Positions 1 through 64,000 of a stretch of 64,000 nucleotides of DNA are shown one piece after another. The translations under genes and the position numbers were made by a program. Below the pieces are notes generated by a model. That model was not told where the DNA came from, did no database searches, and worked only from the letters and a program-made list of their open reading frames with translations. Positions within the stretch are counted from its first letter, which is position 1. Each line of letters opens with the position of its first letter. The DNA lies in the NCBI GenBank assembly GCA_963790205.1, contig CAWBNQ010000005.1, positions 320,001 to 384,000 on the forward strand, given 5' to 3'. This stretch comes from Nitrospirota bacterium (lineage in GTDB: Bacteria > Nitrospirota > UBA9217).

Positions 1-327
1 CCCCAGGGCGGTCGACTCGGCCACGGTGTTGCCGTGTTTGCTCGCCGTAACCATCATCACCGGGATAGAAGGAAAAGACCTCTTCATTTCCTTCAACACA
101 TCCATACCGGAAATCCCGGGCAGTTTGAAATCAAGCAACATAAGATCAATGTTGCCTAAAATCTTTAACGCATTGAAGGCCTCTTCGCCGGACGAAGCAA
201 TAAAAATGTCATAATTATCTTCCAGGGCATATTGGTAAAACTGGATCAGGGCCGGCTCGTCTTCCACCACAAGGATGACCTTCTTCCCGGATTTTTCCCG
301 GAACTTGCGTAAAGCGGACTTCCCCAT
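1..327 (-). CDS. Response regulator receiver protein (truncated by window edge)
   Basis: Manual translation from ATG at 327: MGKSALRK...VILVVEDE...IDLMLLDFKLPGISGMDVL...VMMVTA, a CheY-like fold. Confidence 0.85.
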   Translation of the reverse strand, partial: MGKSALRKFREKSGKKVILVVEDEPALIQFYQYALEDNYDIFIASSGEEAFNALKILGNIDLMLLDFKLPGISGMDVLKEMKRSFPSIPVMMVTASKHGNTVAESTALG

Positions 328-364
328 AATAAAGGCTCCATTGTTGAGCGCTGAAAAATCAATT

Positions 365-742
365 CTATCTTTTCAGCTCATCGCGGACCGCCTGCTTTAA
401 GGCGTCCGGGGTAAAAGGCTTTTTAAGGTAGCGCAACCTGCTTGCGGGAATCCCGTGACGGTCAAGGACCTCGTCCGGATGTCCTGACATGAAAATTATT
501 TTGATCGTCGGATGACAGGATAAAATAACGCGGGCAAGCTCCGCCCCGTTCAATATCGGCATGACCACGTCAACCAGAAGAACGTCGATCGGCGCACCAG
601 AGGCGTCAATCCGCTTCAATGCTTCTACTCCGTCTCTCGCTTCGAGAACCTGAAATTCCGAAGTTCTGAAAATATCGGCGACAAGCTGACAAATGGCAGG
701 GTCATCATCTACAACGAGTATGCATTTTGTTTTTTCAATCAT
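365..742 (-). CDS. Single-domain response regulator (CheY-like)
   Basis: ILVVDDD, LLVDVVMP, FMSG and KPF receiver motifs. Confidence 0.92.
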   Translation of the reverse strand: MIEKTKCILVVDDDPAICQLVADIFRTSEFQVLEARDGVEALKRIDASGAPIDVLLVDVVMPILNGAELARVILSCHPTIKIIFMSGHPDEVLDRHGIPASRLRYLKKPFTPDALKQAVRDELKR

Positions 743-972
743 AAGAGGCCCACATGCGATGCCACAAACAAAGGCGATAATTAGAGTTATTGATCAGCGG
801 CCGTTCTTATCCCGGCATGTCCGTGGACATTGAGCATCCGCGCCTTGATATGGGACGCAAGTTTTTTTTGGAATTCGCTCGATGTCGAGGTTATATGATG
901 AGAAACCGGAGGGGACAAAGATTTCCGTAATATCCTCTGGCCGGGCATCCTCGTCTTTGCCAATAAAATAAT

Positions 973-2274
973 GGCTCTCCCGGGTTTAGCATGGATACAT
1001 GTCTAGCCCGCCGCAGTGAAAGTAAATTGCTGTCTTGAAGTGTTCCTTGTTCCGAAATCCGTAGGCCATCTTTTTGATTGTCTGTATCTTGCTGTTGAGC
1101 CCTTCGCTGACCGCATTCGTTATGCGGTGCTGAAGATAAGTCAGAACGTTAGCAATATGTCTTTTGATCGTTCCTGCTGCGTCAATGATTGGCTTCAGCC
1201 TGCTGTGTGTTGCCCAGAAATACCACCGCTTCCAGAATTTCCTCGCTGACTCGGCATAGTTGTAATGCCACAACTTCCGAAACGTCTCCTTGATGGCCCA
1301 CGCGCGTCCTACCTTCAACTCAAGCTTTTGTAATGCGGCAAATTCCCTGCGGCGTTTCTCCGGAACGTTCTCCTTGCTGTACAGCCACAAGTACTTACTC
1401 CCCTTGAGCGTTTCGTCACCTTCTTTCATCCGCTGCCGATGTTCCTGCTTTCGTACCGTGTCTACCGCTTTCCCGAGGTAGCCCATAATGTGGAACCGGT
1501 CGAAAACGATCTTGCTCTCGGCACCAGGCACATGGGCACGCGTCGCCTCAAGGTAGGGCTCCCACATGTCCATTGCAACCGCCTCGAGGCCTTCTAATTG
1601 CTCCGGCGTCAGACTCTTGTAATAGCTCTCCAGACTGCTCTGTTTGCGGTCATCCTCGATGTGCTCTACCGTGCCTCCGTCTATATCGCTTACCAGCGTC
1701 AGGTATGTATGACCCTTGGCAATGGCTTTCTCATCGACGCCGATCCGGGGAACGACGCGGTCTTGTTTCCGAAGCTTTCCGCGCTCTACGGCGCGTTCCA
1801 TGAGGTTCCATGCTTCGTCCCAGCTTATCCGCAAGATCTTCGTGGCCCCGGTTATATCGCACTCCCGAAGAACATCTATGGCCAACCGCTCAAATAAAAC
1901 CGTGAATCGTGACTTCGGTTCCGCCCAAGGGACCCGAACCTGCAAAATCCCATGCTCTGCACACGTTATGCGGGGAATACGCGCATGCAAGTACGTCTTG
2001 AACTGGCAACTGTCAAGGTGACGCCATAACCGCTCTTCGGCATGATCATAGACCGTCGACTCCTTCGAGCATTCCGGACAAGACCATACTGCGTCCTTCT
2101 CATGTTCCACCCATACATCTACCCGCTGCTGCTTTACATCCAGTTCAACTTGACTGACACTCCAGGGTGACTTCAATCCCAGCAATTGCTGATAAAGTCC
2201 GGTATCCTGCATGATCGCCTCCTCAGGCGACCATCCTATCACATATTTCTACCCACGGGAAAGCCGGAAGAATC
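973..2274 (-). mobile_element. ISL3-family insertion sequence
   Basis: Imperfect 25-bp IRs (GGCTCTCCCGGGTTTAGCATGGATA vs GATTCTTCCGGCTTTCCCGTGGGTA) and 8-bp target duplication AAAATAAT at 965-972 and 2275-2282. Confidence 0.93.
986..2212 (-). CDS. ISL3-family transposase
   Basis: CPEC zinc finger, GVDE, AMDMW, FDRFH and NAVSEGLNSKIQ...AYGFRN motifs; start taken at MQDTG. Confidence 0.95.
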   Translation of the reverse strand: MQDTGLYQQLLGLKSPWSVSQVELDVKQQRVDVWVEHEKDAVWSCPECSKESTVYDHAEERLWRHLDSCQFKTYLHARIPRITCAEHGILQVRVPWAEPKSRFTVLFERLAIDVLRECDITGATKILRISWDEAWNLMERAVERGKLRKQDRVVPRIGVDEKAIAKGHTYLTLVSDIDGGTVEHIEDDRKQSSLESYYKSLTPEQLEGLEAVAMDMWEPYLEATRAHVPGAESKIVFDRFHIMGYLGKAVDTVRKQEHRQRMKEGDETLKGSKYLWLYSKENVPEKRRREFAALQKLELKVGRAWAIKETFRKLWHYNYAESARKFWKRWYFWATHSRLKPIIDAAGTIKRHIANVLTYLQHRITNAVSEGLNSKIQTIKKMAYGFRNKEHFKTAIYFHCGGLDMYPC

Positions 2275-2380
2275 AAAATAATAAGCGTCTGACGGCAAAT
2301 GCTTTCGGTACCGGAGGAGAAGTTCCCTGACAGAAAGTTTTGAGAGATTACATGCATCAGAGTCCATGGTACATCCCCTT

Positions 2381-2968
2381 TCAGGCGGGAGAGGTCGGGT
2401 CTTTTTTCTTTATAATATAGTTGTCAGGATTTTCATCACCCTGGAGGAACCTGCGGGAATCGTATTCCCAAGGGAAGCATTCTCCCTTTACGGTGTCGCA
2501 GGCTATGCAGGCAGGGACCCAATTCTCCCTGCAGCGCTCCCCGTTATTTAAATCACTGGACCTATGATATGGCTCTAGATGTTGTTTCCGAGGATCAGTC
2601 CTAATGCCCAAAGTATGATCGGCAACTCCAAGAATCATTTCATACAAATCTTGCTGAGATGTTTCGAACAGTGCAAGTCTGTTTTTATCAAGATGAACCA
2701 GCATAGCAACAAGAGCCGTTCTTTTATTCCCGTTATAAAAAGGACGATCATTGCATAAGCCATAGGCAAGTGTTGCAGCATTGCCTATGGGGTCTGGATA
2801 TTTTAGAGTATTACCGATACTTGTATCTTGTCTGAAAACAGCAGAAGCGAGCAAATCAAGGCTTCGAGTACCAGGAGGAGAAATAGGATCACCTGACTCT
2901 GCAAAATCTTCTACCAAAAATTCATGTATTTGAAGAACATCTTCAATGGACAATGTCTCTATCGACAT
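2381..2968 (-). CDS. Fic/Doc-family protein, catalytic His replaced, probably chimeric C-terminus
   Basis: Doc-like N-terminus; motif reads RPFYNGNKRTA instead of HPFxxGNKRT. Confidence 0.75.
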   Translation of the reverse strand: MSIETLSIEDVLQIHEFLVEDFAESGDPISPPGTRSLDLLASAVFRQDTSIGNTLKYPDPIGNAATLAYGLCNDRPFYNGNKRTALVAMLVHLDKNRLALFETSQQDLYEMILGVADHTLGIRTDPRKQHLEPYHRSSDLNNGERCRENWVPACIACDTVKGECFPWEYDSRRFLQGDENPDNYIIKKKDPTSPA

Positions 2969-3296
2969 TATTATCTCCCAGCGTATAGCGTTGAGATCAC
3001 TGTATTATTCATTTTATTTTGAATATACGCTTTGAATCGAGGGCTGTCAACGATATTGATTGGCAGATAGAATACTCAATGGGTAGTAAGCAAATAATTT
3101 TCAAGTGAAGTGTTAAACAGTTTCAAAGAATGTCAACAGCATCTTTCAGGAAGTGTCCGTCAATGCATGACTGTATCATAAAATTAAAACTTCATACGTA
3201 CTTTTCAGTGATGGTAAGCAAATAACGTGCTGTGAAAGAGGTGCCTGTTTAATCGGGGACCACTGTCCGGTTTCCGCGACAATCGGTGACCGACGT

Positions 3297-5135
3297 CTAA
3301 CTGTTATTAATATCTTCTTCGATCTCCATAGAGGTACCTGCATCATGGTCGGCCGCCCTCTTATCCCCAAACGGCTCCCGTTTCTTTCTTTCGACCGCTT
3401 CATTTGACTGAGCGGCCTGCTCCGTCTTTTGTGCAAACGATTCTTGTTCGTCAACGATGTTTTTAAGCAGGAGATCATTGCGTACGTCAAAGGGCTCCTG
3501 GCGTTCCGCATAGTGTTTGTATTGAAAGCGGATTTTGGTGATAGAGTAATTTGCGATCTTTAAATATGCCTCCAGGTCCTCAAGGTTCATGATTTCGCTG
3601 GGCATCACCAGGTCCTTTTCGCGCGTGCGCTGCATGAGGGAAACGCCGTCCCTGTTATCTGCCACCCCCATTGAAAGCGTCTGGTCGGTTTCGAGCACTT
3701 CGGTCCTTCCGATACGGTCGGACAGGTATTTTGCCGTAGTCGGATCGGACACCCTGAAGATAAGGCTGTTGCCGCAGGCGTTCAATATTGATTGCGAAAA
3801 TTCCGGGGAGTAAATCTTGTCGATCTGCCCTTTGTCCTGGATTCCGATAAAAACAGCGCCGCCCTTGCTCCGTGACAGGGTCAGGAGATCCTTGATCGTT
3901 GACAACCTCTGGAGCGTCCCGAATTCATCAAGGATAAAGAATATTCTGCGCTCGCGGTCGTCCTTCATGGAAAGAAGCTTCCGGCCGAGGAGGTCGACGA
4001 AGAGCGAAAGAATCGGCCGCAAGGTGTCCTTTACGTCTGCGGAGTTCGTAATAAAAATAGTCCCCGGGCTGGGATCATTCAGCCAGTTCGTGATGCTGAA
4101 TTTCCCGTCCACCTTGGCCATGTATTCAAAGCTCTTCACATACTGCATCATGACCGCGGCCACGCTCATGGCCTGCTTGGAGCTCGCGTCCTGGATGTAG
4201 ACGTATCCTCGCTCACCCCCTTTCGTATTCTTAAGCCAACCCGCGATATTTGTGATCGGCGCGGTGACAGCCGTCCAGATGGATCCGTTCGACAGCGCAT
4301 CGTTCTGATAAAGGTGGTGAAGAATTCCGCTGAACACGTCACGGGCCGCGTCATTCCAGAACGGGTCCTGCATATAGGACTGAGAGATCAGGCTGTACGC
4401 CGTAGCGTCGATGTCCATGTACGCCGTAAGCTCGTTAAAGAGGTTCCAGCCCAGGCAGCGCTTATCAAGGGGGTTAAAGATGATGTCCCGCTTAGGGTCG
4501 TAGAACTTGGCGAGATAGTCTCCCTTGAAGTCGTAGACGATCATTTTTTCTTCGCGCTTGATAAGCGTCTCGATCATTTGACTTGCCTGGTTCGTTTTGC
4601 CGGTTCCCGGAGCACCGATAAAAAGAAGATGCTTGACCTCGGCGTCCTTGGGCAAGTTCACCGGCCCGACCGGAAGATCGGGTTTGTCTCCATCGGGTCC
4701 CATCTTCCTGGATTTCATCTTCCTGGTAAGCTCTTCGGGGGTGATCAAGAGCGCCCCCCTGACATATTTATCGCGGCCCTGCTCTTTTGCGCGCTTTTTA
4801 AAATAAGCCAGCAGGAGCGGGTAAACCGCAAGGTAGCTGGGAATTCCGGAAACAACAAAGAGTGCGAACAATTTCCAAAGCATTCCATAAAACGCGTCCC
4901 GCAGATAGCCGTCCTGAACTCTTGAAAGCGGGTTAAGGAGACGGTCGGACATGCAGCGTCCGTAATGGAGCGCAAGCCTCATCGATCCCTCGGGCATGAA
5001 AATCATACTCACAATCACAAAGATGACGATATTGACCACAAAGCAGTACATGAAAATTGCCGAGTACATCTTTACGGCCATGCGAAAGGCATTCCACCAT
5101 GTCTCGTGGCCTTGATAGGCACTGTTCTTGTACAT
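3297..5135 (-). CDS. traD: Type IV coupling protein, TraD/TrwB family
   Basis: Two N-terminal TM segments, Walker A GAPGTGKT, YDFKGDY, FNPLDKR, Walker B FILDEF, SRSKGG..IGIQ. Confidence 0.93.
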   Translation of the reverse strand: MYKNSAYQGHETWWNAFRMAVKMYSAIFMYCFVVNIVIFVIVSMIFMPEGSMRLALHYGRCMSDRLLNPLSRVQDGYLRDAFYGMLWKLFALFVVSGIPSYLAVYPLLLAYFKKRAKEQGRDKYVRGALLITPEELTRKMKSRKMGPDGDKPDLPVGPVNLPKDAEVKHLLFIGAPGTGKTNQASQMIETLIKREEKMIVYDFKGDYLAKFYDPKRDIIFNPLDKRCLGWNLFNELTAYMDIDATAYSLISQSYMQDPFWNDAARDVFSGILHHLYQNDALSNGSIWTAVTAPITNIAGWLKNTKGGERGYVYIQDASSKQAMSVAAVMMQYVKSFEYMAKVDGKFSITNWLNDPSPGTIFITNSADVKDTLRPILSLFVDLLGRKLLSMKDDRERRIFFILDEFGTLQRLSTIKDLLTLSRSKGGAVFIGIQDKGQIDKIYSPEFSQSILNACGNSLIFRVSDPTTAKYLSDRIGRTEVLETDQTLSMGVADNRDGVSLMQRTREKDLVMPSEIMNLEDLEAYLKIANYSITKIRFQYKHYAERQEPFDVRNDLLLKNIVDEQESFAQKTEQAAQSNEAVERKKREPFGDKRAADHDAGTSMEIEEDINNS

Positions 5136-5150
5136 CCCATAACCTCCTCG

Positions 5151-5537
5151 TCAGCTCACCAACGATGCTACAAGAGCCGCGGTCTCGGAATCAGATTCCC
5201 CATGGTTGTCACCATTTTCCCGTGAGGCCCCCGACGGTACCGGAGAACCGGCCGGATTTGATCGATCCTTCCGGGAAACGGCCGGGTTGCTCCCCGGCTT
5301 TGGAACATTCGAACCAGACCGATCAGCAGGCCGGCAGGGCTGCCGTTCTTCCGATGACAGCGCTGCCGGCTTTTTTGCCAGGGAACATCCCGAGAGGCAG
5401 CCAAGCAACAGGCGTTTCAGAAACTCGTTTCGGGATTGGTCCACTTGGCTGACCCGTTTCTGAAGCAAGTCAAACAGCCTGCGGTCATCGTCCTTCTTGA
5501 GATTGAGACGCACTGATATGATCTCTATGTCCGCCAT
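5151..5537 (-). CDS. Ribbon-helix-helix protein, ParR-like adaptor
   Basis: Start MADIEIISVRLNL overlaps the parM end; RHH-like N-terminus, disordered linker and short C-terminal helix. Confidence 0.6.
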   Translation of the reverse strand: MADIEIISVRLNLKKDDDRRLFDLLQKRVSQVDQSRNEFLKRLLLGCLSGCSLAKKPAALSSEERQPCRPADRSGSNVPKPGSNPAVSRKDRSNPAGSPVPSGASRENGDNHGESDSETAALVASLVS

Positions 5538-6540
5538 GTGAGCCCTCTGCGCCGTTTTGGTCGGGCATCGCCTTAGCCGCCCTGTAGAAGCCGATGACGT
5601 TGGCGAACCGCGGGTTCTGGTGCACCAGGAAATGCCGATTGAGGGCCAGGATTTCATCTCGAAGGAGCAGCGCGCCCCCTCCGGTCAGCACAACCTTGTC
5701 CGGCCGTATCTCGCTCAGAACTACCTTGATTTCGTCGGTGACATCCCTGGCCATTTGTGACTTGTACTGGGTGGTGCGCTTCCAGAAATCCTGCCGCACG
5801 ACCTCTCCGTTGACTTTCAAAGTCGAGCTGCCGAAATGGTGAATGATGTTCCTGTGGATTTTGACCTCTTCGTTCGGCCTCATCTTGCCGTACTCGGATT
5901 CAAGGTCGGCCTTTATCTTTCCGAACAACTGGATCATGCCGGACAGACTTGAGGCCCTCCTGGCCGCGAGTTTGCCGCGCTCCAGAATGACGAAATTGAT
6001 CGTCCCGTACCCGATATCCACGATTGCCATCTGATCATGGAAGTACGGGCTCGTCTTCTGGTACCGGAAATTCTCGTCGAGCACGAGAGAAAGATAGGTT
6101 CCCAGGGGCTCGGCCATGACGTTCGCCCTGAGCGTGAAAGTGATGGACTTCTCGTTGATAATGGCGTGCTTCGTGCCGGAATATATCTCTTTGACCCTAT
6201 CGACCTTTTGCCTGCTGGTTGCCGTGCTGACCGGGAGGCCGAGGACGATATCGGCTTCGGTAATGCCCATCCTGGCAAGGGCAAGCAGGATGAAGGGGAT
6301 GTTGATTTCGTCGCTCTTTTCCTCGTCGGTCTTCCACACGAAGCTGGTTCCCAGCACAGCGTCCTCGCCGAGGATGAGGTCCTCGCCGTTGTACCGGATC
6401 GCCGATAATTGAGCCCCCGGGTCCGCCACGATCTGCGCAAGCCGCCCCCCTGCCCGCCACTTGGGGATTTCCCCAGATCCCTTGTCCGAGACGTACTTGA
6501 CGCTTGAATTGCCGATATCGACGCCTACTTTGTCCGCCAT
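5485..6540 (-). CDS. parM: ParM/StbA actin-like partition ATPase
   Basis: Actin-fold motifs VDIGNSSVK, AEP, IVDIGYGT and LTGGGA. Confidence 0.9.
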   Translation of the reverse strand: MADKVGVDIGNSSVKYVSDKGSGEIPKWRAGGRLAQIVADPGAQLSAIRYNGEDLILGEDAVLGTSFVWKTDEEKSDEINIPFILLALARMGITEADIVLGLPVSTATSRQKVDRVKEIYSGTKHAIINEKSITFTLRANVMAEPLGTYLSLVLDENFRYQKTSPYFHDQMAIVDIGYGTINFVILERGKLAARRASSLSGMIQLFGKIKADLESEYGKMRPNEEVKIHRNIIHHFGSSTLKVNGEVVRQDFWKRTTQYKSQMARDVTDEIKVVLSEIRPDKVVLTGGGALLLRDEILALNRHFLVHQNPRFANVIGFYRAAKAMPDQNGAEGSHGGHRDHISASQSQEGR

Positions 6541-6559
6541 ATTCCTCTCCTTTCAGATT

Positions 6560-6577
6560 TGATGTGATGTCACATCA
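6560..6577. promoter_or_regulatory. Palindromic operator TGATGTGATGTCACATCA upstream of parM
   Basis: 8-2-8 palindrome, 17/18 identical to 7063-7080. Confidence 0.7.
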
Positions 6578-6650
6578 TTTTTTACGATGCTTTAGCAATG
6601 AATTACCGGAAGTTTGAATTTCCGATGACTAAGATATCTTCGCCGCATTT

Positions 6651-7025
6651 TCATTGTCTGCCAAGTTGTCTCGACACAAATGGTGAAGCCTGGCCGAGTA
6701 ACATGATAATTCGATGTTGCTCGGCTGACCTCTTGTCCAACAAGGCAACGATACGTTTAATCTCTTTGAGTTCCGGACTATGTCCGTTGCCGTCACCGGA
6801 AGCGTTGAGGCCAGCCGATATGATTTTGAATTCCTCCCGGAGGGCCTCGATTTCCCGTAAATGGTTGTCCTTGATCTCCTGAAGGATTTCGACAAATGAT
6901 CGTTTGTCGTGGTCGTTTCTGATCAGGTCCCTGATGTAGTCGGAAAGGGTCTTTCCGTTTCTCATCGCTCCTGCTTCGAGGATCTTTTGATCGTTGTCTG
7001 TCAGCTTTACTCCCAGAAATGGCAT
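6651..7025 (-). CDS. RHH DNA-binding protein with coiled coil (relaxosome accessory-like)
   Basis: FLGVKLT..QKILEAGAMRNGKTLSDYIRDLI RHH pattern; lies next to the oriT-like region. Confidence 0.7.
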   Translation of the reverse strand: MPFLGVKLTDNDQKILEAGAMRNGKTLSDYIRDLIRNDHDKRSFVEILQEIKDNHLREIEALREEFKIISAGLNASGDGNGHSPELKEIKRIVALLDKRSAEQHRIIMLLGQASPFVSRQLGRQ

Positions 7026-7058
7026 CTCGTTTTCCCTCCCGATACTGACGCAATTCTG

Positions 7059-7089
7059 AAAGTGATGTGATGTTACATCACATCACTTT
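7059..7089. promoter_or_regulatory. Perfect 15-1-15 palindrome AAAGTGATGTGATGT-T-ACATCACATCACTTT
   Basis: Directly visible upstream of the RHH gene. Confidence 0.75.
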
Positions 7090-7101
7090 TGAAACCGATG
7101 A

Positions 7102-7345
7102 ACGGTTAAACGGCGTTTAACCGTGAAATTGCTGAAATAAATCCCTCAAGACACGTACCTGGTTAAACGCACCGTTTAACCGTAAAAACGTCGATAAAAC
7201 AATCAAATGCCGCATGTTCCGCATCCTCATGTTTAACACGCCGCTCAACGTTAGTTGAGTGGTGTGTGATGGACGACGTTCCGAACGCCGAAAGGAGCTG
7301 CCCGAACGGCAGCCACTCAAAGCTACTACATACAAGCAGTGATGC
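7102..7345. other. Candidate oriT region
   Basis: Non-coding gap between relaxase and RHH gene with two GGTTAAACG/CGTTTAACC IRs and further hairpins. Confidence 0.5.
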
Positions 7346-7362
7346 CCGTGCGAGAAATACAA

Positions 7363-10279
7363 TCACATCTCATGTTCCAGAACCTTCTGCTGCTGACGCG
7401 ACTCGTGTTCCTGCGATTTTCCCGGGTGAGGCATCTCCCTGAGACCGGCTCTTTCCTGGACCCGTTCCCCTCGCTGAATTTTCTCAGCTTCTGATTGCTT
7501 TATTTCCCAACTTGACGACTTCGTCAGATAGGTATTTAATGCTTCCCGTAAAGCTTCCGGGTCCCTGAAGTGGAGAGAAAGCTCCTGGTTCTCCCTTGTC
7601 CCCGCAACGTACGTCCTTTGGAAATCTTGAAAGTCCCTTCCGACCGCCCTTGGCGCCGTAGCTCCCTGGCTCTTATCCACAGTGCCCACATACCCGTACC
7701 GAAAGTAGTTATATTTATCGAGCGGGACATGGGTCTCCTCTGTCTCCCCTTTTTTGAGGTCAATGATTCGCTCCACTACCATGTGTCTGCCGCCTTCACT
7801 GATCTGCTTTACAAAAGCCATGTCGCCGTTCCTGACCCCGATTTTGCCGCTGCCGTGCAGTGAGTTTTTAAGGAACATGATCTTCTCGCCCCGGCTCAGG
7901 GGAATCTGGCGTTCGCTGTACGCAGTTATGTCCATGCCGTGATCCTTTACATCGATAGTATGCTTATTTCTAAACGTGACGCGAATGTGCCGTTCTCCGT
8001 CAACTTCGGACAAACCAAGATCCCGTGAGCTTATCGCGTAGGTTTCCGGGCGCGGCCGGCTCACGAAAAAGCAACCCCCGCACTTCATCTCTGCCGGTGA
8101 TCTGCAGGATGGTACCCCGGTTGGGCACCCCTTTCCATTTCCTGTTGATTTGGATGTAATCCCCGTCCTGGTAATTCTGGACGAAGTGGCGTTCCGCGTC
8201 GGACCGGAAGGAAACCGGTTCTTTTATCATGACCATGACCTCCTTCCGGCCGATCTCCCCGCGATCCCTGAGGGCAGCATGAAACCGGTCCCCTCCCTCG
8301 CGGACCTGCACGTTGGTCGTGGCCATGGAAATGGTGTTTTTCCAGTCCTTCATGACCTCATCGAATGCGTTTTCAGCCCGTTTCAAGTCGTCCTGCTCGT
8401 AGTGAATTGCTCCGGCTTTTTCGAGGGCGTCGATGATCTTTTCGGCCTTTCGTTCGACAAAGGCCTGCGAGATATCATGCTCCGGCGATCCCTCCCGCTG
8501 CCTCACGATATCCGTCAGATAGGCGCTGGCGATCTTCCGGTCGTCCTGGATGTCGTCAAACGGCTTGCCGGCGGCAACCGATGGAATCTGCCATCGGTCC
8601 CCGGAAAGAATGACCCGGCTGCCGGCGTCCGCTGCCATACGAAGCAGCTGGTTAAGCTGCCGGCTGCCGACCATCGAAGCTTCATCGATCACGTAAACCG
8701 TACCCGCATTCATGACTTCATGCTGTAAAAATGAATGAATGGTAGAGCTTTCGATCCCGCTCGCGTTCTTGAGTTCCCCTGCTGCCTTCCCCGTAAAAGC
8801 CAGTCCACGGACCGAGAAACCCCGCCCGGTAAACTCCCGGCTCAGCTCCTTAAAAAGGGTCGTTTTGCCGGTGCCGGCGTAGCCCTGCATGATCACAATG
8901 CGGTCGTTTGCGCTCATCACGGTCGTATAGGCCTCCCGCTGACTCTTTGTGAGGCCGCGCTCTCCGTTGATCCTGACAGCGTCGGCTTTCTCCCTGGCGA
9001 GATCCTTTTCCATCAGAGGCCGGACCTGACCCACTCCCTCCCTCGTCATGGCAATGTTTTCTGCCTCGATACGCTCCATGCCCGGCGTGGTGATGTGCCT
9101 GCCGTCTCCCGAAAGGTCCCGGAGATTGCGACCGTCTTTTAAAAGAGCGCCGGCGGCTCGCTCAAGGTCCTCGATCCTGTAGGCGGTCGGGAAAAGCTGC
9201 GCTGTCTGAAGCACCAGGTCCCGGCTGCTGAATACGCTTTCCCCGTGGCTCAGAACGTCCGCGGCCTTGATAACCGCATCCCGGGCAGTAGGCTGCTGCG
9301 CGTACTTTATAAGCGCCGCTTCCTTCGCGCGGTCGATCCTGTCGGCGATGTCGTTATCGGTGTAACCCAGTTGATTGAACCCGGCGCGGAGACTGGATCG
9401 CCATTCTTTTACGTCCGTAACCAGTTCTTTTTTCTTGCGTGTGGCGAGGCAGGCTATTTCTTTCAGTTTCGACTCGGACGCGTTGGGATACAACTGCCGG
9501 AGTTCCGGCAGCCTCTCTTTTATCTGTTGCGACCTGGCCGACGCCTGCTCTATGACCTCTTTCGGCATTCCCGCGAGCTCCACGTTGCCGTGGCTTCTGT
9601 CCAGGAGGGGAACGCCCTGTTCCTTGAGCAGGGTGGCAAACTCGGACATGTGCAGCTGGCCCAAGTACTTCTGATTCTCGAAGACGGGCCTGTTGTCGAT
9701 CGCGCGCCACTTCCCGTCGGCGGTCCGGGTCATATTCAAGAGAAAAGAGTGGGTATGCGTCTGGGGGTCCTGCTCGCGGGAAATATGGTGATCGTAATTG
9801 CCAAAGGCGGCCTTCCCCGTGAATTCAAGCTCGATTCGGCCCTTCTTCCAGATACGCGCGGCAACGAGGTTTCTCTCGATGTAACGATTCGTCTTCGCGA
9901 CAGCATTGTGGTGGGCCGCCATGATCTTTTCCGCAAGCTCCCGGAGCCTCGGGTCCTCGCTATCTTTGTAGGCCTCGACGATCAGAGAAAAGCCCTTGGG
10001 AAGGGAGTACGTGATATCGGTGCCGCCCTCCTTGTCCTGGACCCTGACGGTGCCGTCCGGCTGGGTGTACTCGCGCGCCTCGTACTTGACCAGCTCGGTG
10101 CCTTCCTGGTCCTTGCCCCATACCGCGTTTTTCCAGTCCTCGGGGTCTATTTCGCCCTCGCGGCCCTGCGCCTTCGCAAGATCACCGGACCAAAGTCCTT
10201 TACCCTCCTGGGTGTAGTAGCTGTCTTTTTCGTAATAACCCTGGGCGTCTTTCGCAGCCATGCCGGAAACACTGAACAT
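7363..10279 (-). CDS. trwC: MOBF relaxase-helicase (TrwC/TraI-like), with a +1 frameshift near 8000-8088
   Basis: YYEKDSYY tyrosines, SREQDPQTHTH HUH motif, GYAGTGKT, IDEASM, GDRWQ; the second frame carries YGYVGTVDKSQG; RBS AGGAG before ATG 10279. Confidence 0.92.
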
Positions 10280-10290
10280 AAGGGACTCCT

Positions 10291-10518
10291 TTATGATCGC
10301 GGCCTGGGCGTGCACCGCCGCGACACGTTGTAATCGCTCATTTCGAACAATCCCTCGTCTTTCGGGCCATCAAGGCCGCGAAAAGCATCGCATCGAAATA
10401 TGTTTTTCGGCCGTCCCGAAGTCGATCTCCCGGAAGGGACCCGTTTGACGAAAACGTAGACGTGCCTGCTGCCAACACGGCAAACCTCGTCACCTGGCTT
10501 CAATAATGTCGGCTTCAT
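10291..10518 (-). CDS. Small hypothetical protein
   Basis: RBS GGGAGG upstream; in a co-oriented run before the relaxase. Confidence 0.55.
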   Translation of the reverse strand: MKPTLLKPGDEVCRVGSRHVYVFVKRVPSGRSTSGRPKNIFRCDAFRGLDGPKDEGLFEMSDYNVSRRCTPRPRS

Positions 10519-10729
10519 GTTCTCTGCTCACCTCCCTGTCGATTTCTCCGCCTTTTTTTTCCGTGTTTCCATTGCCTGCGACACGGCAGACCGTGTGAAA
10601 CTTTTTCTTTGGATGATAGACAATGACTTCGGACCTGCCGCCTGACGCGCAGGTAATGCGCTGGCCTTCCTGACCGCATGCCGGGCAGGTTATCCTGGCG
10701 CCTCGTCCGGATTCGGATTGATTCATCAT
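10490..10729 (-). CDS. Small hypothetical protein with CPAC motif
   Basis: RBS AGGAGG upstream; CxxC plus later His/Cys residues. Confidence 0.55.
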   Translation of the reverse strand: MMNQSESGRGARITCPACGQEGQRITCASGGRSEVIVYHPKKKFHTVCRVAGNGNTEKKGGEIDREVSREHEADIIEAR

Positions 10730-10811
10730 GGCCTCCTGGTTGGCCTTACTCTTCCTTCCGGGAGGGAGTCCGGAAGGAAGAGAAGGTTGATATGCTCGAA
10801 GCCCGGCTTCG

Positions 10812-11012
10812 TTACGCGGCCGCGGCGGCTTTCTCTTTCCTTTCCTTCGCGATCAGCCAGCCATCCCAATTGCCGGCCGGGACGACGTTCAGCTTGATTG
10901 ACCGCTTGCCGTCGTTCTCGATCAGGACACCGACGTTTTCCCACTGCGCCTTGCTGTCCTTCTTGTCCTCCGACTTCTCTTCCCTCTTCCAAAGCAGATC
11001 GTAAATCTTCAT
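10812..11012 (-). CDS. Small beta-rich protein, possible ssDNA-binding protein
   Basis: Strong RBS AGGAGGA; W-x-x-VG...GKRSIKLNVVP..WDGWL resembles small mobile-element SSB/DUF736-like proteins. Confidence 0.6.
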   Translation of the reverse strand: MKIYDLLWKREEKSEDKKDSKAQWENVGVLIENDGKRSIKLNVVPAGNWDGWLIAKERKEKAAAAA

Positions 11013-11246
11013 GGTGTTCCTCCTTTGCGGTTTGAAATCCAAAGCAGAGCACCCCCTCCCTCCGGGGGCCTTCACATGCAGACAGGCCCCCGAGGGTAGG
11101 GATGAACACCCCGCGATAATACACATGGCTTTTGCGGGCCGATAAGAATCCTTTAAGCATGCGGCATGACAGAGCGAAGCGATGGCGTGACGGATGCGGG
11201 GATTCAGGCCGCAAAAGTTATCTGGTGCCGCTTTATGAACGGGGTC

Positions 11247-12320
11247 CTATCCTCCGCGAAATAATTCGATTGCCTTGCTCCTGATCGCGTATTTAAAATC
11301 CCTGATTGCCGGGGACATCGTGGCCTTTGCCTGATCGACCCACGTCTCCTTTTCCTGTTCGGGAAGAGCATCGAACTCTGCTGCCATGCGGTCATAGGCC
11401 TCTTCTTCGGCTTTTTTCTTTTGCGCCGCGCCGATTCGTTTCCGCTCTGCCGCTTCCTCTGCCTTTCGCCCGTTTTCGAGCCGGAGATGATACGGGACAT
11501 AATCAAGAGGCGGGGTAACGCCCTCGAAGAGCCCCTTGACCAGGACGGCCACGGGGTCTTTGACCGTCTTCCCGCTTCGCCTGAATGTCGCGATGAGCAT
11601 GTCGAGCGAATCGAAGAGGCGCCTGGCACCGTATTTTTTGGCGAACATCCGTAATTGCTGTTCGTTCAGCTTCTGGAAGGGTGTGCCGTTAATGAGTTTC
11701 GTGATCTCATCGACAACGACGACGGGACCAGCGGTTTCGGAGCTGTCGGCCGTCTCTGACTGCGCTAGCGTCCGCGGCGTGCTTCCCTCGGGTCCTGACC
11801 CGGGCTTTTGGGGGGTGAAGTGGGTTGTTGTATTATTTTTTATTAGTTTTATATTTTCTTTGGGGTGACACTGTGACACCCCGGGGGGTGACATATTGTC
11901 ACCAGGGGGGGTGTCGCCATGACACCGGGGGGCGGGTGTCACCGTGGCACCCGCCCCCTCTATCCCGGTCCCGGAAGAATGGCGAAGTAAAATATACCGG
12001 TTCGTGGCGTCCCCGCCGTCGGGCCGGGACCTGCGCTCGACGCGCAGCAGGCCTTTTTTTGACAGGACCTCGATAGACCGCTGCGCCGTTCGTATGGATA
12101 CGCCGGCGCGCCTTGACAGGCTGTGGACGCTGGGCCGTATCTCCCGGCAGCCCGCGTACGATTTGAGGGCGATCCAGACGAGCTTTTCCGTTCCGGACAG
12201 GTCCGAGCGGTCAAGCATCCAGTTCCAGACGGCGGTAAACGGGTCCCCGCTCTGGTCTCGAATCTCGATTTCGTGATTGAAGCTATTTTGAGGTGGGTTC
12301 ATCGGTTTTCCGTGCACCAC
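11247..12320 (-). CDS. Phage/ICE-type replication initiator (HTH_36 winged helix)
   Basis: LSGTEKLVWIALKSYA...PSVHSLSRRAGVSIRTAQRSIEVLSKKGLL...TNRYIL; repeat-encoded middle region. Confidence 0.8.
   Translation of the reverse strand: MVHGKPMNPPQNSFNHEIEIRDQSGDPFTAVWNWMLDRSDLSGTEKLVWIALKSYAGCREIRPSVHSLSRRAGVSIRTAQRSIEVLSKKGLLRVERRSRPDGGDATNRYILLRHSSGTGIEGAGATVTPAPRCHGDTPPGDNMSPPGVSQCHPKENIKLIKNNTTTHFTPQKPGSGPEGSTPRTLAQSETADSSETAGPVVVVDEITKLINGTPFQKLNEQQLRMFAKKYGARRLFDSLDMLIATFRRSGKTVKDPVAVLVKGLFEGVTPPLDYVPYHLRLENGRKAEEAAERKRIGAAQKKKAEEEAYDRMAAEFDALPEQEKETWVDQAKATMSPAIRDFKYAIRSKAIELFRGG
11831..11956. repeat. Iteron cluster and AT-rich tract inside rep (candidate oriV)
   Basis: Repeated GTGACA/TGTCAC-like units at 11862-11956 beside a T-rich tract at 11831-11861. 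Confidence 0.7.
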
Positions 12321-12419
12321 TGGCTCTTTCCGTCCGGGGGCCGAAAGGCACCCGTGGACTCACTGATCCGCAAACGTTCCCGCAGGCGCACCCCATCGGC
12401 CATTCTCTCATGTATTCTT

Positions 12420-12443
12420 TATATAGTATACTGTATACTATAT
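12420..12443. promoter_or_regulatory. Repressor operator-like palindrome between divergent rep and XRE genes
   Basis: ATATAGTATAC-T-GTATACTATAT; 12420-12437 is 17/18 identical to 13865-13882. Confidence 0.7.
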
Positions 12444-12510
12444 TTTAAAGTCAAGCCTGAAATTGATTTAATGCTTTACATTGCCTTTCAAGTAGTATAT
12501 AGTACACTGT

Positions 12511-12939
12511 ATGAATAGAACGGAATTCGGCGGGTATCTTACGGCAAGAAGAAATAAAATGGGCTTTAGCCTCGTCAAAATGGCTGAAAAGACGGGTCTT
12601 TCTCCGTCGATGCTGAACCAGATGGAGCATGGGGCAATTATAAAACCCAGCTATGATACGCTTCTGAAGGTCTGCAAGGCGTATGATGTGGACGAGAATG
12701 AAACGCGGCGTGTTTTTTTCGAAGAAATCCCGGTATCGGCCTCCAAAGCGAGAAAAGTGGATATTTTGGGCGAGCCCGAAGAACTGATCAGTTTGCTCAA
12801 CAGTTTTTTGATGGAAATTGACAGCAATTTATCCCCCAAAAAGAAGAAAGACTTAATAAATAAGTTCATGAAGGAAAGGGTCGAGAGTAAAAAAACCGTG
12901 GCTGCGGACGCGGGCAAGCATTCGAAAAGGTCCGCGTAG
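12511..12939 (+). CDS. XRE-family HTH repressor
   Basis: FGGYLTARRNKMGFSLVKMAEKTGLSPSMLNQMEHG..KPSYDTLLKVC. Confidence 0.88.
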   Translation: MNRTEFGGYLTARRNKMGFSLVKMAEKTGLSPSMLNQMEHGAIIKPSYDTLLKVCKAYDVDENETRRVFFEEIPVSASKARKVDILGEPEELISLLNSFLMEIDSNLSPKKKKDLINKFMKERVESKKTVAADAGKHSKRSA

Positions 12940-12951
12940 TGAAGAACGTCC

Positions 12952-13416
12952 ATGAACGATACTGAAAATAGGTCGAACAAGATAATTTACTTATCTGAAG
13001 AAGCAATAAAGAGAGGCCGACGGTTGCCTTCGGAGGAAGAGAACGCAAGCGAACTTAAAGATGATTTGAAACAATATCTCCTTAACTATGTCGAGAGCAG
13101 TTCTGCCTCAGAGCCGCTGAACCCCGACAAAGCAAAATGTCCGGTATGCAATAACAATCCGGCTCGCGCCGCGATTACCTGCCCTGACTGCGGCTATCCC
13201 CTCCGCGAACATTTAAAAAAAGAACAGATCGAAGCCAACTGGAGAAAAAGTAAAAAGTGGCTGATCATTCTGGGGTGTTCTTCTTTTGTCGGCTATGTTT
13301 TGTCTGTGAAATTTAATTCATCGTTCATGGCGGTCTTTACGATAATTTTATTGGCTCTTCTATTGCCAATTGTAATAACAAATTTTGGAAGCATCGGTGG
13401 GAAGAAAAGCGCTTAA
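12952..13416 (+). CDS. Zinc-ribbon membrane protein
   Basis: CPVC...CPDCGYP followed by two hydrophobic segments. Confidence 0.7.
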   Translation: MNDTENRSNKIIYLSEEAIKRGRRLPSEEENASELKDDLKQYLLNYVESSSASEPLNPDKAKCPVCNNNPARAAITCPDCGYPLREHLKKEQIEANWRKSKKWLIILGCSSFVGYVLSVKFNSSFMAVFTIILLALLLPIVITNFGSIGGKKSA

Positions 13417-13551
13417 AGTAAGATGGCGTTAAAGGATATATAGTTACAGTCTTAATAGAGGGTGTTCACGCCAGCAGTTTATGATACCAGAGTTAGAAAA
13501 AATGGGGTAACGCTCTCCCGTTGACGGCATCTGGAATAAATGCCTTCATGC

Positions 13552-13797
13552 TCAGCCAGGCCGACTGCGGCTGAACAGCGGGTTGGCTTCTTTTACTTCG
13601 ACGATCTTCTGTTTGACCGGGGCGGGAAGGCTTCTGCCCTTTCCCCGGTAGTTTGTGGTAAGCCCTGCTTCACCGTCACGACGATAAGCTAGCTCTCACC
13701 GCCTTATGGTCTCACCGCTCAGCCCGCGTTCCTGCCGAGTCACCGAAACAGAAACGCTCTCCTCAAGGTGCTTCTTAACTACTTTAAACTTGAAATC
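13552..13797 (-). pseudogene. Degenerate transposase N-terminal HTH fragment (IS481/IS3-like)
   Basis: Manual translation DFKFKVVKKHLEE...ETIRR*ELAYRRDGEAGL...LPAPVKQKIVEVKEANP with a stop at the conserved Trp position (13696-13698). Confidence 0.65.
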
Positions 13798-13864
13798 GGA
13801 TCCCTACCGCTTGAATGGCCGTGTAAAGCAGTAAATCAATATTTAGCTTGACTTCAATATTCAG

Positions 13865-13882
13865 TATACAGTATACTGTATA
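13865..13882. promoter_or_regulatory. Perfect 18-bp palindrome TATACAGTATACTGTATA
   Basis: Lies downstream of a TTGACT -35-like hexamer and upstream of xis-int. Confidence 0.7.
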
Positions 13883-14152
13883 TAAATACTTCACGCAGCA
13901 TAATAGCATGAAACATATGGTGTGGTGTGCACCACACCATATCAAACAGGCGGGACTATGACTGCAATCGAAATTGACATGGACAAATCTACGGTGAAGT
14001 TCGCGAGTGGAGTTGGGGTCAGCGAGATCCCCTTTTAGCAGGATGGGAAATAAAGCCGCCCGGCTGGGTTGCGCTGATCGGCATTGTTATCTATTTTACG
14101 TTTTATCAGGAAATACCAACAAAAAACAGAACGAATAAAGGAAAAAGAAACC

Positions 14153-14467
14153 ATGACGTTTGTAACAGTAAAAGAGCTTTCTAGATTCCTTACAGTCAAA
14201 GAATCGACACTTTACTCATGGGTGCATACCGGCTTAATCCCTTTTCATAAGCTAAATGGGCTGATACGTTTCGACATGGTAGAAATCGAAAACTGGGTCA
14301 AGGCTTCACGCAAAGAACCGCAGAAACAGGAACTTTACATCGTGAAAAAACATCCTCAAGACATAGACTCCATCGTCAAAAGAGCTATTGAAGGCGCAAA
14401 GGGTAAAGAGTATAATCCATCCAACGGGAAACCAGGCCAAATGCAAGGTCTCAGGAAGGAGGTTTAA
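14153..14467 (+). CDS. Excisionase-like HTH_17 protein
   Basis: FVTVKELSRFLTVKESTLYSWVHTGLIPFHKLNGLIRFD; stop overlaps the integrase start. Confidence 0.85.
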   Translation: MTFVTVKELSRFLTVKESTLYSWVHTGLIPFHKLNGLIRFDMVEIENWVKASRKEPQKQELYIVKKHPQDIDSIVKRAIEGAKGKEYNPSNGKPGQMQGLRKEV

Positions 14468-15531
14468 TGGGACTGTTTAAGCGAGGCCAGGTCTGGTGGA
14501 TGAGATTTTCTTTCAATGGTAAGCAGGTAAGAAAGCCGACAGAGACGACCGACAAAAAGCTGGCTGAAAAGATTCACCACAAAGTAATGACTCAGATTGC
14601 AGAGGGCAAGTGGTTTGAAAATCCCATCGGCTCAGACAAGACCGTTCGGGAGCTGTTCGAAAAATATCTGGATGAGCACTCCGCAAAAAATAAAACGGTT
14701 GAAACGTATGAGCGGGACAAGGGCATTGTCAAGATCATCAATCGCCACTTCGGCGATATGCAACTCTCTGCGGTCGGGCCGAAAACCATTTCAGAGTACA
14801 AGGTTATGCGAAGGGACAAGGGCCGGGCTCCAAGTACGGTAAACCGTGAGTTATGCCTTCTCAGTCACGCTTTCAACCTTGCAATCAAAGAATGGGAATG
14901 GATGGATTTTAACCCTGTCTCACACGTCTCACGGGAACGGGTTAATAATCAAGTGGAACGCTGGCTCACTTTTGAAGAGCAAGAGAAAGTTTTAGCCGTC
15001 TCCCCTCTTTGGTTACGGGAAATTATCATCTTTGCCGTGAACACGGGCTGGCGACGATCTGAAATTCTGGCTCTCAAATGGGACAAGGTTGATCTGTTCA
15101 AAAAAACGCTTACCATCTTGGAACAGAAAAACAAGGGTAAGGACACACAGCCATTTAATGAACGCGTCTTGGACGTATTAAAGGCAAGGTACAAGGTTAG
15201 GTCGATTGCATCGAATCTTGTATTTTATGACAGCGAAGGAAAAGAGTTTGACGGCAGGCACGTCTTGAAGGTTTTCACTCGTACAGTCAAGCTGGCAGAG
15301 ATCGCGCATTGCAGGTTTCACGATCTGCGCCATACCTTCGCAACAAGGCTTGTTCAGGCCGGTGTCGATCTTTATAAGGTACAGAAGTTGATGCGTCACA
15401 AATCGCCTATCATGACGCAACGCTATGCGCACCATTATTCGGAGAGTTTACGGGATGGGGTTGATACCTTGGACAGGATTAGCACAAATTTAGCACAGTC
15501 CAATGTAAGTGAAGTGAAAAAAGCCTTGTAA
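14467..15531 (+). CDS. int: Tyrosine recombinase (phage-type integrase)
   Basis: Arm-binding N-terminus, TGWRRSEI, HDLRHT and TQRYAH catalytic motifs. Confidence 0.95.
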   Translation: MGLFKRGQVWWMRFSFNGKQVRKPTETTDKKLAEKIHHKVMTQIAEGKWFENPIGSDKTVRELFEKYLDEHSAKNKTVETYERDKGIVKIINRHFGDMQLSAVGPKTISEYKVMRRDKGRAPSTVNRELCLLSHAFNLAIKEWEWMDFNPVSHVSRERVNNQVERWLTFEEQEKVLAVSPLWLREIIIFAVNTGWRRSEILALKWDKVDLFKKTLTILEQKNKGKDTQPFNERVLDVLKARYKVRSIASNLVFYDSEGKEFDGRHVLKVFTRTVKLAEIAHCRFHDLRHTFATRLVQAGVDLYKVQKLMRHKSPIMTQRYAHHYSESLRDGVDTLDRISTNLAQSNVSEVKKAL

Positions 15532-15544
15532 CCTCTTGTAAAAT

Positions 15545-15620
15545 TGGTGGACGAGAAGGGGCTCGAACCCTCGACCCCCGCATTGCGAACGCGGTGCTCT
15601 CCCAGCTGAGCTACTCGCCC
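15545..15620 (-). tRNA. tRNA-Ala (anticodon CGC)
   Basis: GGGCGAGTAGCTCAGCTGGGAGAGCA-CCGCG-TT-CGC-AA-TGCGG-GGGTCGAGGGTTCGAGCCCCTTCTCGTCCACCA; 76 nt with encoded CCA. Confidence 0.97.
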
Positions 15621-15885
15621 ATTGACGTTAGGCGGCTATAATCTAATCTATCGGGTGAAATAAATCAAGCGAAAAATAGGATGCGCGCGTCAAGGGACGG
15701 ACGATCAACAAGAGCAATGTCATTCCCGCCTTACCCATAACCTCAGCCTCAACCTGATTTCTTCCCTCGGTCCCCGTTTCTCCGAAAGAAACATCCTGTT
15801 TGACCATCCGGGAATAGTATAGTAAGCTTAGCGGAGAAGTAAAACTCTTAAGGCGGATCGTACGATAATAAAAAACAAAAAGTTT

Positions 15886-16467
15886 TTGCGGATACTCGGA
15901 TACGCCGCGGCGGCCGCGCTGACCCTTCTCGTTTCATGCGCGGGAACTCAGCCGGACAGGGCGGCCGCGACCCGCCCGCAAAAAACCAAACCTACCCTCC
16001 GTATAGCGCAACTGGAAAAAGAGATCCACGTTCTTATCAACAAAGAGCGCAAGAAGCACAATCTGTCCGCGATGGCGTGGAACGATGCATTGTCGGCTAT
16101 CGCCAGAAAACACAGCAGCGACATGGCAAAGAGAAACTATTTCAGTCACTTTTCCCCGGAAGGACACGATTTTTCATACCGCTATAAACAAGAGGGATAC
16201 TCCTGCGCCGTTCCAGTCGGCGAGCGTATCTATCTGGGGGCGGAAAACATCTTCCAGAACAACCTCTATGACCGGATCGTCTTCATCGATGGCATGGCGC
16301 ATTATGAGTGGAACAGCATGGCGAAGATCGCGGACACGACGGTCCGGGGATGGATGAACAGCCCGGGGCATAGAAAGAACATCCTGACCCCCTATTGGAG
16401 GAGCGAAGGCATCGGCGTGGCAATTTCGCCGGATGACAAGGTTTACATAACACAGAATTTTTGTTAG
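15886..16467 (+). CDS. CAP/SCP-domain lipoprotein
   Basis: Lipobox LVSC; ARKHSSDMA..YFSH, ENI and WMNSPGHRKNIL motifs. Confidence 0.9.
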   Translation: MRILGYAAAAALTLLVSCAGTQPDRAAATRPQKTKPTLRIAQLEKEIHVLINKERKKHNLSAMAWNDALSAIARKHSSDMAKRNYFSHFSPEGHDFSYRYKQEGYSCAVPVGERIYLGAENIFQNNLYDRIVFIDGMAHYEWNSMAKIADTTVRGWMNSPGHRKNILTPYWRSEGIGVAISPDDKVYITQNFC

Positions 16468-16475
16468 AGAAAAAC

Positions 16476-16798
16476 CTTATTGCGAGGAGCGCTTTCCGCG
16501 GCGCGGCAATCTCGAACTTATCAATGGTCTCATAATAGTCTGTACCCTCTAGTTCGTCATTCCTGCGAAAGCAGGAATCCAGGGGATAACCAAAAAACCA
16601 CTGGATTCCGGGTCAAGCCCGGAATGACCGCTTTGGAGGATAGCTTAAAAACGATAGGGCGATGTTCGTTCTATTATGAGACCGTTAATATTTGTTCTGA
16701 TTAGCTACGGGATTGTGGAGTTTATTCCAAACTGCAAAAGCGAGATTGCTTCGCTGCGATCGCAAGGACGGCTAAAAGACTTTTTCAATACCTGTTAA
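16476..16798. repeat. Nested palindromic/MITE repeats
   Basis: Outer GCAATCTC/GAGATTGC pair, middle 16-bp IR AA(T/C)GGTCTCATAATAG (16523-16538, 16671-16686), inner REP-like doublet GTCATTCC...GGAATGAC (16556-16628). Confidence 0.75.
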
Positions 16799-16802
16799 CG
16801 CT

Positions 16803-17186
16803 TCACCCCTTCCACGCAATAAAATCCATTTCAAGCGCAACGTCCTTCGGAAGCCGGGAAACCTCGACCGTGGCGCGGGCCGGCGGGTCTGACGGGAAAT
16901 AACCTCCGTACACATCGTTCACTGCGGCAAAATCAGACATGCTCTTGAGATAGATCGTGGTCCTGACAACCGCTGACAAGGGACAACCCGCGGCCGCCAG
17001 GATGGCTTTTGCATTTTCGAGCACGAGCGCGGCCTGGGCCTTGATGTCCGCTGCGGCCACGGCCCCCGTCTTCGGGTCAAGAGGTATCTGACCGGACACG
17101 AAAACGAAGCCTCCAGCCTCGACAGCCTGTGAATAAGGCCCGATAACCTGGGGAGCATCTGAAGTTTTTATGATTTTTTTGCTCAT
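16803..17186 (-). CDS. ridA: RidA family enamine/imine deaminase
   Basis: GPYSQA, VSGQIP and PARATVEVSRLP motifs. Confidence 0.93.
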   Translation of the reverse strand: MSKKIIKTSDAPQVIGPYSQAVEAGGFVFVSGQIPLDPKTGAVAAADIKAQAALVLENAKAILAAAGCPLSAVVRTTIYLKSMSDFAAVNDVYGGYFPSDPPARATVEVSRLPKDVALEMDFIAWKG

Positions 17187-17276
17187 ACAAGCCTCTCGTT
17201 ATGGTTTAATTAAATGCCGTATAATGCTGTTATTGTTATGTTAAATAAACTTGAAGTAAACCTTGAGATTCATATC

Positions 17277-17497
17277 AACGGTCTCGTGATAGAATCGGCA
17301 TGCGCTCCGCTTCACGTAAAACCGTCATTCCTGCGAGGGCAGGAATCCAGTTCTTTCAGTAAACTCTGGATGCCGGATCAACGGCATGACGAAAAAGGAT
17401 AATAAACTACCCCGCCGCAAGCAGCGGGGTATTGAGAACCTTATAAAAACGTATTACGCCGCAAGCGGCGGGGAATTCAACCCGGAGTTACGATTAA
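17277..17497. repeat. Second MITE end, REP-like doublet and IS200/605-like hairpin MITE
   Basis: AACGGTCTCGTGATAG at 17277; GTCATTCCTGCGAGGGCAGGAATCCAG at 17324; CCCCGCCGCAAGCAGCGGGG and GCCGCAAGCGGC hairpins. Confidence 0.65.
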
Positions 17498-17498
17498 A

Positions 17499-19099
17499 CG
17501 GGCTGTTGCCCAAATGATATTGAGAAAGCCACTCAGTAATGCTATATTGCTGCGACGTCAATCACGACATCAGGAGCCAATAGCCATGATGGGATTGCAG
17601 CAACCGCCTCAAAGCAGCTTGTTCTATATCGGCATCAATATAGAAAAACGGGTTCGTGAGAACCATCCTTTGAGAAAAGTCAATACGCTGATCGATTTCA
17701 ACTTCGCCTATGACGAAGTCAAGGACTTGTACGGCAACAACGGCAACGTTTCAGTGCCACCACCAATTATCCTGAAACTGATGCTACTCCTGATCTTTTA
17801 TAATGTCCGCTCGGAGCGGGAGCTGATGGACACCCTGCCAGAGCGTATGGATTGGCTCTGGTTTCTCGGGTATGACCTTGATTCTGAAATTCCCAACCAT
17901 AGCGTGCTATCCAAGGCCCGCAAAAAATGGGGCCTCGATGTTTTTCAAAGGTTCTTCGAACGTATTGTTCTGCAGTGCGCGGAAGCCGGTCTTATTGACG
18001 GCCGCAAGATCTTCGTCGACTCCAGTCTGGTGGATGCAAATGCCTCCAACAGTTCGGTTCTCGATACCCGGAACCTGAAACATCAGTTGCACAAAAATTA
18101 TAAAAAGCTGGAAGCCCGCTTGGAAGAACGCACCGAAAGCACTGATCCTTCCAGGACCTACGAAAAAAAGAACAACCGCTATATCTCCACCACCGACCCG
18201 GACGCGGCCCTGGTGAACCGGGGGAAATCCAAACTTTCCTACCAAGTGCATCGGGCCGTTGACGGTAAAAAAGAAATCATCACTGCAACCGACGTAGCGC
18301 CCGGCGATGTGAACGAAGCCCATCTGATGCTTTCGCTGCTTGAGCAACACCACGCAACAACGGAAGTCGAGGCCGAAACGGTTGTTGCGGACAGTAAGTA
18401 CGGAACGATCGACAACTTCCTTGCCTGCCATGACAAGGGCATAAAGGCGCATATCCCGGATTTACGAGACGTGGCGATCAATCGCATAGCGAAAACCGAC
18501 ATCTTTATGGAAGATAGATTTTCCTATGATCCTGCCACCGACTCCTATATGTGCCCGGCAGGAACTCAGCTCAAGCCGAAGTCGCTGCATATAGCCAGAC
18601 AAAGCCGGGATTACGCAGCGCCCAGGAAAGTCTGCGCAGCGTGCCAGCTTAGAGAGCAATGCACGAAAAACAAGTCCGGCCGAACGATCAAGCGTCATCT
18701 CCGGCAGAATGTTCTGGAGCGCATGCGTGCAATCAGTCGATCAGCCAATGCACGGTACGACATCAAAACCAGACAACACCTGATGGAGCGATCCTTTGCC
18801 AGGGGCACCCGATACGGCTTCGATCAAGCACGCTGGCGAGGCCTTTGGCGAATGCGGGTCCAGGAATATATGACCTGTGCCATCCAGAACATGCAAGTGC
18901 TAATAGCGCATGCTTCCAAGCCGAAGAAAGCAGCTGCGGTACGGCTGCTCGTTGTTCAAAGAACAGTGGCAAAGGCTTTCGGATCGCTCATTTTGCATAT
19001 TCCCTCGAGACAGAACCGATATTGCCCGTCATTAGCTTAGACCTCTTTACGCATCAAGGCGCTTGATCGTTCGCGGGAAGTCCTTTGGGCAACAGCCCG
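17499..19099 (+). mobile_element. IS1182-family insertion sequence
   Basis: Perfect IR CGGGCTGTTGCCCAAA at both ends; flanking 4-bp repeat TAAA. Confidence 0.9.
17586..19040 (+). CDS. IS1182-family transposase
   Basis: HPLRK, SERELM, FVDSS..ANAS, TTDPDA, ADSKYG, CPAG and CAAC motifs. Confidence 0.92.
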   Translation: MMGLQQPPQSSLFYIGINIEKRVRENHPLRKVNTLIDFNFAYDEVKDLYGNNGNVSVPPPIILKLMLLLIFYNVRSERELMDTLPERMDWLWFLGYDLDSEIPNHSVLSKARKKWGLDVFQRFFERIVLQCAEAGLIDGRKIFVDSSLVDANASNSSVLDTRNLKHQLHKNYKKLEARLEERTESTDPSRTYEKKNNRYISTTDPDAALVNRGKSKLSYQVHRAVDGKKEIITATDVAPGDVNEAHLMLSLLEQHHATTEVEAETVVADSKYGTIDNFLACHDKGIKAHIPDLRDVAINRIAKTDIFMEDRFSYDPATDSYMCPAGTQLKPKSLHIARQSRDYAAPRKVCAACQLREQCTKNKSGRTIKRHLRQNVLERMRAISRSANARYDIKTRQHLMERSFARGTRYGFDQARWRGLWRMRVQEYMTCAIQNMQVLIAHASKPKKAAAVRLLVVQRTVAKAFGSLILHIPSRQNRYCPSLA

Positions 19100-19189
19100 T
19101 AAAATACAGACTCTAATTAATTCCGGGTCCCCGACAGGAGCATTCCGGGATGACGGTCGTGAAGCGACCGATATTCTGGCCGGGATTTG

Positions 19190-21337
19190 CTATCCGGTCT
19201 TCACTCTCCTGACATCAAGGACCCCGTTGATCGAGGATATGTTCTTGATGACCTTGTTGAGGTGGTCGATGTCCTTGATGTCGATGGTGAAGTTGAGGGT
19301 CGCCTGCTTGTCCTCGCTGGTGATGGCCTCGGCGTGGGTAATGTTTGCCTCTGTTGCGCTGATCGACGAAGACACGCTGGCAAGGAGGCCGGGCTTGTCC
19401 TGCGTTCTGACCGATATTTTAACGGCATGGGCCCCAAGCTGAAAATCGCCCCAGGACACTTCAATAAGCCGCTCCTTGTCAAAGGTGAGTTCGCCGGCAT
19501 TGGGACAATCCACGGTATGGACGGAAACTCCCCTGCCCCGGGTAATGAATCCCAGCACCTTGTCTCCAGGCACGGGGTTGCAGCACTTGGACAGGTGAAT
19601 GAGCATATTGTCCATGCCGCTGATCTTCATGGCGCTGTTGGACGGCTTTGCGGGCTTTTGGGGTGGTTTTTTTGGGACGGGCTCGATATGCGGCCTGTCG
19701 GGCGCCAGCTTGTTCGCCACCATGTGCGCCGACACCTTGCCGTAACCGATGGCCGCGAGCAGGTCGTCGAGGGTATTATGCGACATGTCATTGGCCACCT
19801 TGAGAATCTCGTCCGACTTGAATATCCTGGAGGGGTTGAGCTCGTGCTTGCGGAGGTCTTTTTCGAGGAGTTCCCTGCCCAGGAGAATGCTTCTTCTGCG
19901 CTCTTCCGCCTTGAGCCATGCCTTGATCCTGGTCCTGGCCTTTGAAGTTTTGACGAACTTGAGCCAGTCGCGGCTCGGGGTGTGGCCGGCCTGGGTTATG
20001 ACCTCGATCTTGTCGCCGTTATGGAGAACGTGCTTGAGCGGCACGATCTTTCCGTTTACCTTGGCCCCGACGCAGTGGTGGCCTATGTCGGTGTGCACGC
20101 TGAAAGCGAAGTCCACCGGCGTTGACCCCTGCGGCAGTTCCTTCACGTCGCCGCGCGGCGTAAAGACGTACACCACGTCCGGGAAGAGATCGCCCTTGAC
20201 CGTGTCCATGAACTCCTTGGCGTCCGGAAGGTCCCGCTGCCACTCGAGGAGCTGCCGGAGCCACGCGAACTGCTGTTCCTCGCGCTGGCTGACAGCCGAC
20301 TTCTCTTTGTACCGCCAGTGGGCCGCGATGCCCTCCTCGGCGAGACGGTTCATCTCTTCGGTGCGGATCTGAAACTCCACACGCTCTCCCTTGGGGCCGA
20401 TGACCGTGGTGTGGAGCGACTGATAGAGGTTGGACTTCGGCACGCCGATGAAATCCTTGAACCGCCCGGGCACGGGCGTCCAGAGGGAGTGAATGAGCCC
20501 GAGGATGGCGTAGCAATTGACCTTGGTGTCGGTGATGATCCTGATCGCGATCAGGTCGTAGATGTCGTCGAAGGATATCCCCTGCTTCAGCATTTTCTGG
20601 TGGATGCTGTAGAAGTGCTTGGGCCGGCCTTTTACCTCGCCCTTGTACCCGTGCTCCGCGAGCTGGCCCCGCATGATCTCCATGAGTTCGTTGATGTAGG
20701 ACTCGCGTTCGACGCGGCGCTGGTTGACCTTCTGAACGAGGTCCCGGTATTCCTCGGGGTTGAGGTACATGAAGGAGAGGTCTTCAAGCTCGATCTTGAT
20801 CTTCGAAATGCCGAGACGGTTGGCGAGGGGCGCGTAGATATCGAGCGTTTCCTGGGCGATCCGCTTCTGTTTTTCCGGCGGAAGGGACTTGAGGGTGCGC
20901 ATGTTATGGAGCCGGTCGGCGAGCTTGATGAGAATGACCCTGATGTCCTTGGCCATGGCCACGATCATCTTGCGGAAATTATCGGCCTCGCGCTGCTCCC
21001 GGCTCTGGAGTTCCATGCGGCTGAGCTTGGTCATGCCGTCGACGAGCATGGCGACCTCGTCGCCGAACAGGGATTTTATTTCTTCCGGGGTAACGCTCGT
21101 ATCTTCGATGGTGTCATGCAGCAGGCCCGTGGCCACCGTGGCCGCATCGAGCTTGAGGTCGGCCAGAATGGCGGCCACTTCGATCGGATGGTTCAGATAC
21201 GCCTCGCCCGAGAGCCGGGTCTGTCCCTGGTGCGCCTTGGCTGAAAAAATGTAGGCCCGCCTCAGGAGATCGACATCGGCCTCCGGGTGATACTGCTGTA
21301 TCCGCTCGACTATGTCTTCAAGACGGACTGCCGGCAT
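19190..21337 (-). CDS. relA: Bifunctional (p)ppGpp synthetase/hydrolase
   Basis: HD domain LLHDTIED, YQSLHT, EFQIRT, TGS and ACT domains. Confidence 0.97.
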   Translation of the reverse strand: MPAVRLEDIVERIQQYHPEADVDLLRRAYIFSAKAHQGQTRLSGEAYLNHPIEVAAILADLKLDAATVATGLLHDTIEDTSVTPEEIKSLFGDEVAMLVDGMTKLSRMELQSREQREADNFRKMIVAMAKDIRVILIKLADRLHNMRTLKSLPPEKQKRIAQETLDIYAPLANRLGISKIKIELEDLSFMYLNPEEYRDLVQKVNQRRVERESYINELMEIMRGQLAEHGYKGEVKGRPKHFYSIHQKMLKQGISFDDIYDLIAIRIITDTKVNCYAILGLIHSLWTPVPGRFKDFIGVPKSNLYQSLHTTVIGPKGERVEFQIRTEEMNRLAEEGIAAHWRYKEKSAVSQREEQQFAWLRQLLEWQRDLPDAKEFMDTVKGDLFPDVVYVFTPRGDVKELPQGSTPVDFAFSVHTDIGHHCVGAKVNGKIVPLKHVLHNGDKIEVITQAGHTPSRDWLKFVKTSKARTRIKAWLKAEERRRSILLGRELLEKDLRKHELNPSRIFKSDEILKVANDMSHNTLDDLLAAIGYGKVSAHMVANKLAPDRPHIEPVPKKPPQKPAKPSNSAMKISGMDNMLIHLSKCCNPVPGDKVLGFITRGRGVSVHTVDCPNAGELTFDKERLIEVSWGDFQLGAHAVKISVRTQDKPGLLASVSSSISATEANITHAEAITSEDKQATLNFTIDIKDIDHLNKVIKNISSINGVLDVRRVKTG

Positions 21338-21345
21338 AATTTAAT

Positions 21346-21477
21346 CAAGCTCCAAATTACAAGCGCCAAATTACAAGCAAATCCCAAGTTCCAAAACTCA
21401 AATATCAAACGTTTGAAGATTCGGTCGATGAGATTTGGAAATTATTCGGGATTTGACATTTGTTATTTGGAATTTTA
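21346..21477. repeat. Heptamer-periodic inverted intergenic repeat
   Basis: CAA recurs every 7 nt, followed by ATTTG recurring every 7 nt. Confidence 0.6.
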
Positions 21478-23226
21478 TTTTTCGATCTTGATGTCCCTTA
21501 TCTCCAGTTCCACCGCTGTTTTTCCGTTCCAGGCATTGATGCGGGGCGTGAATACCGCCGCCACCCGCAGCGCCGTCCCGCACCTGCCTGCCGAGCAGGT
21601 TTCCCCGCTTGAACGCGATGGCCTCGAGGGCCGTCCCGCCCCGGTCTCTGAGCCGGAGCTTCAGGTGGTTCTTGCCCACGATCCGCGAGGAAACCACTTC
21701 CAGGCCCCGCGCGCCGAGCCTCGGCTCCGGATTGCCCTGGCCGAAGGGCGCCAGCTTCTCCAGCTCCTGCATCAGCTCGCTTGTCAGCTCGCCAAGTTCC
21801 ACGGCGCCGTCAACGGACCAGCGTGCGCACAAAGCCTTGAGCGCCCACTGTCTCCATCACGAGCTCGCTCAGCCGCTCGCGGAACTGAAGGATCATCTCT
21901 TCTGCGATCGTAAACCCCGCGGCGTATTTATGCCCGCCGAACCCCAAAAGCAGGTCGGAACACCGGACCAGTCCATGGTAAAGATCAAAACCGGGAATGC
22001 TCCTTGCAGACCCCTTCCCAATGCCGTCCTTCACGCAGATGAGGGCCGTCGGACGGTAAAATTCCTCAACGATCCTCGAAGCAACGATCCCGATAACGCC
22101 GGGGTGCCATTCCGGTGAGGACAGGACGAACGCTCCGGTAACTGACAGGTCTTCGCGCCGGCAGGTCTGTTTTGCCTGTTCAGCGATATTCTCTTCAACG
22201 GACTGGCGCTCCCTGTTCACCTCATCGAGCGTGGAAGCAAGGTCCCGCGCCTCTTCCCGCGATTCGGTGACGAGCAGCCGGAAGGCGATATCGGCCCGTT
22301 CCAGCCTGCCGCTCGCGTTGATCCTGGGCGCAAGCGTGAATCCCACGTTGCCCACGCCTATTTTTTTCCCCGTCAGGCCGGAGATCTGCTTCAGCGCCGC
22401 GATGCCCGGGCGCTGCGATGTCTCATCCGTGGACAAGCCGGTCGAGTCCATGCTTTACGATCACGCGGTTCTCGCCGCTGATCTTGCCCACATCCGCAAC
22501 CGTGCCGAGGGTCACGAGATCGAGATACTGCGTCAAACGGACATCATCAGCGCTTACGCCCAAAAGGGCCTGCGCCAGCTTGTAGGCAATGCCGACGCCG
22601 GTAAGACCGCTCACCTGGTCGCGTAGTGCCGCCGGAGCGTCCGGCGCCAGGAGCGCAGGGTGAAGGACCGCGTACGCGTCGGGAAGGATGAAACGGCTTG
22701 AACCGTTTGAACTGGTCAAACCGTCCATCTCATGGTGGTCGGTTATGATCAGGTCCAGCCCGAGCGAACGGGCGACCTGTACCTCGCGCGCGGCGCTGAT
22801 GCCGCAGTCGACGGTAATGACGAGCCCTGCTCCGGACGCCTTGATCCTCTCCATGGCCCCGGGATTCAAACCGTAGCCTTCCGACATCCGGTCCGGGAGA
22901 TAACACTCCGCGTCCGCGCCCAGGCTTTTGAGCGCGAGATACAAAAGCGAGGCCCCGGTCACGCCATCGACGTCGTAGTCCCCGTAGACCGTGATCTTTT
23001 CACGGCCCGAAACCGCCTTTTGGACGCGGCTGACGGCCTGGTCCATCCCGCTGAAGACGGCCGGCCCGGAAAGCGAAGACAGCTCGCAGTCGAGAAACGC
23101 GCGCGCGGCAACGGGTTCGGTAATGCCCCGAATGACCATCAGCCGGGCGACCAGCGGGTGCAGGTCCGCGCTCTCCGCAAGCGCGGATATCACTGCCTCG
23201 TCAGACTCTGCGAGGACCCACTTCAT
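21475..23226 (-). CDS. recJ: ssDNA exonuclease RecJ, split by three +1 frameshifts
   Basis: YGDYDVDG, TVDCG, TDHH, PRINASGRL, GSARS, GGH and LAPFGQGNPEP motifs spread over successive frames. Confidence 0.93.
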
Positions 23227-23242
23227 GCGCTCGGCACCTCGA

Positions 23243-23425
23243 TCAGCCCTTGTTCTCCTTGTTCTCTTTTTTCGCTGGTTCTTCGTGAGAATCGGAAATG
23301 CCCTTCTTGAATCCTTTGATGGCCTTTCCCAGGCCTTCGCCCAGCTGCGGCAGCCTGTTCGCGCCGAAAATCACCAAAACGATTATCAGGATGACGATCA
23401 ACTCAGGCATTCCTAGTCCAAACAT
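23243..23425 (-). CDS. tatA: Twin-arginine translocase TatA
   Basis: [41 protein letters not shown]. Confidence 0.95.
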
Positions 23426-23988
23426 GTTGCCTCCTTGTATTCTTCCGGCGTATTGAGATTGATAAACGACCGCCTTAGGGGATCAAGCCGGTCTATTTCT
23501 TCTTCCGTGATGTAGCGCACGCGGAGCCCTGTAAAAATATTCCGGATCCTCTGCTGTTCCCTTTTGATATGGTCCTCGATGACCGGCAGCAGACCTCGCC
23601 GATAAACGGCATGAAGAGGCTCGGCAAAGTCTCCGATCTTCGGAAGGACCGCGTCGTATTCCCCGGCCAAAGCAATCATGTACGAAAGCAGCCGTGGATT
23701 CAAAAACGGCATGTCGCAGGCGACAACCAGATTATATTCATCCGCGGAGCGGAGCAGGCCGGAATAGATCCCCGTGAGCGGACCCCGTTTATCGCAGGCG
23801 TCGGTGATAACCAGGGCGTCATATGACGCATAGGCCCCCGGAGAGTTGGTCACGATGATAATGCGCTCTACGCTCGTTCGGAGCGCCCTCAGGACATGCT
23901 CGATCATGGGTCTGCCGGCGACCGGGAGAAACGCCTTGTCAACGCCCATACGCCGATTTTCGCCGCCCGCAAGCACGATACCCGTCAT
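23413..23988 (-). CDS. mobA: Molybdenum cofactor guanylyltransferase
   Basis: [26 protein letters not shown] and NLNTPEE motifs. Confidence 0.93.
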
Positions 23989-24174
23989 GTTTAAAATTAC
24001 AGCATTTACCGGAGGGTGTCAACAAGGAACTTGAATTTTTTCATCGGGATAATGATAAAAAGGGCAACAATGAGGCCGTTAAAACAGGGCTGCCGGCATG
24101 AAAGGGGCGGTTAAAAACATTAAAACTAGAATTTTATGTTGACAGCTTTTTTTTTAAGCTTTATAGTACGATGC

Positions 24175-24459
24175 ATGAGATGGAAAGCCATCATTGTGTT
24201 GCTGGCGATCGTGCTCAGCATCGTCGTCCCTCCTTCATTGTCGCTGACGATTGCCGATGGCGGACATTCAATGATCGGAACTCTCGACGTCTGCCACTCG
24301 GCGACCCCTGCCCTGTCATCGAACGGCGACATGCCCTGTATGAACGAATGTCCATGCCATCCTCTTCCTTTAGCGCAGAACAAAGTAGCTGCAATCGCGA
24401 ATCCCCCTTTTAAACCTCTCTTAATCTCTTTTCAAGACGAACATCCTCCGAAACACTAA
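24175..24459 (+). CDS. Small Cys-rich exported leader protein (DUF2946-like)
   Basis: Hydrophobic N-terminus, LDVCH, CMNECPC and C-terminal DEHPPKH. Confidence 0.6.
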   Translation: MRWKAIIVLLAIVLSIVVPPSLSLTIADGGHSMIGTLDVCHSATPALSSNGDMPCMNECPCHPLPLAQNKVAAIANPPFKPLLISFQDEHPPKH

Positions 24460-24677
24460 TCCGTAGTTCAAAACCGAAGTTGTGAGACTTCCTCCCCGGA
24501 AAAGGCATGCGCGTGCGTGTGCTTATTAAGCTCGACTCCGCTTCGGCAATATCCGTCATCGCTATCCGTTCTTACATGATATTTCTGAAGCGGAGTCGTC
24601 TTTTCTGTCTCCGGGTGTCAATATATTTCAATGTTGTCAGTTAAAAACTATCCTAAATCGGAAGTTTATGATTATAG

Positions 24678-24917
24678 ATGAAGGCGGACAATGTCACGTT
24701 TCTCACGCCTGAAAGGGCCGAGCGGTGCGCACGGGTTGCCGCAACCATCGCGTACAAGACCGCAGAGATGCTCAATGCGTGGCACGCCGCGGGCGGCAAA
24801 TATACGCCGGTCAATAAGCGTTTGGCGAATGTGCTGAACAACGGCATTACGTCGCAGAATGATTGCACCGCGTGTCACGGGACCAACGTCCCGACGCCGC
24901 CGTCGGCCAAAAAGTAG
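24678..24917 (+). pseudogene. C-terminal fragment of a split-Soret-like cytochrome c
   Basis: ERAERCARVAA..AYKTAEMLN and CTACH heme motif; no signal peptide or N-terminal part. Confidence 0.55.
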
Positions 24918-24967
24918 ACCCCGGGTCCAAGACGGGCGGATTCACTTCCGCCCGTCTCTTAAAAATT

Positions 24968-25456
24968 ATGAAGATCATCGGCACACTGTTCCTGTTTCTT
25001 TTGTTGTTCCCCTTTGACGCTGACGCAGTCCAGGTCGGACAACCGGCGCCTGCATTCAGTTTAAAAGATATGAAGGGGAACGTTGTCACCCTTGAAAGCT
25101 TTAAAGGAAAGGTGGTCTTCCTCGATTTCTGGGCGCCCTGGTGTCAGTCCTGCAGAGAGGAGCTTCCGGACATCGATGCCCTGCATAAAAAGTATTCATC
25201 GCGCGGGTTCACGGTCCTCAGCATCTGCATAGAACGGTCCGCGTCCATGGTGAACAAGTATCTGCAGAAAAAGCCGGTCTCTTTTCCGGTCCTCGTCGAT
25301 ACAAAGGGCGAGGTTGCGGATACGTACCGTTTTCCCGGGCTGCCCGCCTCGTTTCTCGTCGGGAAGGACGGCGTAATCCGGCACAAACATATTGGCTATG
25401 GGAAAGAGTTTCTAAATATCTATGAGCAGGAAATAACCGACTTGCTGAATAAATGA
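24968..25456 (+). CDS. TlpA/ResA thiol-disulfide oxidoreductase
   Basis: Signal peptide, APAFSL and FWAPWCQSCREELP. Confidence 0.9.
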   Translation: MKIIGTLFLFLLLFPFDADAVQVGQPAPAFSLKDMKGNVVTLESFKGKVVFLDFWAPWCQSCREELPDIDALHKKYSSRGFTVLSICIERSASMVNKYLQKKPVSFPVLVDTKGEVADTYRFPGLPASFLVGKDGVIRHKHIGYGKEFLNIYEQEITDLLNK

Positions 25457-25485
25457 TATCAATCGAACAGAGAGGAATACAAAAA

Positions 25486-27090
25486 ATGAAATCGATAAAA
25501 CCATATGTTCTTGGCCTGGTCCTGGCCTCCATGACGCTGCTGATAACGTCGTGCGGCGGCTCCGGCAGTGCCTCTCCGGCGGCGTACGCCGCATCCACAA
25601 CGATCACCGGTTCCGTGTTTGCAGCCCCTGTCGCCGGCGCAACGATTGTCGTATTGAACTCAAGCGGCACGGCCACCATTGCCGGCCCCGTTATGACGCA
25701 CAGCGATGGAACCTATAGCGTGAGCATTCCGACCGCGGCACTCGCCTCCGATCTTATATTCTCATCAAGCTCCGGGACCTTTACCGATGAGGCCACTGGC
25801 GATCAAACGCCCGCAGGGACCATGTCTGCATACGTGGAAGGCGGCACGCTGACCGCGGGCTTAAAGGTCCATCTTGATCCCTCATCGACTATTATCAATG
25901 GACTCGTGACAACTGGAACGGGCACCTCTTCCACGAATGCGAAGGCGACATTCAACACGGCTTTCGGCTACACGCCGGATACCTCTGTGGAGCCGATGAA
26001 CACAGCCCCGACCGGGACTACGAATGCCCCGAACCGTCTCGCCGCCTTGCGCGCTGCCGCATTCAGCAAACTGGTCCACGATCTCATACTCGGCCCGGAC
26101 AAACAGTTCGAGCTCATCGCAGCTATTACACAGGACCTTTCTGATGATGGTAAACTGAATGGATCAGCCGGATCACTGAACGGTACGCCCATCCCCGAGG
26201 ACATCGAGAACAAGTTCGAAAATGCCCTGGTAAGCTGGCTGACGAACACGACCGTCAATCTCACCGGACTGACCCCGGCTGATATCGCCCCGCTGCCGTT
26301 CGGCAAGGTCGCGTTGACCGATAACTACCGTGTCGAGTATATGCCTGGAATGATGGCGGCAACTGCGAGCAAAACTACTTTCAAACTCAAGATCACGAAC
26401 CGGAGCGACGGCTCTGCGGCAACGGGCCTGGCGGTGTCTCTGATGCCCATGATGCATATGGCCTCAATGGGCCATTCAACGCCCGTGGATTCTGTCGCCG
26501 AAGAAGGTGCCACCGGCATATACGATTGCACGGCCTATTACCTCATGGCTTCCGGAGCAGGCATGGGATATTGGGAACTGAAAGTTATCATCGGCGGCAT
26601 GATGGGCGAAACGGCGACCTTCTATCCTGCTGTCGGCATGGCCATGGGAAGCGACACGGTGCGCACGACGCTCTATGGCCCGGATGACATCGTGAGCAGC
26701 ATGAGCGGCACTCAGTACAACAAATACTATCTCTTCAGGGACGGCGCCGTAACCGCCGCAGCATCTAAGCTCGACCTGTTTATCTCCCACGCTGAAAGCA
26801 TGAATATGAACTTCGTACCCGTATCGGACGGATCGGTCTTGAGCAGTCCCACGGGAACGGTCACGTCGATGACCGTGCAGGCGTCCATGGACAGCGCGTT
26901 CAGCTCGCCGTTGACCGCTGTTGACAATGGGAACGGCCACTGGTCTGTCTCCCCTCTCTCCGGCCTGGTATCGGCGCAAACCACGACGATCTATGTCAAG
27001 CTTAACGTTAACAGCCAGGACAAGACCACGAACGGCGCTGCGGCCTCGGGATCGAATGCTTACGCAACGTTCATCGTAACGCCGCAGTAA
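25486..27090 (+). CDS. Large lipoprotein with Met/His-rich YtkA/FixH-like domain
   Basis: Lipobox ITSC; Ser/Thr-rich beta domains; MPMMHMASMGHSTP. Confidence 0.7.
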   Translation: MKSIKPYVLGLVLASMTLLITSCGGSGSASPAAYAASTTITGSVFAAPVAGATIVVLNSSGTATIAGPVMTHSDGTYSVSIPTAALASDLIFSSSSGTFTDEATGDQTPAGTMSAYVEGGTLTAGLKVHLDPSSTIINGLVTTGTGTSSTNAKATFNTAFGYTPDTSVEPMNTAPTGTTNAPNRLAALRAAAFSKLVHDLILGPDKQFELIAAITQDLSDDGKLNGSAGSLNGTPIPEDIENKFENALVSWLTNTTVNLTGLTPADIAPLPFGKVALTDNYRVEYMPGMMAATASKTTFKLKITNRSDGSAATGLAVSLMPMMHMASMGHSTPVDSVAEEGATGIYDCTAYYLMASGAGMGYWELKVIIGGMMGETATFYPAVGMAMGSDTVRTTLYGPDDIVSSMSGTQYNKYYLFRDGAVTAAASKLDLFISHAESMNMNFVPVSDGSVLSSPTGTVTSMTVQASMDSAFSSPLTAVDNGNGHWSVSPLSGLVSAQTTTIYVKLNVNSQDKTTNGAAASGSNAYATFIVTPQ

Positions 27091-27107
27091 TCGTGAGACG
27101 GACACTT

Positions 27108-28088
27108 ATGAATAAACATATCATTAAACTTATCTGCGCGGCCCTCTTCGCGGGGGCCGCATGCCTCTTCTCTTCGAGCGTCTGGGCTGGTTCCTGCTGC
27201 GGAGGCGGGGGCGGAGCTGCCCTGGTCCTGCCGAAGTTCTATGAGAGCATGCTCGACGTCTCCTTTGATATGGAAAAATACGACGGTTTCTGGGACCAGC
27301 ACGGCAAATATACTCCGGACCCGCCAGGGTCCGACCTGCGGCAATACCGGATGAACGTCGGATATGCCTGGCGCCTTGCGCCACGCTGGCAGACCAGCAT
27401 CGCGGTCCCCTACATCTGGAACAATAATAAATATTCAGGCCTTACGTCCCGGACCGACGGCATCGGCGATACCACGCTGAACCTCTGGTATGAAGCTCTG
27501 GATGACATCTCGGCCTGGAAGATCCGGGAGGTGAAGGACCTGGCGCCTTCGATCACGATCGGCCCTTCCCTGCTCGTTCCTACCGGCATATCGCCTTATG
27601 ATAACGTGAAGAGCAGCTTCGATGTGACCGGCCGGGGATTTTACCGGCTCGACGGGAATGTCCTTATCTCGAAGACCCTCCATCCCTGGAGCGCATCCGC
27701 TGCCCTGAGCTATGGCACGTATTTCGAGCGCGCTGTCGACCGTGAGTACGGGAACTATGTCGAACCGTACCACAAAAAGCTGGGGGACCGCTCATCCGCC
27801 GCTGTTTCCGTGAACTATATCTATTACCTCGGGTCCGGCGGCGACACCCTGACCGGTACCGCGTCGCTGTCCCAGTTGCGGGAGGCGAACACGAGCTTCA
27901 ACGGCACACGGAGCCCGTCGAGCGGCATGCGCAAGGACGCTGTCACCGGGACCATCGCTTATTCAAGCACCGATCGCGATTGGGGCGTCAGGGCGTCATG
28001 GTGTCACGCGATCAAGCAGGACGGCTGGGGGGAGAACTTCCCGACCACGGACATCTACACGATAGGAGTCAATTATGGGTTTCGGTAA
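27108..28088 (+). CDS. Outer-membrane beta-barrel (MetA-pathway/transporter-like) with N-terminal SCCG
   Basis: Signal peptide, GIGD and PTG motifs, terminal aromatic YGF. Confidence 0.7.
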   Translation: MNKHIIKLICAALFAGAACLFSSSVWAGSCCGGGGGAALVLPKFYESMLDVSFDMEKYDGFWDQHGKYTPDPPGSDLRQYRMNVGYAWRLAPRWQTSIAVPYIWNNNKYSGLTSRTDGIGDTTLNLWYEALDDISAWKIREVKDLAPSITIGPSLLVPTGISPYDNVKSSFDVTGRGFYRLDGNVLISKTLHPWSASAALSYGTYFERAVDREYGNYVEPYHKKLGDRSSAAVSVNYIYYLGSGGDTLTGTASLSQLREANTSFNGTRSPSSGMRKDAVTGTIAYSSTDRDWGVRASWCHAIKQDGWGENFPTTDIYTIGVNYGFR

Positions 28089-28089
28089 T

Positions 28090-28632
28090 ATGCGCTGGCT
28101 GGTGTTTCTTCTGGTTCTGCTCGCCGGATGCGGCGGGATGATGGATGATCTCAATCCCTCAGGCAGCGACAAGCGCCCCCCGGCGCTGCCGGGGACCATC
28201 GGCCCTGCCGTAGGCCAGAATGCGCCCGACTTTACGCTGTCCGATACGCTCGGGAACAGCGTTACGCTGTCGTCTGAACTCACGACCACGAACACGAAGG
28301 GCGTGGTCCTCTTCTTCACCATGTGGTGCCCTCTTTGCGACTCCGACATGAGCAATATGCAAAGTTCCATCATTCCCCCCTTCCCAAACGTGCGTTTTTT
28401 CGCAGTTGACTATGTCTCCGGCAGCGTCGCCGGCGCCGCGAGCGCGGAACTCGACAACGGCTTCGTTGGATCGGGTTTCACGGTCCTGGCAGACACGCAG
28501 CAGACCGTCCTGAACCTGTACCAGGCAACGATGGAGACGACGGTCGTCATCGACAAAACCGGCGTGGTCCGGATGAACGAAAGTTACAAAAACGGAGCGC
28601 GGCTCCAGGCCGTACTCTCCGGATTGCCATGA
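28090..28632 (+). CDS. Redoxin/thioredoxin-fold lipoprotein
   Basis: Lipobox LAGC, APDFTL and WCPLC. Confidence 0.82.
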   Translation: MRWLVFLLVLLAGCGGMMDDLNPSGSDKRPPALPGTIGPAVGQNAPDFTLSDTLGNSVTLSSELTTTNTKGVVLFFTMWCPLCDSDMSNMQSSIIPPFPNVRFFAVDYVSGSVAGAASAELDNGFVGSGFTVLADTQQTVLNLYQATMETTVVIDKTGVVRMNESYKNGARLQAVLSGLP

Positions 28633-28664
28633 CCAGGCAAGTTAAATAACCGAAGGAGCATATC

Positions 28665-29132
28665 GTGATGAAAGAAAGGTATATCGTCGTCATACTCGCT
28701 GCTGTCCTGCTCTGCTCAGCCCGAACCATCGTATTTGCCCAGGATGATATCAACGAGCACCGCTCGTGCGTCAACTGCGGTATGGACCGAAAAGCCTACG
28801 GATTCAGCAGAATGCTGATCCAGTACGAAGACGGATCCGCTGTGGGAGTTTGCAGCCTTCACTGCGCCGTCGTCGAGCTCGATGCAAACCCAGGGCGCAA
28901 GGTAAAGGCACTTCTCGTCGCCGACCGGGACTCGCGGACGCTGATCAACGCGGAACAAGCGAATTGGGTCATGGGGGGCGGAAAACGCGGCGTAATGACG
29001 CAACAGCCGAAGTGGGCCTTCCGGTCAAGGGACCACGCCGAAGCGTTCATTAAGGCGAACGGCGGGAAGCTCGTTACCTGGGAAGAAGCGCTCGCTGCCG
29101 CGCGTGAGGAGGCGGCCCGGGGGTCTCGATAG
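28665..29132 (+). CDS. NosL-family metal chaperone
   Basis: CVNCGM, CSLHC, VM motif and AEAFIKANGG. Confidence 0.85.
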   Translation: MMKERYIVVILAAVLLCSARTIVFAQDDINEHRSCVNCGMDRKAYGFSRMLIQYEDGSAVGVCSLHCAVVELDANPGRKVKALLVADRDSRTLINAEQANWVMGGGKRGVMTQQPKWAFRSRDHAEAFIKANGGKLVTWEEALAAAREEAARGSR

Positions 29133-29353
29133 CTCTTTTCCCGCCTCACCCGTAAGGGAAAATGACGAGGGCACCCGCGTCTCCTTCGGGCCGATCGTGG
29201 TGGTGCGTAGACCGCAAAGCAGGCCTCCCGTGAACGGACTTTACTTTTTACCCGCTTCACGTTATTATGCACCAAAGGTCAAGCGGCCTGCTTCAGCCTG
29301 AAATGTAAGAGTTCATTCACAGGTGGAAAGTTGCCCTAACACTCCCTTTTTGT

Positions 29354-29812
29354 ATGATGATCACCGGCGTTCATGACCATAAACTCTGCGCAACTGTCGC
29401 ATTGTTCCTTTTCTTTTCCCTGCTTGGCGCGGCGTGCACCAGTCAACAAAAATACGCTTCGCCGACCGTCGTTGGTTCCGCCGTCGTCATAGAGGTATCG
29501 TCTCTTCAGCCTGAAACCCCGCGTTTTTTCACTTACCAATACAACGACAAGAATATCAATTTTTTTGTGCTGCGAATGGACACCGGAGTTCAGTCCTATC
29601 TCGACGCCTGCGCAAGCTGTTATCCTCATAAACGCGGATATCGCTGCGAGGACGGCTCCGTGGTCTGCAGGGCCTGCGGACTGAAATTTTCAGTCTATCA
29701 ACTTGAGAAAGGGCTCGGCGGATGTTATCCGATCAAGCTCGAAGGCAAGCTGGAAAACGGCAGATATCTCATCCCCCTTGCATCGCTGGAGGCGGAGGCG
29801 GGTAAATTTTAA
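29354..29812 (+). CDS. DUF2318 membrane Fe-S-containing protein
   Basis: DACASC..GY..VVCRACG..GGCYPI. Confidence 0.85.
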   Translation: MMITGVHDHKLCATVALFLFFSLLGAACTSQQKYASPTVVGSAVVIEVSSLQPETPRFFTYQYNDKNINFFVLRMDTGVQSYLDACASCYPHKRGYRCEDGSVVCRACGLKFSVYQLEKGLGGCYPIKLEGKLENGRYLIPLASLEAEAGKF

Positions 29813-30043
29813 CCACCTTGTACGGCATGACGGCAAACACTGTTATTCGTTTGCAGTCTCTAGAGCCAGGCTCAAACCCACACTGCTCGCGGCTGTGATA
29901 CAGCAGGCTTCGACCACGCCCATGCCGCAGAAGAACGGCCACGTGGTCAAAAAAAATTCCTCAGATCTTGACACAAATCTGAGGAATTCGACCAGGTAAA
30001 ATCAATGACACCGGGGAAACGACACGTCACGTTCGGATCAGCA

Positions 30044-32257
30044 TCACGGCGTCACCAATATGCTGTCAGTATAGCGGGGTGAAATCTTGCCTGCCTGGTT
30101 TTTGTACCATACATACACATACTTGGTCCCTGTGGTAGTGGTATTCAGCGGGTAAGCGTTCACTTCGCTCGCGTATGGGACATAATCGCCGGGCGCGGGA
30201 ACGAGGCCTGTCTGGTTATACGCCATCGACTCGACCGGGTCGTTCGGATCAGCGGCAACGAGAGTAAGGGTGACGGGAGTAGCAGCGCCTGCGTTCTTTA
30301 CGGAAGCATCTCCGTTATTGATTTGAACGGACCCGAGGGGGGCCGAAGTGTCCTGGATCACCCAGACGGATACGGGATCGGTTACCGCTTTGGTGGTCGT
30401 GTCCATTAATTGAACATAGACGCCGCGCGCTCCGCTGCCCGCTGCGAACGTCAGTTTTTTCGAAACGCTCGCGCTGCTAAGCGGTCCCCAGGCAGTCCAG
30501 GTCGAGGCGGTAAGATACCGCGCCTGAATATTGGTACTGGAGCTCACCTCATAGGTAAGCGTTATCGTGGGACTGGTGATCAGGCTTGCCCCTCCGTTGA
30601 TATACATATTGCCGATCGTGTCCGCGAGCGGCCCCTGCCAGATCGCCCCGGTAGCCGAAACCGTGATGCCGGCAGTATAAACCGCGGACTTATTTCCATA
30701 ATCGTCCTTGAATTGCACGTAAACTGTTTTCGTACCCCCGCCGGAAAGGATCACGCTGTCGTCACCCGTGGCAAAAGGCTTCCATGCAGCGGCCGGGTCC
30801 GGATCGCCTGCGAAGGTTGCGCCGGTTTTTATCCGCATCTGGGCGTTGCTCATGTTGTTGTCGAACATGGCGAGATCGAGGTGAACGGCGGTGCCTCCCG
30901 CTCCGGTCTTGACCGTCGCTGTCCCGCCGTTGATTTTCACGTTGCCCGTGGGCTTGATGTTATCGAGGACGATGCCGGAATGGGCCGCGGGCGAGACCCT
31001 GCCCGCGTAATCCTTGACCTGCACAAAAACGTCTCGCTGGCCGTTGACGGTCCCCAGGGCTACGTTCATGGAATCGTTTTGCGGCAGGGTCTGCCAGGCC
31101 GACCAGGCGGAACCAAGGGAAGTGCGTATCTGAAGAGGGACGCCGGCATCGCTGACCGCTGCGGTCACGGCGGTATTGACGGTGTAAGAGGAGTTGCCGT
31201 TCAAAGCGAGACTGTTCACCGCGGGGGCCGCTGGGACAGGAAGCGTTCCAAAGGCCATGGTCCAGTTGCCGAATTCCGCCGCATTGTTATCATAGCTGGT
31301 ATATGCGCTTACCTGGCTGTAGCTGATGCGGAAATAACCTACCTCTCCCCAGCCCGACCCCCAGCTGTTCTTGACGATAAAACAGCTATGCGCATCGTCC
31401 CAGCCCACGATCAGGACGAAATGGTTGCCGTCATAATAGTTAACATTTTGTCCATAAATATTATACCTTGGCCCAGTATAGGAATAAACTCCGGAGGTAT
31501 ACCAATAAAAATCTTCATATACTTTAAACCAGGTTACCACAGGGCCCGAGGTGTAAATAGCATTTTTAATGGTGTTCACATCCGGTGAGGTGACGGTGGC
31601 ATAGCTCCAGCCGCTGATCTTGTAATCATCGGCCGGGTATTCACTGCACGTATACGGATAGTAGCAGTATCCATCGGTCTTCGTATAAGGATAGCAACCC
31701 TCACGTCCCGTGCCGGTGGACGTTAAGAAATTGGCAGCAGTACTTGCAGAGCCTCCGCTGGCGCAATCCCCGGCGCCGCTGCAGGAAAGCACGATCTGTT
31801 CCGAAAAATTGATATCCGTGCCCGGTTTATTAAAGTAGATCAGGGCCTTTGCTTCCATGGCGGCCACCGTGGCAAAGGTAAAGCAACTGCCGCAACTGCC
31901 CTGGTTTCGAACAGGTGTCACAAATTTCCCGCCGTTGTTACGCCAGTCGAAAGAAGCGGGAAGAGCAGTGCCGGTCCCGGGAGCAGCAGCGGCCTTGAAG
32001 CGGGGATCCGGTGTTGCGGTCAGATCTTTTGGACTGATCTTCGCTCCCAGTCTTCGTCTTCGCTCTTCGGCAGGCAATTGTGAAATTTCGTTTTCACCGG
32101 CCACCCATTGGGCGCCCTTGGTCTGTATGGCGGCTTGAACCTTTCCTAACTCAGCTTCATCCGCATAAAGGGTGACCGGCTGAAACGCGCCGATGAGAAC
32201 AATAGCAGCCGTCAACAGTACATAGGGGAACCGCACAAACTTTCCAGCAGTTTTCAT
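30044..32257 (-). CDS. Secreted papain-family (C1A) cysteine peptidase with repeated C-terminal beta domains
   Basis: LPASFDWR, QGSCGSC, NHFVLIVGW and KNSWG; repeated INGG...VYVQ units. Confidence 0.9.
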   Translation of the reverse strand: MKTAGKFVRFPYVLLTAAIVLIGAFQPVTLYADEAELGKVQAAIQTKGAQWVAGENEISQLPAEERRRRLGAKISPKDLTATPDPRFKAAAAPGTGTALPASFDWRNNGGKFVTPVRNQGSCGSCFTFATVAAMEAKALIYFNKPGTDINFSEQIVLSCSGAGDCASGGSASTAANFLTSTGTGREGCYPYTKTDGYCYYPYTCSEYPADDYKISGWSYATVTSPDVNTIKNAIYTSGPVVTWFKVYEDFYWYTSGVYSYTGPRYNIYGQNVNYYDGNHFVLIVGWDDAHSCFIVKNSWGSGWGEVGYFRISYSQVSAYTSYDNNAAEFGNWTMAFGTLPVPAAPAVNSLALNGNSSYTVNTAVTAAVSDAGVPLQIRTSLGSAWSAWQTLPQNDSMNVALGTVNGQRDVFVQVKDYAGRVSPAAHSGIVLDNIKPTGNVKINGGTATVKTGAGGTAVHLDLAMFDNNMSNAQMRIKTGATFAGDPDPAAAWKPFATGDDSVILSGGGTKTVYVQFKDDYGNKSAVYTAGITVSATGAIWQGPLADTIGNMYINGGASLITSPTITLTYEVSSSTNIQARYLTASTWTAWGPLSSASVSKKLTFAAGSGARGVYVQLMDTTTKAVTDPVSVWVIQDTSAPLGSVQINNGDASVKNAGAATPVTLTLVAADPNDPVESMAYNQTGLVPAPGDYVPYASEVNAYPLNTTTTGTKYVYVWYKNQAGKISPRYTDSILVTP

Positions 32258-32609
32258 AGATTACCCTCCTGATTTTGCTTCGCCCAACGAAACAATTTCT
32301 TTCATACAACATACAATAGTATTACCATTTTCAAATAATATTGTCAATAACTATAAATAGTGGTTGACAACGTTTGTTGAGACGTCTTGTCAGGCAGGTA
32401 TAGCACGATCAGGGGAAAGCTTTAGGGACATTGATGCGTGACGAGCACCGGGCCTATCCCGCCCGCCTTTCATCCTTCCCTCTCTGCTCAGGAGCAGGCT
32501 CTGCGGATATAGGGCTGATCTTCTGACGAGGCGGGAATACGATGAGCGCCGAACAGGCAAGGTTAAAATTTCAGGATTGCGGATTGATAATGAATGAATC
32601 AAATTTCGA

Positions 32610-33128
32610 TCATGGCTTGACTTGCTCAACAAATCTTCCCTGATATTTCGCATGACCGTCGCACTCTTCGAATATGAATTGGCAGATCCTGGTGCCGGGA
32701 TACAGGGCTAAGGGCGCGTGTCCTAAATTCACGATTTCCAGGACCTGATGGTTGGAGATGCCCGGATGCATGAATCCGGCTGTAACATGAACAGCCAGCC
32801 CAAAACGCGCGAACCTGCTTCTCCCTTCGAGCCGGCCGGATATATTATCGGCAAGGGTAATTTTTTCCTTCGTGATGCCCAATATCATCTCGCCCGGTTT
32901 TATGACGATGGAATCGCCGTTCTTAACGTGGACATTTTTCGTTATGTCCTGGAACAGAGAATCGTTTTTGACATGGTAGATCTTTGAACGTTTTTTAAAG
33001 ACCCTGAAATCATTGCCCAGGGTAAGATCGATTGAACCGGGCCCGATCTGCGATTTGTCGAGTGGTTCGATTTTGATCTTTTTATTTTTTAGAGCCTTCC
33101 CGATTTCTTTCCCGATCAGCACGCTCAT
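32610..33128 (-). CDS. dcd: dCTP deaminase
   Basis: SIDLTLG, GRSRFARFGL, TAGFMHPG, LEIVN, RICQ and KYQG motifs. Confidence 0.92.
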   Translation of the reverse strand: MSVLIGKEIGKALKNKKIKIEPLDKSQIGPGSIDLTLGNDFRVFKKRSKIYHVKNDSLFQDITKNVHVKNGDSIVIKPGEMILGITKEKITLADNISGRLEGRSRFARFGLAVHVTAGFMHPGISNHQVLEIVNLGHAPLALYPGTRICQFIFEECDGHAKYQGRFVEQVKP

Positions 33129-33193
33129 TGTTAGATGCCTTTCAATTCATTTTTTCCCGATGATTGGAATATTCTTCTCAAGAGTCTATAGAG

Positions 33194-34136
33194 CCTATAG
33201 GGTCACGTCTTGTTATTTGATATTTGTTCTTGAGCACTCACCAACCTGCTGACGGTTGCATAGTTCAATCTCAGATGATCCGCGAGCTCTCTCTGAAGAT
33301 ACCCATGGCGTTCTACCGCATCGGCTATGCGCCGGTCCCGCTTGCGCTTATTCCGTAAAATGTCTTCCGAAAACAGCTTTTCCAGGGCCGGCCTCTTCAG
33401 GTATTTTTGACTCCGGGTGATCTCGGACACCTCTTTATGCTTCCTGAGATGATCTATAAAGCGGTCTGCAAAATCTTCTTCTCCGAGTATCGTCTGGCCC
33501 CGCACGTCGGTCCAGACGGATTGTTTGCCGATCCCCCATTTGACGAACTGCCGGTATTCTTGCTCCGCCTTGCCCCGCTTCCCGCTGAATTGGCCCAATA
33601 CCCAGTCTGTGGTGAGGCACGGATGGGGCTTTGCTCTGCCCGCCGTAGCCAGGTAGCTGGACCAGCGATACTCCTCCGGCATCTCAACCATCTTGGCCCG
33701 CACAGGATTCAGGACCACATACCGGCAAACCTCAAGGAGATGGCTGTCCTTCTGGATGAGGATGGCTTTGTATCGTCCCTGGAACAGGTAACCGGTCCTG
33801 CCATGCCAATTGTTAAAGAGCTGCGTGTAGACGCCGTTCAGCTGTCTCATGCCGATGGATAGATTGCCGTCCGGGGTCTCGATGAGGAGGTGGTAATGGT
33901 TGGTCATGAGACAATAAGCGTGGCAGATCCAGTTGTAGCGTTTGCCGGCATGCTGGAGGGTATTGAGGAAGTTCAAGCGGTCCTGCTCGTCCTTGAAGAC
34001 GGGCTTCTTTTCGTTCCCGCGGGAGGTGACGTGGTAAACAGCACCGGGATACTCTATGCGAAGGGGACGGGCCATAATGCCGCGACGATATCACAGCGCA
34101 ACGCAATTGTCAAGTTACAAGACGTGACCCTATAGG
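33194..34136 (-). mobile_element. Y1/RAYT transposase unit bounded by perfect 20-bp inverted repeats
   Basis: CCTATAGGGTCACGTCTTGT at 33194-33213 and its reverse complement at 34117-34136. Confidence 0.8.
33203..34075 (-). CDS. REP-associated tyrosine (HUH/Y1) transposase with C-terminal HTH
   Basis: YHVTSRGN, MTNHYHLL, FQGRY, YVVLNPVRA and WSSY motifs. Confidence 0.92.
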   Translation of the reverse strand: MARPLRIEYPGAVYHVTSRGNEKKPVFKDEQDRLNFLNTLQHAGKRYNWICHAYCLMTNHYHLLIETPDGNLSIGMRQLNGVYTQLFNNWHGRTGYLFQGRYKAILIQKDSHLLEVCRYVVLNPVRAKMVEMPEEYRWSSYLATAGRAKPHPCLTTDWVLGQFSGKRGKAEQEYRQFVKWGIGKQSVWTDVRGQTILGEEDFADRFIDHLRKHKEVSEITRSQKYLKRPALEKLFSEDILRNKRKRDRRIADAVERHGYLQRELADHLRLNYATVSRLVSAQEQISNNKT

Positions 34137-34320
34137 TTCTTGACCCTATAGGTTCTAAGAGTATTGTTCGCTAGGTATCAACGTTATATATGGGTAGAGC
34201 ATGAGGTTAGATTTCCCCAATAAAGCTATAGAGAAAATCTTTATCAAGACTACCCAAAATAGAAACCTCCTGCTAAGAATTAGTTTATGACGGAACTAAA
34301 TTCAAGAACAGGAGGTTCCT

Positions 34321-35628
34321 ATGAACTATGTAAATGATATCAGACTTGAGCAGTTTCTTCAACTGAAGAAAGAGATTCGCGGCTCTGAGAAGCATTTGAT
34401 CGTCGGCATTGACGCGGCCAAGGAGAAGCACAATGCTTTTTTTGGTACGGCACGCGGAAAAACGCTGGTTAAGAATCTGGTCTTTGACAACACGCTTGAA
34501 GGCTTTCAAAAGCTGCTCGCATACGTCGAGCGAATCAAAGTTCAATTCAGCCTGACCACGGTGGTCTTCGGCATCGAGCCGACGGGTAACTATCACAAGC
34601 CCCTGGCTGAACATCTGATCAAGTGTGGGCACCTGGTCGTTCTCGTGGGAGGCGTCGCGGTCAAGAACAACCGGCAGCTTTTGGACGGCCGCTGGGACAA
34701 GCATGACGTCAAGGACGCGGCAAATGTCGCCGATCTCATAGCCCAGGGGAAGTGCCTGTTCTACGAGTATCCCCTGATGACGCTGCGGAACGTGCGTATC
34801 ATTATCGCACTCAAACGGCGCTTGAAGCGAAGGGAACACGGCATGAGCGTATGCATTCGCAATCACATCATAGCGCAGTATTTCCCGGAACTGGACCAAC
34901 ACTACGGCCCCTCGGAAGTCTTGGCGGTAGTGAGGGAATGCCTCGACCCCTCGGAGATTGCCGGCATGGAATACGATACCTTCTGCCGCACCGTCGCGCC
35001 GGGCAAGATGACGCTGGCAAAGGGCCGTCGGGTGGAAACGATCTGGAGGGCCGCGGTTGATTCCATCGGCTGCACGATGGGAGAAGCGGCATCTTTCGAA
35101 GCTCAAGTCATGGTGGACAGCCTGAAGCAGATCAGGCAGACCATCAAGTCGGTGGAAGAAAAGCTCGAAGATGCCTGCATGGAATTTCCGGAGTACACCT
35201 ACTTGCTGAGCATTCCGGGGTTCGGACCGGATGTCTCCTCAAAGGTGCTAGGGGCCATCGGCAATCCGCACCGGTTTACGAACGCAAAGCAGGTATTGAA
35301 AATGGCGGGACTCGACCTGTGCGCGGACCGAAGCGGCAAGAAGTCCAACAGCGCGATACCGGTCATCTCCAAGCAAGGCAAGGCCGATCTCCGCTACGGG
35401 CTCTATCAGGCGGCATTTATCGCCTCGCTCAAGAACAAGGACTTCATCGCCTACTTTACGAACAAGCTCAAGGGCCGGGCGAAGGAGAAAGGCATTGTCA
35501 CAAAGATGCGGGTCAAGCTGGCCGCGAAGCTCCTGATTATCGCCTGGACGCTGATGAAGAAGAAAGAATGCTTTGATCCAAAATACCTCAAACAGGTGGA
35601 TCAGGACGCGCAAAAAAAGGCGGCATGA
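34321..35628 (+). CDS. IS110-family DEDD recombinase/transposase
   Basis: GIDAAK, IEPTGNY and KHDVKDA RuvC residues; SIPGFG, RSG serine and SKQG..LR. Confidence 0.95.
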   Translation: MNYVNDIRLEQFLQLKKEIRGSEKHLIVGIDAAKEKHNAFFGTARGKTLVKNLVFDNTLEGFQKLLAYVERIKVQFSLTTVVFGIEPTGNYHKPLAEHLIKCGHLVVLVGGVAVKNNRQLLDGRWDKHDVKDAANVADLIAQGKCLFYEYPLMTLRNVRIIIALKRRLKRREHGMSVCIRNHIIAQYFPELDQHYGPSEVLAVVRECLDPSEIAGMEYDTFCRTVAPGKMTLAKGRRVETIWRAAVDSIGCTMGEAASFEAQVMVDSLKQIRQTIKSVEEKLEDACMEFPEYTYLLSIPGFGPDVSSKVLGAIGNPHRFTNAKQVLKMAGLDLCADRSGKKSNSAIPVISKQGKADLRYGLYQAAFIASLKNKDFIAYFTNKLKGRAKEKGIVTKMRVKLAAKLLIIAWTLMKKKECFDPKYLKQVDQDAQKKAA

Positions 35629-35652
35629 TCCGTGAATCATAAAAAAACGATT

Positions 35653-35833
35653 TCGGCGAGAGAGCCCGGGACACAACGTTGAGGCTAGACCTCGCTGGGG
35701 ACAATATAGGGCCTCTCGTTTGAACGATAGAATCTGGATAAGGTATTCTGGGCGGCCAAACTGAAAGCGCGGCACGCCGAATAGGTCATAACGATTAGAG
35801 TTATCGTTCGTCTGGATGCGAGAGCCTCGCCGA
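35653..35833 (+). ncRNA. Candidate bridge/seek RNA of the IS110
   Basis: Closing stem TCGGCGAG/CTCGCCGA; stem AGAGCCC/GGGCCTCT around an internal loop matching both IS ends and both flanks; second stem GAACGATA/TATCGTTC. Confidence 0.7.
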
Positions 35834-36081
35834 TAAAAGCGCTGACGGCAGGAATGCCGAAAAGAGAACTGCGTCCTCAGTTGATGCTGAAAATTACCCT
35901 ATTGAAACTTATGCAAAATTAAGAAGCTCTTGACAGAAGCAATATAGTATGTCCCCTATGTTCTTATTACGGCCTTCCAATAGTAATAATATTTAAGCTG
36001 TTCTCCGAGCCACTCGATTTTGACCATAATGGTCGCTTTTTTAGCCCGAATGGTGGTAGTAGAAAGGAAAGGCCCTCCCCC

Positions 36082-36915
36082 TTAATATCCGAGTGCTTTG
36101 ATGCATCCTTCCTGAACCCCGGAATCGCACGCGTTCCTGTAATCCGACATGGCATGCGTCTCATCGCCCAGTTTAAGATAGAGGTTCCCGCGATTTAAAT
36201 AAGCCGTTCCGATACTCCTGTTCAGTTGAAGTGTCTTATTGAAATCATCCAGCGCCCTGCCGTATTGACCAAGGAGGACGTATGTACAACCGCGGTCTTG
36301 ATACGCCCAAGGATCATCAGGATTCAGCGAAATGGCCTTATTGAAATCGTCTACGGACTTGTCAAGCAAGCCGACCTTGCCGTAATCGATTCCCCGCCTG
36401 ATATACGCATTATTCGCAAACGGTTTTAAAAGAATCGCCGTGGTGTAGTCCCCGATCGCCCTGTCAAACTCTCCCTTTTGGTCAAAAACGCGACCGCGAT
36501 TATTATAGGCCTCGTAATAAGAAGGCTTCAAGGCAATCGCCCGATCATAGTCTGAGATTGCCTTATCGAGCTGCCCCATTCTGTAAAAAATAAAACCTCT
36601 ATTATCGTATGAAGACGCATTCTCCGGGTCGATCGTTACTGCCGTCTGGAATTCCTCCAGGGACTCGCGCAGGAGCCCCGCGGCTAAATAAGCGTCTCCG
36701 AGGTTAAAATGAGGTCTGATCGCGTGGGGACTTTTTTTTACCATATCCTTCCAAAAACTTATATCATCCCTGTAAATATCGTTTCTCATGTTAGTCGCGA
36801 ATGAAAACAAAATTATAATCGCCGTGGCGAGCGCGCCCCCCGCACGAAACTTACGCCCGGGCACGGGAGGGCGGCACCCTCCCATTTGTGGTATTTCGTC
36901 ACTGTTCGTAAGCAT
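36082..36915 (-). CDS. TPR-repeat protein (TMTC-like C-terminal part)
   Basis: RNDIYRDDISFWKDMVKKSP...FNLG followed by multiple AYNNRG-type TPRs. Confidence 0.85.
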   Translation of the reverse strand: MLTNSDEIPQMGGCRPPVPGRKFRAGGALATAIIILFSFATNMRNDIYRDDISFWKDMVKKSPHAIRPHFNLGDAYLAAGLLRESLEEFQTAVTIDPENASSYDNRGFIFYRMGQLDKAISDYDRAIALKPSYYEAYNNRGRVFDQKGEFDRAIGDYTTAILLKPFANNAYIRRGIDYGKVGLLDKSVDDFNKAISLNPDDPWAYQDRGCTYVLLGQYGRALDDFNKTLQLNRSIGTAYLNRGNLYLKLGDETHAMSDYRNACDSGVQEGCIKALGY

Positions 36916-37100
36916 TCGGCCGTTCTGTTTTACTGATCTGCTGACTCTTAACTATAGCATCGCTCAATTTTTTTGCTTAAACTGTCGTTGGCATTGCATA
37001 GTCTGATAATCTAATTGAGCAATGATCATACCAGGCCACTCACAGCATCTGGACGAATATATGCTTGATGTCCTGAATTGTCAACCACAACAGTGATCCC

Positions 37101-38519
37101 TGTCAACCCAAAGTTAAAATGTCCTATTCTTACCAAAGCAAAAATGTCCGGTTTTATGATGTTGCCTGAATCTCTGTTCTTGCTTTGACCATTGCCCTTG
37201 CTGGGGACTTCCAAGGATGTGATGCAGACGGCTTCCATGATCTTAGGGGTTTTGATTTCTCGGCCGACTTCTTTCCCTGTATGGGTCGTGCGATGATTTC
37301 TTGATACTTCAGACTCTGGCCGTTATGGATTATGCGCATGGTTCCGTCGGTTCTCTTTTCCACCGTCACCTTCTTAGCTCGGATATTGCTCTTGATCTGG
37401 TAAAGCTTCTTGTTGTGGGCGATCGTAAAGTCGTTCCGTAATGCTCGGTCGGTCTTGATCGAGAGAATCGTGTCAAGCGCCCTCTTATTCGCGACGGGTC
37501 GATGAAAGTCAGCTTTCTGTGCCGCTTCCTTGGCGTACTTCCTGTTGAACTCGGGGAGATAGCCATCCAGGAACGTGTTGCCTTCCCCTCTATTCGTCAC
37601 CCCGGCCAGCCGCATCTCGTTGACGACCCGATCCTGAAAGGTTCCGAACAGCCGCTCGATGCGTCCTTTGGCCTGGGGGGAATAAGCATGGATGACCTCG
37701 ACGCCAAGCTCTGCCAGGCTCTTCTCGAAATGGCTCATCGGTCGAATGTCGTTTAGCTCCTCTTCGATGCTCTGCTTTGCCGTGGCCTTGTACGTTGAGT
37801 GCCTGTCCAGATAGACGCTCTGGGGCAGCCCGTAGAGCCTGATATAACGCTTGAAACCATCCATGGCCGGCAGTGTTCCCTCATACTCATAAAAACGGGC
37901 ATGCACGGTGCCGGTGGCATCATCCACGTAACCCATGAGAACACACCAGGGGCCGCGGCCCTCGAACCAGTCGTGATGGGACCCGTCCATCTGGATCATC
38001 TCACCCCGGTGGGCCTTTCGTTCGCGCCACTGACGGTGTGGTCTCTTCTTGCGACTCTTGTAGGGGATATGCTCCTCTTGAAACCATCCCCGGAGCGTCT
38101 CGTCGCTGACCTTGATCTTGTGAAACGTTACAAGCTTCTCGCTGGCATGGGTGGGACCGAATTTCTTGTATATGTCCCGGCAGAGCGTGACGGCCTTGTC
38201 CTTTATCTTGTCGCCAATCCGATTATGCGACCTCTTCCCTCGGGACTTGTGGCAAATGCCGGCCTCTCCCTCCAATCGGACGCTTCTGGCAATTCTTCTT
38301 ACCTGCCGATCCGTTAATCCGAGTATTTTTGCTGCCTGATCCTGAGTTATCGCTTTTTCTATCGCCTGCCGAATAACGTGAAGCCGGTTCACTTCCTTTT
38401 GACTCATTATGATCTTGTCCTCTTCCGCCATCTTGCCCTCCCGGTACGGTTGGGCATTGTAGCTTAGAATAGGACATTTTAACTTTGGCGAAATAGGACA
38501 TTATCACTTTGGGAGGACA
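37101..38519 (-). mobile_element. ISNCY/IS1202-like insertion sequence with 16-bp target duplication
   Basis: TGTC...GACA ends with repeated CCAAAGT.A.AATGTCCTATT sites; CCACAACAGTGATCCC at 37085-37100 and 38520-38535. Confidence 0.9.
37154..38431 (-). CDS. ISNCY (IS1202-like) DDE transposase
   Basis: QMDGSHHDWFE, VDDATG, YLDRHS and SPQAKGRIERLFGTFQDR motifs. Confidence 0.93.
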   Translation of the reverse strand: MAEEDKIIMSQKEVNRLHVIRQAIEKAITQDQAAKILGLTDRQVRRIARSVRLEGEAGICHKSRGKRSHNRIGDKIKDKAVTLCRDIYKKFGPTHASEKLVTFHKIKVSDETLRGWFQEEHIPYKSRKKRPHRQWRERKAHRGEMIQMDGSHHDWFEGRGPWCVLMGYVDDATGTVHARFYEYEGTLPAMDGFKRYIRLYGLPQSVYLDRHSTYKATAKQSIEEELNDIRPMSHFEKSLAELGVEVIHAYSPQAKGRIERLFGTFQDRVVNEMRLAGVTNRGEGNTFLDGYLPEFNRKYAKEAAQKADFHRPVANKRALDTILSIKTDRALRNDFTIAHNKKLYQIKSNIRAKKVTVEKRTDGTMRIIHNGQSLKYQEIIARPIQGKKSAEKSKPLRSWKPSASHPWKSPARAMVKARTEIQATS

Positions 38520-38527
38520 CCACAACA

Positions 38528-38845
38528 GTGATCCCTGCCATACGCGCCGTGGCTTCGTCGGGCGAAGTTTATCTCAGCCCGAAGATAACGGGCATCGTTC
38601 TGGGGGATATGATCAAGCACGCGGCCAAAAGCGAGAACATCGGGAGTACAAGCCTCACGTCGAGGGAACTCGCGGCCCTGCAGCTTTTTGCCGAGGGGAG
38701 AAACACGAAGGAGATCGCGTCCCTCCTCACGTGCAGTGTCAAATCGGCGGAATACTATCGAAAACAAATCATGAAAAAACTCTGCACCGACAATATCGCT
38801 GATCTTATAAAGTTCGTCATCCGTGAAGGATTGGTCCCGCTATAA
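38528..38845 (+). pseudogene. NarL/LuxR response regulator C-terminal remnant
   Basis: AIRAVA.GEVYLSP, LTSRE and EGRNTKEIA; receiver part missing at the IS junction. Confidence 0.75.
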
Positions 38846-38924
38846 GCGGCACTGCTCACCGGAAAACCATATCATAAAATCGGGATTTTCATCGTTTAGC
38901 ATCTGCGGGGCTAGCGCCTGAAAT

Positions 38925-40133
38925 CTACTCGTAGCGAAGCGCCTGGATCGGGTCCTGGAGCGCGGCTTTGCGCGCCGGGTAGACGCCGAAGAACACGCCG
39001 ACAGCGGCGGAAAAGAAAAAGGCCATGAGGATCGACCAGGCCGAGACGCTCGTGGGCAGCACGTCCACGAACACGGGGATGATGAGCGACAGACCCACGC
39101 CGACGAGGATGCCGATAATCCCTCCCGCGCCGGAGAGCGTCATGGCCTCGATCATGAACTGGGCCATGATATCCCGGTTCCTCGCGCCGAGGGCCTTCCT
39201 GATGCCGATCTCGCGCGTCCGCTCCCGGACCGAGACGAGCATGATGTTCATGATGCCGATGCCGCCCACCAGGAGCGAGATGCCCGCGATGCCTCCAAGC
39301 ACCGCGGTCAACACGCCGAGAATGGTATTCATGGTCGCGAGCATGGCCCCTTGGGTCTGGATCGTGAAGTCTTCCTTGTGCGCGTGACGCCTGATGAGGA
39401 TGTCCTTGATCTGGGCAATGGCGCGGTCAACGTCCTCTGCCCGCGGCGTTGACGCGAGGATCTCGAACAGGCCGTCGGTGTCGAAAAGCTCCTGGCCGCT
39501 GGTCACCGGAATGAACACCACGTCGTCGATGTCCCAGCCAAGGCTGGTCCCTTTCTTCATCATCACGCCGATAACGCGGTAGCGCGCATCCGAAAGCAGG
39601 ACGGCTTTCCCGAGCGGATTTTCATCGCCGAAGAGCTCGTCCTTGACCGTTCTCCCGAGGACGACCACTTTGGATTTTCCGTCCACGTCCCCTTGCGATA
39701 CAAAAGATCCCGTATCGACAAAAAGGTTGCGCACGCGCTCGAACTCGTTTGTCGTGCCGATAATGGAGGTGTCGCGGCTGCGGTTCTCGTACTTGACCTT
39801 GCCCGTGCCGAACACGATCGGGACCGCGTCGGTCAGGAGCCAGGCGCGCCGTCGAAGGGCGAGTGAATCGTCATAGGAGAGCTTGCGCACGGTGCCGGCT
39901 GACGGAGGGTGGAAGCCCCCGCTGGTGCTTGTTTTCCCGGGCGTGATGACCAGAAGGTTCGTGCCCATGCCGGTGAGCTCTTTGGTAATGTAGACCCGCG
40001 CCCCCTCCCCGATGGACACGAGAAGGATCACGGCCATGACGCCGATGATGACGCCCAGCATGGTGAGCCCGGAGCGGACCTTGTTCGATAGAATGGCCTC
40101 GAAAGCGACCCTGAAGGTTTCAAAAAAGTTCAT
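38925..40133 (-). CDS. MacB-family ABC permease
   Basis: RSGLTMLGVIIG and GGIGIMNIMLVSVRERTREIGIRKALGA. Confidence 0.95.
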   Translation of the reverse strand: MNFFETFRVAFEAILSNKVRSGLTMLGVIIGVMAVILLVSIGEGARVYITKELTGMGTNLLVITPGKTSTSGGFHPPSAGTVRKLSYDDSLALRRRAWLLTDAVPIVFGTGKVKYENRSRDTSIIGTTNEFERVRNLFVDTGSFVSQGDVDGKSKVVVLGRTVKDELFGDENPLGKAVLLSDARYRVIGVMMKKGTSLGWDIDDVVFIPVTSGQELFDTDGLFEILASTPRAEDVDRAIAQIKDILIRRHAHKEDFTIQTQGAMLATMNTILGVLTAVLGGIAGISLLVGGIGIMNIMLVSVRERTREIGIRKALGARNRDIMAQFMIEAMTLSGAGGIIGILVGVGLSLIIPVFVDVLPTSVSAWSILMAFFFSAAVGVFFGVYPARKAALQDPIQALRYE

Positions 40134-40807
40134 AGGACTGCCTTATCGCTGACGATCCTGCCGTCCTTCAGGTTGATGATCCTCTTGCACCGGGCCGCCA
40201 CGTCCTTATCGTGCGTCACAATGATGATCGTGACCCCCTGTTGGTTGAGCCCGGCCAGGATGTTCAGTATCTCTTCTCCCGAATGGCTGTCGAGGTTGCC
40301 CGTGGGCTCGTCCGCGAGCAGCAGCGGCGGATTATTCACCAGCGCCCGGGCTATGGCCACGCGCTGCTGCTGGCCCCCGGAAAGCTCCGTGGGTTTGTGC
40401 TGCATGCGGTTGGCGAGCCCCACTCTCTCCAATAACGGGGCGGCGCGCTCTTTGCGCTGGCGGGCCGGGACCCCGCTGTAGATGAGCGGGACTTCGACGT
40501 TCTTGAGCGCGGAAAACCGGGGGAGCAGGTTGAAGGTCTGGAACACAAACCCGATCTTCACGTTCCTGATCGATGCGAGCTCATCGTCCGTCATGGCGCT
40601 GATCTCGCGTTGTTCGAACAGGTATTTGCCGCTTGTGGGCCGGTCGAGACAGCCGATGATGTTCATGAGAGTCGATTTACCGGAACCGGAAGGCCCCATG
40701 ATGGCGATGAGTTCCCCCTTCTGTACGGTAAGGGAGACCTGCGAGAGGACGGTGAACTCCACTTCGCCCATATGGTAGTTCTTGGTTATGTCGGTAAGGT
40801 CGATCAT
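40130..40807 (-). CDS. ABC ATP-binding protein (MacB/LolD-like)
   Basis: GPSGSGKS, LSGGQQQR and ADEPTGNLD. Confidence 0.95.
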   Translation of the reverse strand: MIDLTDITKNYHMGEVEFTVLSQVSLTVQKGELIAIMGPSGSGKSTLMNIIGCLDRPTSGKYLFEQREISAMTDDELASIRNVKIGFVFQTFNLLPRFSALKNVEVPLIYSGVPARQRKERAAPLLERVGLANRMQHKPTELSGGQQQRVAIARALVNNPPLLLADEPTGNLDSHSGEEILNILAGLNQQGVTIIIVTHDKDVAARCKRIINLKDGRIVSDKAVL

Positions 40808-40894
40808 GACTTAATAACAGTTGGAGCACGAGTCAGGAGTTAAAAGCAGAAAGTTAAAATTTTTTACTCCGAACTGCGAACTCAGAACTCCGGA

Positions 40895-42004
40895 CTACTG
40901 TTCTATCTTCACCTTCGCCCCGTTCTTCAAACCCTCGACCTCGGGCGTCGTTATGACGTATTCTCCCGCGGACAGGCCTTTTGTGATCTGTGTAAAGCTC
41001 CAGTTCGTCTCACCGATCTCTACCGGCCTGAGCCTGGCTTGCGCCGGATCTCCTGGCTGGACCGTTTTCCCCTCCGCGACATACACCTGTTTTTTGCCGT
41101 CGCGTTCGACGATTGACTGGGAGGGCACCGAAAGAACGTTCTCCAGGGTCGTAATGAGGATTTCAACATCGGCGGACATGCCCGGCTTCATCCGGGCGTC
41201 TCTCTTGTTGAAATAGATCCACACGTCGGCGGTGCGGGTCTCGAGCTTTCCCCCGCTCACGATCGGCGATATTCTCCTGACCGTGCCCTGGAACTTCTCT
41301 CCCGGGAAGGCGTCGACGGTGATCGTTACGGGCTGGCCCAGCCTGAGCCGTCCCACATCCACCTCGTCGATCGTGGCGAGCACATAGATCCGGTCGGGGT
41401 TTACAATGGTGACGATCTGTTTGCCCGGCAGGAGGAGTTCTCCGACCTCGGTATACTTCTTCGCGATAACGCCGTCAAAGGGCGCTTTTATGACGGAATA
41501 GTTCCGCGTGACGCCCGCATCAGCCGCCGCCGCCAGATACTGCGACTTCGCCACTTCATAGGCCCTGCGGGACGCGTCGAGGTCCTGTTGGGCGACCATG
41601 CCTTTATTGAACAGGTCTTCTGTCCGTTTCAGGTTTTTTTCCGTTTCCTCGAACGTGGCCCTGCTTTGAGCCAGGGTACTCTCGCTCTGGACCGATTCCT
41701 CGGTCAGGTCGAGTTGGGCGATGAGCGCCCCCGCCTTGACGACGTCGCCCTCCTTGACCGGGAGCTTGACGATCCTGCCCGTGCGCTGGGCAGATAAGGT
41801 GACCTCGGTTTCGGATTTTATCGTGGACGTGGTCGTAGCGTTCACGACAACGCGAAGCTCGCCGGGTTTAAGTTCCAATGCCTTGACAAGAACCGGTTTT
41901 TTCCCGGTCAGGGTAAAGAGAAGAGCGACGGAGGCAAGTACTGCGATCAACAACAATGATTTTTTTTTCGTCATGAACGGCATGCGATTATCCACCTTTT
42001 TCAA
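40895..42004 (-). CDS. Efflux periplasmic adaptor (MacA-like)
   Basis: VKEGDVVKAG, IKAPFDG and KPGMSA motifs. Confidence 0.92.
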   Translation of the reverse strand: MKKVDNRMPFMTKKKSLLLIAVLASVALLFTLTGKKPVLVKALELKPGELRVVVNATTTSTIKSETEVTLSAQRTGRIVKLPVKEGDVVKAGALIAQLDLTEESVQSESTLAQSRATFEETEKNLKRTEDLFNKGMVAQQDLDASRRAYEVAKSQYLAAAADAGVTRNYSVIKAPFDGVIAKKYTEVGELLLPGKQIVTIVNPDRIYVLATIDEVDVGRLRLGQPVTITVDAFPGEKFQGTVRRISPIVSGGKLETRTADVWIYFNKRDARMKPGMSADVEILITTLENVLSVPSQSIVERDGKKQVYVAEGKTVQPGDPAQARLRPVEIGETNWSFTQITKGLSAGEYVITTPEVEGLKNGAKVKIEQ

Positions 42005-42447
42005 CCGTTCCCAGAGGCATCTTCAAGCCGTTCTTTGATGTTTTTCATGAAGCCGCGTGCAACCTCTCCGAGCTGCTCGGCCACCACGATGTCCTGCAAA
42101 AAACTGAAATGTCCGATGACATGGCCTTCGATACGATAGGTGATTTCCGTTTCTTCTTTTGAGATCGTGCGCAGGGCAACGGAGCCGGACGCCTTGATGT
42201 GTTCTCCGGACGCCACCCACGAGAGCTTTTCCATTTCCCTGATCTCGGTCGTATGCGTTTTCATCTCGAGGGTGCGGGTGAAGGGGCCCAGCGAGAACCT
42301 GACCGTCCAGACGGAGTCCAGGTCATTGATGATCTTGACGCCCTTGCAGCCGGGGAACAGGCACCCCACCTCGCGCCGGTCCGTCATGAACGACCAGACG
42401 TATTCGATCGGAAGTTTTACGGTAAAGACGACTTGTTTCGAGGGCAC
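42001..42447 (-). CDS. SRPBCC/CoxG (START-superfamily) protein
   Basis: PIEYVWSFMTD...CLFPGC CoxG-like pattern with C-terminal helix; overlaps the adaptor start. Confidence 0.78.
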   Translation of the reverse strand: MPSKQVVFTVKLPIEYVWSFMTDRREVGCLFPGCKGVKIINDLDSVWTVRFSLGPFTRTLEMKTHTTEIREMEKLSWVASGEHIKASGSVALRTISKEETEITYRIEGHVIGHFSFLQDIVVAEQLGEVARGFMKNIKERLEDASGNG

Positions 42448-42536
42448 TGGTCAACCTCCTGGAATGACGGCCGTTCGCGTCTCTCATGAAGACTGGGGGA
42501 GGCGCGGTTCGTTCTTCAGCCGTCGTCTCTCGTCCG

Positions 42537-43844
42537 TCATCGCTCTCCGCTCCCCATTGCCTTGAGCAATCTCGCCACGCTCAACTGGTAGTCATACTGA
42601 GCCTGGACATACTCGGTTTCCGCCTGAACAGCTGAAAGCTGCGCGTCCGTAACTTCGATATAAGGTCCGATGCCGGCCTCGTACCTGCCTTGCGCGAGTT
42701 CGAGGCTCTCTCTCGCTTTTTGCAAAGAGCTGTCCATAACCTCGATGCGCGCCTGCGAACCTTCCATGTCGGCATAGGACTGGTTGACCTCAAGGAGGAT
42801 GGATTGTCGCAGGGCGTCCCGCTGCATTTCGAGGGCCAACAGATTTGCCCGTGCTTCATTGACCCGTCCTCTGGTCAGCCCGCCTTGAAATAACGGGACC
42901 GACAGCTGAACGCCGGCATTCCAGCTGTTTTGAATATCGCCTACCAGGGGGGCGCCATTGAACGATCCCAGGTCCTGGGTCCCGTTCGCCCAGTTGTAAG
43001 CGCCGTTTGCCGACAGCGTGGGAAGATAATTCGATTCTTCCGCCCGAACCCTGACCCTGGCCGCCTCAATGTCTGCATCCGCCTTCGACAGCTCAGGACG
43101 GTTTTTGAGCGCATCGTCCTGCGCTTTTTCCAGTGAAGGCATTTCTCGGGGAGGAGGGAATGTGTCGTCGATCTCGATCGCCTGTCGCGGGTCGGCCCCC
43201 ATGGCGTTGTTCAAGGCTATGGTCTTTATGCGGACGCTGTTGTTCGCGTTGATCAGGCCCAGCCGGGCGTTATTCACATCCACTTCGGCCCGGGTTACAT
43301 CGAACCTCGGTTTGGAGCCGGCCCTGAAGAACGCCTGCGCCTGTTTCAGATGGCTTTCGGTCTGCTCGACCGTTTTTTGCTCGACCAGAACGAGCTTATT
43401 GGCCTGCAACAGCGCAAAATACGCCTGTTTGACATTCAGGATGGCCTCCTGGACGATGCGTTCAAGGTCCTGTTGTGATGAACGGGTGCCCCACCGGGCG
43501 GCATCGAGGGCATTGCCGGTCTTCCCGAAATCATAAAGCAACTGATTGACCGAGAGCGTTGTCGTATAACCCTTCGTCGTGTTTTCGCCGAAGGCGCCTC
43601 CCAGGGAACGGCTCTCGGAATACCCCGTGCTTGCGCTGACCTGGGGGAAATAGGGGGAAGCGGCCTGCGTCTCACGTCCGTATCCGGCATTCACGTTCCA
43701 TTGAGCGGCCTTGATGGCAGACTGGTTCTTGAGCGCCAGGTCCACGCATTCGAGCAAGGTGAGCTTAGTCCCGGCGTGGGCCGGACAGAATGCGCCGGTG
43801 CAGGCCAGCAGGATCATTACGATGACCGATATGCGCATCAGCAT
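42537..43844 (-). CDS. TolC-family outer membrane efflux protein
   Basis: Signal peptide; duplicated OEP repeats (LYDFG, PLFQGG, RYEAG). Confidence 0.93.
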   Translation of the reverse strand: MLMRISVIVMILLACTGAFCPAHAGTKLTLLECVDLALKNQSAIKAAQWNVNAGYGRETQAASPYFPQVSASTGYSESRSLGGAFGENTTKGYTTTLSVNQLLYDFGKTGNALDAARWGTRSSQQDLERIVQEAILNVKQAYFALLQANKLVLVEQKTVEQTESHLKQAQAFFRAGSKPRFDVTRAEVDVNNARLGLINANNSVRIKTIALNNAMGADPRQAIEIDDTFPPPREMPSLEKAQDDALKNRPELSKADADIEAARVRVRAEESNYLPTLSANGAYNWANGTQDLGSFNGAPLVGDIQNSWNAGVQLSVPLFQGGLTRGRVNEARANLLALEMQRDALRQSILLEVNQSYADMEGSQARIEVMDSSLQKARESLELAQGRYEAGIGPYIEVTDAQLSAVQAETEYVQAQYDYQLSVARLLKAMGSGER

Positions 43845-43927
43845 GCCTCGCTTGTATTATATCACAGTGTCATTTCAGGCCTGAAGGTTATGCTTGCATT
43901 TTGAAGGAGGGTATTGTATAAATTTTC

Positions 43928-44830
43928 ATGCGCATTCCGTTCAAGTCCGCCGACCTTCTTTCGCTGTCTTTTCTCGGACTCCTCAGTATTCTTACGATTT
44001 TTTTCATCCCCTCGCTCCCTTCATGGGGCAAGCTCCTAACAACCTATTATCTTCTTGCTGCAGCGATCACAGCGCTTGCAGTGTACCGGAAGCGGACAGC
44101 ATTGGTAAAATCGGGCCTCTATCTCCATACCGCCCTGACGGTCATAACGATCCTGATGGTCTTTAACAGTCTCGGAGACCTCATTCCCGGCATACGGTCC
44201 CGTACTTTCGACGACGTTCTCATCAGGATCGACCATGCGCTCTTCGGTGTGAACCCCACGATATGGATCGAATGGATGATCAGCCCCCCGCTGACTGCTC
44301 TCCTCCAGTGCGCCTACATCAGCTATTACTTCATACCGGTCTCGCTCGGCGTCGTCCTCATCGCCAAAGGCAAGCACGACGAGTTCGAAGACGCCCTCTT
44401 CGGCATTGTGCTCTGTTTCTACCTCTCCTACATCGGCTATCTGCTCGTGCCGGCCGTGGGGCCCCGGTTTACCCTCGACCACCTGCAGACAACGGGCCTG
44501 CAGGCCGGCCCGTTCATTCAAAAGATCCAGGCGGTCCTGAACGGCCTGGAGCATAACAAGACCGATGCCTTCCCGAGCGGCCACACGGCCGTCGCGCTCA
44601 TGACGCTTTACTATGCATGGAAAAAGAAAGAAAAGGTCCTTTCAGCGGTCCTTCTTCCCGTTGCTCTTGGACTGATTATTTCAACGGTATATCTCAGGTA
44701 TCACTATGGCATCGATGTGCTCGCGGGAATTGCGTTGACCGCCTTGACGATTTATCTGGCCCCAAAAATGTCCACGTGGTTCTCACGCGCATCCGGTCAC
44801 CCGCGCGACCAGCGTCATTACGCCCCCTGA
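43928..44830 (+). CDS. PAP2_3 / Aur1-like phosphotransferase (IPC synthase-like)
   Basis: YxSYY, PAVGP, AFPSGH and YLRYHYGIDVLAG motifs; multiple TM segments. Confidence 0.8.
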   Translation: MRIPFKSADLLSLSFLGLLSILTIFFIPSLPSWGKLLTTYYLLAAAITALAVYRKRTALVKSGLYLHTALTVITILMVFNSLGDLIPGIRSRTFDDVLIRIDHALFGVNPTIWIEWMISPPLTALLQCAYISYYFIPVSLGVVLIAKGKHDEFEDALFGIVLCFYLSYIGYLLVPAVGPRFTLDHLQTTGLQAGPFIQKIQAVLNGLEHNKTDAFPSGHTAVALMTLYYAWKKKEKVLSAVLLPVALGLIISTVYLRYHYGIDVLAGIALTALTIYLAPKMSTWFSRASGHPRDQRHYAP

Positions 44831-45373
44831 CACGAGCGGTATCACGAGATTGTCGTTAAGAGGAAGCGGCAGCAGCTCAACCCCGGCGGCGGCAATCACT
44901 CCAAAGAGGATGACGAGGGGGGCAACGGTTATTCCGACCAGGGGAAGGAGAAGACCGGCGGATACGGCTGCAGCGACGAACGCAAGGCTTCCCTCCAGGC
45001 TTTTATTCCCGATTTTCGTCCTTCCGTAACGCTCGCCGATCGTGGTCGCGGCTACGTCTCCAAAGGCCAAAAAACAGACGGCGGCTGCGGCAATATCCAT
45101 GCGGTACAGATAGAGTGACAGTCCGATGCCGAGGACATAGGGCCCTGTGCCGGTGAGCCTGTGCTCCTCGTTCGGGCGTATGAAGCTGCTGAACTTCGTG
45201 AGGACGATCCGGTTCATCGATGGAACATTCAGGCGTATCAGGTCAAGCGTTAAAACGAGGAGGAATAACCCCGCATAGAAGAGGAGCGCCTGGTCCCTGG
45301 TGAGAACAAAATAAAGCGACAGAAGGCCGAGGCCTCCCGCGAGATGGTAAACTTTACGACCGATATGTTTCAT
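44783..45373 (-). CDS. CTP-dependent lipid kinase (Dgk1/phytol/dolichol kinase family)
   Basis: RKVYH, GDVAATTIGERYG, KSLEGS and DNLVIP motifs. Confidence 0.82.
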   Translation of the reverse strand: MKHIGRKVYHLAGGLGLLSLYFVLTRDQALLFYAGLFLLVLTLDLIRLNVPSMNRIVLTKFSSFIRPNEEHRLTGTGPYVLGIGLSLYLYRMDIAAAAVCFLAFGDVAATTIGERYGRTKIGNKSLEGSLAFVAAAVSAGLLLPLVGITVAPLVILFGVIAAAGVELLPLPLNDNLVIPLVSGGVMTLVARVTGCA

Positions 45374-45648
45374 AGGATAAAATCCTGAATTCAATATCTA
45401 AGTTCGTGAAAACAAAATTCAGCCACGAAGGCTCTAAGACTCAAAGAGAACATGAAGAGTTAAGGCATTTTACAAACAGGTAGTATTGGATGAATTTCTT
45501 CGTGTCTTCGCCTGCACCCAGCGGTTACGAGTGGTATCGTAGCCTGCTCTTGGGAAGACGCGGCCATAAACGAGTGCAGGGTGTGTCTTTGTGGCGCGCT
45601 TGGTTCCGGCTTGCCCGGTTTGGACGCGGCGCTTGGGATTCCGGATTT

Positions 45649-46765
45649 TCATGAAATGTTCTTCTCGTATATCCGGTATTTTTTGTAAAGCTTCCCGCCC
45701 ATAAGCTCGCACCCTTTGCGCATCGGGGCATTGTCCTCCAGGACCCAGGACATCTCAGCGCGCTCATAGCCCTTGCGCATGGCCGCTTTGAACGACTCGA
45801 GATAGAGCAGCCCCTCGATCCCTTTTTTCCGGTACTCTTCCTTGACGCCCATGGTCAGCACGCGAATATCGGATATTTTCCTCGAATACCAGAGAAATTT
45901 TACTAGCTCGACGGGGCCGAGCCGGCCGTTGATCCTCTTCAGGACCTGGTTATAATCAGGCACGGCCATGAAGAACCCGGCGGGACTGCCGGCCACTTCG
46001 GCCATGATGAGCAACTCCGGCACGATCAGCGGCTTCAACCGTTTCGCCATGGAATTCTATTTCCTCATCCGTCATGGGCACGAAACCCCAGTTGTGGCCC
46101 CACGCGGAATTATAGATGTCCTTTACCGCTTCCAGCTCTTTGCGAAAATTCTTCATACTGGCCGGACGCACGACGAGCCCCGGAACGCGCGCCTTAATGG
46201 CTGATGCCAGCTTTTCAAGCCTCGGCGCCGAAGAAACGTTTTTGATGATGGATATATAGGCAAAGAGGTCCTTGGCCTTGACGAGACCGCACTTTTCCAT
46301 ATAATCGAGGTAATAGGCGGGGGTGTACGTCATCATGATCATGGGCGGAGAATCGAAACCTTCGAGCAGAAAGCCGCATTCGTCGTTCGTCGAGGGGTTC
46401 ACGGGCCCCCGCATGGTCTCAAGAGCGCGTTCCTTGAGCCAGGCCGCGGCCGCGTTCAGCAGGTCACGCGCGATCTCAATATCGGGAAGACATTCGAAAA
46501 ACCCGAAAAAGCCGGCCTGCTCGTTATGGATGTTGATGTGGTTCCGGTCCACGATGGCCGCGATCCTGCCGACGGCCTCGCCGTTCCTGCGGGCGAGAAA
46601 ATAAGCGGCTTCCGCGTGATGAAAAAAAGGGTTCTTTTCGCCCAGGATGAACTTCATTTCGCTGATGAGCGGCGGGACCCAGTTCGGGTTTCCCCGGTAT
46701 ACCTTCCAGGGAAAGCGGATGAATTGTTCCAGGCCTGTTTTATCCAGAACGCGCTCGACGTTCAT
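45649..46765 (-). CDS. bcerS: GNAT-fold protein, likely bacterial ceramide synthase; +1 frameshift near 46055
   Basis: WVPPL, NPF, GRIAA, FGFFEC, NWGFVP and SWVLEDN..M motifs; directly after spt. Confidence 0.8.
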
Positions 46766-46768
46766 TCC

Positions 46769-47959
46769 CTACCCTTGCTGCGCGGCGACGCCGAGCTTCT
46801 TGTCCGCCTTCTCAATGATCGTCAGCACCCGGTCGAGCATTTCGTCCGTGTGGGTCGCCATGTAGCTTGTCCGTATGAGGCAGCGGCCGGGCTGCGTTGC
46901 GGGCGGGACCACGGGGTTTACGAAGACCCCGTCGTCGCTCAGGATCTTCCACATCATGAACGCCCGTTCCATCTCGCCCATGAACAGGGGAATGATGGGC
47001 GTCTCGGAAACTCCGGTGTCGAACCCCATCTGTTTGAAGGCCTTCATCATTTTATGAGTATTATGCCACAGGCGTTCCCTGCGCTCCGGCTCCTGGTCAA
47101 TGACATCAAGGGCTGCGATGACCGAAGCCACCGAGGCCGGCGGCGGGCTCGCGGAAAAAATGAGCGGCCGCGAGGTGTGTTTTATGTAGTGGATCACGTC
47201 CTCGTCCGCCGCGACAAAGCCGCCGATGGACGCCATGGACTTGCTGTAGGTGCCCATGATGATGTCCACTTCTTTTTCGAGGCCGAAGTGCTCGGCGGTC
47301 CCGCGGCCGGTCTTGCCCAGAACGCCTACGCCATGCGCATCGTCCACCATCAGCCGTGCGCCGTATTTCTTGCAGATCTTTACGATGTCGGGCAGCGGTG
47401 CGATGTCCCCTTCCATGCTGTACACGCCGTCCACGACCACGAGTTTGGCGCGGTTCCCGCATTCCTTCAGGACGAAATCGAGACTGCCCATGTCGTTGTG
47501 CTTGAATTTTTTGACCTCGGCAAAGGACAACCGGCAGGCATCGATGATGCTGGCATGGTCAAGCTTGTCGATCACGACCACATCGTCTTTGCCCGCGATC
47601 GAGGAGATGATGCCGAGGTTGGTCTGGTAGCCCGTTGAGAAGGTCAGCGCTCCGTCTTTCCGGAAAAATGCAGCGAGTTTTTCTTCAAGCTTGACATGGA
47701 TATCCAGAGTGCCGTTCAGAAACCGGGAACCGGCGCAGCCGCTGCCGTATTTCTTTATCGCCGCGATGGCCGCTTCCTTGACCTTCGGGTGGCTGGTAAG
47801 GCCGAGGTAATTGTTCGACCCGAGCATGATCATCTTTTTCCCTTCGACGACCACCTCCGGGTTCTGTTCCGATTCCATAACACGGAAATACGGGTAAAAT
47901 CCCGCAGCCATCACCTCTTTTGCTGCCGTATATTTCTTGCATTTCTCAAAAAGATCCAC
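46769..47959 (-). CDS. spt: Serine palmitoyltransferase (alpha-oxoamine synthase)
   Basis: YPYFR, GSNNYLGLT, GSRFLNGT, TGYQTNLG, GTYSKS and IFSAS motifs; flanked by bcerS-like and cerR-like genes. Confidence 0.85.
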   Translation of the reverse strand: MDLFEKCKKYTAAKEVMAAGFYPYFRVMESEQNPEVVVEGKKMIMLGSNNYLGLTSHPKVKEAAIAAIKKYGSGCAGSRFLNGTLDIHVKLEEKLAAFFRKDGALTFSTGYQTNLGIISSIAGKDDVVVIDKLDHASIIDACRLSFAEVKKFKHNDMGSLDFVLKECGNRAKLVVVDGVYSMEGDIAPLPDIVKICKKYGARLMVDDAHGVGVLGKTGRGTAEHFGLEKEVDIIMGTYSKSMASIGGFVAADEDVIHYIKHTSRPLIFSASPPPASVASVIAALDVIDQEPERRERLWHNTHKMMKAFKQMGFDTGVSETPIIPLFMGEMERAFMMWKILSDDGVFVNPVVPPATQPGRCLIRTSYMATHTDEMLDRVLTIIEKADKKLGVAAQQG

Positions 47960-48058
47960 TGTTCTTTCCCCTCCGTGTCGTTATAGTATACTGTGGCATG
48001 ATACGCGATCCCGACTAATTACTCAGGTTGGCTTGACCTGAGCAGTTCGGATTCCTTA

Positions 48059-49057
48059 TCACAACCAGTTGTTATCGCGGTACCACTGCCATGTGATTTC
48101 AAGCCCTCTCCGCAGCGGATATTCGTGTCGGAAGCCGAGTTCGTTTTCCGTCCTAGAGAGGTCGCAGATCCAGTACTTCTGCGCCGCCTCCCGCACCTTT
48201 TGCCTGTTCGTAAGCGCGGGCCTGGACGTGAACAGGCCGCCGAATTCCGAAGCAAGGCCCATCAGGTACGCCACAGCGTACGGTATCTTTATCGTGCGCG
48301 CCTTCACGCCGCCCGTCGAGAGCAGCGCTTCCTTGAATTCCGACCAGGAATAGGACCGGTTCTCGGCGACAAAATAAATACTGCCGCTCTTCGTTTCGTT
48401 CTCCCCGACGAGGAGCATGACCGTTGCCAGGTCCCCGACATAACAAGGGTTGATGTACCGCTCGCCGCCCGCGAGCTCGATCGTGAACCCTCGGCCGGCC
48501 CAGCGGAAAAGTTCGAACATATCACGGTCACGGGGACCGTAGACCGCTGAAGGACGCACGATGGCGACGGGAAATATATCTTTATACTTGAGCGACTCCT
48601 CCTCGGCAAGAAGTTTGCTTCTGCCGTAATCCGTTATGGGACGCGGGGCCTCAGTGGCCATGACCGGCTTCCCGTCCGGACTCGGCCCTGCCGCAGCAAG
48701 ACTGGACACCAGTACGAACTTTTTAATGCCGGGATTGTGTTGGGCGCAGGCCTCCAGAAGGTTCCCGGTGCCGGCATGGTTTACGGCATAATAATCACGC
48801 GCATGTCTTGCCTTCGTAAGTCCTGCAGCGTGAAAAACAACTGAAACGTCACGGACCGCGGAACCGAGTGATTCGGGTCGGACGCAATCTCCCTGCGCAA
48901 TGCGTACCTTCAGTCCCGTCAGCCATTGGAGCCGGGCGGGGTCCCTCACGAGACAGGTAACGTCATAACCCTTGCGGAGAAGCAGTTCCACGAGGTGACT
49001 TCCGATGAAACCGGTGCCCCCGGTGACCAGCGCTCTTTGTGATTCTGTCCGCTCCAT
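48059..49057 (-). CDS. cerR: NAD-dependent epimerase/SDR, likely ceramide (3-oxo) reductase
   Basis: TGGTGFIG, VSSLAAAGP, YGRSK and YGPRD motifs; upstream of spt. Confidence 0.72.
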   Translation of the reverse strand: MERTESQRALVTGGTGFIGSHLVELLLRKGYDVTCLVRDPARLQWLTGLKVRIAQGDCVRPESLGSAVRDVSVVFHAAGLTKARHARDYYAVNHAGTGNLLEACAQHNPGIKKFVLVSSLAAAGPSPDGKPVMATEAPRPITDYGRSKLLAEEESLKYKDIFPVAIVRPSAVYGPRDRDMFELFRWAGRGFTIELAGGERYINPCYVGDLATVMLLVGENETKSGSIYFVAENRSYSWSEFKEALLSTGGVKARTIKIPYAVAYLMGLASEFGGLFTSRPALTNRQKVREAAQKYWICDLSRTENELGFRHEYPLRRGLEITWQWYRDNNWL

Positions 49058-49149
49058 CTTCTCCGTGAATGTGATGAATTTATTCCGGTAGTTTAGACAA
49101 AGTAGACAGGATTGTCAAGGTATTCGGTGGCCGGCCTGAACTTTCATAC

Positions 49150-50130
49150 TTACCGGGAATTTTTAACATTGACAGGCAGACTGCATGCCGAGCTCAAGTC
49201 GCACCTGTCGCACTCAAGCTGGATCGTGCTGTGTTCGATTTTGAACTTGTCCGCGAGCAGCGCCCTGATCCGGTCGAGGACGTCCTTACTGCCGCTGACG
49301 AGTTGATCTTCGATGAGCACATGGCCGCTCATGGCGTAAACGCCGGACGTAATGGTCCAGACATGGATATGATAGGCCTCACGCACGCCCCTGATCTTCT
49401 GGATTTCCGCGGATATTGTTTCAATATCGATGTGGGCGGGCACGGATTCGAGGAGGATGCTCACCGACTCCTTGACCAGCGTCCAAGCCCCATAAACGAT
49501 CACCAGCGAGATCAGGATGCTGAGGAGCGGATCGATGAGGTACCATCCGGTATACAGTATGATGCCGCCCCCGATCACGACGCCGACGGAGGAGAGGGCG
49601 TCCCCGAGGATATGCAGGTAGGCGCCGCGTATGTTCAGGCTGGCATGGCTGTGCTTCATGAGAACAAAAGCGCCGATAATGTTGGCGACCAGACCGATCA
49701 TCGCGACAATCAGCATTAGCTTACCCGCCACCGGCCGGGGATGAATGATCCGCAAATAGGCCTCATACACGATGTAGAGCGATACGACGACGAGGACGAT
49801 GCCGTTGATCAACGCGGCCAGTATCTCGAGACGGTAGAAACCGAAGGTCCGTCTGTCCGTTGCCGGCATGGAAGCGAATGTCATGGCAAAAAACGAAAGC
49901 AGGAGTGCAAGGTTGTCCGTGAACATATGGCCGGCGTCCGAAAGCAGCGCGAGACTGTTCGATAAAATACCGCCGATCACCTCGACGACCATCATGATAA
50001 CGGTAATTGACAGCGCGATCAGTAGGTCCCGTTTTCCGTTCCCCTGCCCCCTCCCGGCATGAGCATGGTCGTGACCGTGATGATCGTGATCATGATGGCT
50101 ATGTTCCTCAAGCCTTTGTGGTGCGGACAT
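49150..50130 (-). CDS. Cation diffusion facilitator (CzcD/ZitB-like)
   Basis: His-rich N-terminus, SLALLSDAGHM and HILGD. Confidence 0.93.
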   Translation of the reverse strand: MSAPQRLEEHSHHDHDHHGHDHAHAGRGQGNGKRDLLIALSITVIMMVVEVIGGILSNSLALLSDAGHMFTDNLALLLSFFAMTFASMPATDRRTFGFYRLEILAALINGIVLVVVSLYIVYEAYLRIIHPRPVAGKLMLIVAMIGLVANIIGAFVLMKHSHASLNIRGAYLHILGDALSSVGVVIGGGIILYTGWYLIDPLLSILISLVIVYGAWTLVKESVSILLESVPAHIDIETISAEIQKIRGVREAYHIHVWTITSGVYAMSGHVLIEDQLVSGSKDVLDRIRALLADKFKIEHSTIQLECDRCDLSSACSLPVNVKNSR

Positions 50131-50147
50131 ACAACGCGATACTCCTC

Positions 50148-50966
50148 TTAACGTGGTTTCCAGAAATTCAGTTCTGTCACCGAATTGATCGCCCCGAGCT
50201 CCGCGGCATACCCGTAAAAAGCGAGGAGTCCTTTTTGCTCTTCATCGCCGAGATTGTAGCTGAATGAAGTCCAGTAATCGATGAGGACCTGCGCGGGAAT
50301 GCCGAACCGATCGGCGTGAACTCGGGCCAGTTCCGGGATGTTCTCCAAGCCATAAGACTTCGATAATTCAAGTATATCATAAAGCACCACGAGGTCCTTA
50401 TCGATATTTTTTTTGTAGTTCAACTGCCAAAGGGCAAAAACGAAGGGCAGGCCCGTGAAATCGTGCCAAAGCGCACCCAGATCGTACACATAGGGATGGG
50501 TCGGCGTGGCCTTGAGTTTGAGCGCCAGGTCTCCTATGAAAAGGGCCGCGTCCGCCCGGGCAAAGGGGTCCTCTTTGCCCTGTTCGAACATGACATAGTT
50601 GGGATGAACATCCTGCCGCTGTTCAAGCAGTATCCGCAGCAAAACGAGAGAGGTCGCCGACGCCGTCGTAAGAGCGATTGTTTTTTTTTCGAGTTCAACG
50701 ATGGGCACACGGCTCTGAAGGATGATGCTCATGACCCTGTTTCTCGACGTAATGGACAGGCCCGGCAGAAGAAGGTATCGCCCCGCATTCACGGCGTATT
50801 CTATGGACGACGACGGCGAGACGTCTATCTTGCCCTCGGAGAGAAGGCGATTCAGCTCCGTGGGGACGCCTTCCACAAGCCTGAATGGAAAGGCCGTTTT
50901 CCCCGTGACGATCCCCGCATGGGGAGGGAAACAGTTGGAATAGATGATATGACCGAGTGTGAGCAT
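50148..50966 (-). CDS. mqnA: Chorismate dehydratase, futalosine menaquinone pathway
   Basis: IYSNCFP, PTELN, SATS, IGDLAL and DLGALW..FTGLPFVFALW motifs. Confidence 0.88.
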   Translation of the reverse strand: MLTLGHIIYSNCFPPHAGIVTGKTAFPFRLVEGVPTELNRLLSEGKIDVSPSSSIEYAVNAGRYLLLPGLSITSRNRVMSIILQSRVPIVELEKKTIALTTASATSLVLLRILLEQRQDVHPNYVMFEQGKEDPFARADAALFIGDLALKLKATPTHPYVYDLGALWHDFTGLPFVFALWQLNYKKNIDKDLVVLYDILELSKSYGLENIPELARVHADRFGIPAQVLIDYWTSFSYNLGDEEQKGLLAFYGYAAELGAINSVTELNFWKPR

Positions 50967-50977
50967 GTTCGTTAATT

Positions 50978-51217
50978 TCAAATGCTGAGATCCAAATGCC
51001 AAATCAAGTTTAAATGGCCCAATGCCACACCTGCACGTTCATTATTCGCTCTTTGACTTTCCTTATGAATGAGCTTATCTTCCGAAAATTTGACTGCTTC
51101 ATTCTCCTTGGGCGCCGCATCATAAGCGTCCTGGATCGTATATACCCTGTTCCCGGCGGATACCGTGTTGACGCTCAGCATAAGCATCAGACAGCTCATG
51201 AGGAATTGATTTTTCAT
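50978..51217 (-). pseudogene. Truncated TolC-like N-terminal fragment
   Basis: Signal peptide then YTIQDAYDAA..NE, coupled to the tetR stop and ending abruptly. Confidence 0.45.
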
Positions 51218-51915
51218 CGTAACGAACCTCTCGCGGAATGAAGGGGTTTGGTCCCTTTCCCGAGACACAGGCCGTCAAAGAACATATCCGTGACAAATTT
51301 GCCGAACCCTTGTGCGTTTAAATTCAGCTTTTTTCCGGTGATATATTCGGCGATCGGTCTCATGATAAAGCTGTGAATGACCATGCCGACAAGGCTGAGG
51401 ATCGCCTGGGCAGGATCGAGCTTTTTCAGTTCTCCGCTCTTCATACCCTCTTTCAGGATGTTCGCGAGCTTGTCATAGCCATGGGTAAAGAAATTGTCCG
51501 CAATCCATTTGCAGTTTTCGCTGCAGGCCGCAAACTCCATGGACATGATCTTTCTGAGTTCCTCGTTGGAATGCTGGAAGCGGATAAATTCTTCCAAATA
51601 CCTCTGGATCTTCGCCCTGGCCGTTGCCGGCGATCTGAAGATCTCATGTTCCCAGATGTGGTCGAACGCGTTAAAAGAATCGGCCAAAACCGCCCGGTAG
51701 AGCTCCCCCTTGTCTTTGAAGTGATAATAAATCATGGCGTTATTGACGCGCGCGACTTCGGCAACTTCCCGCGTTGAGGCCCCCTCGAACCCGTACCGTG
51801 CGAACACGTTCCTCGCCGCAGCCAGGATCACCGCACGGGTGGCCAGATCAGGTCTTGCAGGTTTCGGACGCCTGCCGATGATCGCTTTTTTCAGTTTGCG
51901 TTTTTTCCCCATCAT
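51214..51915 (-). CDS. TetR/AcrR family regulator
   Basis: ILAAARNVFARYGFEGASTREVA...IYYHFKDK. Confidence 0.93.
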   Translation of the reverse strand: MMGKKRKLKKAIIGRRPKPARPDLATRAVILAAARNVFARYGFEGASTREVAEVARVNNAMIYYHFKDKGELYRAVLADSFNAFDHIWEHEIFRSPATARAKIQRYLEEFIRFQHSNEELRKIMSMEFAACSENCKWIADNFFTHGYDKLANILKEGMKSGELKKLDPAQAILSLVGMVIHSFIMRPIAEYITGKKLNLNAQGFGKFVTDMFFDGLCLGKGTKPLHSARGSLR

Positions 51916-52210
51916 CAGATTTAATCAATCGGTTAGTTAATTAATGCTGCTCAGAATACCTCACAGGGCATTTGCTGTCAAGTTGATTTTACTCATCGGG
52001 TCCGGGGTCACCTAAAGCATTAAAGCTTTTTCCGTCCGCTACTTCTTCTGATTGAAAATTGCCCTCGAAAGGATCCGGGGAAAGAATGTCAGGGCATGAA
52101 ATGAATCATCTTCGAGCGGCATTGAGAAGGGGGGGGTGCATGAACAGGTCTGAACAAGTTTGTGTCAGAAACCTTCAAAGGCGGCTATCAAAGGCTGTAT
52201 CGAGACCGGT

Positions 52211-52618
52211 CTAATTTTTTTGCCGTGCAAGATCTTCAAAATTGGTTTTCTTCAGGGTGTCCGTGAATTTGGCCTGCGCCGCGGCCCATACGGAACTCAC
52301 CGGACAATTTTTAGAAAAACTGCATTTTTTTTTGTCTGCAAGGCAGACATTGATGCATATTTTCCCCTCTATCGCTTCGAGCACCTCGAGCAGGGTTATG
52401 TCCCGCGCCTGTTTGGCAAGAGAAAAACCGCCCTTTACGCCCCGGTAGGAGCGTACGATCCTCGCTTTGACCAGTTTTTGGAGTATCTTGGCCAGAAAAC
52501 TCCTTGGTATTTTGTATTCGTCCGAAATTTCAGTGACAAAGCTGATTTTTTTAAAAGGCTGGCGGGCCAGATACAAGACACTGCGTATTCCGTAATCACC
52601 CTGTCGAGTAATCTGCAT
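52211..52618 (-). CDS. Rrf2 family transcriptional regulator
   Basis: DYGIR, FLAKILQKL and RGVKGGFSLA motifs; three Cys. Confidence 0.93.
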   Translation of the reverse strand: MQITRQGDYGIRSVLYLARQPFKKISFVTEISDEYKIPRSFLAKILQKLVKARIVRSYRGVKGGFSLAKQARDITLLEVLEAIEGKICINVCLADKKKCSFSKNCPVSSVWAAAQAKFTDTLKKTNFEDLARQKN

Positions 52619-52824
52619 GATATTTACTATATCAAACCTGCCGTTCTTGTCAAGCTAAACGATGGAATTATTCATGAGCGCGCGTTCGTCGACCTGAACA
52701 GGTGTATTCGTCCGGTATTTTGTGGTACAATAAACACCGAAGGATGCATACCTGCAATATCATGCAGGGAGGCAAAGTTGAAATTAAGCCGGGATCCCCG
52801 CTCACGGCCGGTCACCGTCATGTC

Positions 52825-53379
52825 ATGGGTGTAATTCGAGATCCGATACCAGTAAAGCTCTTTACCGGCATGCTCTCTCCGGAACCAGCGCTCCTCGTTG
52901 ACTGCGTCGGCTTGCTCTGTGCAGCTTACGGACCGCTCGATTACGAGAGTGATGTCATGCCTTGGGACACAACGGATTATTACCGCAACGAGATGGGAAC
53001 TGCGATCTGTCGAAAATTCATTTTTTTTAAAGAACTGGTAGATCCCGGGGTATTGGCTGCAGTGAAAAAATTCACCAACGGCATCGAGGAACGGTATTCC
53101 CTGAGAATGCCGTCCGGCATTCGCCGCCGGATAAACCTGGACCCCGGTTACATTACCGAAGCCAAGGTCGTGCTTGCATCAACCAAAGATTTCTCCCACC
53201 GCGTGTATATCGGGGGGAATATCTATGGGGAAGTGACCCTTCGATACAGCAGCAAGGAGCGGAGCTTTACTGCCTGCGACCATACTTATTTCGATTTCAG
53301 AACGGATACCTACAGGCTTCTGTTCAACACGGCGAGGGACATGCTCCGTGAAGGACTGAACCAGATGCGGGAGAGATGA
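52825..53379 (+). CDS. DUF4416 family protein
   Basis: TDYYRNEMG, RRINLDPGY and LASTKDFSHRVY motifs. Confidence 0.85.
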   Translation: MGVIRDPIPVKLFTGMLSPEPALLVDCVGLLCAAYGPLDYESDVMPWDTTDYYRNEMGTAICRKFIFFKELVDPGVLAAVKKFTNGIEERYSLRMPSGIRRRINLDPGYITEAKVVLASTKDFSHRVYIGGNIYGEVTLRYSSKERSFTACDHTYFDFRTDTYRLLFNTARDMLREGLNQMRER

Positions 53380-53405
53380 GCGAGGGTTAAGCAGCCCGGC
53401 AGTCT

Positions 53406-53930
53406 TCAAGCCGTTGCTGAAGCTGCCGAGGGGGTTTGTTTCTGCGGTAGAGACGCTTCGGTGATAAATGCTTTCGAGGCTTTCACGGTGTCCGGCGGAA
53501 GAAACTCATGTACCGGTAGATGGATCCGATCAAAAGGATGGATGTCTCGCTCAAAAAAACTGATGTGTAGTTTATCCCACGTGATAAATTCCTTTACGGA
53601 CTGCCGGATCTGCTCATGAACCATCATTTCGATGACTTCAAGGCTGACCTTGCCGCTGTTCACTAAAAGACCCCCGAGCGGTGTATCGTACCTCTGCTTC
53701 TGAAGCTTGAGCGTTGCGAGGAGTTCCGCCTCGGTAAGAACCCCTTGTTCAACGAGCAGATCGCCGATGGCGCGCGAATAGGGGGAAAATGCCTGGAGGA
53801 TACTGCCGTCCCGAAAAACCATGCTCCCTATATTGTTGCCGGACTCGAGCACAAGTTCGCCTGTTCGCGCCTTCAGGCCGATAAGAAGTAAAATATCCTG
53901 CAAGATAAGTTCTGAAAATTCACATTTCAT
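53406..53930 (-). CDS. DUF4388 (PatA_N-like) domain protein
   Basis: LQDILLLIG..RTGEL and IGDLLVEQG..LKLQ..PLGGLLV. Confidence 0.75.
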   Translation of the reverse strand: MKCEFSELILQDILLLIGLKARTGELVLESGNNIGSMVFRDGSILQAFSPYSRAIGDLLVEQGVLTEAELLATLKLQKQRYDTPLGGLLVNSGKVSLEVIEMMVHEQIRQSVKEFITWDKLHISFFERDIHPFDRIHLPVHEFLPPDTVKASKAFITEASLPQKQTPSAASATA

Positions 53931-54154
53931 AATGATGATTTATTTAACCACAAAAAGATAATGATGTCAAAGGAGAAAATGTCCAGTTTGCGGAATTATT
54001 AATCGCAGAACGACGTTGATTTCAACGGCGCGAACACGGAAATAGGTCTCTTGTTCACGTTCGCGCTTGCCGGCGACGCGGATATTTCCCTCCAGATCAC
54101 GACCACGGCCGACCGTATCGGCAGAAAAAAGATGCCTATCCTAGGCGTGGTAAA

Positions 54155-54186
54155 AAAGAACGGCCTCTGGGAAGAGGCCGTTCTTT
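54155..54186. terminator. Intrinsic terminator downstream of bfr
   Basis: AAAGAACGGCCTCT-GGGA-AGAGGCCGTTCTTT hairpin preceded by an A-tract. Confidence 0.75.
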
Positions 54187-54229
54187 ATCATGCATATAGT
54201 ACGTTGAGAGAAAATGTGGAAGGGCAGCC

Positions 54230-54697
54230 TCAGTCGATCTGCTCCACGAGGTAGTTCTGCGGGCCCAGCTGCTTGATCTGGTCTAACTGGGCCTCTATCC
54301 AGTCGATGTGATCTTCTTCCTCTTTCAGGATAGACTCGAAAAGCTCACGCGTACCGTTGTCCCCCACCTCGACCGCCGCCCGGACGCTCTCGTTGTAGCC
54401 TTTGATGGCCCCTTCCTCGGCGCCCCGGTCGTTTTCGTGCATCTTCGGCACTTCGGCTCCTATAAACATTTTCTTCAGGTCGCTCACGATGGGGCGGCCT
54501 TCGAGGAACAGAATGCGGGTGATGAGCTTTTCAGCGTGCTTCATCTCGTCGATGGCCCGTTTCTGGATCGCCTTGTGCAGCTTTTCGTAATTCCAGTTGT
54601 CGCACATCTCCGCGTGGACCATGTACTGGTTGATGGCGGTCAGCTCCTCGGCCAGCCGCGCGTTCAGGTGCTCGATGATCTTTTCGTTCCCCTTCAT
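54230..54697 (-). CDS. bfr: Bacterioferritin
   Basis: ELTAINQY, DEMKHA, RILFLEG and EEDHID motifs. Confidence 0.96.
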   Translation of the reverse strand: MKGNEKIIEHLNARLAEELTAINQYMVHAEMCDNWNYEKLHKAIQKRAIDEMKHAEKLITRILFLEGRPIVSDLKKMFIGAEVPKMHENDRGAEEGAIKGYNESVRAAVEVGDNGTRELFESILKEEEDHIDWIEAQLDQIKQLGPQNYLVEQID

Positions 54698-54827
54698 AAC
54701 TAGGACCTCCCGTGATATATGGTGAACCGATGCATACGCATGAACTCGTATCGCAATTGGTTTTATAGAATTGTAGCAGGCTTCCCGTCGATGTCAAGCA
54801 TAGGACGGATTTTCTTCAATAACTTCA

Positions 54828-55172
54828 TTAGTGCTTTGAGTGTTTTTTCAAGGGTACTGAACGTTCTGATTTCTTTCCGTTCTGCTTTTTCATTTTATCG
54901 ATATACTTCTGGGGGTCTTTTTTGAATGCTTCCGCGCAATCCGGGCAGCAGAAGCGATATGTTCTGCCTTTAAATTCGTATGTGATTTTCGTGTCTTTGT
55001 CTATCTCCTCGCCGCTCACCGGACAGACATCGGTCGCTGGAGATGCCGCCTTCTCTTCGTTATGCTCATGGGCAGTCACGAGATTGCCGCTTGTAGAGAA
55101 TGCGAAAGACGCTCCCGACCCAATGACAAACAGGGACAATAAAATTACTGCGGTTGCTGTTTTTCTGAACAT
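54828..55172 (-). CDS. YHS-domain exported protein
   Basis: CPVSGE...YRFCCPDCAEAFKKDPQKY. Confidence 0.85.
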   Translation of the reverse strand: MFRKTATAVILLSLFVIGSGASFAFSTSGNLVTAHEHNEEKAASPATDVCPVSGEEIDKDTKITYEFKGRTYRFCCPDCAEAFKKDPQKYIDKMKKQNGKKSERSVPLKKHSKH

Positions 55173-55185
55173 ATTCTTCCTCCGT

Positions 55186-55386
55186 TTATTTCGAAAAATC
55201 CGAAATCCCCAAAATAGATGGCCTATTCGCGGTCCTTACGCATGAAAGCGAGAGGGGCGCCTTTCTTGACCCCGATCTCCTCCCCGACGAGCACGCCCTG
55301 TCCATAAGTCCTCGCTTGAGCGGACCGAGCGACCCGATTCGCGTGATTTTCCCTTTTCCACCGACCTTCAGCATTGCCAGATTCAT
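55186..55386 (-). pseudogene. feoA: Degenerate FeoA
   Basis: Single-base loss in the LMDMGV motif and truncation after APL. Confidence 0.65.
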
Positions 55387-55637
55387 TGTTCAATCCTCAG
55401 TACCATGATTTTCATTGCCATACCCCGGCCGAGGGCGATCCTGGACTCATCGACTCTGATCAGGATCGAGTCCTCGCCTTCGTCGTTCAACATCTCGACC
55501 ATCTTCTCCGTCCGCAGCCCGATATCCTCAATGTGACAGAGTTGGCTGCTTCTGCCGGCGTCGGGAGTGCATTTGTCCCCGCGTAGTTCGAGGACTTCAC
55601 CCCGATCTCCATTTGTTAATAAGCCCAATGGCGCCAT
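55383..55637 (-). CDS. feoA: FeoA family protein
   Basis: EDIGLR...ESRIALGRGMAMKIMV. Confidence 0.85.
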   Translation of the reverse strand: MAPLGLLTNGDRGEVLELRGDKCTPDAGRSSQLCHIEDIGLRTEKMVEMLNDEGEDSILIRVDESRIALGRGMAMKIMVLRIEQ

Positions 55638-55651
55638 GCTTGTTTACCCCC

Positions 55652-56431
55652 TTAAAATCTTTTCGTGACACCGGCGAGATAGGTAATATCGGTTTCCGGC
55701 TTGTTCAATCCGGCTTTTACGCCAGCGTCTAAATCGAAGCTCTCGGTGATCGAATAGATGATGCCGCCGAGCGAAAAGGCCGGAGCAATATTTGACCTCT
55801 TGTCAGAATTCCTCTCCATGCCGATATTTGCGACCGCCTTGAGGTCTTTAACAACCTCCGCTTGCGAAGCAAGAGAAACATGCCAAATCTCCTTCCGGTT
55901 GGCGTCTTCGTCGGCCTCGAGCTTGTACTCATTCCGGATATAACCTACATTGAAATGAAATGCCCAGGGCGCCATGTCCTTTGTCGTGATGAAAAACGCG
56001 CTGTACGACGTCCTCCCGTTACCGAAACCCTGCTCTTCATCTCCCGGGGGCAGGGTGACGCCGGGTTTCACCGCAAAGCTCAAACCGTCTTTTTCGTAGA
56101 ATCTCCATTTGAGCTGGAGCGATACATCGGAGATTCCGCGTTCAGTCGTCGTACCGCCGGTCAGCTTAAGTTCTCTGCTCTCAAAGGGAACGCCGAGGAC
56201 GAAGTCCACGGTCTCGCTTATCCCGTAGGACAACACCGGTATCGTGGGAAACACCAGGGTGTTCGTCGTGCTTCCGTCTTCATTGTCATGTCCATACTCC
56301 CCGGCGAATTCGAGCTGCGCTTTTCCTTTTCCCTGGGTCCCGGTGTCATCAGTGATCAACGGATGCGCGGCAAAGGCTGTTCCAGCGGTTAGCAGCGTCA
56401 CGACTACCGGCCAAAAAAGCCGTTTAAGCAT
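55652..56431 (-). CDS. Outer-membrane beta-barrel transporter (MetA-pathway-like)
   Basis: AHPLITDDTGT, GISD..LKWRF and terminal Phe. Confidence 0.8.
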   Translation of the reverse strand: MLKRLFWPVVVTLLTAGTAFAAHPLITDDTGTQGKGKAQLEFAGEYGHDNEDGSTTNTLVFPTIPVLSYGISETVDFVLGVPFESRELKLTGGTTTERGISDVSLQLKWRFYEKDGLSFAVKPGVTLPPGDEEQGFGNGRTSYSAFFITTKDMAPWAFHFNVGYIRNEYKLEADEDANRKEIWHVSLASQAEVVKDLKAVANIGMERNSDKRSNIAPAFSLGGIIYSITESFDLDAGVKAGLNKPETDITYLAGVTKRF

Positions 56432-56461
56432 TTTTCTTTATTTCCCCGCCTAATATGATAT

Positions 56462-56476
56462 TGATAATCAATTTCA
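56462..56476. promoter_or_regulatory. Fur box
   Basis: TGATAAT-C-AATTTCA 7-1-7 site upstream of the OMP-feoA genes. Confidence 0.7.
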
Positions 56477-56535
56477 TCTTATGGAGCAAAATATGGGCGC
56501 GTTGTAACGCGCCCTGTTACCATTTACAAATCTGT

Positions 56536-57243
56536 TTACACTTTTTTTACAAATATTTCTTTCGTAATATCTTTGTCCACGGCAACCATGGTCTCGCCGA
56601 GCTGGATCACGTAGGAGGGTCTCTTCTGGTGCAGTTTGACCACACTGCCGGGCACCACTCCCATGGCCGAAAGACGATCGAGGCGCGAATGCGACTCGGG
56701 CGTGATGAATACGATCTTCGCCATATCTCCGGGCATCAGATCGGCGAGCGGCGCCACGAGGGGTTTCATCTCCTGCTTGAACATGGCGCAACATTCTCCA
56801 CGCGGGATCGGCTTGCCGTCCGGTGAATTCGGCGGGTGGCCAAGCAGGGTGCAGACGCTGTCCGTAACCTCGGGAGAAAGGATATGCTCGAATTTGCAGG
56901 CCTCCGCTTCGGCGCCGTCCAGGGCAAAGAGATCATAAAAAAGACGGAGAGAAAGTCGATGCCTGCGGACCAGCTCCCGGGCGCGTTTCTCTCCTTTCGG
57001 GAGCAGCTCCACGGCCTGTCCCTTGGCGTTGATCCACCGGCTTTTAGACAATTCCTTCAAAATATCCTCGCATCCCTTCATGGCGCAGCTTTGAAGGATC
57101 TGGTCCCACGTCAGCGTCCCCTCTTCTCTCAAGGTCCACATGATCTCAAGAAGCTCGTCTTCTTTTTCTATTTCCGGCAGAACGCACAGCGCCGGGTGGC
57201 CCGCTTTTCCTTCAACAGTTTCCAGTCTTTTATGTTCTGACAT
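56536..57243 (-). CDS. DtxR/MntR-like metal regulator with FeoA domain
   Basis: VRRHRL, ACKFEH and LGHP...PDGKPIP motifs; C-terminal FeoA. Confidence 0.85.
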   Translation of the reverse strand: MSEHKRLETVEGKAGHPALCVLPEIEKEDELLEIMWTLREEGTLTWDQILQSCAMKGCEDILKELSKSRWINAKGQAVELLPKGEKRARELVRRHRLSLRLFYDLFALDGAEAEACKFEHILSPEVTDSVCTLLGHPPNSPDGKPIPRGECCAMFKQEMKPLVAPLADLMPGDMAKIVFITPESHSRLDRLSAMGVVPGSVVKLHQKRPSYVIQLGETMVAVDKDITKEIFVKKV

Positions 57244-57357
57244 TGTTTCTCCTCTTTTTTATATCGATGAACGACGGGCGATCGCTCGCCCTGCTTGCCC
57301 GGACGATGGACGATCGGATTTGTCGTCACTCGTCCCTCGTCTACCGTCTCTCCGGCT

Positions 57358-59341
57358 TTACAGCGCCACTTTCAGCGTCCTCAGCACCCAGTTCAGAACG
57401 CCACCCACGGCGAAAGCAAAAGGGAAGATGAACGCCACCATATACAAGGCGACCTTCATGCCTTGTTCCTTTACCATCATGAAAAAGTTCGCGATGCAGG
57501 GAACGAACAGGGTTATCACTACCAGACTTACGACGGTTTGGATCGGGTCGAGCATCCCCTGTTTCTGCATCACGAACAGACCGGCGGCGCCGTAATCCCT
57601 GCGCAAAAACCCGATCACGAAGGCTTCGGCGGCCTTGCTCGGGAGGCCCAGACACGCCTACGACCAGCGGGTCGGTCAGCCTTTGTATATATTCGAGCGC
57701 GCCGACCTTGTGCCCCACGAAGAGGATGAACGTTCCCAGGATGAAGAGCGGTACCGCTTCCTTCAAATACCACTCCACCCGCGCAAGGGTCTTTACCAGG
57801 ATATTCGTAAGCTGCGGCACCCGGATAGGTGGCAGCTCAAGAACGAAATCGGACGGCTCGCCGGGGATTACCTTGGCTCCAAGATACCCCACGAGCAGCA
57901 TGACCAGGACCACCGTCCCGATCCATATGGCCGTCGCAAAACCGGAGATGCCGGACACCATGCCGAGCACGACGCCGAGCTGCGCGGAACACGGCACGCC
58001 GAGCGCCAGGAGCAGCGTCACAAGCATCCGTTCCTTTTTGGTCTCAAGGATCCGCGTGGTGAGCGTGGCCATGGTGTCGCAGCCCAAGCCGAGAATCATC
58101 GGCAGCACTGCCTTTCCGTTCAGCCCCATGATCTTGAAGGTTTTGTTCACCATGACCGCGAGCCTCGGCAAATAGCCCGAATCCTCCAGGATGCCGAAGG
58201 CAATGAAAAAGAACCCGACGATCGGCAGCACGATTGCGATGGAATACGTGAGCGCCATGGTGATCAGGCCGTAGTCCCCTACCAGGAGATCATGGATGAA
58301 CGGCACGGGAAAGACGAAATCCACGATCTTCGTGCTCCAGGGGTTCAGGTATCCGCCGAATACCGTCTTCTCTAAAAAGTTGACTGCTGTCCCCGCCCCG
58401 AGAACGCCTACGAACTGATAGACAAGATAAAGCACCACGAGGAGGACCGGCAGGCCGTAGACCGGGTGCATGGACCAGCGGCCGAGATGATGCGCGATCG
58501 TGGAACGTTTCCCTGCTTCATGACGGCTCATGACCTGCGCAAGGATCTCGTCGGCTTTTTTCATTCTGCGCTGGTTGATGAGATAGCCGAGAGAGTTATT
58601 AAATTTGGCCTGGACTTCCTGGCGGATTTTTTCAATCCCCGCTATCACATGGTCCTGCAGATTGGCATGGAGCCATCCTTTGAGGCTTTCGTCGCCGGCG
58701 AGAATCATGAGAGCTAGCGCACGCCGGGAAATATACGCCTCCGGAAGATAAGCTGCAATGTCTCTCACGCCCCCCTCGATCGCGTCCTCATATCTCACGC
58801 CGACCTCGGACCGGCGCGGGTGCTGAATGCCTTTCAATAATTTATCGATTCCGCTCCTCCGGATTGCCACGGTCTTGACCACTTCTATGCCGAGAATGTG
58901 AGAGAGCTTTTCCTGGTCAATGAGGATACCGCGGCTTTTTGCTTCATCATCCATGTTGAGGTCGAGAATGAACGGCACTTCCATTTCCGCAAGCTGGAGC
59001 GTGATCAACAGGCCGCGGCGCAAGTTCTTGGTGTCGGCCACCTGCACAACGACGCCGGCCCGGTCGGTAAGCAACATGTCCCTCGTCACTTTTTCATCTT
59101 CGGACATGGGCACCAGGCTGTTCACTCCGGGGGTATCAATTACGAGGCTGCGTATTTTGTTCAACATGGCATTCCCGTACGTCACCTCAACCGTGGTGCC
59201 CGGATAGTTGGATACCGTAACATATTTCCCCGTCAGCAGGCCGAAGAGCGCGCTCTTCCCGACATTGGGATTTCCGATCAACAGGACTTTGTTCAAGTCC
59301 CCGTGTTTGTCTGTGATGTCTTTGCCGCTGTGGTCGTGCAT
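57358..59341 (-). CDS. feoB: Ferrous iron transporter FeoB; +1 frameshift near 57653
   Basis: GNPNVGKS, NYPGTT, DTPG, LEDSGYLPR, PCSAQ and FVPCIA motifs. Confidence 0.94.
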
Positions 59342-59376
59342 TTTTCCCCGATTCTCCCCTTCACCGTTTCTTCAAC

Positions 59377-59823
59377 TCATTTGTCTTTTTTCTTCTCCTG
59401 GCAGCCGCCGCAAAGACCGTAGAGCTCCAGCTTGTGGTTCTGCACCTGGAATCTGTTTTTTTTGGCGACATCCTGCTGGAGCTGCTCGATGCGTTCGTTC
59501 TCGAATTCGATGATCCTGCCGCACTTCGTGCAGATCAGGTGGTCGTGGTGCCCGTCGGTCGCACGGTACTCATAGCGTGTAAATCCATCCTCGAACCGCC
59601 GTTCTTCAGCCATGCCTGCGCCGGCCAGCAGTTTCAGGGTCCGGTATACCGTAGCAAACCCGATGCCGGGATATGCTTTTTTCACGCGGGCATATAGTTC
59701 TTCCGCGCTCAGATGGCGGCCTGCTTCTACAAACACCTGGAGGATGTTGTCTCGCTGGGTCGTCGATTTGAGCCCTTGGCCCGCAAGGTAGTCCGATAGC
59801 TGTTCAGCGGCGTTCTTTCGCAT
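59377..59823 (-). CDS. fur: Ferric uptake regulator
   Basis: HLSAEELY, ATVYRTL, HHDHLICTKC and YGLC..C motifs. Confidence 0.95.
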   Translation of the reverse strand: MRKNAAEQLSDYLAGQGLKSTTQRDNILQVFVEAGRHLSAEELYARVKKAYPGIGFATVYRTLKLLAGAGMAEERRFEDGFTRYEYRATDGHHDHLICTKCGRIIEFENERIEQLQQDVAKKNRFQVQNHKLELYGLCGGCQEKKKDK

Positions 59824-59829
59824 AATTTG

Positions 59830-59852
59830 ATATTGAAAACCATTTTCAATAT
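59830..59852. promoter_or_regulatory. Fur box upstream of fur-feoB
   Basis: ATATTGAAAA-CCA-TTTTCAATAT palindrome. Confidence 0.78.
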
Positions 59853-60200
59853 GAGACTCCTTATACCATGGTGTACCGCGGGCTGTCAAGATGTTTTTAT
59901 CTGAAAAAAATGAAGGCCACTCGAAAAAGAGCGGCCTTCATCGCATCAGAACCATTTGCTATGCGCTAACTAGAAATCTACCTGTTTGTCTCTTTCCTGG
60001 TTCCTCAGCAGGCGCCCGGAAGCAGATCCCTTGGCATAGACTCTTGACAATGCCCTGGATCGCCGTGACAACGGCCTCGTTCGAGCCTGGGTCGGCCGCT
60101 GTCACAGCCGTGGAAGGGACGGTACCAGCAGAGACAGAACAAGAACGATAATCACACGCTGTTTGAACATGTCTTGATCCTCTCGGCGCATCACCACCTG

Positions 60201-61175
60201 TTATTTGCCGCCGAACTTTACAACGTCCCCTTCTTTGAAGCCAATGCCGGAAGTGATTACTGCCAACGACATGTCGGCCCTGTCTCCGATGTCATTTTTT
60301 TGAATAAGGACCTGTCCTACTTTATCCTCTGTTGTTCCTATTTTAATGTGCGTGTCAGGATCGATGATATCTTCGCCTACCCGATACACGTCAAGCCTGT
60401 CCCCGATTTTCAGGCCGGTCTTTTCCCCGGCGTTGATATAGACCTGTTTGCCGGAGACTTTTGCGATCTTGCCTTTCCACGGCTGACTTTCCAGTTGTTT
60501 CATCATGTTGACCATGGCTTTGGTGAGGGCGTCCCGCAGCGCGCCGTCACGCAGATCGGTATCATAAGCCGCTTTGGTCCCCATGCCGAGAACCGATCCC
60601 ACCTTTTTTTCATAAATCCCTTCTCCGGAATCAGCCATCAGTTGAACGCCGGTCGAAGTATCGACAATCCGATAATCGACACCGACCCTGGCAATCTGCT
60701 TTTTGCCCTTACTGACAAGGTAATCGTATCCCTCTTCCGTCTCGGAATAAGAAGTTATCGACCCAGTCACGATCGCATTCAGGCCCAAAATCTGGCCCAT
60801 TTTTGCGGCCGTGTCGGGATTGATCGCTCCTGTCGCGCCCATGCGCTGCTGTTCGAGGATCGATTCCATGTCCTGCTGGGGAATAACGATAAACCGTCCC
60901 GTTTTTTGCAGGATCGTGCCGAGAATATCAGCCGCAGCCTCCCCGACGCCAAGCACCCTCGAAGGAGTTTTGTTCTGGAAATTCACAACACCGACCCGGA
61001 GTTTCGGCCCCTTGTAATCCGAGGTATCGCTCGCTGTTGCCAGTTCCTTTGACGTACCGGTCAGGGTAGTGTCGTCCTTCACCGCCCCCGAAGTAGTAGG
61101 TGAGCAACTGCTTACAAGCAATGCCAGCACTCCCAAACACACACACATACTCATGAACCGTTTCCACGTACTCAT
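60201..61175 (-). CDS. CsgG/HfaB-family lipoprotein with FlgT-like C-terminus
   Basis: Lipobox, VGVVNF, TGRFIV, TAAKMG..IVTGSIT and VYINAG motifs. Confidence 0.85.
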   Translation of the reverse strand: MSTWKRFMSMCVCLGVLALLVSSCSPTTSGAVKDDTTLTGTSKELATASDTSDYKGPKLRVGVVNFQNKTPSRVLGVGEAAADILGTILQKTGRFIVIPQQDMESILEQQRMGATGAINPDTAAKMGQILGLNAIVTGSITSYSETEEGYDYLVSKGKKQIARVGVDYRIVDTSTGVQLMADSGEGIYEKKVGSVLGMGTKAAYDTDLRDGALRDALTKAMVNMMKQLESQPWKGKIAKVSGKQVYINAGEKTGLKIGDRLDVYRVGEDIIDPDTHIKIGTTEDKVGQVLIQKNDIGDRADMSLAVITSGIGFKEGDVVKFGGK

Positions 61176-61216
61176 GCTCTTATCCTCCTTGGTGGTTAGT
61201 AATTTTGTTAATACCG

Positions 61217-62584
61217 TTAATCCTTCTTCTCCGGCATCATCAACTCCTTAAAATCTTTCGCTTCCATGTATCCGGACGGGATCTCAAAGAGAGACGCCTC
61301 GGGCCGATTGAGCACGACGTGTTTAAGCTCCGTGGTCATCTTGAAGGCGTCATTCTCCGTCTCGGTTTTAATGGTCATGCCTCCGAGATCCCTGGCATTC
61401 CATATAAACCCTTCGGAGACCTTACCGTCCGTATAAATGATGCGGACCTTGAATTTGTCCGTCGGATGGCCATCGATCGTTTCGTTCCCCACTTTGGTCT
61501 TTTCGATCTTCGGCTCATCTCCTTTTTCTTTCTCTGTCTCCGGCTCGGCCATATATCTCTTTTTGTCAGGATAAAGCGTATACCTTATCTGTTTATCACC
61601 CCGGCTTATCACGACCATCCTGCTCAGTTCAGGCTGCATTCCCTGCTGGCCCTTGGCCATCCTGGACAAGTCCATGTCGGACCTGAATTTTTCTCCGGCT
61701 TTCGCGATCGATGCTTCCATGACGCTGGTATCGTTCTTGCCCTTGTTGACGGTCGTCGAAACCATGAGTGCCGAAAAATCCCTTTTCCCGAATTCCATAT
61801 GGCCGAAGGAAGGTGGCTCAGGGGCCTTGACAGCGGGCGCCCCGAACGTGGGCATCGGTGCTGCGGCAGCGGTGCCCGGCCCCCAGCCCAAATTGTCCGT
61901 CACCCGTCTTGCCAACTCCGTGGATTCGTAATCCAGATGTTTTCCGATGGCCTTCATAAAAAGCTTGGAGCCCAGTTCCACGGCGAAAGACTTGCCAACA
62001 TTGTCAGTGCCCGACATCGTGCTCCCGATCGTCACCCACGGCGCTTCCTTGTCCCGCGAGTCCGAGACCCTCGCAAGAGCACTGGCGGCGATCCCTGCGT
62101 TCCCAGACATCCTCACCTCGTCACGCACACCGAGCCCCCGCGCCCATACGGTCTGCCCCGTTTGCGTGTCGACCAGGTGGAATTTGCCGCGCACTTTCTT
62201 TACGCTTAAAATGCCCGTGGTCGTTTCATCGAAATCCATGAGGGTCCCGTACAGGACGCCCTCCACGCCAAGCGTCTCGCCAAGCTTCTGGGCAGTCGTC
62301 ATGTCCAGCTGTCCTCCGAGGTTGATCCCCATCTGATCCCGAAGGATCTGGTCCGTTTCTTTCATGTCTTTGACTACATACGATCGGCGCTCCAACGCCT
62401 CCGCCATCTTTTGCCTTACGATATTAGGACCGTCCACATCGGTGGTGTCGTTCTTCATGGGAAGAACAGCGACCCGTTTGAGCGGATTGCCCGGATCGTA
62501 GGGGAGCGGCGGGTGGGGTAGATTGCAGCCCGCAAAGAAGAAGAGCAATGCAAGCACTGCGGAATACTTGATCAACTTCACCAT
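61217..62584 (-). CDS. DUF799/GNA1162-like lipoprotein fused to a DUF4412-like domain
   Basis: Lipobox FAGC and VAVLP; C-terminal ETIDGH..K and LFEIPSGY. Confidence 0.75.
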   Translation of the reverse strand: MVKLIKYSAVLALLFFFAGCNLPHPPLPYDPGNPLKRVAVLPMKNDTTDVDGPNIVRQKMAEALERRSYVVKDMKETDQILRDQMGINLGGQLDMTTAQKLGETLGVEGVLYGTLMDFDETTTGILSVKKVRGKFHLVDTQTGQTVWARGLGVRDEVRMSGNAGIAASALARVSDSRDKEAPWVTIGSTMSGTDNVGKSFAVELGSKLFMKAIGKHLDYESTELARRVTDNLGWGPGTAAAAPMPTFGAPAVKAPEPPSFGHMEFGKRDFSALMVSTTVNKGKNDTSVMEASIAKAGEKFRSDMDLSRMAKGQQGMQPELSRMVVISRGDKQIRYTLYPDKKRYMAEPETEKEKGDEPKIEKTKVGNETIDGHPTDKFKVRIIYTDGKVSEGFIWNARDLGGMTIKTETENDAFKMTTELKHVVLNRPEASLFEIPSGYMEAKDFKELMMPEKKD

Positions 62585-63328
62585 CGTGCACTCCTTGTAT
62601 TGGGCAGAATGACCTGGGCTGGGAATATTCTACGGTGCTCTATCCTGAGTTGAATAGGATACCTTACATAAATCGGGAATGGCTGTCAAGCTCTCTCATC
62701 AGAAAAAACGGAACGGAATGATCAGGCGCTTCCTCAAAGAGAATACGCTTCGACGACCCCCGGCAAAAGAGCCGGTTTCAGCCCCAGTCCCCTGGCGTTA
62801 ATCACAGTCCCGTTGCACTGCCGCCTTTAAAGTCCACGGTGGCCCCGGTTTGAGGGGCGGGTTGAGGCGGCGACGGCGCGGTCTTGATCGGCACTGACTT
62901 CTTCTCGGGCTGAGCAGAAGCAAGTTTGAAGGATTCGTTGAAATAATCGGGGTTTCACATTATCATAAACCACATCATAAACTACGGCGTGCTCACCATC
63001 AAGCACCCGGAAACTGGCGTCGGCGGTCCCGGAGAGCATTCCGGAAAAAACAACTATGAAAGGAAAAGAGCCGTTTTATTCTCATGGCATTAAAAAAGCC
63101 CGCCCCGGACTGAAAGAGGGCGGGCATGATCGGGCTTGTTAAAACTTCAATTGGTCCTTGAATGCGCGAATCGCGAGCAAGGCATCAGCGCACGATACGG
63201 AGTCGCCTGGCCTGAACTCACCCGTCGCTTTACCGGCCTCACGATAGCCCCTCGTCGTAGCGGTCATGGCGGCGTTGGGCGGGAAGATCGTTCTCGTCCC
63301 CTCTTGTGTCCTGATGCCTCCGGAACGA

Positions 63329-64000
63329 TCAGTCGACGAGGACGATGACCCTGCACTTTTCAAGCATGTTAAAATTCTGTGTTGCGCTCTGCAGGGCGGC
63401 GGCGTCTGCATTGGAAATCACCATGTCGATACGACCGTCGCCGGATACCCTGAGCGCCTTCACCATGAGGGGCTTGTCGGTAACCCGTGGATTGGTCTGG
63501 GCCGAGGCCGGGTCCTTCAGATACCCTACCATGCCTTCGCGTACGGCCCAATCCCTGTTGGTCCAGGCTGAGCCGTAGACTTCTTTGCCGTCTTCATTCA
63601 GGATCTTGGGCGCCATTGCCGGCCTGACACCGAGTCCGCGCGCGTCTACGATCAGGCCGGTATAGATCTGGCCCGTGGCCGCTGATGCGGCGCCAACAGG
63701 CGGTACCGGCGGCGTTGTCTGCCCCTTCGGTAAAAGAGCATCAGCCAGAGCGCCGGTGAGCTTCATTCCCACGGTGACTTCAACGGAACCATCGGACATG
63801 TATTTTTTATTCATAATCATGGCGCCCTGGATAAAGCCACTCACCTCGGTTTTGATAACGTCGCTGGTGACCATGAAGTTCTCTACGGTGGTGGTTGAAT
63901 CTACCCGCACTCCTTTTACCGCCTCAAGCAGGTTTCGATAGGCCACCGCCTGCGCCGCGCGTTCAGTCATGGCGCGCGCCTGGGCGGCGTTCGCGGACTG
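63329..64000 (-). CDS. LPP20-like lipoprotein (truncated by window edge)
   Basis: AYRNLLEAVKGVRVDSTTTV, YTGLIVDARG and PAMAPKI motifs. Confidence 0.8.
   Translation of the reverse strand, partial: QSANAAQARAMTERAAQAVAYRNLLEAVKGVRVDSTTTVENFMVTSDVIKTEVSGFIQGAMIMNKKYMSDGSVEVTVGMKLTGALADALLPKGQTTPPVPPVGAASAATGQIYTGLIVDARGLGVRPAMAPKILNEDGKEVYGSAWTNRDWAVREGMVGYLKDPASAQTNPRVTDKPLMVKALRVSGDGRIDMVISNADAAALQSATQNFNMLEKCRVIVLVD

Follow-up and report, generated by a model that had tools for sequence, protein, structure and literature searches.

The window analysed here is a 64,000-nucleotide stretch of contig C5 from a Nitrospirota genome, and its segment 3297..15620 carries genes of a mobile element lying against a tRNA gene. 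The preliminary description listed integrase, excisionase, XRE, phage-like Rep, MOBF, RHH-like, actin-like and coupling genes, and all of these are confirmed in place. The tRNA-Ala(CGC) gene (15545..15620, minus strand), the sole match of an Rfam scan, forms the right end, and its 3' end is the putative attL core. As in ICEs, the integrase gene lies at the att site: it encodes a tyrosine integrase of 354 aa (14467..15531, plus strand) whose uninterrupted reading frame contains the R, HxxR, H and Y motifs. A tandem pair of 8-base repeats within its 3' end (15479..15497, minus strand) likely represents the integrase arm sites; only four such pairs occur in the genome, each adjoining a tRNA-derived att core.

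The regulatory genes next to the integrase are shared with a second element of the same genome, a 71-kb ICE at a tRNA-Glu gene (hereafter, the sister ICE), which carries the same backbone genes and is delimited by a 44-base att duplication across the break between contigs C2 and C14. These genes encode an XRE-family repressor (12511..12939, plus strand; 85% identical to the sister ICE repressor), a zinc-ribbon membrane protein (12952..13416, plus strand; 94% identity) that is possibly a sensor or anti-repressor, and an excisionase-like HTH_17 protein (14084..14467, plus strand, likely start at 14153; 92% identity). Over the 2266 bases from xre to xis, the two elements share 92% DNA identity. 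A 78-base inverted repeat that contains a candidate palindromic operator is present in two copies, one between xre and the rep-relaxase genes (12420..12497) and the other upstream of xis-int (13805..13882). The operator palindrome is found in the first repeat, in the second repeat at 13865 and at the two matching places of the sister ICE; elsewhere, only two single-strand matches with one mismatch were detected. An IS remnant (13462..13813), 75% similar to the ends of a 3.1-kb IS with eight genomic copies, lies beside the second repeat. The sister ICE has a gene after the operator of which only about 55 bases are left in the window element.

Transcribed in the opposite direction, the rep gene (11247..12320, minus strand) encodes a phage-O-like replication initiator (HTH_36 Rep) that matches a PHROG replication initiator family. 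Repeats of 23-25 bases inside rep (11862-11951) are candidate iterons, and the Rep homologue at locus L069 contains four similar repeats; a wHTH initiator with repeats within its own gene corresponds, by sequence, to a phage-O-type theta replicon. Beyond rep, a strongly folding segment (11031..11235; fold z -4.5), which we take to be single-strand-promoter-like, precedes leading-region genes and has three further copies with 86-90% identity at C5:256.5k, C5:258.8k and C14:358.5k. The adjacent 66-aa protein (10812..11012, minus strand), 69-87% identical in relatives, has no Pfam or PHROG match and is possibly a small ssDNA-binding protein; an atlas comparison points only weakly (0.77) towards an ssDNA-binding family. 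Two small ORFs of 79 and 75 aa (10291..10729, minus strand) are conserved as well (56-79% identity in relatives).

The MOBF relaxase-helicase of the preliminary description is present, but not as a single gene. The relaxase and the N-terminal part of the helicase (TrwC and AAA_30; 8000..10315, minus strand, likely start at 10279) include two YY pairs and the His triad of the TrwC domain and score 203 bits against the MobF profile NF041492 (cut-off 100) and 154 against TIGR02686 (145.5). The C-terminal part, with the last two helicase motifs, is in another frame (7363..8088, minus strand), the gene being split by a +1 frameshift at an A run (8066-8070), whereas in four of four close relatives it is one open frame of 943-975 aa. 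We dropped the interpretation of this frameshift as decay after a control in which 8 of the 74 conserved genes tested in the present assembly proved frame-changed; at this rate of about one frameshift per 12-16 kb, the split is possibly an assembly error. Past the relaxase gene, a hairpin followed by GTGT (7234..7278, plus strand; fold z -3.6) has the layout of a MOBF nic site and is nearly invariant in five of five aligned elements, which makes it an oriT candidate; GTGT is the conserved MOBF U-turn (PMC4176350). Short palindromes and TGATG-type repeats (7059..7190) are likely binding sites of the RHH protein (6651..7025, minus strand), presumably a TrwA/NikA-like relaxosome accessory, which gives weak NikA-like and DUF6290 matches.

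Downstream of the RHH gene, an actin-like ParM-type ATPase (ALP; 5485..6540, minus strand) has a PHROG partition match, and its model (pLDDT 81), closest in fold to Ta0583, pSK41 ParM, Dh-cParM1 and R1 ParM, predicts the actin-fold ATPase of a type II partition system. Among PLSDB plasmids, only distant homologues were found, with at most 27% identity in the 12 listed of 60 matches. The assignment of parM and parR stands for the actin-like ParM; the ParR candidate (5151..5537, minus strand, starting at 5537), with two N-terminal helices, a disordered linker and a C-terminal helix, is placed after parM in seven of seven aligned elements and yielded no family match and, from a low-confidence model (pLDDT 56), no fold match. 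A TGATG-type repeat upstream of parM (6551..6584) is a candidate parC or RHH operator; since short repeats of this kind also accompany oriT copies that lack parM, they possibly serve the RHH protein. The last backbone gene encodes the element's own coupling protein, of TrwB/TraD type and 612 aa long (3297..5135, minus strand; TrwB_AAD_bind), with two predicted N-terminal membrane helices. The plasmid-like persistence genes envisaged earlier are likewise there, namely, Rep with its internal repeats and ParM.

At 750 bases downstream of the coupling gene, a fic/doc gene is fused to an HNH gene (2381..2968, minus strand): the fic/doc part, whose homologues are mostly about 270 aa long, is cut at about residue 139, the frame continues across a junction at 2551 into the 3' half of the HNH gene, and the DNA left of this junction is 91% identical to C5:267.7-268.0k. 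The fused gene marks a rearrangement. An ISL3 insertion (973..2274, minus strand) starts a cargo region that continues past the left edge of the window; in the relatives seen, cargo also follows directly after the coupling gene. The ORFs to the left, among many IS, are signalling, respiration, IS and defence genes, including a DISARM-like cluster at C5:232-247k and a MazG-like fragment at C5:247.4k, or are unannotated, with no pore-like operon. Further left, at C5:255.4-258.7k, six leading-region ORFs are 74-89% identical to those of L069 and share their orientation; in L069, the six homologues lie just upstream of rep with two unrelated ORFs interspersed. In the sister ICE, RadC, ArdC and DUF6573 homologues are located 6-10 kb inside attR.

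The preliminary description pictured a compact element that excises, and proposed a search for the duplicated tRNA 3' end; the present copy bears out neither property. Exact and fuzzy searches of C5:200-335 kb and of the whole genome returned no convincing attR core, with no exact match longer than 11 bases within C5:200-335 kb. An 11-base match inside cheR and a three-mismatch site on contig C1 were judged to be chance matches. No second arm-repeat pair for the tRNA-Ala element was found anywhere in the assembly, and neither an att core nor an arm pair lies near 2200-3300, while contig C5 is unbroken for 320 kb leftward. Among 29 other family loci, the same integrase or a remnant of it lies 3' of tRNA-Ala(CGC) in five and the 16-base 3' end of this tRNA is repeated in five; in empty-site mapping with these 29 loci, the genes flanking tRNA-Ala(CGC) mapped elsewhere in the present genome, so that the boundary was unreadable that way. 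A single low-depth DNA run leaves the frameshift site uncovered and shows no att junction, which weighs neither way. Since the duplicated tRNA 3' end was not found, the 12 kb of 3297..15620 are the backbone rather than the whole element. Because the leading-region module recognised from relatives is located 61-65 kb beyond the left edge of the window, and there is no second att site in the assembly, the element is probably not compact; the tRNA-Ala island likely spans at least 80 kb, with its left boundary placed by inference from sequence. Clean excision of the present copy is improbable because attR was not found. Compared with an IME (iMOB), the element has a relaxase and a candidate oriT without a pore, but is flanked on the attL side only.

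Compared with an ICE, it has the coupling protein and a relaxase that is frameshifted in the assembly, but lacks VirB4 and mating-pore genes. As noted in the preliminary description, virB4 and pilin genes are missing from 3297-15620. In the 92 kb to the left of the window, C5:228-320 kb, 88 ORFs were scanned (87 of 96 listed, and one partial), and no T4SS family was recognised among them; a complete MPF set, which would make the element an ordinary ICE, was sought in C5:228-336 kb, where no pore genes were found. The tblastn searches of C5 with both pore types, F-type and C2 VirB-like, gave no match. Whole-genome six-frame searches with TIGR02746 and TrbI matched only contig C2, where the sister ICE encodes a divergent, VirB-like pore in an eight-gene pilin/VirB4/VirB8/VirB10 cluster, the only pore in the assembly (14 contigs). 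The element, without mating channel genes, would therefore need to borrow a pore, most likely that of the sister ICE, which gives the postulated helper T4SS a candidate within the same genome. Coupling proteins are able to engage a foreign T4SS and yet remain specific for their own relaxase (PMC7431656).

Syntenic elements, proposed as a check, were found: the window element is a member of a modular Nitrospirota ICE/IME family in which att-bounded, pore-less MOBF elements occur across the phylum. In the coupling-protein tree, the window element groups with G064 (97/97 support), its closest relative of known context. G064 is an ICE that encodes a complete F-type pore (traL, E, K, B, V, C, N, W, U, trbC, a peptidase S26 gene, traF, H and G), with traC situated downstream of the coupling gene at a distance of about 22 kb. 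Among more distant relatives, five elements are bounded by att sites and lack a pore: G063 (18 kb), G024 (19.5 kb), G014 (16.7 kb), G128 (15 kb) and G293 (24 kb). All five have open relaxase frames; G014 has ParMR and no coupling protein, and the other four combine MOBF with a coupling protein. Where placed in trees, these elements fall outside the clade of the window element (G128 and G293 are not in the trees). Pore-less members are the majority among the more distant relatives, and of the 14 genomes tested in which the coupling protein has a close homologue, 10 lack a VirB4 match. In the viral contig collection, neither a relative of the coupling protein nor the oriT pattern was detected.

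Taken together, these observations lead us to favour, with about even confidence, the interpretation of the locus as the end of an ICE-derived, pore-less and helper-dependent backbone at tRNA-Ala, the pore having likely been lost from an F-type ancestor and excision being doubtful. Under this interpretation, the XRE repressor would silence two promoters, those of xis-int and rep-relaxase. Once derepressed, the element would leave the chromosome, replicate from the repeats within rep and be segregated by ParMR; the relaxase and the RHH protein would cut the oriT candidate (7234-7278), and the strand would be passed by the element's own coupling protein to a pore encoded elsewhere. Entry would begin with the relaxase and rep genes and, after att joining, the RadC/ArdC anti-defence module. 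Because the repressors are nearly identical and the operators are the same, the window element and the sister ICE are predicted to switch on together. Against this explanation, the coupling protein of the sister ICE is only 40% identical to that of the window element, and its pore differs in type from the F-type pore of the closest relative.

Pore loss would be no less likely than a long-standing helper-dependent design, because G064, the nearest relative whose context is known, is an ordinary F-type ICE; this argument on ancestry draws on G064 as the one such relative, with L064, L065 and L069 left out. Among plasmids, mobility type changes most often through loss of the pore (PMC9185392). 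Conversely, the lineage may never have had a pore, given the many genomes without a VirB4 match and the five bounded pore-less elements. A somewhat unlikely alternative builds on this possibility: a fully functional, long-established IME that never needed its own pore, excises, persists via Rep and ParMRC and uses the pore of the sister ICE, its frameshift being an assembly error and its attR divergent or lost in assembly. The five relatives of 15-24 kb, the assembly frameshift rate, the otherwise open backbone genes and the conserved oriT candidate and operators are all consistent with such an IME. However, the placed bounded relatives lie outside the window clade, and att duplications (15-48 bases) are easily found in all five and in the sister ICE, yet not on the long unbroken contig here, nor is the second arm pair found in the genome.

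That the locus is a dead remnant, with a truly broken relaxase, a deleted attR and a chromosome-fixed, decaying element, we consider improbable. The frameshift takes away the last two helicase motifs, and the fic/HNH fusion, the IS-rich left region, the reduced gene after the operator and the frame-broken integrase remnants common at tRNA-Ala(CGC) in relatives would all fit decay, but a single frameshift over some 10 kb of coding sequence agrees with the number predicted for assembly error by itself, and the integrase, coupling protein, ParM, Rep, oriT candidate and operators are intact. Still less probable is a compact 13-kb element flanked on the left by separate, older islands that hold the cargo and leading-region genes: elements of 15-24 kb exist, the MazG-like fragment and the DISARM-like cluster suggest an older tandem element, and tandem arrays are common for IMEs (PMC5704250), but att core and arm pair are missing near 2200-3300, cargo starts right after the coupling gene in relatives, and the distal module matches the window's lineage in identity and orientation. 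An ordinary ICE with unrecognised or unassembled pore genes is very unlikely: the C2 VirB4 escaped TIGR00929 as well as two Pfam VirB4 models, and the assembly is in 14 contigs, but TIGR02746 and TrbI do detect the divergent pore, on C2 only, tblastn is blank on C5, and the left ORFs form no pore-like operon.

The favoured pore-less, ICE-derived backbone resembles several known systems in part. SXT/R391 ICEs (PMC4489591) are also integrative and use an actin-type ParMRC-like system, srpMRC, to stabilise the excised form, so that ParMRC is not exclusively the low-copy plasmid system that it had been taken for; the closest relative of the window element shares their F-type pore. SXT/R391, however, have their own pore, replicate from oriT with TraI and carry srpMR in the int operon, whereas the window element, pore-less and targeted to a tRNA gene, encodes a MOBF relaxase together with a separate phage-O-type Rep and has parMR between the RHH and coupling genes. 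Elements of the IME_SsalCCHSS3 type and CloDF13 likewise encode a relaxase and their own VirD4-family coupling protein without a pore, and it is proposed that these proteins replace that of the helper (PMC5704250, PMC7431656); the known VirD4 cases pair with MobC relaxases according to the 2017 review (PMC5704250), in contrast to the TrwC-type MOBF relaxase-helicase, TrwB/TraD-type protein and ParM found here. From R388 trwABC (PMC6362355, PMC4176350), the RHH accessory, TrwB-type coupling protein, two-domain TrwC-type relaxase-helicase and inverted repeat beside the nic motif are familiar; the window element differs in being integrative and in its order of relaxase, oriT, RHH, parMR and coupling protein, and its relaxase gene would enter the recipient first. 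SGI1-family IMEs (PMC10954446) share helper-timed excision, transient replication, partition and regulatory cross-talk with the helper, but hijack its parABS; in the window element and G014, ParM and the ParR candidate are self-encoded, and cross-talk would come via the shared repressor. The pdCONJ/pMOB and iMOB classes, as outlined in PMC9185392, PMC11389934 and bioRxiv 10.64898/2026.01.13.699239, are similar in being large, having a relaxase without a pore and lying near a conjugative element in the tree.

The family thus supplies pore-less elements with ParMR (G014 and the window element), unlike the 2024 statement, in PMC10954446, that Par systems had not been identified in IMEs; one IME with a ParB-related protein is listed in the 2017 review (PMC5704250). 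It further supplies pore-less elements with MOBF and a coupling protein (G024, G063, G128 and G293), set against the MobC-only pairing in that review, and a natural series for the transition from ICE to IME on one backbone; the shared repressor offers a testable route to co-induction of hitcher and helper. Only tentatively do we propose a Nitrospirota conjugation network of three tiers, not yet described, in which ICEs would combine a single DNA-processing backbone with one of two pores, F-type or an unclassified eight-gene VirB-like type lacking VirB11; elements dependent on a helper, such as the window element, equipped with a MOBF relaxase, a coupling protein, a phage-type replicon and an actin partition system of their own, would switch on with the helper through the shared repressor; and oriT-only elements would use the window-type relaxase in trans. 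A literature search, with most subscription papers and supplements outside its scope, returned no description of such a family, and no pore-less derivatives of conjugative elements in Nitrospirota are described in the titles and abstract starts retrieved.

Whole-genome searches with PF03135, PF19044 and TIGR00929 missed the C2 VirB4, and these models were rejected as tests of VirB4 absence. This protein has no match among solved structures by single sequence or profile. It belongs to a clade of 162 homologues, nearly all of the listed ones lacking a Pfam domain, and a plasmid that carries a VirB4 of this clade is typed 'mobilizable'. Since the Pfam VirB4 models miss the clade and its carrier plasmid is so typed, elements that are at present considered pore-less may in some cases be conjugative.

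The window corresponds to G000:C5:320001-384000. The backbone at tRNA-Ala(CGC) (15545-15620) contains the entire gene set named in the preliminary description, namely integrase (14467-15531), excisionase, XRE regulator, phage O-like Rep, MOBF relaxase-helicase, RHH protein, an actin-like ParM-type ATPase with a ParR candidate, and a TrwB/TraD-type coupling protein. The predicted model of the actin-like ATPase (pLDDT 81) is structurally most similar to Ta0583, pSK41 ParM, Dh-cParM1 and R1 ParM. The small ORF downstream, the ParR candidate, retains its position in all 7 aligned elements; its predicted model is too weak for the fold to be named.

No match to PF03135 or PF19044 was detected anywhere in the host assembly (G000). 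Nevertheless, contig C2 encodes a 794-aa VirB4-like protein (TIGR02746, E 3.6e-24) that is invisible to both profiles, so that the absence of a pore had to be assessed with care. The TIGR02746 and TrbI models, which do detect the C2 pore, match only C2 across the whole 98%-complete genome. In the left-hand region C5:228-320k, a Pfam search of 88 ORFs (87 of the 96 listed and one partial) yielded no T4SS family; apart from unannotated ORFs, the content comprised IS, defence, signalling, chemotaxis and cytochrome bd genes. C5 contains no match to the C2 pore genes or to those encoding the F-type pore in a relative. Given these blank results on C5, the original claim that the element lacks a mating pore stands, with no complete MPF set found inside it.

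The C2 pore belongs to a sister element integrated at tRNA-Glu, which has the same backbone genes and the same operators, and shares with the window element an xre-znr-xis segment of 92% DNA identity. Its att duplication (44 bases) is located on C14, and a paralogous locus colinearly spans the C2/C14 break. The pore cluster, 20 kb after the sister coupling gene (G000:C2:218136-225355; L009:1636-8855), comprises eight VirB2/3/4/5/6/8/9/10-like genes, with matches to pilin, VirB4, VirB8 and VirB10 and no VirB11-sized ORF. Its VirB4 has 162 homologues, of which the 120 listed show 45-94% identity, nearly all of them unnamed and lacking any Pfam domain. An identical gene order is found in G318 and on the Candidatus Tenderia electrophaga plasmid CP013100.1, which is typed as mobilizable and in which the cluster adjoins a weak coupling-protein match. 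Possibly, clusters of this type represent an unclassified conjugative pore.

Among coupling proteins whose gene context is known, the nearest (G064, 77%) comes from an ICE equipped with a complete F-type pore, and G064, the window element and three metagenome loci group together in the tree (support 97/97). Pore-less forms are common among more distant relatives, which argues against a simple ICE reading. A close coupling-protein homologue is present in 16 of the 401 sampled Nitrospirota genomes, related genomes not being independent and many being fragmented; 10 of the 14 tested among these, including two single-contig genomes, have no VirB4 match at thresholds from 0.1 to 1e-6. Five pore-less elements (in G063, G024, G014, G128 and G293) have att repeats of 15-48 bases at their two ends; the one in G014 encodes MOBF, ParM, a ParR candidate and RHH, and no coupling protein. 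Because one backbone occurs with an F-type pore, a VirB-like pore or none, the pore is an exchangeable module.

Three relatives that are pore-less or of unclear pore status encode, a short distance beyond the coupling gene, a conserved predicted secreted protein (L030:5983-7797, L031:14951-15778, L132:17134-18246; no Pfam match in the two scanned) that may act in transfer or exclusion. In G064, the cargo right after the coupling gene (L032:4237-8560) resembles, as read from sequence, a cluster for ubiquitin-like conjugation accompanied by an XRE/peptidase pair.

The tRNA-Ala(CGC) site is an integration hot spot: of 29 further loci of the family, 5 have this integrase or a remnant of it 3' of the tRNA. 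The expected duplicate of the tRNA 3' end beyond the left edge was not found: C5:200-335k contains none longer than 11 bases, none was found genome-wide, and the tandem arm repeat next to this tRNA has no partner that can be assigned to the window element. Because the flanking genes are rearranged, no empty site could be mapped. The element is also probably not compact. In the relative L069, six ORFs lie directly upstream of rep, with two unrelated ORFs interspersed: RadC, ArdC, DUF6573, another small SSB-like gene and a further pair. This six-ORF set recurs at C5:255.4-258.7k (74-89% identical), oriented as expected of a leading region, and the sister element carries RadC, ArdC and DUF6573 homologues just inside attR. 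From this distal module, matching both arrangements, we infer the boundary of a large island of about 80 kb, or 105 kb including a DISARM-like cluster, which is possibly part of an older element in tandem.

The DISARM-like cluster (G000:C5:232477-247364; L005, L004) encodes a DrmMI-like methylase, an SNF2 helicase, a 1721-aa DEAD/MZB helicase and three ORFs without a family. Cargo at C5:288893-291373 and 293866-296248 matches C1 (cytochrome bd genes) and C10 at >99% identity, reflecting either recent duplications or assembly repeats. A run of genes at C5:303.7-312.0k (L001:3706-11971), with no PADLOC match, encodes two peptidases, one papain-like and one C25-like, together with a 1122-aa TPR-CHAT protein and two proteins of unknown type. 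At tRNA-Ala(GGC), a remnant of 8 kb (G000:C3:1062464-1070644; L010) has related copies of int and xis, a pair of IS-like insertions, a degenerate att repeat, and HNH and response-regulator genes shared with window 1-2550. The tRNA-Ala(CGC) 3' end occurs four times at 167-base spacing in L071:1544-2060 and twice, about 169 bases apart, in L089, L091, L092 and L099; these are perhaps scars of repeated integration.

Between the relaxase and RHH genes, a 45-base stretch (7234-7278), near-invariant in 5 of 5 aligned elements, forms a hairpin (fold z -3.6) followed by GTGT; according to PMC4176350, this is the U-turn conserved at most nic sites of the MOBF class. This stretch is a candidate oriT/nic site; if so, the relaxase side would enter the recipient first, its genes pointing towards oriT. 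Repeats of 23-25 bases lie within rep and likewise within its L069 homologue, and a candidate palindromic operator precedes both the rep-relaxase and the xis-int genes. The oriT pattern occurs in 3 of 401 genomes (reversed control, 0). Copies with no relaxase in the adjoining DNA examined lie at C2:358-560 (L131), in G026 (L125) and in G014 (L126); two of the three are near contig ends, so the relaxase is possibly just missing from the assembly. The C2 copy adjoins two tyrosine recombinases and an 894-aa ORF, primase-like judging from its N-terminus, and the G014 copy adjoins an integrase at tRNA-Gly.

The observed part of the mechanism we propose comprises the anatomy, its conservation, the absence of a pore, the single pore in the genome, and the shared xre-znr-xis segment and operators. 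Derepression would lead to excision, copying driven by Rep, segregation through ParMR, nicking at the oriT candidate and coupling to a foreign pore; from the common repressor and operators, co-induction with the helper is predicted. According to PMC7431656, the CloDF13 coupling protein functions with the R388 T4SS, and the membrane domains of coupling proteins can touch a foreign T4SS, the soluble domain keeping specificity for its own relaxase. Because no attR was found, the window copy could do no more than pass on flanking DNA, starting at oriT, or supply its relaxase in trans. It is a poorer example of an excising, plasmid-like element borrowing a helper T4SS than its att-bounded relatives.

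Lacking a pore, the element is not an ICE; it is built like an IME except that no attR was found. Published work describes an ICE with ParMRC (PMC4489591), and IMEs with phage-type replisome organisers and their own coupling proteins (PMC5704250), although in the VirD4 cases these accompany MobC relaxases, whereas here the partner is MOBF. According to PMC10954446, no Par systems had been identified in IMEs, and PMC9185392 gives pore loss as the commonest mobility change in plasmids. Further comparison drew on PMC11389934, PMC6362355, PMC12857230 and bioRxiv 10.64898/2026.01.13.699239. Literature searches yielded no paper describing such elements in Nitrospirota. The element is real, and its modules are known ones, combined in a way that we have not found in print, within a family spanning ICE and IME forms.

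A +1 frameshift interrupts the relaxase gene at a run of five A (8066-8070), splitting off the last two helicase motifs; the gene is intact in 4 of 4 close relatives. Among 74 conserved control genes (94 kb), 8 are frame-changed in the host assembly, one being an antisense frame and one possibly a fusion in the query. The 8 include a gene that we take from its N-terminus to be tryptophanyl-tRNA synthetase. IS copies show 3 single-base insertions in 64 kb, and across the whole assembly conserved genes change frame roughly once every 12-16 kb. These controls weaken the frameshift as a sign of decay, and at such a rate single frameshifts should be read as pseudogenes only with reads in hand. The fic gene breaks off near residue 139 (most homologues have about 270 aa) and is joined there to the 3' half of an HNH gene, an intact copy of which lies at C5:268k; this fusion is a firmer scar than the relaxase frameshift.
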